Origin: a virus
Lineage: Duplodnaviria > Caudoviricetes
Strand: one strand, 5' to 3'
IMG/VR virus record: IMGVR_UViG_3300034062_003112
Coordinates: 1 to 37,448 of that record
DNA length: 37,448 nucleotides
Position numbers and translations under genes: made by a program. Positions 1 to 37,448 of the stretch are shown here, piece by piece. The notes under the pieces were generated by a model. The model had not been told where the DNA came from. It ran no database searches and was given only the letters and a program-made list of their open reading frames with translations. The stretch's first letter is position 1, and each line of letters begins with the position of its first letter.

Positions 1-5
1 CGTTC

Positions 6-770
6 GTGATCTTCGGCGGTTTGGCGATCGTCTGGATGAAAGCCCAGAAGCTGCCCCACACAGCAACCGCTACGCTCCGCGTTGTCTGGCTGATGGCTTT
101 CGCCGCGTGCTGCGTGGCCGCCTTGGGGTTCGTTTCGGAAGGGAACGACTATCATTACCGCAAGACCGCCTCGGTGCAGCAGACAGAAACGGTGACGGTC
201 GAAAGCGCCGACACGCGCCTTGCCCGCATCGACAAAGAGAAAGACGCGATCAGGGCCGACCGTGACCGGCTGGTGGCCGGCGCCCGTGAGAGTATGCGTC
301 TCGTGTTGTCAGACGGGATCGCCGGCAATGACAACTTGCGTGAGTTCGAGGCGCAGATCGCCGCTTATGAGGACGACGCCCGGCAGAAGCTATCCGCATT
401 GGATGAGCAGATCGCCGCCATCGAAGGCGAGCGCCTTAACGCTCGGACGACCGCCACGGCTGAGGCTGTTGGCGATCCGGGATTGCCAGCGGTGTTCCGC
501 TTCCCGGACAGGTACGTGCCCGGCTGGGATGGCATAGCTTTCCGCGATGCGTTCGCGCTGTTTTGGGTTCTCTTGTTGGAGCTGTGCGGATCGGTCGGCG
601 CGCAGGCCTTGCTCAGCGTGCAGATTGCCATGTCCAAGCGGATCAAGGCACAAGCTGCGGGTGAGGCTGGCGGCAGGGCGTCTGCCAAGGCAAAGATGAG
701 GCGCTTGATAACTTACGCCGCTGAGGCGCAGAAGACGAACGTGAAGCCGGAGGCTGACGATGGCAATTGA
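6..770 (+). CDS. Membrane protein with long coiled coil, function unknown (probably 5'-truncated by the window edge)
   Basis: Frame is open to the window edge. Two N-terminal hydrophobic segments, a ~130-aa heptad-rich region, a third hydrophobic segment (AFALFWVLLLELCG) and a basic tail. The stop overlaps the endolysin start. Confidence 0.7.
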   Translation: MIFGGLAIVWMKAQKLPHTATATLRVVWLMAFAACCVAALGFVSEGNDYHYRKTASVQQTETVTVESADTRLARIDKEKDAIRADRDRLVAGARESMRLVLSDGIAGNDNLREFEAQIAAYEDDARQKLSALDEQIAAIEGERLNARTTATAEAVGDPGLPAVFRFPDRYVPGWDGIAFRDAFALFWVLLLELCGSVGAQALLSVQIAMSKRIKAQAAGEAGGRASAKAKMRRLITYAAEAQKTNVKPEADDGN

Positions 771-1785
771 AATTCCAAGGGCTAGGCTGCCGGGCAATCT
801 GCTGGTCTCGGAAGAATGCGACCGGCTGGTCCGGCATTTCGAGGCGTTCCGCCCGGTCGCCTACCAGTGTCCGGCGGGGATATGGACCATCGGCTACGGT
901 TTCACGGATGGGGTCAAGCCGGGCGATACGATCTCAATCGCTGAGGCCAACAAGAGGCTCAAGCTAGAGCTGGAAGAACACGCCATGATTATCCGGCGTG
1001 ATATACCCGACACCCCCTTAACTCAGGGGCAATTCGATGCGCTGGTGTCTTACGTCTACAATCTGGGCAGGATATTAGAGACGCTGCTCGCCAAGCTTCG
1101 CGAGAAAGACTACGCGGCCGCGCTGCTGGAATTTCCCCGCGCCTGCCGTGCCGGTGGCAAGCCCCTGCGCGGGCTTTACAGACGCCGTCTGGCTGAGGCC
1201 TGCCTCTGGTCTGGCCTGCCGTGGGAAGGGGCTACGGCCCCGCACCTGATCCAGCTAACGGCGGATGACAAGGGATATATTGATTTCGCCAAGACAACGA
1301 CGCTGGAGGAGGTGTTGCAGCGGGCGCGTCAGGATCTCACCACGACGCAGATAAGGGCCGGCGTGCCCGAAGCGCCGCCCATCATTCCGGCGCCGCCGAC
1401 TGCGATTGTTGAGCCGCCGCCGGTCGTCAAGGTTGTGGCGCCGCCTCCTGCGCCTCCAGCGCCCCCACCGGCTCCGCCCCCACCCCCGCCACCCCCACCG
1501 GCGCCGCCTCCTGTTGAGATGCAGCAGAAAGCCGTCAATGCGGCGTCTTACGGCCCCGATGCGGCGTGGAGTTCGGCTAAATCCATGCTTCTCTCCCGGC
1601 GGTTCTGGGGGCTCTTCTTAATCATCTCGGGCCGTCTGGCGCTGACCTGGACGGGGAGCAATGCGCTCCTCAGCGGGGCGTCTGACCCCATCGTTGCCGA
1701 GCTGATGACCGGCTTTATCGTCATGTGCGTGGGCGAGGCCATCCAGAAGTGGGGACAAGTAAAAGCCACAAGGCCCTTGAAATGA
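760..1785 (+). CDS. Endolysin (GH24/T4-lysozyme-like muramidase) with Pro-rich linker and C-terminal holin-like membrane domain
   Basis: Catalytic pattern E-x8-C-x5-T (E28, C37, T43 in FEAFRPVAYQCPAGIWTIGYG), plus LTQGQFDALVSYVYNLG and GLYRRRLAE motifs. GGAGG upstream. Two hydrophobic segments at the C-terminus. Confidence 0.9.
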   Translation: MAIEIPRARLPGNLLVSEECDRLVRHFEAFRPVAYQCPAGIWTIGYGFTDGVKPGDTISIAEANKRLKLELEEHAMIIRRDIPDTPLTQGQFDALVSYVYNLGRILETLLAKLREKDYAAALLEFPRACRAGGKPLRGLYRRRLAEACLWSGLPWEGATAPHLIQLTADDKGYIDFAKTTTLEEVLQRARQDLTTTQIRAGVPEAPPIIPAPPTAIVEPPPVVKVVAPPPAPPAPPPAPPPPPPPPPAPPPVEMQQKAVNAASYGPDAAWSSAKSMLLSRRFWGLFLIISGRLALTWTGSNALLSGASDPIVAELMTGFIVMCVGEAIQKWGQVKATRPLK

Positions 1786-2087
1786 TTGACAAATTCTTTG
1801 AGTGGTTTCGTAAAGTCCCCGACTGGCTCATTGTCTTGGCGCTGGGCATTCTGGCCGGCAAATGGTATGTGGAACGCGAGAAAGATAAAGTCCGCCGCGA
1901 GGAACGCGAACGCGCAGCGGCTCGGGAGAAGGAAGCAGAGCTTGAAACTGTCCAAGCAATTCGTAACGTGGAGCAGGGATCAAGAGCTTCGGCCGATGAA
2001 GCTATTGCTGCCCGCAGCGATGCTCCTCGGGTGTCTGATGCTGATGGCGTGCCAGCACCCGTCGCCGCCCGCATCTTCTCAGACTAG
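1782..2087 (+). CDS. Inner-membrane spanin (Rz-like)
   Basis: ATG at 1782 overlaps the endolysin stop (ATGA). N-terminal TM (WLIVLALGILAG) followed by a charged coiled coil. Located directly after the endolysin. Confidence 0.8.
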   Translation: MIDKFFEWFRKVPDWLIVLALGILAGKWYVEREKDKVRREERERAAAREKEAELETVQAIRNVEQGSRASADEAIAARSDAPRVSDADGVPAPVAARIFSD

Positions 2088-2241
2088 CGGAATGATAGCA
2101 GACGCGGATCTCGTGACCCGCGCCGACGCGTGCCGGGCGCTTCGGCCGGCGCAGATATCGCGGTCCTCGCCGGTCGAGCTGATTAACTACGTGGTGGCCG
2201 CAGATGCGGCGTGGCTTGTTTTCTGCGGGAGCGACAAATGA
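1996..2241 (+). CDS. Outer-membrane lipoprotein spanin (Rz1-like), overlapping the i-spanin
   Basis: Internal ATG 1996 of the 1786..2241 ORF gives MKLLLPAAMLLGCLMLMAC: a signal peptide with lipobox, then a Pro/Ser linker and two further Cys. Starts inside the i-spanin in another frame. Confidence 0.8.
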   Translation: MKLLLPAAMLLGCLMLMACQHPSPPASSQTSGMIADADLVTRADACRALRPAQISRSSPVELINYVVAADAAWLVFCGSDK

Positions 2242-2459
2242 ACTTCTTCGGCGTGGATCTGGTAACTTACCTCGCATCGATCATAACGGTGTTGTTCTTC
2301 GCAAGCCCGACCCGCTGGTTCTTGAATAAAGTTTGGAACGGCATCCGGTCCCTGTTTGGGGGCGGCAAAGTCGACTAGGAAGGTAACGATTGTTACCGCC
2401 CCGACCCACCACACGAAGACCATCACGACTATCAGGGCGGCGAGGGGTAGGCGGGTCAT
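2187..2459 (-). CDS. Hypothetical membrane protein, last gene of the leftward small-gene operon
   Basis: ATG 2459 is coupled (ATGA) to the stop of the upstream 31-aa ORF. N-terminal hydrophobic segment MTRLPLAALIVVMVFVWWVGAVTIVTFLV. The 3' part overlaps plus-strand lysis genes antisense. Confidence 0.4.
   Translation of the reverse strand: MTRLPLAALIVVMVFVWWVGAVTIVTFLVDFAAPKQGPDAVPNFIQEPAGRACEEQHRYDRCEVSYQIHAEEVHLSLPQKTSHAASAATT
2238..2378 (+). CDS. Small membrane protein (46 aa), possible holin/antiholin or lysis accessory
   Basis: Translated by hand: MNFFGVDLVTYLASIITVLFFASPTRWFLNKVWNGIRSLFGGGKVD. ATGA overlap with the o-spanin stop; one TM plus an amphipathic helix. Below the ORF-track cutoff. 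Confidence 0.6.
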   Translation: MNFFGVDLVTYLASIITVLFFASPTRWFLNKVWNGIRSLFGGGKVD

Positions 2460-2551
2460 GGTGTCATCCTCATTGATATTTCCAACGCCACGAACCACAG
2501 CGCCACGCAGACGATCGCCATCAGGGCGGTGGTGAGCCAGGGGCGGGTCAT
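2456..2551 (-). CDS. Small hydrophobic peptide (31 aa)
   Basis: MTRPWLTTALMAIVCVALWFVALEISMRMTP. ATGA-coupled at both ends, with GGAGGAG upstream. Confidence 0.5.
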   Translation of the reverse strand: MTRPWLTTALMAIVCVALWFVALEISMRMTP

Positions 2552-2712
2552 TCCACCATCTCCTCCACCTGCTCCACCACACCAGCATAATCATCGCTGC
2601 CGTAGTCAATCACAAATCCCAAACAAATAAAGCTTTCCACCCGCCCGTCTCGCGTCGTCACGTAAGGCATGTAACCAGCGCGCAGGCATTCCTGTATCGT
2701 AAGATACCTCAT
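2548..2712 (-). CDS. Hypothetical protein (54 aa, acidic C-terminus)
   Basis: MRYLTIQECLRAGYMPYVTTRDGRVESFICLGFVIDYGSDDYAGVVEQVEEMVE. ATGA-coupled to both neighbours. Confidence 0.6.
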   Translation of the reverse strand: MRYLTIQECLRAGYMPYVTTRDGRVESFICLGFVIDYGSDDYAGVVEQVEEMVE

Positions 2713-2906
2713 TTCCTGCCCCCCTTGCGGAACGCTATCACTTTGGCCCGCTCAAGCGCCGCGGCGTCCAGGCCATCAAGGTCGCAGTAAGCCTCGCGCA
2801 CGGATGGCGCGTTGACCCGCTCCTGCCAGTGGGGCGGGCCGGGGTAGATGGTCGCCTCGGAGCGGCGAAGGTGTTTCGTGAGGTTGAAGTTGCGGGTGAA
2901 GATCAT
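2709..2906 (-). CDS. Hypothetical protein (65 aa)
   Basis: Strong AGGAGG RBS before the ATG; its stop overlaps the next start. Confidence 0.7.
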   Translation of the reverse strand: MIFTRNFNLTKHLRRSEATIYPGPPHWQERVNAPSVREAYCDLDGLDAAALERAKVIAFRKGGRK

Positions 2907-2915
2907 GGGGTCCTC

Positions 2916-3098
2916 CTATGTGCGAGCCTGCATCCACCGCTTTGTGGCGGCGTTGAAGGCATCTCTATACTCAGGATCGTTGAGCATTCGTAAACGGTGC
3001 TCTTCGCTGCGGCGCCAAAGTTCGGCAAAGTCACCGTGTATCAGCTCGCAGTCTGGCGGTTCGTGTGAGGGGATGCGGTAAAGGGTTTGGTCGTCCAT
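2916..3098 (-). CDS. Hypothetical protein (60 aa), first gene of the leftward operon
   Basis: ACAGGAGA RBS before the ATG; divergent from the HTH gene. Confidence 0.7.
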   Translation of the reverse strand: MDDQTLYRIPSHEPPDCELIHGDFAELWRRSEEHRLRMLNDPEYRDAFNAATKRWMQART

Positions 3099-3176
3099 GG
3101 CGCTCTCCTGTGCTGTGTGTGTATGCGTGCATATCGCGCACAGTTTGGCAAGAGGGGGAAACGCAGATATTTGTGC

Positions 3177-3211
3177 TTGACTTTATCGGGCGTCGCCCGC
3201 ACATGGGCTTC
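3177..3211 (+). promoter_or_regulatory. Putative rightward sigma70-type promoter containing a palindromic operator
   Basis: TTGACT at 3177-3182 and a perfect palindrome CGGGCG-T-CGCCCG at 3187-3199 in the spacer. ATG 3212 lies about where +1 would be. The -10 match is weak. Confidence 0.45.
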
Positions 3212-3394
3212 ATGACATTTGCAGATTGGCTTGAGAAGCAGGGTTTGGACGATGCGGCGGCGGGTAAACTCCTCGCCCGCGATCGATCGCACATTTCGAA
3301 GCTGCGGCGCGGCAAACACCGGCCGTCTTACGAATTGATGCTGCTGATTGCTAAAGTGAGCAAGGGCGCTGTGGGACTGGAAACGTGGCGCTGA
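3212..3394 (+). CDS. XRE/Cro-family helix-turn-helix regulator (~60 aa)
   Basis: MTFADWLEKQGLDDAAAGKLLARDRSHISKLRRGKHRPSYELMLLIAKVSKGAV fits the HTH_XRE pattern. Start is 3212 or 3203 rather than the track's 3065. Confidence 0.8.
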   Translation: MTFADWLEKQGLDDAAAGKLLARDRSHISKLRRGKHRPSYELMLLIAKVSKGAVGLETWR

Positions 3395-3852
3395 GATTTA
3401 CCATACCCGGCGAGCCACGCGGCAAGGGCCGCCCGCGGTTTGGCCGCTCACGCGCCGGTTTTGCGGTGGCGTACACGGACAACGCGACCGCAGCTTACGA
3501 AAATCTGGTCAAGCTGGCCGCACGCCAGGCAGGTGTGACGCCGATCGATGGGCCGCTGTTTGTGCAGGTCAATGCTTACTTCTCGGTGCCGCAATCGTGG
3601 AGCAAGAAGCGCCGCGCGGCTGCGCTTGAAGGAGCCGAAGCGCCATCGCGTTTTGATGTTGACAATATCGCCAAAGCCGTTCTGGATGGTCTCAATGGTG
3701 TGGCGTTTGCGGACGACAAGCAGATCGTCACTCTACTGGCGAGCAAGGCTTTCGGGCATTTTGCGCGCTGCGAAGTACAGGTTTTCCCAGCAATGGGAAT
3801 AAAAGAGCAAGCGGTGGCATCCGACGAACTAAGGCCCTCTGGGCTCGAATAA
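3385..3852 (+). CDS. rusA: RusA-family Holliday junction resolvase
   Basis: N-terminal GEPRGKGRPRF and acidic catalytic motif DVDNIAKAVLDGLNGVAFADDKQI. Confidence 0.9.
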   Translation: MALRFTIPGEPRGKGRPRFGRSRAGFAVAYTDNATAAYENLVKLAARQAGVTPIDGPLFVQVNAYFSVPQSWSKKRRAAALEGAEAPSRFDVDNIAKAVLDGLNGVAFADDKQIVTLLASKAFGHFARCEVQVFPAMGIKEQAVASDELRPSGLE

Positions 3853-3863
3853 GTCGGGGCGCT

Positions 3864-3935
3864 GCTCCTTACCTGCCACCGCTCGCCTTCCCCCGGGAAT
3901 GCGGAGCAAGGGTAAGGGGTGAAAAAGTAAGGAGC
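3864..3935 (+). promoter_or_regulatory. Putative RBS-sequestering RNA structure upstream of the ATPase gene
   Basis: GCTCCTTAC (3864-3872) is the exact reverse complement of GTAAGGAGC (3927-3935), which contains the SD. It can alternatively pair with GGTAAGGGGT (3911-3920). Confidence 0.5.
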
Positions 3936-3940
3936 TGAAG

Positions 3941-4729
3941 ATGGGATTAGCCATCATTTCAGCCGACGAACGCATGGCCGAACAGAGAGGCGTCAAGCTT
4001 CTCATTGTCGGACCGCCGGGCGTTGGCAAAACAAGTTTGCTCAGGACACTCGATCCTGAGACCGTACTCTTCATCGATCTGGAAGCCGGCAATCTGTCCG
4101 TCTCGGACGTGCCGGTTGACGAGCTGCGGCCCAAGACCTGGCAGGAATGCCGCGATCTGGCGTGTTTTCTTGCGGGGCCGAACACCAATGTTCGCGCTTC
4201 GGATTTGTATGGCCAGCAGCATTACGATGCTGTCTGCGAGAAGTTCGGCGATGCGTCGGCGCTGGATAAATACCAGACCGTGTTCATCGACAGCATCACG
4301 GAAGCCGCCCGCCTATGCATGGCGTGGTGTGAGACGCAGCCCGAGGCGATGACCGCCAAAGGCGATAAAGACACGCGCGGAATGTATGGGCTTCTCGGCC
4401 GGCAGATGATTGCGTGGATTAAGCGTCTCCAACAGGCGCGCACGCGCAATGTCGTTTTCGTGTGCCTGCTGAATGAGGACGAAGATGATTTTGGCCGCAA
4501 GACCTGGTCGATCCAGATTGACGGGGCCAAGACAGGGCGTGAGATGCCCGGCATTGTTGATGAGGTGATTACTTTTGCGATCATCCGTCCTGATGAGGGC
4601 GACCCCTACAGGGCTTTCATCACGCATCCGGAGAATGAATGGGGCTTCCCTGCGAAGGATCGGTCCGGGCGTTTGTCAGCAATGGAAAAACCACACCTCG
4701 GCGAGCTGTTCGCCAAGCTTTTAGGTTAA
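3941..4729 (+). CDS. AAA_24-type P-loop ATPase (Sak4-like single-strand annealing recombinase)
   Basis: Walker A GPPGVGKT, IDLEAG, Walker B VFIDSIT and C-terminal AKDRSG. AAGGAG RBS; adjacent to an SSB-like gene. Confidence 0.85.
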   Translation: MGLAIISADERMAEQRGVKLLIVGPPGVGKTSLLRTLDPETVLFIDLEAGNLSVSDVPVDELRPKTWQECRDLACFLAGPNTNVRASDLYGQQHYDAVCEKFGDASALDKYQTVFIDSITEAARLCMAWCETQPEAMTAKGDKDTRGMYGLLGRQMIAWIKRLQQARTRNVVFVCLLNEDEDDFGRKTWSIQIDGAKTGREMPGIVDEVITFAIIRPDEGDPYRAFITHPENEWGFPAKDRSGRLSAMEKPHLGELFAKLLG

Positions 4730-4741
4730 GGAGAAACACAC

Positions 4742-5320
4742 ATGTCAGCATTTGATTTCAACACGGCCGAAGTGTCTGGGTCCGGGTCCAGCGGTCCGAT
4801 ACCGGACGGCACGGTGGCGCCGGTTATCCTGCATCTGCGTGGGCTTAAAACATCTGCTCGCGACACGCGCATTCAGGGGCTTGATCTGGAATACACGGTG
4901 CTCGAGGGGCCCTATAAAGGCAGGAAAGCCTGGAAGTGGGCCGGCATCACGGGCACTGGCAGCGATGGCCATAATAAAATGATCGCCATCACGCGGTCGC
5001 ATATTCGCGGCGTGCTGGAAAGCGCATACGGGGTAAAGTCTACGGATGACAGCCCGGAAGCCATGGCGGCGCGCAAGATTGCGGACTGGGACGATCTGGA
5101 CGGCATCGCGTTCGTTGCCCGCTTTGGCGTTGAAGAGGGCTCGGATTACGTTGACGCCCGGTCCGGCGAGACCGTGAAAGGCAAGGCCAAGAACACGGTG
5201 ACTGCCGTGGGAGTTGATGAGGCCGATTACGCCGGGTTCAAGCCGGCGAAGCCAAAGGCGGCTGGCATTCCAAAGCCGCCTGCCGGTGTCAAAGCGTCAA
5301 CCCGTCCCGCGTGGGGCTGA
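4742..5320 (+). CDS. Putative single-stranded DNA-binding protein (DUF669-like)
   Basis: FDFN N-terminus, PIPDGT, EYTVLEGPYKGRKAW, and a low-complexity tail ending PAW. Lies directly after the Sak4-like gene; AAGGAG RBS. Confidence 0.7.
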   Translation: MSAFDFNTAEVSGSGSSGPIPDGTVAPVILHLRGLKTSARDTRIQGLDLEYTVLEGPYKGRKAWKWAGITGTGSDGHNKMIAITRSHIRGVLESAYGVKSTDDSPEAMAARKIADWDDLDGIAFVARFGVEEGSDYVDARSGETVKGKAKNTVTAVGVDEADYAGFKPAKPKAAGIPKPPAGVKASTRPAWG

Positions 5321-5327
5321 TCTTAAC

Positions 5328-5349
5328 GGGGCCAGCTTCGGCTGGCCCC
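5328..5349 (+). terminator. Stable stem-loop with cUUCGg tetraloop (weak terminator or RNA stability/processing element)
   Basis: GGGGCCAGC-TTCG-GCTGGCCCC is a perfect 9-bp stem just after the SSB stop. There is no clear U-tract. Confidence 0.55.
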
Positions 5350-5350
5350 C

Positions 5351-5758
5351 ATGGGGTTTATCATGTCGAGAAAAGACCCGGACACCCGGGCCGCGGTGGA
5401 GGCCGCAGCCCGGTTGAAACAACTATTGAAAGACCGCGGACACCACATCACCGCGCAGGAGGCTGAGGTTATGGCTTCCAGCGTGGTGTGTGAGTGGATC
5501 AAGCATCGCACGCATCACTGGGCTGTCAGAAGGGGGACGCCTGCCTTCGGTGATCCTGATGCCATGACGCAGGGGTTTGCGCTGGCTGCTCTGGGCATGA
5601 TCGCCACGAAAGCCGGCGGTCTGGAGTGGGGCAAGCCGCTGGGCGACTGGACGGCTGACGACGCCAGCTTGCTGTTTGCGATTGCTTACGAGGCGATCGA
5701 AGCCAGGCGCACGCATACGCTGGAGGACAGCGATAACCCGGAGGACATTGGCGCATGA
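5351..5758 (+). CDS. Hypothetical protein
   Basis: Fills the operon gap and its stop overlaps the next start (ATGA). The start may be 5363. Confidence 0.7.
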   Translation: MGFIMSRKDPDTRAAVEAAARLKQLLKDRGHHITAQEAEVMASSVVCEWIKHRTHHWAVRRGTPAFGDPDAMTQGFALAALGMIATKAGGLEWGKPLGDWTADDASLLFAIAYEAIEARRTHTLEDSDNPEDIGA

Positions 5759-6021
5759 GCCTGCGTTTCAAACATATCGACGAACAGAACCGGCGAGCGG
5801 CGGCAGAGCTGGCAGCGCGAAAGGTTAGCTGCGAGGGGTGTTTCTGGCTGGTCCGGCATCCCCGGCCCATGTGCAGGGGCGAGACGTCACCGCACTATCG
5901 CACCGCGAGGGAAAGCTATCACGAGCGTTGCGCTGCGTTCAGCGTTACGGGCGTTATGCCGGTGATTGAGAACCCGAAGCGCGAAGAGCGCCGCGCACGC
6001 AAGGAGGTTATCAGGCGATGA
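5755..6021 (+). CDS. Small Cys-rich (putative Zn-binding) protein
   Basis: CEGC...C...C pattern; ATGA-coupled on both sides. Confidence 0.65.
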   Translation: MSLRFKHIDEQNRRAAAELAARKVSCEGCFWLVRHPRPMCRGETSPHYRTARESYHERCAAFSVTGVMPVIENPKREERRARKEVIRR

Positions 6022-6746
6022 TTGATTTCAATTTTTCATCCATGCAGCGGTCGGCTGCCATCACTTCGCTGCATGAGGCGCTTGAGAAGGCTCCTCGATC
6101 TCAGGAGAAAAGGCGTGAATATGTGGGCGCTTCTGCGATCGGTGGCCCGTGCGAGCGGCGCGTGCAATACGATTTCATGGGCGCGCCTTATGACGAGGGA
6201 TGGCGTCATTCTGCCCGTACGATGCGCATTTTTGAGCGTGGCCATAAGCTGGAAAGCATGGCCGCTATCTGGCTGGCGGATGCCGGATACCGGCTCACAC
6301 AGACGGGCAAGAACGGGGCGCCCATTGGCTTTTCGGTGGCGGGCGGGGCATTCCGCGGTCACGTGGACCGGGTCATCACGGGCGGTCCTGATGGGCTCCA
6401 ATACCCGCTGATCTGGGAGCATAAGGCTTTGGGTCAGAAAAGCTGGAAAGCCATTGAGAAGTCCGGGCTAGCCAAAGCCAAGCCGGAATACGCCGACCAG
6501 GTTGCGCTTTACCAGGCGTATCTGGATTTGACTAATCCGGCGCTGTTCATGGCCACCTGCGCGGATACGATGGAAGTCTATTTTGAATTGGTTCCGTTCG
6601 ACAAGCAGCGCGCCCAGACAGCGTCAGACAGGGCTGCTGAGATTATTGCTGACAGCCGTGCGGGCGCATTACGCCCTCGCTGCACGGATGACGCGGAGTT
6701 CTGGGCGTGCAAGGATTGTCCGTTTCGCAGGAGGTGCTGGGGATGA
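6018..6746 (+). CDS. PD-(D/E)xK exonuclease, Cas4/RecB-like with probable Fe-S ligands
   Basis: GASAIGGPCERR, GHVD, WEHK, Q..LYQ and C-terminal CKDCPFRRRC. AAGGAGG RBS. Confidence 0.85.
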   Translation: MIDFNFSSMQRSAAITSLHEALEKAPRSQEKRREYVGASAIGGPCERRVQYDFMGAPYDEGWRHSARTMRIFERGHKLESMAAIWLADAGYRLTQTGKNGAPIGFSVAGGAFRGHVDRVITGGPDGLQYPLIWEHKALGQKSWKAIEKSGLAKAKPEYADQVALYQAYLDLTNPALFMATCADTMEVYFELVPFDKQRAQTASDRAAEIIADSRAGALRPRCTDDAEFWACKDCPFRRRCWG

Positions 6747-7486
6747 TGCGTTTTCGGGTTACTGTTAATGATATCAACCCAGAGCAAGATTACACTGTTG
6801 GAGAGTTGTGCAAAATTCGCACAGGACGAAACAGGGAACTTGTTGAAGCATTAAGAAATGATCCAATTGCTCCTAACCCTGTTTTTCAAACTCACAATAA
6901 GAAGTTGTACAGAGGCAAAGACATAATTGCTTATGTTAATGGTGAAAACGCCGGCTTGTCTGATTTGGAAACAATCGCGATTAAAAAAGTGAATGCGGTA
7001 CTGGAAAGAGAGCGCGAGAATTTGGAAAGAGAGCGCGCAAAGCTGGAAAAGGAACGTGAAGCTCTTCATGCTGCTATAAATGAAGAGCGCAACAAGTGGA
7101 CAATTGAAAACCTTGAAGCTTTGAAAAACGAAGTTTTGCAATGCTTGAAGTTAGAAAGTGGAAGGCTAGCGTCTGGTTATGTCGGTACATGGGCCGGGCC
7201 TGGCGTTTATTTTTTGAAGGATAAAGGCGAAATTGTTTACGTCGGTCAATCCGTCATGATGGCTGGCCGCATAAGCCAGCATATGGCTGACCACAATAAG
7301 ACATTTAATGAGGTGATGTTTTTCAAATGCGAGAAAGAAGAGCTGGATAACTGGGAAGGGTTTTTCATTCGTCTTCTGAGACCGAAACTGAATGGCGGAA
7401 TAAATCGTGAAAACCCCTCAGCTCCATTGAGTTCTCTATGGATGCGTGTCGAAAAGTGGAAAGTTGAAATGGAAGCGATGTCATGA
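6743..7486 (+). CDS. GIY-YIG nuclease-domain protein with N-terminal HTH-like region and coiled coil (AT-rich)
   Basis: GVYFL...VYVGQS...RISQH...E...I...P.LN in the C-terminal third. AGGAGG then ATG 6743 overlapping the upstream stop. Hand count 20/60 GC at 6841-6900 versus 43/60 at 7801-7860. Confidence 0.8.
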   Translation: MMRFRVTVNDINPEQDYTVGELCKIRTGRNRELVEALRNDPIAPNPVFQTHNKKLYRGKDIIAYVNGENAGLSDLETIAIKKVNAVLERERENLERERAKLEKEREALHAAINEERNKWTIENLEALKNEVLQCLKLESGRLASGYVGTWAGPGVYFLKDKGEIVYVGQSVMMAGRISQHMADHNKTFNEVMFFKCEKEELDNWEGFFIRLLRPKLNGGINRENPSAPLSSLWMRVEKWKVEMEAMS

Positions 7487-9411
7487 TCGACTTCAACGAC
7501 GCAGCACGCCAGCAGCCCTTCGAAGACGCCTCGGTCAGGAAGGAAAGGGTCTACCGAACCCTTCAGGGCCGGGTCCGCGAGTTTGTGCGGTATCTCTATC
7601 CACGCGCCACGATGGGTCCACGGGATGCCCGGATAGGGGATGTTTCGGGGTCCAAGGGACTGAGCCTGTCCATTTCTTTGACGGCGGATGATACGGCGGG
7701 GAAATGGATCGACCATGCCACGGGCGATCGGGGGGATGTGTTCGGGCTTTATGCCGTGGCACACAATCTGGATGTCGCCCGGGACTTTGCCCAGATCCTG
7801 GCTGAGTGCGATGCGTGGGCCGGGGGTTCTCCGGCGCCGCGGGCGATCATTCGCCATGAGGTCGAGGCCGCCAAGCCCATCGAACCCGAGCCCGAGCGAA
7901 CTGTAGATGCCCGTTACGTCTACAGGGACAAGGCAGGACGCAAGATCTGCGAGGTGGTCCGGTATCGGCTGAGTAATGGCAAGAAGAATTTCGCGGTTCC
8001 CGGAGGGATGCCATCTCCCCGGCCGCTGTATGGATTAGAGCGGTGGCATGCGTCAGAAACGGTCGTAATTGTCGAAGGCGAGAAGTGCGTGGATGCGCTG
8101 GCGTCGATTGGCGTTGACGCCGCTAGCCTTATGGGCGGGGCTAACACATCGCTGGACAAGGCCGATCTGACGCCGCTGGCCGGCAAGAAGGTGGTGTTGT
8201 GGCCGGATGCCGATGAGCCTGGCCGGAAGCTGATGGCGGGGCTGGAAGGGCCGCTGAGGGCCATTGGCTGCTCGGTGCGGGTGTTGGGCATCCCCGCGGG
8301 CAAGGCTGATGGCTGGGATGCAGCAGACGCCATTGCAGAGGGTTTTGACGTGGCGGGGTTCCTGCGGGAGCCGGAAACCTCCTCGGCCATCCTGCACGAA
8401 CTATGGCCTGACATCTCTTTTGTTTACGAACCGGAGCTGGTTGAGGACCTGTTTCCGCGGGTCGGGTTGGGCACGATTTATGGCCCCTCGACGGCCGGCA
8501 AGACCTTTGTGGCGCTGGACTGGATGGCGTCGATCGCCACGGGCCGACAGTTGTTCGGCAGGGATACAGAGCCAGTCGGCGTGCTGTATTTCGCTTTTGA
8601 GGGGTATTACGGCATTCGCAAGAGGATCTCCGGCATCAAGCAGGAAAAGGGTTACGGGCCCGTGGCGCTTGAGTTGGTGGACGCCCCGTGGACCCTCTCG
8701 GATGCGGACGACTGGACCGGCTTAAGGGCCCATATCGTTGCGGCAAGGGAGCGCCTCGAGCAGACAGGTTTCGGGCTCGGGATCATTGTGGTGGATACCC
8801 TCACAGCCGCTTACGCCGGCATCGACGCCAACTCCCAGGCCGAGGTGACCAAAGCCATGCGCCAGCTGAAACGGCTCGCCATGGACATGCAGTGCCTGGT
8901 GCTGGTGGTCGGCCACACGGGCAAAGACACCACGAAGGGAATGGTTGGATCGTTCGCCTACAAGTCCGAGAGCGACACGTTCATTGAGCTCCGGACGGAG
9001 AAAAACGAGGGCGACGGAAGCATCAAACGGCGGTCGATCTTTATAGAAAAAGTAAAGGATGGGCCGTCTGATTTCGTCCTCTCGGACTACGCCCTGATCG
9101 AAGTTCGGATTGGCACTAAGCCCAATGGCAAGCCCATCACGACCTGCGTGGTGGAGTGGGTCAAGCCGCCAGAAAAGGATGGCGAAGCGGGCGCCAAGCC
9201 GCTCTCAAAATCAGCTCGGACCATCCTGGCGATGCTCTTCGAGGGGCCGAAATTCGTAAAAGAGCTTGCGGAAGAAACTGGCTTGAAAAGGCCCACTGTG
9301 CAGTTGATCCTTTCAGAATTGAGTGTTGCCAAGAAAGTTTATGCTAAAGACGTTGAAAACGCGAAATTGTGGTATGTGTTGGAAACCGAGGCAACACCTC
9401 AACAGCAATGA
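7483..9411 (+). CDS. Primase-helicase: TOPRIM domain + AAA_25/RepA-like helicase + C-terminal winged helix
   Basis: TOPRIM motifs IVEGEKCVDA and WPDADEPG; Walker A GPSTAGKT; Walker B IIVVDT; VVGHTGKD; C-terminal KELAEETGLKRPTVQLILSEL HTH. Confidence 0.9.
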   Translation: MIDFNDAARQQPFEDASVRKERVYRTLQGRVREFVRYLYPRATMGPRDARIGDVSGSKGLSLSISLTADDTAGKWIDHATGDRGDVFGLYAVAHNLDVARDFAQILAECDAWAGGSPAPRAIIRHEVEAAKPIEPEPERTVDARYVYRDKAGRKICEVVRYRLSNGKKNFAVPGGMPSPRPLYGLERWHASETVVIVEGEKCVDALASIGVDAASLMGGANTSLDKADLTPLAGKKVVLWPDADEPGRKLMAGLEGPLRAIGCSVRVLGIPAGKADGWDAADAIAEGFDVAGFLREPETSSAILHELWPDISFVYEPELVEDLFPRVGLGTIYGPSTAGKTFVALDWMASIATGRQLFGRDTEPVGVLYFAFEGYYGIRKRISGIKQEKGYGPVALELVDAPWTLSDADDWTGLRAHIVAARERLEQTGFGLGIIVVDTLTAAYAGIDANSQAEVTKAMRQLKRLAMDMQCLVLVVGHTGKDTTKGMVGSFAYKSESDTFIELRTEKNEGDGSIKRRSIFIEKVKDGPSDFVLSDYALIEVRIGTKPNGKPITTCVVEWVKPPEKDGEAGAKPLSKSARTILAMLFEGPKFVKELAEETGLKRPTVQLILSELSVAKKVYAKDVENAKLWYVLETEATPQQQ

Positions 9412-9532
9412 AAACAATGGGTTAAGGGGGGGTGTTGGATGTGTTGGCAACATGTTGTGTGTTGTGTTGCGGATACCGGGAGTGGTGTTGCCTTTTTGGG
9501 GCTCATCTTTAGATGACCCAAAAAGCAACACC
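9323..9532. repeat. Cluster of GTGTTG/CAACAC repeats and a long inverted repeat; candidate replication origin
   Basis: GTGTTG at 9323, 9376, 9432, 9441, 9459, 9464 and 9485; CAACAC at 9392 and 9526; palindrome CAACATGTTG at 9448-9457; imperfect hairpin at 9484-9532. Confidence 0.6.
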
Positions 9533-9580
9533 CGATCCGGGGCGACAGGGCAAAGGGAAGAATTTTTTTCGGAGGGTGAT

Positions 9581-9877
9581 ATGGATTGGCGTGAGTGCAG
9601 GTACTTCTGGAACCCGGATACGGGGTTCGTTCTGGTGACCCGCAAGGGTGGGGTCGATCCGGGCAAGGAGGTCGCCAGGATGTGGATGGATGGCGCCGAG
9701 GACAGGCTGGAGGGTCTGGCGTGGGATGACCTGGCGATTGTGGCCAAGGTCTTTGTTGAGTTTAACACGCTGGTTGTGCGCGATAGAATTTCTATTGACG
9801 ACGCGCACCGGGAGTTTCTGAAGATCAGGCAGTATCGCTGCTTCGTGGCGCCGGACGTTTCGGGTGCGGAATTATAG
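9581..9877 (+). CDS. Hypothetical protein (98 aa)
   Basis: GGAGG RBS at 9571-9575 supports ATG 9581 rather than the track start at 9323. Confidence 0.65.
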   Translation: MDWRECRYFWNPDTGFVLVTRKGGVDPGKEVARMWMDGAEDRLEGLAWDDLAIVAKVFVEFNTLVVRDRISIDDAHREFLKIRQYRCFVAPDVSGAEL

Positions 9878-9887
9878 GGGCAATGGG

Positions 9888-9934
9888 TTGACGCTGTGCG
9901 CGAGGCGCCGCAGAACAATTCGCGCAACAGGAGA
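9888..9934 (+). promoter_or_regulatory. Putative promoter and RBS upstream of the 9943 gene
   Basis: TTGACG at 9888-9893 followed by CTGTGCGCGA, a 10-mer also present at 3134-3143 on the minus strand. AGGAGA RBS. The -10 is unclear. Confidence 0.4.
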
Positions 9935-9942
9935 CCCACCCC

Positions 9943-10224
9943 ATGACCCATGACCAGGCCATATCCGAGTTCCGCGAAGCCAGCGCCGCCGTGCGCCGCG
10001 CCTATGCCGCGCACCATGACGCCCGCATGGGTCAGATCCTGGCTGACCTTGCCATGGCTAAGGCGACAGAAAATCTAACGGCTGCTCAGGACAGGCTGGC
10101 GGCTGCGGATGAGGCCCTGCGCCATGCCGAGGAGCCGGCTCCCCCGCCCCCGGCGGATATCGATGCTTCCCGTGGGGCGTGGGCGGATATCCATGCCGTT
10201 GGTTTCGAGACGGCTGACCAATAG
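9943..10224 (+). CDS. Hypothetical helical/coiled-coil protein
   Basis: AGGAG RBS; Ala-rich helical sequence. Confidence 0.7.
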   Translation: MTHDQAISEFREASAAVRRAYAAHHDARMGQILADLAMAKATENLTAAQDRLAAADEALRHAEEPAPPPPADIDASRGAWADIHAVGFETADQ

Positions 10225-10310
10225 CCGGACGGCGCCCCCCTAAGGCCGTCTGGCGGCGCCCGCGGCGTCTCCTGTCTGCACCTCGCCGCGGGCGCTACCC
10301 TACCCTAGCC
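10224..10310 (+). other. Intergenic double hairpin followed by short tandem repeats
   Basis: Stem 10224-10233/10245-10254 (one G-U); perfect 12-bp stem GCGCCCGCGGCG 10256-10267/10284-10295; then TACCC-TACCC-TAGCC. Confidence 0.55.
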
Positions 10311-10326
10311 CCGAGGTAAAATCTCA

Positions 10327-10677
10327 ATGCACGGCAAAGCTGGGCTCATACAGGCCATGTTTTTTCCGCATATCATCGATGATGCTTTTATCGACACGGT
10401 CATGGCGCACGTGGCCGAGAGCGTGCGGGCGGTTGAGTTGCCCAAGCGGCGGCGGGCGGCCCAGCAACTGATTGAGGACATCGCCTGCCAGGCCGTCTGT
10501 GAAATGTGGACGGCGGCGTTTCCGGGGAAGCGTTATCGGCCGACACGGTCATGGCCGCGCGCCACGGCGATACTGCTTGACAACCCGCGGCGTGTCGTGT
10601 TGGAAGTTTGGATCGGGCAGGACTATCAGCAGGCTGAGTTGCCCGAGCCCGTGGAGATTGTGCTGGATGGCGAGTAA
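10327..10677 (+). CDS. Hypothetical protein
   Basis: Plus-strand ORF in operon context, overlapping the next gene. Start uncertain (10327 or 10357). Confidence 0.6.
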   Translation: MHGKAGLIQAMFFPHIIDDAFIDTVMAHVAESVRAVELPKRRRAAQQLIEDIACQAVCEMWTAAFPGKRYRPTRSWPRATAILLDNPRRVVLEVWIGQDYQQAELPEPVEIVLDGE

Positions 10678-10819
10678 GCCGGGTCTTTACGCTGCAATAC
10701 ACGCCAAGCGTAAGCGCATCGCCGCCGGGTCCGGAGAAACCATGCGCCGACCGGGGACGAAGGGTGCGCCGACCGCGGCGGCTTTCAGGGCCAGCGCGAA
10801 GACGGCTCGGAAGAAATAG
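10667..10819 (+). CDS. Small basic protein (50 aa)
   Basis: MASKPGLYAAIHAKRKRIAAGSGETMRRPGTKGAPTAAAFRASAKTARKK, from the internal ATG 10667 with GGAG upstream. Confidence 0.7.
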   Translation: MASKPGLYAAIHAKRKRIAAGSGETMRRPGTKGAPTAAAFRASAKTARKK

Positions 10820-10820
10820 C

Positions 10821-11072
10821 ATGGCAAAGCCGGCCAAAGGTAAAGCCCTTGTCAAGGTTACGGCTACCGGCCGGCGGGTGTCTTACGGCCAGGCTGGCGA
10901 GGCGAAGGGTGGCGGGCCGAGGGTGCGGCCGGGGACGGCGAAGGGTGATGCTTACTGCGCCCGCTCTATGGGGCAGATGAGAGACAATCCGAAGGCGGCG
11001 GCAGATCCGAACAGTCCGCTGCGACTTAGTCGCAAGAGGTGGAAGTGTTCGGGCGAGAAAAGCACAAAATAG
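10821..11072 (+). CDS. Small basic protein with YCARS motif (83 aa)
   Basis: ATG one base after the previous stop; K/R-rich, containing GDAYCARS...SRKRWKC. Confidence 0.7.
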   Translation: MAKPAKGKALVKVTATGRRVSYGQAGEAKGGGPRVRPGTAKGDAYCARSMGQMRDNPKAAADPNSPLRLSRKRWKCSGEKSTK

Positions 11073-11085
11073 AATTGTTTTAATT

Positions 11086-11403
11086 ATGGGAGCCAGAGGT
11101 CCGAAACCCGGGACGCCACGGCCGGCCAACAGCGGACGGCGCAAAGGCGTGCCCAATAAGGCAACCATTGAGATTAAGGAACTGGCCCGCGCCTATGGGC
11201 CAACAGCGATTGGGGAGCTTGCCAGGCTGGCCGGGCTGACGAACCAGCCGGGCAGCGAGAACGAGGCGACAAGGGTGTCGGCTATCAAGGAACTCATCGA
11301 CCGCGGTTACGGCAAGGCTACTCAGCCGATCAGCGGCGCGGATGGCGGCCCCCTCTCGCTTATAGTCGCAACCGGCCTGCCTGATGCCGCAAAAGCAGAT
11401 TAG
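11086..11403 (+). CDS. terS: Putative terminase small subunit
   Basis: GRRKGVPNK N-terminus and AIKELIDRGYGKATQ; overlaps the TerL start. Confidence 0.7.
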   Translation: MGARGPKPGTPRPANSGRRKGVPNKATIEIKELARAYGPTAIGELARLAGLTNQPGSENEATRVSAIKELIDRGYGKATQPISGADGGPLSLIVATGLPDAAKAD

Positions 11404-12703
11404 CCTCGGCTATTACCCACGCGAGTGGCAGAAGGAATGCCACCTGCAGAAGCGGCGGTTTACGGTGCTGGCGCTCCATCGAAGGGCCGGCAAGACCGAA
11501 ATGTCCCTGATGGAGCTGATCCACGCGGCGCTCCAGTCGCGCGCTGAGCTACCCTATTTTGTCTATGTCGCTCCCTTCCTGAAGCAGGCCAAGACGATCG
11601 CCTGGGCGCGTCTGAAGCAGAGGCTGGCGCCCCTGATGGCGCATGACGCCATGGCGGTGAATGAGAGTGATCTGTCGGTTAAGTTTAAGCACAACAATGC
11701 TGTGATCCGCCTATTCGGCGGGGACAACCCGGACGCCTTGCGTGGCGTCAGGCTTGACGGATGCGTGATTGATGAGGTGGCCCAGATCAAGCCCGAAGTC
11801 TGGCAGGACATTATCCAGCCCGCCCTGTCCGACCGGCGCGGCTGGGCGCTGTTCATTGGCACGCCGGCTGGCATCAACCTGTTTTCCGAGCTGTTTTTCC
11901 GCGCGCAGACATTGCCTGACTGGTATTCGGCCCGCTTCACGGTGTATGACACGGGCAGCCTTGACCCGTCTGAGGTCGAGCGCCTGCGCCGGGATATGCA
12001 TGAGGCCAGCTTCAGCCGCGAGTATCTGTGCGACTTCTCCGCGGCCGGCGACGATCAGCTGATATCCCTGTCCGATGTGCAGGAAGCCGCTCGCAGGCAT
12101 TACAAGGTGACTGACTATCACTACGCGCCGCGTATCCTTGGCGTTGACCCTGCGCGCTTTGGGGACGATCGGTCGGTCATCTTCCCCCGGCAGGGACTGG
12201 TAGCGCTTCCCCCGATCGTTCTGCGTGGCGTCGACAACATGGACCTGGCGGCGCGGGTCGCGGCTAAGATCGAGGAGTGGAAGCCGGACGCCGTGTTCGT
12301 CGATGCCGGCGCGGGGTCGGGGGTCATCGACCGCCTGCGCCAGCTGCGGCATTCCGTGACCGAGGTTCCTTTCGGGGGCAAGCCGTTGGACGACCAGTAT
12401 CTCAACAAGCGTACCGAGATCTGGTGTCAGATGGCCGACTGGATCCGGCTTGGCGGGGCGATACCCGATGACGTTTCCCTCAAGCAGGACCTTGCCGCGC
12501 CCGTTTACAGCTACAACCTGGCCGGCAAGAAAGTCCTTGAAAGCAAGGACGACCTCAAGGCGCGCGGCCTGCCGAGCCCTGACCTGGGCGATGCGCTGGC
12601 GCTGACCTTTTCATCGCCCGTGGCGCCCAAGTCTGAGCGCGATCGCTTCTTCGAGGCGCATAAAAAGAAAAGCAACGAGTACAATCCCCTTGATCTGGTA
12701 TGA
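11384..12703 (+). CDS. terL: Terminase large subunit
   Basis: HRRAGKT Walker A, LRG...VIDE Walker B, GTP coupling motif, nuclease motifs LGVDPARFGDD and SPDLGDA. Confidence 0.95.
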   Translation: MPQKQISLGYYPREWQKECHLQKRRFTVLALHRRAGKTEMSLMELIHAALQSRAELPYFVYVAPFLKQAKTIAWARLKQRLAPLMAHDAMAVNESDLSVKFKHNNAVIRLFGGDNPDALRGVRLDGCVIDEVAQIKPEVWQDIIQPALSDRRGWALFIGTPAGINLFSELFFRAQTLPDWYSARFTVYDTGSLDPSEVERLRRDMHEASFSREYLCDFSAAGDDQLISLSDVQEAARRHYKVTDYHYAPRILGVDPARFGDDRSVIFPRQGLVALPPIVLRGVDNMDLAARVAAKIEEWKPDAVFVDAGAGSGVIDRLRQLRHSVTEVPFGGKPLDDQYLNKRTEIWCQMADWIRLGGAIPDDVSLKQDLAAPVYSYNLAGKKVLESKDDLKARGLPSPDLGDALALTFSSPVAPKSERDRFFEAHKKKSNEYNPLDLV

Positions 12704-13146
12704 GAATGCCTGCAATACGCGAAATTCAGGTCACCGAATGGATTGACCAGGCGTGGTCTCTCTTTGAGGCGCACTGTGAGGAGATCGCGCAGGACATGTT
12801 GCTCGCGCCCGATCTTGATGCCTACTGCATGCTTGAGGGCCGCGGCGCGCTCCTGTCCCTCGGGGCGTTCGAGGGCGATGAGATTGTCGGCTATTCCGTC
12901 AACCTGATTACGCACAACCTGCATCACGCCAACGTGACGATCTGTCAGAACGACATACTTTACCTGCGCGAGGACAAGCGGCAGGGGGCGACCGGGCTGC
13001 GTCTGATGCGCGAGACAGAGCGCATGGCGAAGGAGCGTGGGGCCAACATGGTCATCTGGCACGCCAAGCCTGAAACCAACCTGTCCGGCATTCTGCCCCG
13101 TATGGGCTATGACGTGCGGCAGGTCTGCTATGCGAGGATGATCTGA
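12700..13146 (+). CDS. GNAT-family acetyltransferase
   Basis: Acetyl-CoA-binding motif A (ILYLREDKRQGATGLRLM) and C-terminal LPRMGY. ATGA-coupled to TerL. Confidence 0.8.
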   Translation: MRMPAIREIQVTEWIDQAWSLFEAHCEEIAQDMLLAPDLDAYCMLEGRGALLSLGAFEGDEIVGYSVNLITHNLHHANVTICQNDILYLREDKRQGATGLRLMRETERMAKERGANMVIWHAKPETNLSGILPRMGYDVRQVCYARMI

Positions 13147-13457
13147 TGGCCGACCCCGTCACATGGCTTGCAATCGCCACCACGGCCAGCACGGCCAGCA
13201 GCATCTACTCCGGCAACCAGGCCGCCCGGCGGCAGAAGACAGCAGCCCGCGCCGCTGCAACACAGGCCGAGGCCGCGCAGCGCCAGTCCGAGCGCGAGTT
13301 CAACCGCATGAACCAGAAGCGCCCCAACGTCGCCGCCATGATGACGGCTAACCGCGCAGCCGGAAGCGGCGGGGTCAGCGGGACCTTCCTCACCGGCACG
13401 GGCGGCGCCCCGGCAACCGGCGGCATGCTTGGCCGCACATCGCTGTTGGGGTCCTGA
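13146..13457 (+). CDS. Small putative virion protein upstream of the portal
   Basis: Ala/Gly/Thr-rich with a GTFLTG...SLLG ending, a type commonly found just before podovirus portals. Coupled on both sides. Confidence 0.7.
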   Translation: MADPVTWLAIATTASTASSIYSGNQAARRQKTAARAAATQAEAAQRQSEREFNRMNQKRPNVAAMMTANRAAGSGGVSGTFLTGTGGAPATGGMLGRTSLLGS

Positions 13458-15157
13458 TGGCCGATATCGTCAAACAGCGCAGCCAGTATCAGTCACGCTG
13501 GGTCAGCCTCCAGACGGAGCGGGCCAGCTGGATCAGCCATTGGCGCGAGCTGTCTGACTACCTCATGCCGCGCTCGGCCCGCTTCTACAAAAGCGACCGC
13601 AATAAGGGAACGAAAAAGCACAACGCCATCTTCGACAACACAGCAACCGGAGCCCTGCGCGTGCTGTCCGCAGGCATGATGAGTGGCATGACTTCGCCGG
13701 CTCGCCCATGGTTCCGGTTGGCCCTTCCTGACGAAGAGCTGATGGACTACGGGCCGGTCAAGGAATGGCTCTCAGACGTGCAGCAGCGCATGCTGAACGT
13801 GTTTACGCGCAGCAACACGTACCTCACGCTGCACTCGGTTTACGAAGAGCTGGCCTGCTACGGCACATCCTCCGCCATCATGCTGGATGATTTCAACAGC
13901 GTGATCCACCACTATCAATCGCCCATCGGCGAGTTCGCCCTGGCGGCTGACTACCGCGGCAATGTCAATACGATTTATCGCGAGTTCGAGAAAACTGTCG
14001 GCGAGATGGTCGGCGAGTTCGGGTATGAGAACTGCAGCCGCACGGTCCAGAGCCTGCACAACTCGGGCAACCTCGACGCATGGGTGCCGCTCATTCACGC
14101 GATCGAGCCGCGCGTCGACCGCGATCCCAAGATGAAGGACAGCCGCAACAAGCCATGGCGGTCTGTCTACTTCGAGCCCGGCTCGGATGGCGCTAACAAC
14201 AAGTTCCTGCGCGAAAGCGGGTTCGACCGCTTCCCGGGTCTGTGCCCGCGCTGGCATAAGATGGGCGGCGATATCTACGGATCCTCGCCGGGCATGGAAG
14301 CCTTGGGCGATATCAAGCAGCTGCAGCACGAGCAGCTCCGCAAGGCCAACGGGATTGATTACATGACCAAACCGCCGCTGCAGGTGCCGGCCAGCATGAA
14401 GGGTCGCGACGTCGATTACCTGCCTGGCGGTGTGACTTACGTGGACGCGCCCGGCACGAACAACGCCGTGGCCACGCTGTTTAACGTCAGCCTTAACCTC
14501 GAGCATCTGCTCATTGACATTCAGGACGTGCGTTCGCGCATCAACCGTTCGTTTTACGCTGACCTGTTCCTCATGCTCGCGCAGCAGCCCGCAGGCGGGC
14601 GGATGACGGCGACCGAGGTGGCAGAGCGGCATGAGGAAAAGCTTCTGATGCTCGGTCCCGTGCTTGAACGGCTGCACAATGAGCTGCTGAAGCCGCTGAT
14701 CGACGAGACATTTGCCAAGATGCTGGCCGCCAACATCCTGCCTCCGGCGCCCGAAGAGTTGCAGGGCATGGAGCTGGACGTGGAGTTCGTGTCGATGCTT
14801 GCCCAGGCGCAGCGTGCGGTCGGGGTCAACAGCATTGACCGCTATGTTGGGTCGATGGGGCTCATCGCGCAGATGAAGCCGGACGTGCTTGACAAGTTCG
14901 ACAGCGACAAGTGGGCCGATGCGTATGGCGACATGCTGGGCGTGGACCCCGACCTGATCGTCGCCAGTGAGGACGTGGCGATCGTCCGACAGCAACGGGC
15001 TCAGGCACAGCAGCAGGCGGCCCAGCTTGAGAGCGCAGAGCGTCAGGCCGCGGCCGCACAGAAGCTGGGCACGGTCAAGACAGATCAGCGCAATGCTGCA
15101 ACCGACATCCTCAACCTGTTCAGCGGCTATCAGGCCCCCAGCGGGGTGGAGGTGTAA
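13457..15157 (+). CDS. Portal (head-to-tail connector), podovirus type
   Basis: 566 aa with TSPARPWF, YGSSPGMEALGD and MTATEVAERHEEK...LGPVLERL motifs and a Gln-rich tail. Confidence 0.95.
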   Translation: MADIVKQRSQYQSRWVSLQTERASWISHWRELSDYLMPRSARFYKSDRNKGTKKHNAIFDNTATGALRVLSAGMMSGMTSPARPWFRLALPDEELMDYGPVKEWLSDVQQRMLNVFTRSNTYLTLHSVYEELACYGTSSAIMLDDFNSVIHHYQSPIGEFALAADYRGNVNTIYREFEKTVGEMVGEFGYENCSRTVQSLHNSGNLDAWVPLIHAIEPRVDRDPKMKDSRNKPWRSVYFEPGSDGANNKFLRESGFDRFPGLCPRWHKMGGDIYGSSPGMEALGDIKQLQHEQLRKANGIDYMTKPPLQVPASMKGRDVDYLPGGVTYVDAPGTNNAVATLFNVSLNLEHLLIDIQDVRSRINRSFYADLFLMLAQQPAGGRMTATEVAERHEEKLLMLGPVLERLHNELLKPLIDETFAKMLAANILPPAPEELQGMELDVEFVSMLAQAQRAVGVNSIDRYVGSMGLIAQMKPDVLDKFDSDKWADAYGDMLGVDPDLIVASEDVAIVRQQRAQAQQQAAQLESAERQAAAAQKLGTVKTDQRNAATDILNLFSGYQAPSGVEV

Positions 15158-15723
15158 TGGCCCGCGCATCTGGAACAGCATGGCCTTGGCTGCTCGCTGA
15201 CAATAGCCAGCGGATCGTCGGTGTGCGTGCGCCGGACGGGTACGAGACCTACCTGGTGGCTCAATGGTTCGGCGCGTTCTCGTCTCTTGTCGATCAGACG
15301 GCAAGCGCAAACGAAGCCACGCCCATGGAGTTCGAGGTCGTCGAAATCAATGACCACGGCATCACCATTGTCGACACGACCCGGATAACTGTCGACGCTT
15401 CCGGCGTCTACAATCTTGCCTTCAGCGCGCAGCTGGTGAACTCAGGCGGGCAGGAAAAGAACGTTTCAATATGGCTGGCGAAGAACGGAACCGCCGTCGA
15501 CAACAGCAACACGCAGATCACCGTGCCGAAATCCCATGCCAACGGCGACGGCCAGCAGGTTGCCGCGTGGAACCTGTTTGTCCGGCTCAAGGCCAATGAT
15601 TACGTCCAGCTGATGTGGTCGACGCCCTCCACGGACGTCAGCATCCAGCAGATCGCAGCCCAGACAACCCCGGCGCGCCCGGTCACGCCGTCGGTGATCC
15701 TCACAGTCAACCGGGTATCATAG
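15157..15723 (+). CDS. C1q/TNF-like (BclA C-terminal-like) beta-sandwich structural protein
   Basis: Pattern FGAF...ITVDASGVYNLAFSAQL...IWLAKNG...LKANDYVQLMW. Confidence 0.65.
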   Translation: MARASGTAWPWLLADNSQRIVGVRAPDGYETYLVAQWFGAFSSLVDQTASANEATPMEFEVVEINDHGITIVDTTRITVDASGVYNLAFSAQLVNSGGQEKNVSIWLAKNGTAVDNSNTQITVPKSHANGDGQQVAAWNLFVRLKANDYVQLMWSTPSTDVSIQQIAAQTTPARPVTPSVILTVNRVS

Positions 15724-15732
15724 GAGAGAGAC

Positions 15733-15813
15733 ATGCCGAGCATGAAGCCTTATGGAGCCAAGCCTGCCAAGGCGATGCCGCCGAAGAAAGCCGCTAAGAA
15801 GAAGGGTAAGTGA
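15733..15813 (+). CDS. Very small Lys/Pro/Ala-rich basic peptide (26 aa)
   Basis: MPSMKPYGAKPAKAMPPKKAAKKKGK. AGGAG RBS; stop lies one base before the next ATG. Confidence 0.6.
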   Translation: MPSMKPYGAKPAKAMPPKKAAKKKGK

Positions 15814-15814
15814 C

Positions 15815-16168
15815 ATGGGTGCGCCCGTTATTTCCGAAGGACTGGAGAGGCTCACCGCCACGATCGCGAACGGCGCAAGCCTGTCCGGTGCTGTGGATCT
15901 CGGCGGGCGCAAACTTGTCGGTATCGTCATGCCGGCGAGCTGGACGGCTGCGTCGCTGACGTTCCAGGCGTCTCCCGATGGCGTGACGTATTACAACGTC
16001 TATGACGGCGCGACGGAGCGTGCGGTCGTGGTTGGTGCGAGCTACTACTCAATGCTGAATATCGGCGACTGGGTCGGCTGCCGATGGATCAAGGTCCGCT
16101 CCGGCACGGCGGGTTCCGCGGTCAATCAGGCGGCTGAGCGCGCGCTGATACTGGTGATCCAGCCATGA
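15815..16168 (+). CDS. Small beta-rich structural protein (possible spike/fibre base)
   Basis: Internal ATG 15815; beta-strand-like sequence including LTFQASPDGVTY and RWIKVRSG. Confidence 0.7.
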   Translation: MGAPVISEGLERLTATIANGASLSGAVDLGGRKLVGIVMPASWTAASLTFQASPDGVTYYNVYDGATERAVVVGASYYSMLNIGDWVGCRWIKVRSGTAGSAVNQAAERALILVIQP

Positions 16169-16305
16169 GTATCCTGCAGCTCTGGATCAAGCGTGGTGCG
16201 ATCGGCGCTGCAGTCAGCGGCGGCACCACGCTGCTGACCGAGGTGGTGACGGATGCCGGCGATTACGTCGTCACCGATAGCGATGAAACTGTAGTTCTGG
16301 GGTAA
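16165..16305 (+). CDS. Small protein (46 aa) with repeated V-V-T-D motif; possible fibre connector
   Basis: MSILQLWIKRGAIGAAVSGGTTLLTEVVTDAGDYVVTDSDETVVLG. ATGA overlap upstream; stop lies 3 nt before the fibre ATG. Confidence 0.6.
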   Translation: MSILQLWIKRGAIGAAVSGGTTLLTEVVTDAGDYVVTDSDETVVLG

Positions 16306-16308
16306 GCC

Positions 16309-17484
16309 ATGGCCACCGCACCGTTAAGTAACCTGACCGCGACCTGGAACGCCTCGGGCACCACGTTCACCGCCATCAAGATGGACGTCACCGACACCGC
16401 CTCCGCCGCAGGCTCGCTGCTGATGGATTTGCAGGTGGGGGGGACGAGTAGGTTTAGGGTCAGTAAAACTGGCGTTGTCACTTCTTCGCTTTCTACAGGA
16501 AACGACAGCTTCAATTCAGCCACAGATACGTCTGTAGGAACATACGGGCTTAAAACACGGTCTGACGGGCAAATTTCCTGGTCTTCTACAAACGGGTTTA
16601 GCGGCACAGCTGACCTCATCCTCGCCCGCGACGCCGCCAACACCCTAGCCCAGCGCAATGGCACGAACGCGCAGGCGTTCAGGGTGTACAACACGTTCAC
16701 GGATGCGAGTAATTATGAGCGGATAAACATCTTGTGGTCTGCAAACACAGCGTTTGTGGAAACGCTTGCGGCAGGCACAGGAGCTGCGCGAAGCCTTATC
16801 ATCGGCTCCAATGGGTCTGGAACAAATCTTGGGTTTATGTCCGCTGGGACAGTTAGATGGCGTGTTAATTCCAATGGCCACCTGACGGCGGAAGCCGACA
16901 ACACCTACGACATCGGCGCGTCGGGCGCGAACAGGCCGAGGAATGTGTATGTCGGCACTAATATCATTTCACCGCAATTTTCGACCAACAGTTTTGGTTT
17001 TTCTACCACAACCGGCGGGTACATCAATTTCGCCAGTAGGGCTGGATTTGAAAGTCCGGCTGATGGTGTCCTTAAACTGCGTAACAACGGCGATACAGAC
17101 TTCTCCCGCCTCCAGTTTGGCGGCACCACCTCCAGCTTCCCAAGCCTGAAGCGGTCGAGCGCAACGCTTGAAGCCAGATTGGCTGATGACAGCAATTACT
17201 GCAATTTCACGGCGAATACGATCACAGGATCTAGTCAAGTCGTATCGGCGTCTAGTTTGGTCGCGCACAGTGGAACGGCTATCCCCGCAGGCGGCACAAC
17301 AGGCGCGGGCGTTAGAGTTTCCTCCACCGCCAACTTCGGCGTCTTCTTCGGCTCCGGCGCTCCCACACTCAGCGCCGCCAAGGGCTCCCTCTACCTGCGC
17401 TCTGACGGCACCACGACCAACGACCGGGCCTACATCAACACGGACGGGGCCACGACGTGGACCGCCCTGACGACTGCTGCATAA
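16309..17484 (+). CDS. Fibre / receptor-binding protein 1
   Basis: Ser/Thr/Gly/Asn-rich beta-type sequence with DNTYDIGASG and GSGAP...GSLYLRSDG...W fibre-like motifs. Confidence 0.7.
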   Translation: MATAPLSNLTATWNASGTTFTAIKMDVTDTASAAGSLLMDLQVGGTSRFRVSKTGVVTSSLSTGNDSFNSATDTSVGTYGLKTRSDGQISWSSTNGFSGTADLILARDAANTLAQRNGTNAQAFRVYNTFTDASNYERINILWSANTAFVETLAAGTGAARSLIIGSNGSGTNLGFMSAGTVRWRVNSNGHLTAEADNTYDIGASGANRPRNVYVGTNIISPQFSTNSFGFSTTTGGYINFASRAGFESPADGVLKLRNNGDTDFSRLQFGGTTSSFPSLKRSSATLEARLADDSNYCNFTANTITGSSQVVSASSLVAHSGTAIPAGGTTGAGVRVSSTANFGVFFGSGAPTLSAAKGSLYLRSDGTTTNDRAYINTDGATTWTALTTAA

Positions 17485-17496
17485 GGAGAACCACCA

Positions 17497-17709
17497 ATGA
17501 GCGTCTACACCGTTGACGTTATCCCCGAAGTATCACCTCAGCCGACCGAGCCGCTGACGAATGCTCAGTACATTGACTGGGTGGTTAATAGGGCCGCAGA
17601 GAGCTACCAGACGCAATACGGCGCCGCCTCCAAAGAAGCCGGCATCACGGCAGCGCGCGAGGCGTTCAATGCTTCTATCCCCGCGCCCGTAGTTGAGGAA
17701 GCCGCCTGA
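17497..17709 (+). CDS. Small protein, possible fibre chaperone
   Basis: AAGGAG RBS; lies directly after the fibre gene. Confidence 0.65.
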   Translation: MSVYTVDVIPEVSPQPTEPLTNAQYIDWVVNRAAESYQTQYGAASKEAGITAAREAFNASIPAPVVEEAA

Positions 17710-17864
17710 TGACCTTGGATCTCACCCCCGCCCAGTTCCAGGCGCTTGTCGGGCTGCTGGATGTGGCCATCAAGCAAGTCGGCATCCGCGCCTTCGAGGA
17801 TGACGTTGCCGGGCTGATGGCTGCGGTGAAGGCTGCGGCAGCGAAGAAAGAAGAGCAGGAATGA
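17709..17864 (+). CDS. Small helical protein (51 aa), possible fibre chaperone
   Basis: MTLDLTPAQFQALVGLLDVAIKQVGIRAFEDDVAGLMAAVKAAAAKKEEQE. TGATG and ATGA coupling; not in the ORF track. Confidence 0.65.
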   Translation: MTLDLTPAQFQALVGLLDVAIKQVGIRAFEDDVAGLMAAVKAAAAKKEEQE

Positions 17865-19435
17865 GCAACGCCCGCGAGAACGTCAACCTGCTGACCAGCG
17901 CCGACTGGAACATTCCAACCCTGCGCCTGGCGAACTGGGGCAGTGGGGCCGTTCCGCCGCAGGTCGTGCTTAAAAATAACTGGGTCTCCGGCGATGGCGG
18001 CGGGCTGTTTCGTTACGACGCCGGAGACACCACCACGGCCGACAATGGCGGCACCGTCATTGTTGATGCGGCGGGGAATAGGTGGAAGCGGCAGTTTTCC
18101 GCTGGCGAGGCGATGACGCTGGAAATGTTTGGCGGCGGTCCTGCCGTTGCCTCAAATACAGCTGCATTCAATGCATGGGTTGCTGCCGTCAAGGCCGGGA
18201 CTGCTTCACGCACGCTTGACTTGGGTACTGGAACTTATGCGTTCCTCACAAAGACTGACCGCATAGACAACGCCGGCGAGATCATCATTAGCGGGCAGGG
18301 TATTTCTACTGTTGTCACGCGCGCGTGGACATCATCGGACGTCAAGGAAGGGCTGTTTCACGCTTACGGGTCAACCCAACTAAGCGCCTCTGACTTTGCG
18401 GCTGGAACGGCGGCGGGAGGTTCTTACGGCGGCTCACTGATCACGCTTGAGGCTAGCAGCAGCGCAGCGCCAGATTTCTCGCTAATCTCTCACATTTATT
18501 GCACGTCCTACAGTGGCGTGTCGGCTAAAACTATTTCAGCCGCAACGGCGGCTAACCCCGGAGTGTTTACAAGCAACGCGCACGGATACAGCAACGGCGA
18601 TTTTGTGGTGTACCTGTACGGCACAGGTGGAACGTGGTCGTCAATAACGCATCGCCTTTTTCAGATATCTGATGCGACAACCAACACCTTCACGCTGACC
18701 GATCCAGACACGTCAGTCAAAGTCGACAGCTCTGGCTTTGGGTTTTACAGCACCAACACAGCGACGGTAAAAGCAGCACTAGCAACAGATTATCCAATCG
18801 TCATTGATGGATCGGCCCGCACAACTGGCGCGGTTGGCGTGCGAAACGTCAAGTTTGAAAACATTACCTGCTTTGGCGGGCGTCGCGGCGCGATGCTGGT
18901 CAATGGCGCGATTGAACTGTCAGCCTCAAATTGCAGCACGTCCGACGCTGGATGGGACGCGACCGTCAGGATAACGGGAACAGCGTCCGTTCCAAACTAT
19001 TACACCATTTTCTCATCAGGATCGCTTGCGCGCGTGGCGCTTGATCGGTCTTATTATGCCGGCGGCGACGTTCAAATCCAAGGCGAACTTGTTCAGACCG
19101 CAAACACCTTTGGGCAATACTTTGATTTTTCAATTGGAAAAGCGGTTACGCGCGCCGGAACGTATGTAGCAGGTCCTGACTTTGTTCCGCTGCCCGGCGG
19201 TATGGTGTTTCAGAAAAAAGCCATAACTGGCGTTACTGGTTCTTATGCAACATTTACGTGGCCAATACCCTTCAGAGTTGCCCCGGTAATTTATGACGGC
19301 ATCGGCATTAACTCAGGATCGTTTGCCATTGTGATAATGAACTCCGTCACCACAACGGGTGTGCAAGTGGCCGGCTCAAACCTTAATGCTGGCGGTGATG
19401 TCATTATCTGGGCCATAGGGGAGCTTGCATACTGA
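17861..19435 (+). CDS. Tailspike-like receptor-binding protein 2 (beta-helix, possible polysaccharide binding or depolymerase)
   Basis: Tailspike N-domain motif GDGGGLFRYD...DNGGTVIV...RWKR, beta-helix entry MFGG...NTAAFNA, and a C-terminal LPGGMVFQ...TFTWPIPF gp53-like domain. Confidence 0.75.
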   Translation: MSNARENVNLLTSADWNIPTLRLANWGSGAVPPQVVLKNNWVSGDGGGLFRYDAGDTTTADNGGTVIVDAAGNRWKRQFSAGEAMTLEMFGGGPAVASNTAAFNAWVAAVKAGTASRTLDLGTGTYAFLTKTDRIDNAGEIIISGQGISTVVTRAWTSSDVKEGLFHAYGSTQLSASDFAAGTAAGGSYGGSLITLEASSSAAPDFSLISHIYCTSYSGVSAKTISAATAANPGVFTSNAHGYSNGDFVVYLYGTGGTWSSITHRLFQISDATTNTFTLTDPDTSVKVDSSGFGFYSTNTATVKAALATDYPIVIDGSARTTGAVGVRNVKFENITCFGGRRGAMLVNGAIELSASNCSTSDAGWDATVRITGTASVPNYYTIFSSGSLARVALDRSYYAGGDVQIQGELVQTANTFGQYFDFSIGKAVTRAGTYVAGPDFVPLPGGMVFQKKAITGVTGSYATFTWPIPFRVAPVIYDGIGINSGSFAIVIMNSVTTTGVQVAGSNLNAGGDVIIWAIGELAY

Positions 19436-19878
19436 TGCGCGCATTCATTCAACCAGAACCAGGAAGAACATGGGTTGCGGTGCGAGCTGACGGCGTTTGC
19501 GCTCCACTCCCGCAAATTTCATCTGGGCCATATGACGATCCGATGGCTGGGCTACGAGAAGCCGTTGCAAGTATGCCGGGCCAGTGGCGTATCGAAGATG
19601 TTCCGTTTGTTGAGCTCGACGGGTTGCCTTATGAGCAAGCTGCAACTTGGAATGATGGAGCAGTTACGCTAAGCGACGATCCGGCTAAACAACAAGAAGT
19701 TTGTTCGCAGCAAGCTAAAGTTTTGTTGGAGCAAACGGATTACGTTGAGTTTCGCCCCCATACGCCTGAGCGCACACCAACACCCGAATGGATAGCTTGG
19801 CGCGAGACGCTGCGCGAAGTTGCGCGCGGCAATCTTGATGTTATTCCGCCAGAACCGGAACGTTACAATGCCCCTTAA
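19435..19878 (+). CDS. Tail fibre assembly chaperone-like protein
   Basis: C-terminal LLEQTDY...[10 protein letters not shown]...P.EP pattern; coupled to the spike gene. Confidence 0.7.
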
Positions 19879-20005
19879 AAAAGGCTCATCCCAGAAAACC
19901 ATCAGCGCCAACATCCGCACCGAGATGCGCGCCGGCCGGCCACAAAAGCAGGCGATCGCCATCGCCCTGCAGAAAGCCGGCAAGGCCAAGAAGGGCAAGA
20001 AGTAA
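19868..20005 (+). CDS. Small basic protein (45 aa)
   Basis: [45 protein letters not shown]; TAATG-coupled to the next gene. Confidence 0.7.
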
Positions 20006-20304
20006 TGTTCGACTTCGACCCCTTCGACATCGCTTCGCAACAGGCCCGGGAAAACGACCGGCGCCATGTGGCTGCGATTGACCGCAAGGCCGAAGCGGAA
20101 GACTGGTCATGGCTGATGGCCAGCAAGAGAGGACGCAAGATTGTGCGCGAGCTGCTCGACCATTGCGGCGTGGCGCGTTCGAGTTTTACCGGCTCAAGCG
20201 AGACTTTCTTTCGCGAGGGTCAAAGAGCGGTGGGCCTGTATGTGATGCGCCAGGCATGGACGCACGCCCCCGCCAATTGCATGGAGATGCTCAAAGATGA
20301 GTGA
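20005..20304 (+). CDS. Bbp19-like head-module protein
   Basis: WLM...GRKIV...SF...TFFREGQRAVG motif; located before the scaffold. Confidence 0.75.
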   Translation: MFDFDPFDIASQQARENDRRHVAAIDRKAEAEDWSWLMASKRGRKIVRELLDHCGVARSSFTGSSETFFREGQRAVGLYVMRQAWTHAPANCMEMLKDE

Positions 20305-20935
20305 AGAAACGTTGATGACCGCCCCACAACCCACGGAAAGCGTGTCGTCTACGACGGCCAGCCCCGCAGATGCATCGACGGATGCGCCTGCGACTGGCGA
20401 CCAGCAGCCGGCTCCGGCTGCAGACACCTCGCCCGCGGAAGACAAGCCCGCGACCAGCGAGGCGGCTCCAGAAGCAGACTATGAGTTCGCCTTTGCAGAA
20501 GGGGTTGAAGTCGACCCCGAGACGCTTGGCGACCTTAAGGGCCTGTCGAAGGATCTTGGTCTGTCGAAGGAGCAGGCGCAGCGGATAGCGGACCTTGGCG
20601 CAAAGCAGGCTCAGAAATGGGCCGAGGCGCAACAGGCTGCTATAGCGGAGGCTACCTCCGCATGGGTCGAGCAGGTCAAGAGCGACAAGGAGATCGGCGG
20701 CGATAAGCTGGCCGAGAACCTGGCGACGGCTAAACGCGCGCTTGACAAGTTCGGAACCCCAGAGCTGCGGGCGCTGCTGGATGAAAGCCGGCTTGGGAAC
20801 CACCCGGAGCTTATCCGGGCATTTCACAGGATCGGCAGGGCCATCGCCGACGATGCTATCGTCCCGGGAGGCAGGTCAACCAACCAGCCAACCGACCCGG
20901 CGAAGCGGTTATACGACAACAGCAACCTCGCATAA
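20297..20935 (+). CDS. Capsid scaffolding protein
   Basis: Acidic Pro/Ala/Thr-rich N-terminus, GLSKEQAQ and LGNHPELIRAF; directly upstream of the major capsid gene. Confidence 0.85.
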   Translation: MSEETLMTAPQPTESVSSTTASPADASTDAPATGDQQPAPAADTSPAEDKPATSEAAPEADYEFAFAEGVEVDPETLGDLKGLSKDLGLSKEQAQRIADLGAKQAQKWAEAQQAAIAEATSAWVEQVKSDKEIGGDKLAENLATAKRALDKFGTPELRALLDESRLGNHPELIRAFHRIGRAIADDAIVPGGRSTNQPTDPAKRLYDNSNLA

Positions 20936-20947
20936 GGAATTAGCCCA

Positions 20948-21946
20948 ATGGCTACACTTTCAACTATCCACCCCACGCTGCTGGACGTGGCCAAGCGCCT
21001 CGACCCGGACGGCAAAGTCGACACTATCGTCGAGATCCTCTCGGAAACCAACGAAGTCCTTGAGGACATGGTCTGGATGGAGGGCAACCTTCCCACCGGA
21101 CACCGCACCACGATCCGTTCGGGTCTTCCGACCCCGACATGGCGCAAGCTCTATGGCGGCGTTCAGCCGGCCAAGAGCCGCACCGTGCAGGTCACGGACA
21201 CTTGCGGCATGCTTGAGGCCTATGCCGAAGTGGACAAGGCCCTTGCCGATCTCAACGGCAACACGGCCGCGTTCCGTCTCTCTGAAGACCGCGCGCACAT
21301 CGAGGGCATGAACATCGAGTTTGCGTCTTCGCTGTTCTATGCTTCCGAACAGACCGCGCCCGAGGAGATCACGGGCTTTGCCCCGCGCTTCAACTCGCTC
21401 AGCGCCGAGAACGGGCAGAACATCATCCAGAACGCATCCATCGACGGCAGCGACAACGCTTCAATCTGGCTCGTTTGCTGGGGCGCCAACACGGTCCACG
21501 GGATCTATCCCAAGGGATCTGTCGGCGGTCTGCAGATGAACGACAAAGGCCAGGTGACCATTGAAAGCGTCGATGGCAATGGCGGCCGCATGGAAGCCTA
21601 CCGCACGCACTATCGCTGGGACTGCGGCCTTTCCGTCCGCGACTGGCGCTATGTTGTGCGTATTCAGTACGACCAGGAAGACCTCAAGGGCGATGCCGCC
21701 ACGGGTCCGAAACTGATCGACCTGATGACGCAGGCGCTTGATGCTCCTCCGAACCTCTCGGCTGGCCGTCCGGCGTTCTACATGAACCGCCGTGCGCGTT
21801 CGTTCCTGCGTCGTCAGATGCTGGAAAAGATCGCTGGCTCGACGCTGACGATGGAGCAGATCGGCGGCAAGATGGTGATGACTTTCGCCGGTATCCCGGT
21901 GCGTCGCTGCGATGCGCTGCTTAACACTGAAACTGCTGTCGCTTAA
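20948..21946 (+). CDS. Major capsid protein (BPP-1 Bbp17-like)
   Basis: 332 aa with ILSETNEVLED, R.GLP.PTWR and F.GIPVRRCDAL; strongly biased codon usage; AAGGA RBS. Confidence 0.92.
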   Translation: MATLSTIHPTLLDVAKRLDPDGKVDTIVEILSETNEVLEDMVWMEGNLPTGHRTTIRSGLPTPTWRKLYGGVQPAKSRTVQVTDTCGMLEAYAEVDKALADLNGNTAAFRLSEDRAHIEGMNIEFASSLFYASEQTAPEEITGFAPRFNSLSAENGQNIIQNASIDGSDNASIWLVCWGANTVHGIYPKGSVGGLQMNDKGQVTIESVDGNGGRMEAYRTHYRWDCGLSVRDWRYVVRIQYDQEDLKGDAATGPKLIDLMTQALDAPPNLSAGRPAFYMNRRARSFLRRQMLEKIAGSTLTMEQIGGKMVMTFAGIPVRRCDALLNTETAVA

Positions 21947-21970
21947 TCGGCAAACTAAGGAGAACTTAAC

Positions 21971-22453
21971 ATGATTTTCGACGAAAGACTTGAGTTTGCC
22001 GACAACGTGTCCGTGGCTGCCGCCGCTGGTACGGCCCTGATCGGCGACGTGATCGACCTTGGTTCGACCACCAGCGACATCGGCAATGGCGAGCAGCTTT
22101 ATCTCGTCATCAAAACAGGCGCGACTGAGATCATCACTGGCGGTTCCGCCGGCACGATCAAGTTTCAGCTCGCCTCTGATGCGGCTGCGGCGATCGCCAC
22201 CGATGGTTCTGCCACTGTCCACTTTGACACCGGCACGATCGTCACCGATGACGCCGCCGCTAACAGCGCCCTGCTCAATGCCGGCGCCACGATCGCCATG
22301 GTTGCCCTGCCGCTCGGCACTTACGAGCGTTACCTCGGCATCCTGTGCGTTACGGCGACGACGACGACGACAGCCGGCACGATTGACGCTTTCCTGACCA
22401 AGGATCCGTCTAAGTGGCTGGCTCTGCCTGACGCGGCTGGAGCTTCGCTCTAA
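21971..22453 (+). CDS. Capsid cement/decoration protein (Bbp16-like)
   Basis: MIFD...F N-terminus, DVIDLG, ERYLG and AGTIDAFLT; follows the MCP; AAGGAG RBS. Confidence 0.8.
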   Translation: MIFDERLEFADNVSVAAAAGTALIGDVIDLGSTTSDIGNGEQLYLVIKTGATEIITGGSAGTIKFQLASDAAAAIATDGSATVHFDTGTIVTDDAAANSALLNAGATIAMVALPLGTYERYLGILCVTATTTTTAGTIDAFLTKDPSKWLALPDAAGASL

Positions 22454-22456
22454 GCC

Positions 22457-22642
22457 ATGAAACAGGTCAGAGTAACTGAACTGGCCTTTCATGATGGTAC
22501 CCGGGTTCGCCCGGGTACCGTTTTGACGGTCGCCGACAACTTCTACGCCTCATGGGCCGAAGATGTCGTTGAGAAGCAAAGACAGACGCGCAAGCCTCGC
22601 GAGGTGCTGCGTGATACGCCGGATACCGCCGAACTTGCCTGA
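22457..22642 (+). CDS. Small hypothetical virion-module protein
   Basis: Fills the gap between the cement and adaptor genes. Confidence 0.65.
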   Translation: MKQVRVTELAFHDGTRVRPGTVLTVADNFYASWAEDVVEKQRQTRKPREVLRDTPDTAELA

Positions 22643-22653
22643 CGGGAGCTGCC

Positions 22654-23328
22654 ATGGCCAGCGTCATAGATATCTGCAATTTGGCGCTGGCTCACATCGG
22701 TGACCGCGCCAATGTGACGTCGATCGATCCGCCTGAGGGGTCGGCGCAGGCAGAGCACTGTGCGCGCTTCTATCCCATGGCGCGCAACAGCCTGCTCAAT
22801 ATGCACCCGTGGGCGTTCGCCCAGAAGCGGGCCGTGCTGGCTGATATATCCGCAACCATAGTCCCGCCGGCCAAGTGGCAATACACCTACGCCGCGCCCG
22901 GTGATGTTGTGAAGATCCTTGGCGTTTATGACCCGAACGCCATGTATGACGAGAACAAGGCCGAGTTTGAGTACGAACTGTCGGGCACGACGCAGGTCAT
23001 TTACGCCAACCCGGAAGCCGCCATTGTGCGATACGTGGCGCTGGTGACGGATAGTGCAACCTTCCCGCCTATCTTTACCGAGGCGCTGGCGTGGCTGCTG
23101 GCGAGCTATCTGGCCGGGCCGATCATCAAAGGCACGGAAGGCATGCGGGTCTCGGCTGAGGCCATGAAGATGGCCATGTCATATGTCGGCCAGGCCCGCG
23201 TTGAGGACGCCAACCAGCGTAACCGCGCATCCGTCCGGCGCGACACGCGGCACAGCCCGAGCTGGATAAGTAACCGCGGCAGCCTATGGCCATACGAAGA
23301 CGACCCGTGGTATCCCGATGGCCAGTAA
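22654..23328 (+). CDS. Tail tubular protein A / adaptor (T7 gp11-like)
   Basis: SVIDICNLALAHIG, HPWAFA, W.Y.Y..P.D and F...LA..LA motifs; GGGAG RBS. Confidence 0.85.
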   Translation: MASVIDICNLALAHIGDRANVTSIDPPEGSAQAEHCARFYPMARNSLLNMHPWAFAQKRAVLADISATIVPPAKWQYTYAAPGDVVKILGVYDPNAMYDENKAEFEYELSGTTQVIYANPEAAIVRYVALVTDSATFPPIFTEALAWLLASYLAGPIIKGTEGMRVSAEAMKMAMSYVGQARVEDANQRNRASVRRDTRHSPSWISNRGSLWPYEDDPWYPDGQ

Positions 23329-25756
23329 GACGTTTGTTCGCAGCTTCAATGGCGGCATCATCAGCCCCGAAATGCTCGGGCGCATTGATGACATCAAGAA
23401 CAACACGGGTCTGCAGACCTGCAGGAACTTCATCCCCCTGCCGCAGGGTCCGGTCGTCAACCGTCCCGGCTTCCAGTTCGTGCGGGCTGTCAAGGACAGC
23501 GCGAAGTTTACCCGCGTTATGCCGTTTCGCTTTTCGGCGACGCAAACCACCGTCATTGAGGCGGGCGAGGCCTACTTCCGGTTTCACACCTTTGGCGGCA
23601 CGCTGCTGACGCCGACCACCGGCCTCACCGCCTGGAACAGCGCCACGGCCTACGTGCCCGGCGATCTGGCGACTAAAGGCGGCAAGACCTGGTATTGCGT
23701 TGCCAACAGCACCAACAACGACCCGGAGGTCGCCGCCAACCAGTACGGTTCCGCGCCGGTTATCACCGCGACGTGGGTGGAGACGGTGCCGGCACAGGCC
23801 ACCCCGCCGGCTGGCTACACTAACGTGGGCACTGAGTTGCCCGTCTCGGCGACCATTGGCGCGCTCGTCTACATCAGCCAGACAAGCTATGACTGGACCG
23901 AAATTTACGACCCTGAGCTTGGCCGGTTTGGCGTCGAGCCGATAGAAACGACTGTTTACATTGGCTACACGGGCACGGCCAACACCAGCCCGACCGGCTT
24001 CTGGTACGAGATGCCGGTCCCTTACCAGATCCCTTCGCCCTATGCCGAGGCGGATCTGCCGGACCTGCGCTACGTCCAGAGCGCGGATGTGATGACGATC
24101 TGCCATCCTAACTACGCGCCCCGTGAATTGCGGCGGTTGTCGGCGACCAAGTGGGTTCTCAGCGTTATCAGCTTCGGTTCGACGCTGTCCGCTCCGACGA
24201 TATCAAGCGTGACGCCAACTCTGGGGTCCTCGCCATCTCTGGCGCAGACTTACAGCTATGTCGCCACCCGGGTAAGCGATGATCAGCTTGACGAAAGCGT
24301 TGCCTCGGCCGCAGTGACGGCCAGCAACCAGTTGTTCGACACTGGCGCGGTCAATACCATCAACTTCGCCACAAGCGCCCGGCGCAATGTCTATCGGGAA
24401 AGCGGCGGGTTGTATGGCTTCATCGGCCAGACCACCGGCACAAGCCTGGTGGATGACAACATTGCGCCCGACGTCAGCCGCACGCCACCGATCAACCAGA
24501 ACCCCTTCGCCAGCGCTGGAAATTACCCGTCGGCTGTCTGCTATTACGAGCAGCGGCGGGTCTTCGCCGGCACGAATAACCTGCCGCAGACCTTCTGGAT
24601 GACAAAGACAGGAACGGAGAGTAATTTTAATTACTCCATCCCCGTGCGGGACGACGACGCCATCAATATCAAGATGGCCAGCCGCGAGGCCAACACGATC
24701 CGCCACGCTGTCGTGGTGGGCGATCTGCTGATGATGACGGATCATGCCGAATGGCGGATATCCAGCGCCGGGGACGTGCTGACGCCCACCACGGTCACTG
24801 TCCGTCCGCAGTCCTACATTGGCGCATCCAACGTCCAGCCGGTGACCGTCAATAACACGGCGATCTACGCGGCCAACCGCGGTGGCCATGTGCGGGCTGT
24901 GGGCTTTGACTTTGACGTGCAGTCATACGTTTCCGTCGACCTAAGCTTACGCGCCGCGCACCTGTTTGACTTCAAGACAATCAAGGACATGGACTACGCC
25001 AAAGGGCCGATCCCGATCGTCTGGGCGGTCTCAAGCGATGGGCGACTGCTGGGCCTGACTTACGTGCCCGAGCAGCAGGTCTACGCCTGGCATTCCCATG
25101 ACACGGACGGGCTGATTGAGAGCATCGCTGTCGTTGGCGAGGGCAATGACGACATTCTCTACGCTGTCATCAAGCGCAAGATCAACAATGTTGACGTGCG
25201 CTATGTCGAGCGCCTCGCAAGCCGCTACTTTGCTGAGCTGAAAGACTTTTTCGGGGTCGACTGCGGGCTGACCTACAGCGGCGCCGCGGCTACGACCATC
25301 AGCGGCCTGTCGCACCTTGAGGGCAAGGAGGTATACATTCTTGCAGATGGCGCAGTTATGGCGCCCAAAACGGTGACGGGAGGCCAGATCACGCTGGAGA
25401 AGGCAGCTTCGCTGGTGCATGTCGGCCTGCCGATCGTCAGTGACCTGCAGACCCTGCCCATGGCCATGGAAGGCGTCGACGGGTTCGGGCAAGGCCGGGT
25501 CAAGAATGTCAATCAGGTGTTCCTGCGGGTTTACCGCTCGAGCGGGATATTCGTCGGACCCTCGGTCGATGACCTTACGGAAGCCAAGATCCGCACGACT
25601 GAGACGTATGGAACGCCGCCCAACCTCAAGACCGAAGAGATAGACATCCTTGTTACTCCAACCTGGCAGCGCGACGGGCAGATCGTGATAAGGCAAACTG
25701 ATCCGGTGCCGCTGACGATTGTGAGCGCGACAATTGAAGTACAGATGGGGTCCTAG
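23318..25756 (+). CDS. Tail tubular protein B / nozzle (T7 gp12-like)
   Basis: SFNGGIISP, N.IP.PQG...RPG, YVQSADV, YPSAV.YYEQR and EQQV.AW motifs; 812 aa. Confidence 0.88.
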   Translation: MASKTFVRSFNGGIISPEMLGRIDDIKNNTGLQTCRNFIPLPQGPVVNRPGFQFVRAVKDSAKFTRVMPFRFSATQTTVIEAGEAYFRFHTFGGTLLTPTTGLTAWNSATAYVPGDLATKGGKTWYCVANSTNNDPEVAANQYGSAPVITATWVETVPAQATPPAGYTNVGTELPVSATIGALVYISQTSYDWTEIYDPELGRFGVEPIETTVYIGYTGTANTSPTGFWYEMPVPYQIPSPYAEADLPDLRYVQSADVMTICHPNYAPRELRRLSATKWVLSVISFGSTLSAPTISSVTPTLGSSPSLAQTYSYVATRVSDDQLDESVASAAVTASNQLFDTGAVNTINFATSARRNVYRESGGLYGFIGQTTGTSLVDDNIAPDVSRTPPINQNPFASAGNYPSAVCYYEQRRVFAGTNNLPQTFWMTKTGTESNFNYSIPVRDDDAINIKMASREANTIRHAVVVGDLLMMTDHAEWRISSAGDVLTPTTVTVRPQSYIGASNVQPVTVNNTAIYAANRGGHVRAVGFDFDVQSYVSVDLSLRAAHLFDFKTIKDMDYAKGPIPIVWAVSSDGRLLGLTYVPEQQVYAWHSHDTDGLIESIAVVGEGNDDILYAVIKRKINNVDVRYVERLASRYFAELKDFFGVDCGLTYSGAAATTISGLSHLEGKEVYILADGAVMAPKTVTGGQITLEKAASLVHVGLPIVSDLQTLPMAMEGVDGFGQGRVKNVNQVFLRVYRSSGIFVGPSVDDLTEAKIRTTETYGTPPNLKTEEIDILVTPTWQRDGQIVIRQTDPVPLTIVSATIEVQMGS

Positions 25757-26362
25757 ATGGCGCTAACGACAGCACAGATGGCCACAGCCGCCCTGACGAC
25801 ACAGGCTATCGGCGGCGTCGGGCAGGCCTTTGGCGCGTACTACCAGGCGCAGGGCCAGAAGACCGCCCTGAAGCTGCAGGCGCGTATGGCTGAGATCAAT
25901 GCACAGATCGCGCAAGGACAGGCCCGGGATGCGCTTATGCGCGGCGAGCGACAGGAGCAGGGCTCCCGCATGCAGGCCGCTCAGCTCAAATCCTCGCAGC
26001 GCGCAGCCATGGCCGCCAGCGGGATTGACCTCGGCTCCGAAACGTCCGCAGCTATCCTTACGTCAACCGATTACCTGTCCGAGATGGAAGCCAACACGAT
26101 CAAGGCCAATGCCCTGCGCGAGGCGTGGGGGTACAGGATGGAGGCCGTCGGGCGGCGCGGAGAGGCTGGCATGGCGCGTGCGACCGCGCGGGGGATCAGC
26201 CCCGTTGGCGAAGGGCTGACATCTCTGTTGACGTCGGCGAGTACCGTGGCCGGCAATTATGCGACCTTCTCCTCGCTGGGGGCGTTTAACAAACCATCAG
26301 CGATTGGCAGCATGGCGGCAAGGTCTGGCGCTGATCTGTCCAGATTTAGAGGGCCACGCTAA
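25757..26362 (+). CDS. Internal virion protein (gp14-like ejection protein)
   Basis: Ala/Gln/Gly-rich helical protein with QRAAMAASGIDL; first gene after the nozzle. Confidence 0.75.
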   Translation: MALTTAQMATAALTTQAIGGVGQAFGAYYQAQGQKTALKLQARMAEINAQIAQGQARDALMRGERQEQGSRMQAAQLKSSQRAAMAASGIDLGSETSAAILTSTDYLSEMEANTIKANALREAWGYRMEAVGRRGEAGMARATARGISPVGEGLTSLLTSASTVAGNYATFSSLGAFNKPSAIGSMAARSGADLSRFRGPR

Positions 26363-28068
26363 TGCCCAAAGTCCCCACAGCCGAAGGGTTTGGCGCATTG
26401 CCCGGCATACGGCAGGGGCAGGCGCGGCCGGTCATGTCCATGGAGGAGGCCAGCTTGCCGGGTCAGCGCATGATCCGCGCCGGGCAGGCGGCCATGCAGG
26501 TGGGCGGGCAGATGGCCGAGTTCGCCATCCGCGAGCAGGAGAAGATCAACAAGGCGCGCCTGAACGACGCTTACAACCAGGCTGACCGCCTGACGCAGGA
26601 CCTGCGCGTCAAGATGAAACAGCTGCAGGGGGCTGACGCCGTCGAGATCAATGGTGTTCCCCTCGACCAGTATTTTGGCGAGGAACTCAACAAAGGCCTC
26701 AGCGCCATCACGCAAAATCTGCAGGCGCCCGTGGTGCGTGAGCAGTTCTCCCTGCTGGCCGATGACGTATCAACCCGCTTCCGAAACGAAGCCATTACCC
26801 ACATGGCTGAGCAGGGGCAGGTGTATGAGAGCCGGGTGCTGGACGATACCGTCACCACGTCCATGAACCTGATCGCCGAGAACGCCGGCAATACTTTTGT
26901 CGAGCGGTGGAACCTGACGCGGGCCAAGGACGCCCTGCGGACCAAATACGACCGCGCCGGCTTTGACCCGGAGCAGGCCGACCTGCGGATGAAAGAGGAT
27001 CTTGGCAAGAGCCATACGGTTATTATCGAGGCCATGGTCAATCGCGGTCAGGTCATGCAGGCCAAGTCCTACTTTGACCGCCACCGCGGCGACTTTCTCA
27101 GCGCCGACGCCAGCACGGTCGAGGGGGCGCTGCAGAAAAGCATATCAGCCAGCCAGGCGCTGGTGGATGTTGACGCGGTTGTCTCCAAGATGCCGCTGCG
27201 TGGAGATAATATCCGCCGGGCTGACATGGACGCAGAGCTGCGCCGGATTGTCGGCGATGACCCTGTCCGTCTGAGTGCGGCGCGTTCAGAGCTGAATACC
27301 CGTATCAGCTTCCATCTCGACCAGTACGCTGGCGAATACGCCAACGATCAGGACCGCGTCTTTACCCTCGCCCAACAATCGCCTGCTGCCGCCATGGCCA
27401 GCCCGTCATTCGCGCGCCTGAAAGCCAAAGATCAGAAAGCCATTCTTGACATGGCGACGGGCATCCAGAGCGACCGCGTCAGGGCGCAGCAGGACATCAC
27501 TTACGGCAATCTGGCTTATGGCGATCCTCGCATGCTGGCGGGCATGACTGACAACGCTTTCCGCTCCCTGCGCTTCGGCATGAGCCAGGAACAGTTTGCC
27601 AGCCTGGACAAGCGCCGACAGGAATTGCGTCAGAACCCGCTGGCCATCAATCGCATGAACGTCGACAACACTACCTTCGACTTCCTGCTTGGAGAGCTCG
27701 GCATTGACGACCCAAAACAGGTGGAGCCGGCCACGCTGTTCAGGTTGCGGGACGGAATGGAAAGTGTCCTGACACTGGAAAGAGCGCGACTTGGGCGCGA
27801 ATATCTGACGCCGGACGAGATGCGAAACGTAATCGTTGGCGAAGCGATCAAAAAGGTCAGAACCGTACTTACCGGATCAACCGGACAGGCGGCTCAAATT
27901 GTTCCCACAACCATCACGGATGTGAACCAGATACCGCCAACTATACTTTCGCAGATGAAACAACTCATGCAGCAAAACTATCAGCAGACAGGCGATGCAC
28001 AGTATCTTGTGACAGATGCCAATCTTATAGCCCAATACGAAGAGTTCGTTTCCAGAACGCGCAAATAA
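26362..28068 (+). CDS. Internal virion protein (gp15-like ejection protein)
   Basis: MPKVPT start, helical throughout, 568 aa; lies between the gp14-like gene and the giant protein. Confidence 0.7.
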   Translation: MPKVPTAEGFGALPGIRQGQARPVMSMEEASLPGQRMIRAGQAAMQVGGQMAEFAIREQEKINKARLNDAYNQADRLTQDLRVKMKQLQGADAVEINGVPLDQYFGEELNKGLSAITQNLQAPVVREQFSLLADDVSTRFRNEAITHMAEQGQVYESRVLDDTVTTSMNLIAENAGNTFVERWNLTRAKDALRTKYDRAGFDPEQADLRMKEDLGKSHTVIIEAMVNRGQVMQAKSYFDRHRGDFLSADASTVEGALQKSISASQALVDVDAVVSKMPLRGDNIRRADMDAELRRIVGDDPVRLSAARSELNTRISFHLDQYAGEYANDQDRVFTLAQQSPAAAMASPSFARLKAKDQKAILDMATGIQSDRVRAQQDITYGNLAYGDPRMLAGMTDNAFRSLRFGMSQEQFASLDKRRQELRQNPLAINRMNVDNTTFDFLLGELGIDDPKQVEPATLFRLRDGMESVLTLERARLGREYLTPDEMRNVIVGEAIKKVRTVLTGSTGQAAQIVPTTITDVNQIPPTILSQMKQLMQQNYQQTGDAQYLVTDANLIAQYEEFVSRTRK

Positions 28069-28080
28069 AGGCTGAGAAAA

Positions 28081-31000
28081 TTGCCGCCTAACGATCCGCC
28101 AGAGCAAAACGAAAACATTCGCGATATCGCGCGCAGTCTCAGGATTTCGCCTGAAGCCGCGCGGTCCATGATGGAGAGGCAGACCGCAGAGCCTCTGGAT
28201 TTTGAAACATTTGGCTATCTTGGCGATTACCCGACGCGCCCCGAAAATGTTGACGTCGCCCCATGGGCGCGTACGGACGAGCGCCTGATTGATTTCTTCT
28301 CGGCGAAAAGACAGCAGCAGGCTCCCGCCGATCCTTTGTCTGACTTCTTCAAAACCAAGGCAGCCGCATCCCTGCAGACGCAGGCCGTAAGCCGCAATGC
28401 TGCGATGATGTCGGCTATCGCCACCAATCCCGACCAGGAAGCCGCTATTCGAAAGATGGCTTCCAGAATGGAAATGCCCGTTAGCCTTGTCAGGGGCATG
28501 GGCATGGCGGAAGCGCAAAACAAGGTTGCGCGTGACAATGTCAACCCGGCCAACACGCCATCTCTCGCAAAAGCCTATTCGCAACCAGACTGGGCGCAGC
28601 TGGCGATTGATGACTGGGAAAAGCTGAGTGATGTCGAAAGGATCATCAGGCAGGCCGGCGGATGGCAGAATGAAATCAGCAACGCAAGAAGTCAGATAAA
28701 CGAATTTGAGCACAAGCTCTTTCTTGGGCAGCCTCTGCGTCCGTCTGAACAACTTAAATATCAGGATCTTGAAAACCGTATCCGCGTGCTGTCGCAGCAG
28801 CAGAAAGCTGGCGAAACTGGTCCATCTTACGTTCTTAACGTCATCTCTGGAACGGCAACCGATGTTGCATCCAGTTTGCCGGAAATGGCCATTTACGGGA
28901 CCGTCGGATTGATAGGCGGCCCGCAGGGGGCGCGGTATGGCGCCCAAGTGGGATCCGCTTTTTACAACTACCGTCAGATTGTCGGAACAACATTCAAGGA
29001 ATATCGCAATATCCGCGATCAGACGACTGGTGAATTTATCGACCAGGATGTGGCGCGTGGTGGGGCTTTCATAAACGCCATATTCAGTGTCGGTCTGGAA
29101 ACCTTTGCCGACAAGGTTCTGCTCGGCTTGGTAGTGCCTGGCGCTGAAAAGTTCCTTTCAACTCCCGGCAAGGATGTTGTCAGCCAGCTGCTGCAATCTG
29201 AAGGCGGCCGCAATGTCATGATGCGCGTCGGCAAAAAGGTTGCAACCGGCGCCATTGTTGAGGCCGTGACAGAAGCCATACAGGAAGGCAGCGCAATTCT
29301 TGGCGGTGAAACTGTCAAGGCAGTTGCCCCCGGCGACTTTGCTCCGATCAGCGAAGAAGAAACCAGACAGCGCATTCAGACTGCAGCAATAGAGGGCGGT
29401 ATTGGCGGCGGCGGTCTGGCCGGCATTGCGGCGGGTCCGCAAATTATTATTGAAAACCGCGCCATCGCGAGGGCGGAGCGTGAACTGGCCACGTCAAAGG
29501 GTAGCGTTGACGCTGTTGAACGCGCCGTTCAGGCTGCCTCCGAAAGCAAGCTTATCGCCCGCGACCGCGGCGAACTGGAGAAGTTCATTGACGACGCGGC
29601 GGCTGATGGCCCGGTGTCGACCGTCTACTTCTCGGCAGATGACCTTGCCAATGTCGCACGCGAGGCCGGTCTTGAGCCGCAGCAGCTGGCCCAGCAGCTT
29701 GGCGTCACGGACCAGATCCAGCCGGCATCCGTTACCAATGCCCTGCTTGAGATGCCGGTTGGCAAGTTCATCGCCACGGTGGCCGACACCGACCTTGCCA
29801 AGCCGCTTATTCAGGTCATCAAGACCAACCCCTTCCTGCTGAACCGCGCCGAGCAGGAGGCCTACTCATCCGGCGGCAGGCAGGATATCATTGCTGAGGC
29901 TGACCGCCTTGTGCAGCAGGCCTTGACAGACGAGACCTTCGCCGCTGAGGCCCAGTCCATACAGGACGAGGTGCTGCAGCAGTTCCGCGCCTTTGAGGGC
30001 GGCGAGGTGTTCACCCCGGAAGTCAATCGCGCTTACGCCACCATCACGACGCAGGGCTATGTCTCACTGGCCCGGCGCATGGGCATCAGCCCGCGAGAGG
30101 CTTACCAAAAGTATCAGACAGGTCCGCTTCAAATCCAGCGCCAGGCTGCGACAGAAGAAGGCATGGGTCAGCCCGTTTTGGCGCAAGCCAAGCAGGTCGG
30201 TTACGAAGGCCAGAGCATTGGTGAAGCGCAGGAGTGGGTGCGCGCCCGCGAGAAGGGCCTGGACATGTCGCAGGAAGGGCGACTGCAGCGGGCGCAGGAG
30301 ATGGGGTTTGATACGGGGCGCGTGGTTTATCACGGAAGCCCGTATTCGATAGATGCCTTTGATGTGACTAGAGGCGGAGAGTTAACCAAAGTTGATGTTG
30401 CAAAAGAGGGCATTTTCCTCGTTGATCAACCGGACATAGCCGCTGGTTATGCCACAACAGGTTTGAGCCTTAGAGCGCAGAACGATGTTCTGCCTATTGC
30501 AAGAAAAGTGAACTCTGGGGAAACGGCCTACGACTTTCAAGGCAATAAAATAAATCCCAAAACATTTGATGCCATGGAGCTGGTGAAGGAGCGCATTGAA
30601 ACGCTCAGAAAAGAAGGAATGAGCGAAGGCGCGACTTATCCGCTTGTGGTGCGTGGCAACATCAAAGTTGTCGAAGGCGCGGATCAACGGCTTGAAGGGC
30701 AAAAAGACTTCGTCAAGATGTTTGCGTCTTTGCCAGCGGATGAAATCAGACGGGCAAAAGAAGAAGGTTACGACGGCGTTCGGTTTGTGCAAACAACGGA
30801 CTACGGCAATGTCGGTGATTATACGGTCATCTTCGACCCCTCCAACATCCGCTCCGTCAACGCCGCTTTCGACCCGGAGTTTGCCGAGAGCGCGAACATA
30901 CTGGCGCAGGATCTCATACCGCCTGACATACAGGCCGAAATGGTCAGAATTTACAATGAAAATATTGGCACAGAACAGGAAGACATTGATCGTTTTATAA

Positions 31001-34000
31001 ACTCACGCGATGCAGAAAAGTATAACTGGAACAAAATTACAGAGCAGGATCTGATTGATCGCATTGGTGAAGACGAAGATGTCAATGCGACGTTTCCAGA
31101 AGCCATGGAAATTATCCGCCAAGAAGGCGCGGCTATAGAATATGGAACAGACAACAACATAAATTATGCTGCTGAAAGAGACGCTCCGAAACGAAAAGAG
31201 TTTTATGCTGATGCCGCTTACGAAGAAGGATGGGTCAAGCCCAGACCGGAAACCATTGATGACATTCTGCAAATTGGCGTTGATGAATTTGCCGCCTCTC
31301 AGGTGATGGAATACCTTGCGGAAACTGAAGGCTGGACAGCAACCAAAGTTAGAAAAAATTACAGATATCAAACTCTTGAAAAGGAGGTTGCCGGCGGCGT
31401 TGTCTATCTTAACGTGCGAATTTCTGACCATGCTAAACAATCTGCGGTTGGACATGCCGTTTATGGTAAAGATGACATAGATATCAATCTTGCTCCGTCT
31501 GTTGGCGAAGGTAACGAGCAGTATGCTGCTGACGATTTTAACAGCATGCTGATGAAGATGCGCGAAGCAGAACAGCGCGGGCCTTTAGATGAAAATATAC
31601 TCGGCCAGGAGCGCGAGCTGGATGCGATGGGGTTTTACTCAGCGGTTCAGGAAGCCGCGGTCAGGATACCCGATAACATCTGGGCCATGGGCTGGCAGGC
31701 CGCGCGAAATGCCATCGCGAAGGGCAGAGGTGGCCTTCCTCCGCGCAGGACCGAGATGGAGTATCTGGGCCTCGACGCCATGTTTGGCGACACGGAGATA
31801 AGGCCGGGTGACAATTTCCCAAGGAAGGGCGCTGCGCTCAAGGAAGCTGTGCTTGAGCACATCGCTGCAAAGCGGCTGGCGCTGGTTGAGAACTTCGTGC
31901 GGTTTGATCCGAACGAAAAGAAGATGCCGAGCAAACGTGCAATGCTGGAGGCCATGTCGCCGCAGGCGCTTAGCTCCCTCATTAATGTTGAGTTCCAAAA
32001 CCAAGGCGACGGGCGTGGCAAAATCGTCAGCGACCTTGGCAATCCGCTCTATCTTTATATCCAACGCAAAGGCGAAGCGCTTGCCTCGCCAACCTATTAC
32101 GATCTGATGCAGCCACAACCTGGCGGCGAGGCCAAAGTAATCGCAACCGGAACTATAGGCGACCTGGACCCCATCGTTGGCAAGATGATTTTTGACGCCA
32201 ATCCCGAACGAGCGGTTCGTCGGATCGACAAGGACGCGCTGGCTGAAGCCTATCAAGAAGGATATGCGTCCAATCTCGTCCGCGGCCCCGGCGACATCCG
32301 CCTTCCTGGTGAAGATGTGCCGATGTTTGAAGCTGTCATTGGCATTCCCAAGGGTGTACCGGGTGCGGAATATCAGGCTCCTGTGTCGCATGTCGGCGGC
32401 AAAGCCAAAGGCACGCTGGTCACAGCGCATGGCGAAGAGCGCATCGACGACAAAGGCCAGCGCACAATCTTCGTTGGCCAGGTCCAGTCGGACATAGCGC
32501 AGGAGGCAAGGGAAAAAAAAGATCGGGTACGGGGTGTAGAGAAGGCGAGCGAGTTAAGTGCCGAAGTAATGAAAGCGTCTGGCATCAAGGATCGGCGAAC
32601 CGCATTAGATTACCTGTATGAAATCCAAGAGGTTGATGGTCGCAAAACCTCGCAGGAATACTTCGACGAACGATGGAAAAACGTCAATGACCATTACGTT
32701 TTAAGCCCTGCTCTTCAAGAGTATGCGCGTCGAAACGACATGGAGTTCACCTTCCTTCCGACCGCGTACGACCTTGAACAAGCTAATACTTATAGCCCCG
32801 ATCGTTTAAGGGCTCCGCTTATAACCACCTCCGAATGGACCAACGTCGCTGTCAGGGCGATGATCTACCGCGCCGCGCGTCAGGGCTTCCAGTCCATCAG
32901 TTTTCCGACTGGTCAAACCAGCGCGATCATTCAGGGAAATGAAGAAGCGGTGATGCACTACGAGACCAACGTCAAAGGCGCGCTGGAAAAGATAGCCCGG
33001 CAGCTGGGCGGGGAGGTTCGGAGGGGGTCGGTCAAGTACAACCCGCTGGATCAAGCGGAGTGGGAAAACCTGCCGCAAGAAACCGCCGAAAAAGCGCTTG
33101 CTTCACTTTGGTCGCGTCTGCCTCCGGTTGTTCGCGGGACCATTCGTATGAACATGCCGAATATGCGTAAGACAGACGATGGCGAGTTTTATGTCGCTAC
33201 TGCATCGCGCCCCGGTAAGGATGACAGCGGCGTTGGTAAAGACACCTACGAATGGACGTTCGCCCGCGAGGCCAAGCGCAATCCGCTAATCGCAGCCTAT
33301 CAGATATGGGTACAAGGCGCGATGATCTTTGGCCAGCCTGGCGCTTTTGAGCGTTTAATCACGGCGGCGGGCGGGCCTCAAGGCGCAGTCACTGAAGCAC
33401 TTCAGCAAGCCATCGCCGAAGGTGAGCCGGCTTCCGCCTACATCCTCGACCTCACCCCGGAAATGCGGTCGAAGATTGTTACCGAGGGTTTCCCCCTCTT
33501 CGCCCCCGGCCGGCGCGCCCAGTATCAGCCCGATCTCAACAGGATCATGCTTCTGCCCAAAGCGGACTGGTCCTCTTATCTGCACGAGATGGGTCACCAT
33601 TTCCTCGAGGTGTACAACAACGCCGCCCTGCAGATCATGCAGACGCCGGAGGCCGATCGCACGCCGGATGAGCAGGAGCTTGTTGACGAGATGCGTCTGC
33701 TTCTGACCGACATGGCGCGTCAGGCCGGCACGCCGATAACGGGCGATGTTCTGCAATGGTGGGCGAATACGCCGCTTGATGATCGCAGGCCGGTGCATGA
33801 GAAATACGCCCAGGCCACCGAGAAGTATTTCATGGAGGGCAAGGCTCCTGTGCCGGAGCTGCAGAGCCTGTTTGACAAGTTCCGTGACTGGCTGATTGAG
33901 ACCTACAAGAGACTTGCCACGGCGCTCAATGTCGAGTTGTCCGACGAAGTACGCGGCGTCATGGATCGCATGTACGCGGCGCACGAGACGGTCAGGACGG

Positions 34001-37000
34001 CTGAATACAATCGCAAGCTGGTCGCCCTGTTCCGCGAAAAGCCGGAGGACATGACCGAGCAGCAATGGACCGCCTACCAGCAACTTGCGGCGCAGGCCAC
34101 GGACGACGCACAGAGCGACCTGACGGCCCGGTCGCTGCGGGACATGCAATGGCTGTCTGGCGCCCGTGCGCGCGTGCTGCGTAGATTGCAGCGGGAAAAT
34201 GCGGATAAACGTAAAGTGGTCGCAGCCGAGGTCACAGCCGAAGTTATGGCCCAGCCGGTCAATGTCGCCCGCTCTTTCCTGCGCCGCGGCATCGCCCCCA
34301 ATGGCGAGCCCGTTGTCGGCCCGCATAAACTGTCCATTGATCTTATGAAAGCTCGTTATCCAGAAACAGATGTTGATGGAAAACTTGTTCGTTCAATAGT
34401 TTTCGCTCGCCTCGGCTACGGCCAATACGGCATGCTGGCGAAAGACGGTATGGACCCCGACATGGCGGCCGAGCTGCTTGGGTATCCGTCTGGCGATGCT
34501 TTAATCAACGATCTTCTTTCGGCGCAGCCAGAAGATTACGTCATCAAAACCGAAACAGACCGGCGCATGCTTGAGCGCTTTGGCGATCTGAATGACGAGA
34601 CGAAACTGTCTCGCGCGGCGGATGAGGTCATACACAGCGCCATGCGCGCCAAGGTCCTGCAAGCTGAATACGCCGCCCTGTCCAAGGCCGCCAAGCAAAC
34701 ACGGCCAGTGGCTCTTGCTGCCAAAGAGATCGCCAAGGAGATCGTCGGCCGGCAGGTTGCATCCAAGCTGAACCTTAACCGCTATCTGGCGGCAGAGCGT
34801 GCCGCTGGCCGCAAGGCTGAAGCCGCCATGCGATCGGGCGATTTCCGCGCCGCTGCAAGCGCCAAGCGTGACCAGCTGTTGAACTTTGAGGTCGTCCGCG
34901 AAGTGCAGCGTGTTCTGAAAGAGCGCAACCGGGCTCTGGATCTGTTCTCACGCATCAACAAGGCAAAGCGCGACACGGTGGCCAAGACCCGCAATTATGA
35001 TCTGGTGCAGGCGGCCAGGGCGATACTGGCGGCTTACGGGTTCGGGTCGGTGAAGAATAAGCCAACCGACTACATCAAGCTTATTGCTGAATATAACTCT
35101 ACACTTTTTGAAGCCCTTGAGCCCGTCATCAATGATGCCATCAAGGGGAAAACTCTAGACCAGCTTACGGTCGCTGAGTTCCTTGGACTGCACAGCACCA
35201 TCAAGGAAATATGGGACCTCTCGCGCGAGGAAATGAAAGTTCAGATAGAAGGAAGACAGGAAGAGCTGTCCAAAATTCTTGATGAGTTTGACGACCAGTT
35301 TGTCCTGCTGAAGGTTCAGGCCCCAACATTCCCGAAGGAAAGCCCGACGGAGACGGAGGAGAAACTCAGAGAGTTTACAAGCATACCATCCCTTGCGCGC
35401 CGGATTGAGTCGCTCATGAGGCTTTTTGACTTGGGAAAGACAGGCCCATTTACAAAATACATCTGGCGACCTGTCAGCGAAGCGGCTGAAAGATATCGGG
35501 CAGACCAAAGCAAGTATTACAGCAAGCTGAAAGACCTGTTCAAGGAATATGAAAGCGTCTTTGAAAACACCAGAGGCAAAATCTCATGCAATGAACCTGG
35601 AGAGATCGGGTTCACGTTCAAAGGCGGCAAGCCTCAACTTCTGCATGCGATCGCCCATACAGGCAACGCCAGCAACAAGCGCAAGCTTCTGCTTGGTTAC
35701 GGCTGGGGATCTCTCGACCAGGATGGTAACCTGATCGACAACGCATGGCAGAATACCATCAATCGACTTGCACGCGATGGCATTCTGACCAAGGCTGATT
35801 TTGATTTTGTGCAAAAGCTTTGGGATATTAATGAAGAGATAAAGCCTCTCGCACAAGAAACGCACCGCAAAGTATTTGGCGCTTACTTTGATGAGATTAC
35901 GGCAGAGGAAATGCAGACGCCGTTTGGCGCATACAGGGGCGGATACATGCCCGCCATTACGCGCAAAGATGTTGTGCCAAAAGACCAAAAGCGAGCGGCG
36001 CAGGAAATTCTTGATACCAGCCAATCCGCCATGTTCCCGGCTGCTCCGAACGGATTTACAAAAACGCGTAATGAGCAATACGCGGAAGCCCTGGCGTTAA
36101 ACCTCAACCTTATTCCCCAGCACGTAAATAAGGTGTTGAAGTTCGCGCACATGGCTGGCGCGGTTAAAGACGTGCTGAAAATTACAAACAATAAAAACTT
36201 TTCCCGATCCCTTGAGGCTGCTTATCCCGGCATTGATGCGACGGCCATAACGCCATGGCTGAACAGATCTGTTCGTCAGATCATTGAAACGCCGATTGCC
36301 AATCCAGCTCTCAAGCATCTGGACAGTTTCGCCGGATACCTCCGCACAAACAGCGGCATCGGAATTATGTTTGCCAACCTTGTCAACTCAATCCAGAACG
36401 TCACGGGTATTACCAATGCGATATTGCGGATAAATCCGGTTTATCTCGCAAGAGCGCATGTCAATTATACGCGCAACCCGTTTCAGATGCGGAAGTTTAT
36501 CAATCAGGCATCACTCATGATGACCAACCGCGCCGATACTCAGGTTGCGGCAATGAACAACACGATACAAACCGTCATGAGGGGGAAAGATGTTTTCAAC
36601 ACCGTCAGGGATTTTTCCAAACAGCACGCTTATTTCGCACAATTAGCTGTTCAGAACACCATCGATACAATCACATGGATGGGCGCTTACGATCAGGCGA
36701 TATCAAAAGGCGAAACATCTTCTGAAGCCGCCAAACAGGCAGACGCAATCGTTCGTCAGACGCAAGGTTCATCGGCTGCAGAAGACATCAGCTATGCAGA
36801 AACAGGGCCGCATTTCATCCGCCTGTTCACCCATATGTATGGCTATTTCAACATGCTGGGCAATTTGTATTCGACCGAAATCAGGATCGCTTTCCGCTCA
36901 AGCGGAATAAAAAAAGGTCTTGGAATGCTGTTTTTTGTTTACGTCGCTGGATATCTGCCCATGTCCATGCTTGGCGGTTTGATTGCGGACGGCATGCGCG

Positions 37001-37434
37001 GTCAATTGCCGGAGGAAGAAGAAGAAGAAGGCTGGCTTGGGCCGTGGCTGGAATACTATTTCAACACACAGATAAAGACAGCTACTGCCTTCGTCCCGAT
37101 ATTTGGCCAGGGCATTCAAGGCTTTTTCAACGCCTTCAACGACAAGCCTTACGACGATCGCGTCCTGCAGAGCCCCGGCGTTGGAGCGGCGGAAACCATA
37201 ATACGCACTCCGTTCACCGTTGTTGAAGCGATTACCGGCGAAGGCGATGCCTCTAAGGCGATCAAGGACACGCTGTCCCTGATGACTACGCTTACCGGCA
37301 TTCCCTTCCAGGCTCTTGGCAGGCCCATTGGCTACGCGGTCGACGTTGCCGAGGGCGACATTGAGCCCACAAGCGAACTGGATTACATACGGGGGCTTGT
37401 AACCGGCACAGCCTCCGAGGCGTCAAGACAATAG
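28081..37434 (+). CDS. Giant internal virion/ejection protein (gp16 position), polyvalent type: ART-like domain, two unknown modules, zincin metallopeptidase, helical C-terminal region
   Basis: Uninterrupted 3117-aa ORF with TTG start. YHGS...GYDGV...IFDPSNIRS at aa ~750-925; HEMGH at aa 1835-1839 with downstream HEKYA; hydrophobic segment near 36915-36990. Confidence 0.85.
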   Translation: MPPNDPPEQNENIRDIARSLRISPEAARSMMERQTAEPLDFETFGYLGDYPTRPENVDVAPWARTDERLIDFFSAKRQQQAPADPLSDFFKTKAAASLQTQAVSRNAAMMSAIATNPDQEAAIRKMASRMEMPVSLVRGMGMAEAQNKVARDNVNPANTPSLAKAYSQPDWAQLAIDDWEKLSDVERIIRQAGGWQNEISNARSQINEFEHKLFLGQPLRPSEQLKYQDLENRIRVLSQQQKAGETGPSYVLNVISGTATDVASSLPEMAIYGTVGLIGGPQGARYGAQVGSAFYNYRQIVGTTFKEYRNIRDQTTGEFIDQDVARGGAFINAIFSVGLETFADKVLLGLVVPGAEKFLSTPGKDVVSQLLQSEGGRNVMMRVGKKVATGAIVEAVTEAIQEGSAILGGETVKAVAPGDFAPISEEETRQRIQTAAIEGGIGGGGLAGIAAGPQIIIENRAIARAERELATSKGSVDAVERAVQAASESKLIARDRGELEKFIDDAAADGPVSTVYFSADDLANVAREAGLEPQQLAQQLGVTDQIQPASVTNALLEMPVGKFIATVADTDLAKPLIQVIKTNPFLLNRAEQEAYSSGGRQDIIAEADRLVQQALTDETFAAEAQSIQDEVLQQFRAFEGGEVFTPEVNRAYATITTQGYVSLARRMGISPREAYQKYQTGPLQIQRQAATEEGMGQPVLAQAKQVGYEGQSIGEAQEWVRAREKGLDMSQEGRLQRAQEMGFDTGRVVYHGSPYSIDAFDVTRGGELTKVDVAKEGIFLVDQPDIAAGYATTGLSLRAQNDVLPIARKVNSGETAYDFQGNKINPKTFDAMELVKERIETLRKEGMSEGATYPLVVRGNIKVVEGADQRLEGQKDFVKMFASLPADEIRRAKEEGYDGVRFVQTTDYGNVGDYTVIFDPSNIRSVNAAFDPEFAESANILAQDLIPPDIQAEMVRIYNENIGTEQEDIDRFINSRDAEKYNWNKITEQDLIDRIGEDEDVNATFPEAMEIIRQEGAAIEYGTDNNINYAAERDAPKRKEFYADAAYEEGWVKPRPETIDDILQIGVDEFAASQVMEYLAETEGWTATKVRKNYRYQTLEKEVAGGVVYLNVRISDHAKQSAVGHAVYGKDDIDINLAPSVGEGNEQYAADDFNSMLMKMREAEQRGPLDENILGQERELDAMGFYSAVQEAAVRIPDNIWAMGWQAARNAIAKGRGGLPPRRTEMEYLGLDAMFGDTEIRPGDNFPRKGAALKEAVLEHIAAKRLALVENFVRFDPNEKKMPSKRAMLEAMSPQALSSLINVEFQNQGDGRGKIVSDLGNPLYLYIQRKGEALASPTYYDLMQPQPGGEAKVIATGTIGDLDPIVGKMIFDANPERAVRRIDKDALAEAYQEGYASNLVRGPGDIRLPGEDVPMFEAVIGIPKGVPGAEYQAPVSHVGGKAKGTLVTAHGEERIDDKGQRTIFVGQVQSDIAQEAREKKDRVRGVEKASELSAEVMKASGIKDRRTALDYLYEIQEVDGRKTSQEYFDERWKNVNDHYVLSPALQEYARRNDMEFTFLPTAYDLEQANTYSPDRLRAPLITTSEWTNVAVRAMIYRAARQGFQSISFPTGQTSAIIQGNEEAVMHYETNVKGALEKIARQLGGEVRRGSVKYNPLDQAEWENLPQETAEKALASLWSRLPPVVRGTIRMNMPNMRKTDDGEFYVATASRPGKDDSGVGKDTYEWTFAREAKRNPLIAAYQIWVQGAMIFGQPGAFERLITAAGGPQGAVTEALQQAIAEGEPASAYILDLTPEMRSKIVTEGFPLFAPGRRAQYQPDLNRIMLLPKADWSSYLHEMGHHFLEVYNNAALQIMQTPEADRTPDEQELVDEMRLLLTDMARQAGTPITGDVLQWWANTPLDDRRPVHEKYAQATEKYFMEGKAPVPELQSLFDKFRDWLIETYKRLATALNVELSDEVRGVMDRMYAAHETVRTAEYNRKLVALFREKPEDMTEQQWTAYQQLAAQATDDAQSDLTARSLRDMQWLSGARARVLRRLQRENADKRKVVAAEVTAEVMAQPVNVARSFLRRGIAPNGEPVVGPHKLSIDLMKARYPETDVDGKLVRSIVFARLGYGQYGMLAKDGMDPDMAAELLGYPSGDALINDLLSAQPEDYVIKTETDRRMLERFGDLNDETKLSRAADEVIHSAMRAKVLQAEYAALSKAAKQTRPVALAAKEIAKEIVGRQVASKLNLNRYLAAERAAGRKAEAAMRSGDFRAAASAKRDQLLNFEVVREVQRVLKERNRALDLFSRINKAKRDTVAKTRNYDLVQAARAILAAYGFGSVKNKPTDYIKLIAEYNSTLFEALEPVINDAIKGKTLDQLTVAEFLGLHSTIKEIWDLSREEMKVQIEGRQEELSKILDEFDDQFVLLKVQAPTFPKESPTETEEKLREFTSIPSLARRIESLMRLFDLGKTGPFTKYIWRPVSEAAERYRADQSKYYSKLKDLFKEYESVFENTRGKISCNEPGEIGFTFKGGKPQLLHAIAHTGNASNKRKLLLGYGWGSLDQDGNLIDNAWQNTINRLARDGILTKADFDFVQKLWDINEEIKPLAQETHRKVFGAYFDEITAEEMQTPFGAYRGGYMPAITRKDVVPKDQKRAAQEILDTSQSAMFPAAPNGFTKTRNEQYAEALALNLNLIPQHVNKVLKFAHMAGAVKDVLKITNNKNFSRSLEAAYPGIDATAITPWLNRSVRQIIETPIANPALKHLDSFAGYLRTNSGIGIMFANLVNSIQNVTGITNAILRINPVYLARAHVNYTRNPFQMRKFINQASLMMTNRADTQVAAMNNTIQTVMRGKDVFNTVRDFSKQHAYFAQLAVQNTIDTITWMGAYDQAISKGETSSEAAKQADAIVRQTQGSSAAEDISYAETGPHFIRLFTHMYGYFNMLGNLYSTEIRIAFRSSGIKKGLGMLFFVYVAGYLPMSMLGGLIADGMRGQLPEEEEEEGWLGPWLEYYFNTQIKTATAFVPIFGQGIQGFFNAFNDKPYDDRVLQSPGVGAAETIIRTPFTVVEAITGEGDASKAIKDTLSLMTTLTGIPFQALGRPIGYAVDVAEGDIEPTSELDYIRGLVTGTASEASRQ

Positions 37435-37448
37435 GAGACGAATATGTC
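37433..37448 (+). other. RBS and start codon of the next gene (truncated by the window end)
   Basis: AGGAG at 37433-37437 and ATG at 37444. Confidence 0.6.

Follow-up and report, generated by a model that had tools for sequence, protein, structure and literature searches.

A phage ejection protein with exchangeable cargo modules and a candidate internal protease that may cut the [LFYM]-x-Q linkers between them

Why should a phage ejection protein carry an array of cargo domains, bounded by near-identical short motifs, beside a metallopeptidase domain of its own? The question is raised by a giant gene in the window, by which we mean the whole 37,448-nucleotide stretch of viral DNA that was analysed (Table 1). 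The product starts at a TTG codon, has 3117 aa (345.9 kDa) and is ordered as N-core, three cargo modules, HExxH zincin and C-core. Its gene sits downstream of the portal, capsid, Bbp16, nozzle and gp14-like genes, among the late virion genes. A tblastn comparison to Bbp10 gave 38.8% identity over 95% of the query (the zincin region; E 5e-33), and this homology, together with the place after IVP-B and IVP-C, puts the protein in the Bbp10/gp16-like IVP-D class; the T7 gp16-like position that the first-pass annotation had assigned to it was supported. Bbp10 itself is listed as IVP-D (PMC4819975 Table 2), and the BPP-1 gene order bbp12-bbp11-bbp10 matches the trio found here. From gene position and IVP-D homology, we infer that the protein is packaged and delivered into the host.

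Table 1. Coordinates of the ejection locus and of the features within the giant ejection protein (positions in the window).
Feature	Position	Strand	Basis
Gene with PHROG label 'protease'	20297-20935		PHROG
gp14-like internal virion protein, first of ejection trio	25757..26362	+	PF24072 T7_gp14 E 1.1e-7; phrog_418 internal virion protein
gp15-like internal virion protein	26362..28068	+	Position between gp14-like and gp16-like genes; phrog_10475 over aa 34-278
Giant gp16-like polyvalent ejection protein (IVP-D, BPP-1 Bbp10 family)	28081..37434	+	Bbp10 tblastn match; phrog_9880
Conserved N-core, aa 1-702, LPD22 at aa 107-194	28081..30186	+	PF18834 E 2.1e-9
Junction 1, MGQ-PV-LAQ (Q697, Q702)	30163..30186	+	92/101 unique N-core ends have [LFYM]xQ
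Cargo module 1, aa 703-943, ART-PolyVal ADP-ribosyltransferase family (predicted)	30187..30909	+	PF18760 E 2.7e-11, above cut-off
Junction 2, NILAQ (Q943)	30895..30909	+	In carriers of this zincin, 93/93 unique ART tail ends are xxQ
Cargo module 2, aa 944-1176, low-G+C domain with R-[IV]-S-D-H	30910..31608	+	AF2 fold; free-standing homologues; GC3 0.37
Junction 3, NILGQ (Q1176)	31594..31608	+	Motif precedes 35/39 unique module-3 starts
Cargo module 3, aa 1177-1808, unnamed FYS...QSD...ITPE family	31609..33504	+	52-member cluster
GFPLF, end of module 3	33487-33501	+	Sequence
Junction 4, variant L-F-A (aa 1806-1808)	33496..33504	+	L-F-Q in closest relatives
Zincin-like metallopeptidase (MPTase) domain, ~aa 1812-1971	33514..33993	+	HExxH conservation, AF2 fold
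HEMGH, H1835-H1839	33583-33597	+	Zincin active-site motif
HEKYA; predicted third ligand E1907 at 33799-33801	33796-33810	+	Alignment A1
Conserved helical C-core	33994..37431	+	phrog_9880 aa 1817-3111; 64% identity to L001 over aa 1772-3116

The protein also has the marks of a polyvalent protein. Unrelated conflict domains are joined in one polypeptide (LPD22 and ART-PolyVal, both above Pfam cut-offs, plus the HExxH domain), in agreement with the ART and zincin architecture proposed for it earlier, and the cargo differs among relatives, in which the variable region is 25-1,758 aa long and includes PBECR, GNAT, LPD3, LPD23, ParB and zeta-toxin-family types. The N-core anchor was present in 117/120 homologues. 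In the zincin domain, H1835, E1836, H1839 and E1907 were invariant in alignment A1 (41 rows); a third zinc ligand in HEKYA, as had been suggested, is therefore supported as predicted ligand E1907. HExxH was intact in 120/120 homologues and in all 156 of a second set, among which no zincin-dead homologue was found. The AlphaFold2 (AF2) model of the domain had a mean pLDDT of 87, with E23-26 and E31-34, then the HExxH helix H40-63 and H109-129, so that the predicted structure has the gluzincin layout, in which beta strands precede the HExxH helix and a Glu ligand lies downstream. Matches to solved zincins were weak (VIA Z 5.3, rmsd 4.5, 99 aligned; Foldseek best zincin rows E 1.2, prob 0.60), the domain had no sequence match in PDB, and an hhalign comparison of A1 with P0126 matched the N-terminal part alone.

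Among the three cargo modules, only module 1 is, by profile match, a member of a named family (ART-PolyVal). Module 2 had no Pfam or NCBIfam match above cut-off; its homologue search returned 16 matches, including free-standing ORFs of 225-262 aa, and P0133 was set aside from them as a repeat protein. AF2 gave pLDDT 83-97 across most of aa 945-1167, and the predicted fold begins past Q943 and stops ~9 aa short of Q1176. In the proposed check of domain borders, the two linkers flanking module 2 thus fell outside the predicted fold, the low pLDDT of these linkers being partly due to missing alignment depth. A possible resemblance of the model to the PD-(D/E)xK nuclease fold is weak (VIA Z 4-5.8 to VRR-NUC, Hjc and DrdV, none at 8), and Foldseek gave no match at E<=0.001. 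The RISDH motif suggested a PBECR identity, which was rejected, as it came without Pfam support. Module 3, which had no Pfam/NCBIfam match, belongs to a family common among carriers of this zincin-type ejection protein. For modules 2 and 3 the ESM Atlas gave no usable result (for module 3, only unnamed clusters at 0.88), and PDB sequence searches found no match.

All of the motifs noted in the first-pass annotation (MGQPVLAQ, NILAQ, NILGQ, GFPLF, HEMGH and HEKYA) were found at their positions in the ejection protein. Their recurrence at borders stood; (N)[IV]L[AG]Q did not hold as the family form, homologues showing [LFYM]-x-Q in its place. Of the shifts in base composition, the two clearest G+C change points close to borders fell at codon 1173 (border 1176) and codon 955 (border 943), and the third strong one lay at codon 754, ~50 codons into module 1 and not at Q702. 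When the protein was shuffled, at least three [IV]L[AG]Q occurred in 13/5000 and two NIL[AG]Q in 0/5000 trials; because this pattern was picked post hoc, the homologue tests carry the weight. The tripeptide [LFYM]xQ alone cannot define a site, since it occurs 34 times in the ejection protein and 13 times in its gp15-like neighbour. The counterpart of junction 4 in the closest relatives (P0002-P0005) reads GFPLFQ, and the L-F-A found here may be a weak or uncut site.

Across ~200 relatives the linker recurs at module borders, and splitting at the motifs gave 423 modules in 93 clusters, a count that depends on the motif. When swap breakpoints were called blind to the motif, 146 of 413 had a [LFYM]xQ no more than 4 aa away (at random, a mean of 36.5 and a maximum of 55), and this enrichment was absent for xE, xA, xS, xN, xK and xD; 198 of the 413 lay >8 aa from any [LFYM]xQ. 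In alignment-anchored counts with a background of 9-14%, [LFYM]-x-Q stood immediately before the zincin in 87/99 unique contexts (12/99 lacked it) and at the N-core end in 92/101; the locus set gave 66/80 and 72/79, respectively. Furthermore, the motif was found ahead of module 3 in 35/39 cases and ahead of the ART in 26/35, compared to 0/26, 5/60 and 4/52 for internal controls. These results bear out the earlier expectation that modules are exchanged at L-x-Q in homologues. Two junctions of one protein showed no agreement in the middle letter (7/126 vs 8.0), and agreement in the first letter was 65/126 vs 53.8 (p 0.005, uncorrected for kinship).

We then compared linker endings with the type of zincin, using a full-domain zincin profile built without the motif, whose scores were bimodal (at least 67.7 or at most 15.7 bits). 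Where this zincin clade was present, 80/80 carriers had ART tails ending in xxQ (93/93 unique ends), compared to 3/106 carriers without it (9/372 ends). The same table at a 15-bit cut read 94/96 vs 8/369. This profile superseded an earlier carrier classification based on a short profile and a post hoc threshold (88/88 vs 14/377), and a stricter anchor superseded a loose 'ART end' test (54/109) that had mixed in zincin-strand matches. The ARTs of zincin carriers were scattered over the ART tree, with 42 changes against a mean of 60 and a minimum of 46 after shuffling, 6/6 supported independent pairs on that tree agreed (p about 0.03), and Gln was kept at all 93 ART ends although the cargo diverges 35-70%. 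In addition, P0198, P0207, P0209, P0211, P0244 and P0261 carry this zincin together with LxQ, yet have no match to the Bbp10 N- or C-core. The flanks of module 2 in other carriers read FN-RRR, FS-RR, FS-Q or Y[AG]xGG. Collectively, these sequence comparisons show that the Gln ending follows the zincin clade, not the cargo and not the scaffold. Because the ending tracks the clade across scaffolds, recognition of the linkers by a cis-encoded protease gains strong indirect support.

We therefore favour, with a probability of about 0.65, a self-processing polyprotein in which gp16-like ends enclose exchangeable cargo and the protein's own HExxH zincin would cut the [LFYM]-x-Q linkers, freeing the cargo. 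Against it stand the many breakpoints away from any motif, the LFA junction, the stereotyped tails of some carriers that lack HExxH, the intact recombinant N4 vRNAP and, in the HEVGEH clade, a third motif letter that differs inside a single protein. The full-length protein would be packaged and ejected like T7 gp16 and N4 gp50; the zincin would fold, take up zinc and cut exposed linkers, be it in the course of ejection, afterwards or already in the maturing head, with specificity set by the motif plus linker accessibility. Cutting would probably take place between subunits, in trans, as mostly only 2 residues separate the last junction from the first strand of the zincin. The scissile bond may lie after Gln, which would give new N-termini at 703, 944 and 1177, or, equally, before the hydrophobic residue; many zincins prefer cutting before a hydrophobic residue. 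Here, pieces of 26.6 kDa (ART) and 26.5 kDa (module 2) would be released; module 3, with LFA at its junction, may for that reason stay attached to the zincin/C-core. Incoming cargo would have to gain the resident motif for release, which would account for the switching of tails. A short degenerate motif that is read only in accessible linkers is also used in viral polyproteins and by head-maturation proteases (3C-like Gln sites; T4 gp21 I/L-x-E), whereas the candidate enzyme here is a zincin inside the ejection protein, and what it would release is accessory cargo that can be exchanged, not fixed structural or replication proteins.

A motif that is never cut could serve instead as a docking or threading signal, binding the zincin or the ejectosome and ordering the modules for packaging and tail passage while the protein stays whole like N4 vRNAP. 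We consider this unlikely. It would likewise make the motif follow the zincin clade; N4 vRNAP is full length and needs its HExxH region for encapsidation (PMC13434306; available part of PMC5512222), and the recombinant full-length protein showed 'no evidence of degradation' (PMC13434306). Moreover, one motif is retained in 6/8 cargo-free homologues, and the last junction tolerates A and H: module 3 ended in Q in 42/57 Bbp10-type carriers, in A in 6 and in H in 6, with no matching change seen at their other junctions. However, a purely binding domain need not keep the general-base Glu and the three metal ligands, which are invariant. Cargo inserted within the zincin loop also mostly gains the motif, as expected for excision: the strict motif was found on both sides in 6/9 inserts, compared to any motif in 6/82 uninserted loops, and the inserts in P0047 and P0098 (2/9) lacked border motifs.

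It is improbable that a host protease or another phage protease cuts the linkers in trans while the zincin acts otherwise, on peptidoglycan or a host protein. Some ~28/241 anchored carriers have no HExxH-type motif, and several of these retain stereotyped tails ([TRL][KR]S, xFS, N[MF]A), as such a protease would allow; according to the available part of a phi24B preprint, a similar domain (phi24B gp47) may act on peptidoglycan, and one gene of the window has a PHROG 'protease' label. However, the motif does not differ among phages whose hosts are Bordetella, Caulobacter, Cobetia, Pseudomonas, Xanthomonas and Vibrio, but it does differ between types of cis zincin. The product of the labelled gene, which immediately precedes the capsid gene, had no peptidase match in Pfam or NCBIfam, is acidic and of low complexity, and reads like a scaffold protein; the capsid proteins of BPP-1 are not cleaved (PMC3863775).

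At the DNA level, junction Gln codons were CAG (91) and CAA (47) and Leu used 5 codons, both like background, and the Gln third base was common to junctions within a gene in 33/62 cases (shuffled 33.0). None of the 20 largest direct-repeat families joins junctions, and the joints had no conserved nucleotide site of the kind expected for a site-specific DNA cassette system. Judged from codons and repeats, these results show selection of the junction motif at the protein level; short homology may assist exchange as a side effect. That the motifs are DNA recombination joints, as the first-pass annotation had also allowed, or inherited cassette-duplication scars without a protein-level role is the least probable reading, for although swaps cluster at the motif, exchange within the conserved ART tail could pass the resident ending to incoming cargo and G+C shifts lie near two borders, synonymous codons vary freely and are not shared within a gene, no such repeat links the junctions and Gln persists at every ART end despite the divergence of the cargo.

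In the available part of their account, Iyer et al. (2017; PMC5512222) proposed that MPTase autoproteolysis releases domains of the polyvalent proteins of phages and conjugative elements, and cited processed P1 DdrB. Like theirs, the present protein is a large polypeptide of the virion in which LPD22 and ART-PolyVal are combined with an HExxH...E MPTase, and it differs from that portion of the account in its defined [LFYM]xQ border covarying with the zincin clade; no cleavage site or linker was found named in the main text, as far as available. The literature searched yielded no published linker code for such proteins, no proteomic data with fragment ends and no processing of Bbp10. The single cargo of BPP-1 Bbp10 lies between FDQ608 and FYQ768, and T7 gp16 has 1,317 aa with no cargo array described in the part of the source available, in contrast to the three modules here. 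N4 vRNAP (gp50) is an IVP-D homologue with a similar order of cytoplasmic cargo, HExxH subdomain and helical C-terminal part, but its one cargo is fixed, whereas the modules here are exchangeable.

Zincin excision of polyvalent effector domains has been an open guess since 2017, with no site named then. With a motif that follows the protease, predictions can be made at the level of residues for cultured phages (Caulobacter JessA, Cobetia Carin1 and BPP-1), and thousands of giant 'hypothetical' virion proteins could be split by rule into real units. In JessA gp39 (2039 aa), for example, LTQ587 and LAQ791 flank an ART, and HEAGH stands at 820. The module clusters, most of them unnamed, are candidates for counter-defence or host take-over. 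There is perhaps an even chance of a wider protease-linker code, in which each zincin clade of phage and plasmid polyvalent polyproteins would read its own motif (LxQ here; RFS, FN-RRR and others elsewhere), shared effector cassettes would be re-tagged between carriers, and the ejection-channel protein would be a programmable multi-effector injector acting before phage gene expression. If true, self-processing would give podophages a natural route by which several proteins enter the host at the very moment it is infected.

The window represents most of a podophage genome, in which genes for terminase, portal (PF12236), capsid (PF20911), Bbp16-like cement, adaptor and nozzle are followed by a gp14-like gene (PF24072), a 568-aa gene and the ORF encoding the 3,117-aa protein. 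The zincin region of this protein matched 49 phage records, including Caulobacter JessA (46.1%), Bordetella BPP-1 Bbp10 (38.8%) and Cobetia Carin1, and Bbp10 is a T7 IVP-D (gp16) homologue in the list of Hardies et al. (PMC4819975, Table 2). Because LPD22 and ART-PolyVal were both found by Pfam, it is a polyvalent protein sensu Iyer et al. (2017). Immediately before the capsid gene lies a gene labelled 'protease' by PHROG 458, yet its product is acidic and of low complexity; it had no peptidase match in Pfam or NCBIfam and reads like a scaffold protein.

Features of the giant protein and its genome, with positions in the window
Feature	Nucleotides	Residues
PHROG 458 'protease' gene	20297-20935	
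Giant ORF (+)	28081-37434	1-3117
LPD22		107-194
Junction LAQ		Q702
Module 1 (ART family)		703-943
ART core	30316-30780	746-900
ART-PolyVal		748-927
Junction NILAQ		Q943
Module 2		944-1176
Junction NILGQ		Q1176
Module 3	31609-33504	1177-1808
Last junction, LFA		1806-1808
Homologue search query		1790-2150
Zincin profile, motif left out		1812-1971
Invariant zincin residues		H1835, E1836, H1839, E1907

All motif positions given in the first-pass annotation were recovered in this ORF. In the window protein alone the pattern, picked after the fact, is only modestly unusual (13 of 5000 shuffles); the [LFYM]xQ tripeptide occurs 34 times, and the last junction departs from xxQ. The annotation had also placed base composition shifts at or near the borders; change points at codons 1173 and 955 lie near two of them, whereas that at codon 754 falls inside module 1. 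GC3 is 0.47 in the ART core and 0.79 and 0.77 in its N- and C-terminal flanks, which suggests that ART cores are also exchanged within conserved flanks, besides at linkers. AlphaFold gave a confident fold for module 2 (~aa 945-1167) with both bordering Gln residues outside, in flanks without alignment depth.

Pfam-named cargo in 16 relatives scanned comprised ART, PBECR1/3/5, GNAT, LPD3, LPD23, DUF7178, DUF3293, ParB-N, zeta toxin family and sigma-70 r4. Module 2 had 16 matches among 1.84 billion representatives, four of them free-standing ORFs of 225-262 aa with little beyond the module itself, and it bears a weak resemblance to PD-(D/E)xK nucleases (Z 4-5.8). Module 3 (FYS...H...QSD...ITPE) accounts for 52/423 modules in the family, the second largest share of any cargo, and had no name in Pfam, NCBIfam or ESM Atlas. 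Module 2, with or without ART, also occurs in two small zincin-less proteins, P0121 (74% identity to module 2) and P0122, behind a common N-terminus, MGSNLGN, which may be a packaging tag.

The homologue search matched 672 proteins, and the analysis used the best 120. HExxH was kept in 120/120, and where an N-core anchor was present (117 proteins), the stretch from N-core to zincin ranged from 25 to 1,758 aa. Module content had been predicted to change at L-x-Q, and both breakpoint enrichment and anchored borders bore this out. Of 413 breakpoints, located as ends of pairwise homology without reference to the motif, 146 were no more than 4 aa from [LFYM]xQ (random mean 36.5, maximum 55) and 215 no more than 8 aa away (random mean 65.7, maximum 83); the remaining 198 mostly reflected divergence within modules or within the loop of the zincin, or linkers starting farther from Gln. 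The enrichment was absent when Q was replaced by E, A, S, N, K or D. Among gapped pairs in variable regions, L.Q showed the strongest enrichment (477 against an expected 284); it was not among the top 15 listed for the cores. Among the best 120 homologues, the motif stood before the zincin first strand in 87/99 unique contexts and at the N-core end in 92/101, against a background of 9-14%. A locus set of 90 usable of 94 loci (80 new IMG/VR loci, earlier loci and the window) gave 66/80 and 72/79, respectively. The motif also preceded module 3 in 35/39 and ART in 26/35 cases, with 0/26, 5/60 and 4/52 at internal anchors.

In the close relative L001, unrelated modules bordered by VMEQ, TLAQ and VLAQ replace modules 1 and 2, and module 3 terminates in SLFQ. 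Bbp10 carries a single cargo (FDQ608 to FYQ768) and JessA a single ART (LTQ587 to LAQ791). Cargo between HExxH and the third ligand was found in 9 of the 117 anchored proteins (best 120 of 672), with the strict motif on both sides in six, VFQ...LAQ in one and none in two; 6/82 uninserted loops contained any motif. An extra array downstream of the zincin in P0137-P0156 is LAQ-bounded as well (five displayed). Loci L002 (6755-10033), L003 and L004 have such zincin-internal cargo, which in L002 includes a second module 3 copy, and HExxH and third ligand are up to 2,120 aa apart in the homologue P0019.

In unrelated giants, module 2 sits between copies of a repeated motif that differs from carrier to carrier (P0126, MFN-RRR/LYN-RRR; P0128, AFNRA/LFSRR; P0132, LFSQ; P0134, YARGG/YGDGG). 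Giants were collected by module 3 (37 matches) and by ART (best 120 of 6,568), and the three letters following the conserved ART tail were read in 186 carriers, which the zincin profile separated cleanly (at least 67.7 or at most 15.7 bits). With ART giants drawn from those best 120, xxQ was present at 93/93 unique ART ends (80/80 carriers) with zincin and at 9/372 ends (3/106 carriers) without; the latter usually end in RFS, RYS or [TRL][KR]S, and their listed Q endings are NEQ, DSQ, RYQ, RFQ, NYQ and RAQ. Under the first carrier classification, 98/425 ARTs had their best match in the other class. On an ART tree (79 + 110 sampled of 346, tail left out), carrier class changed 42 times, compared with 60 on average and at least 46 in shuffles, and the ending switched with the zincin in 6/6 independent pairs on supported branches (p about 0.03). 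LxQ was kept in six zincin-positive carriers without a match to either Bbp10 core (P0198, P0207, P0209, P0211, P0244 and P0261); descent contributes to it in the P0198 group, because a short piece of the N-core end survives there. P0198, P0207, P0209 and P0211 (4,100-4,700 aa) have ART and LPD23 arrays between this Bbp10 remnant at the start and a Bbp10-type zincin at the end, lack both structural cores, and possibly represent a cargo array that has left its ejection scaffold. P0144 and P0134, giants without Bbp10-type zincin that have ART or module 3 in common with the window, are interspersed with different repeats ([AG]MG-x-GG-like; Y[AG]xGG).

The four zincin residues were invariant in 41 aligned rows, and HExxH was present in 156/156 profile matches; the set included no homologue with a dead zincin to serve as a control. 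In the AlphaFold model (pLDDT 87), two strands are followed by the HExxH helix, and E1907 lies on a later helix; fold searches gave only weak matches to one solved zincin, the same one that Iyer et al. (PMC5512222) cite for N4. Against self-processing, 36 of 241 anchored carriers by a first pattern, and about 28 by a looser one, are without the zincin motif, and several of these have stereotyped tails; such carriers may depend on another peptidase or on one encoded in trans, or their tails may have another role. The 34 occurrences of the tripeptide in the window protein and its LFA junction also count against self-processing. In addition, module 3 ends in Bbp10-type carriers (n = 57) read Q in 42, A in 6, H in 6 and other in 3, and the third letter differs within one protein in the HEVGEH clade. 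Recombinant N4 vRNAP is described as intact in PMC13434306, and N4, ArdC and TraC1 are noted as unprocessed in PMC5512222, where autoproteolysis was proposed and DdrB is noted as processed (Iyer et al., 2017).

The suggestion that the linkers are recombination joints at the DNA level was not supported, since Gln codons (CAG 91, CAA 47 at 138 anchored junctions) and Leu codons (five, near background proportions) are mixed, the Gln wobble base is the same at both of two junctions within a gene in 33/62, as in shuffles, and no direct repeats joined junctions in the 20 largest of 33 direct-repeat families. The junction signal resides in the protein.

No report of the motif was found in the literature, subscription papers being mostly outside the scope. 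'Linker' has 0 occurrences in the accessible text of PMC5512222, whose supplements might show linkers in alignments. The literature covered also included PMC9503650, PMC13434306, PMC4819975, PMC3863775, PMC9024508 and bioRxiv 2026.04.10.717836, 2026.02.16.706137 and 2020.03.07.982082.

We place self-processing by the cis zincin at a probability of about 0.65. The last junction lies two residues upstream of the zincin first strand in 88/168 cases, and cutting in trans is therefore favoured. Cleavage by many zincins falls on the N-terminal side of a hydrophobic residue, and the new N-termini could therefore start at Leu instead of after Gln. Predicted pieces of the window protein would be 76.0, 26.6, 26.5 and 216.9 kDa, the last giving 69.9 and 147.0 kDa if LFA were cut. 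The junction code is real, family-wide and protein-level, in a known kind of protein. This protein is most likely packaged whole; N-core and C-core would form part of the ejection conduit, by analogy with T7 and N4, where this is established, and the zincin most likely cuts exposed [LFYM]xQ linkers, setting the cargo free.
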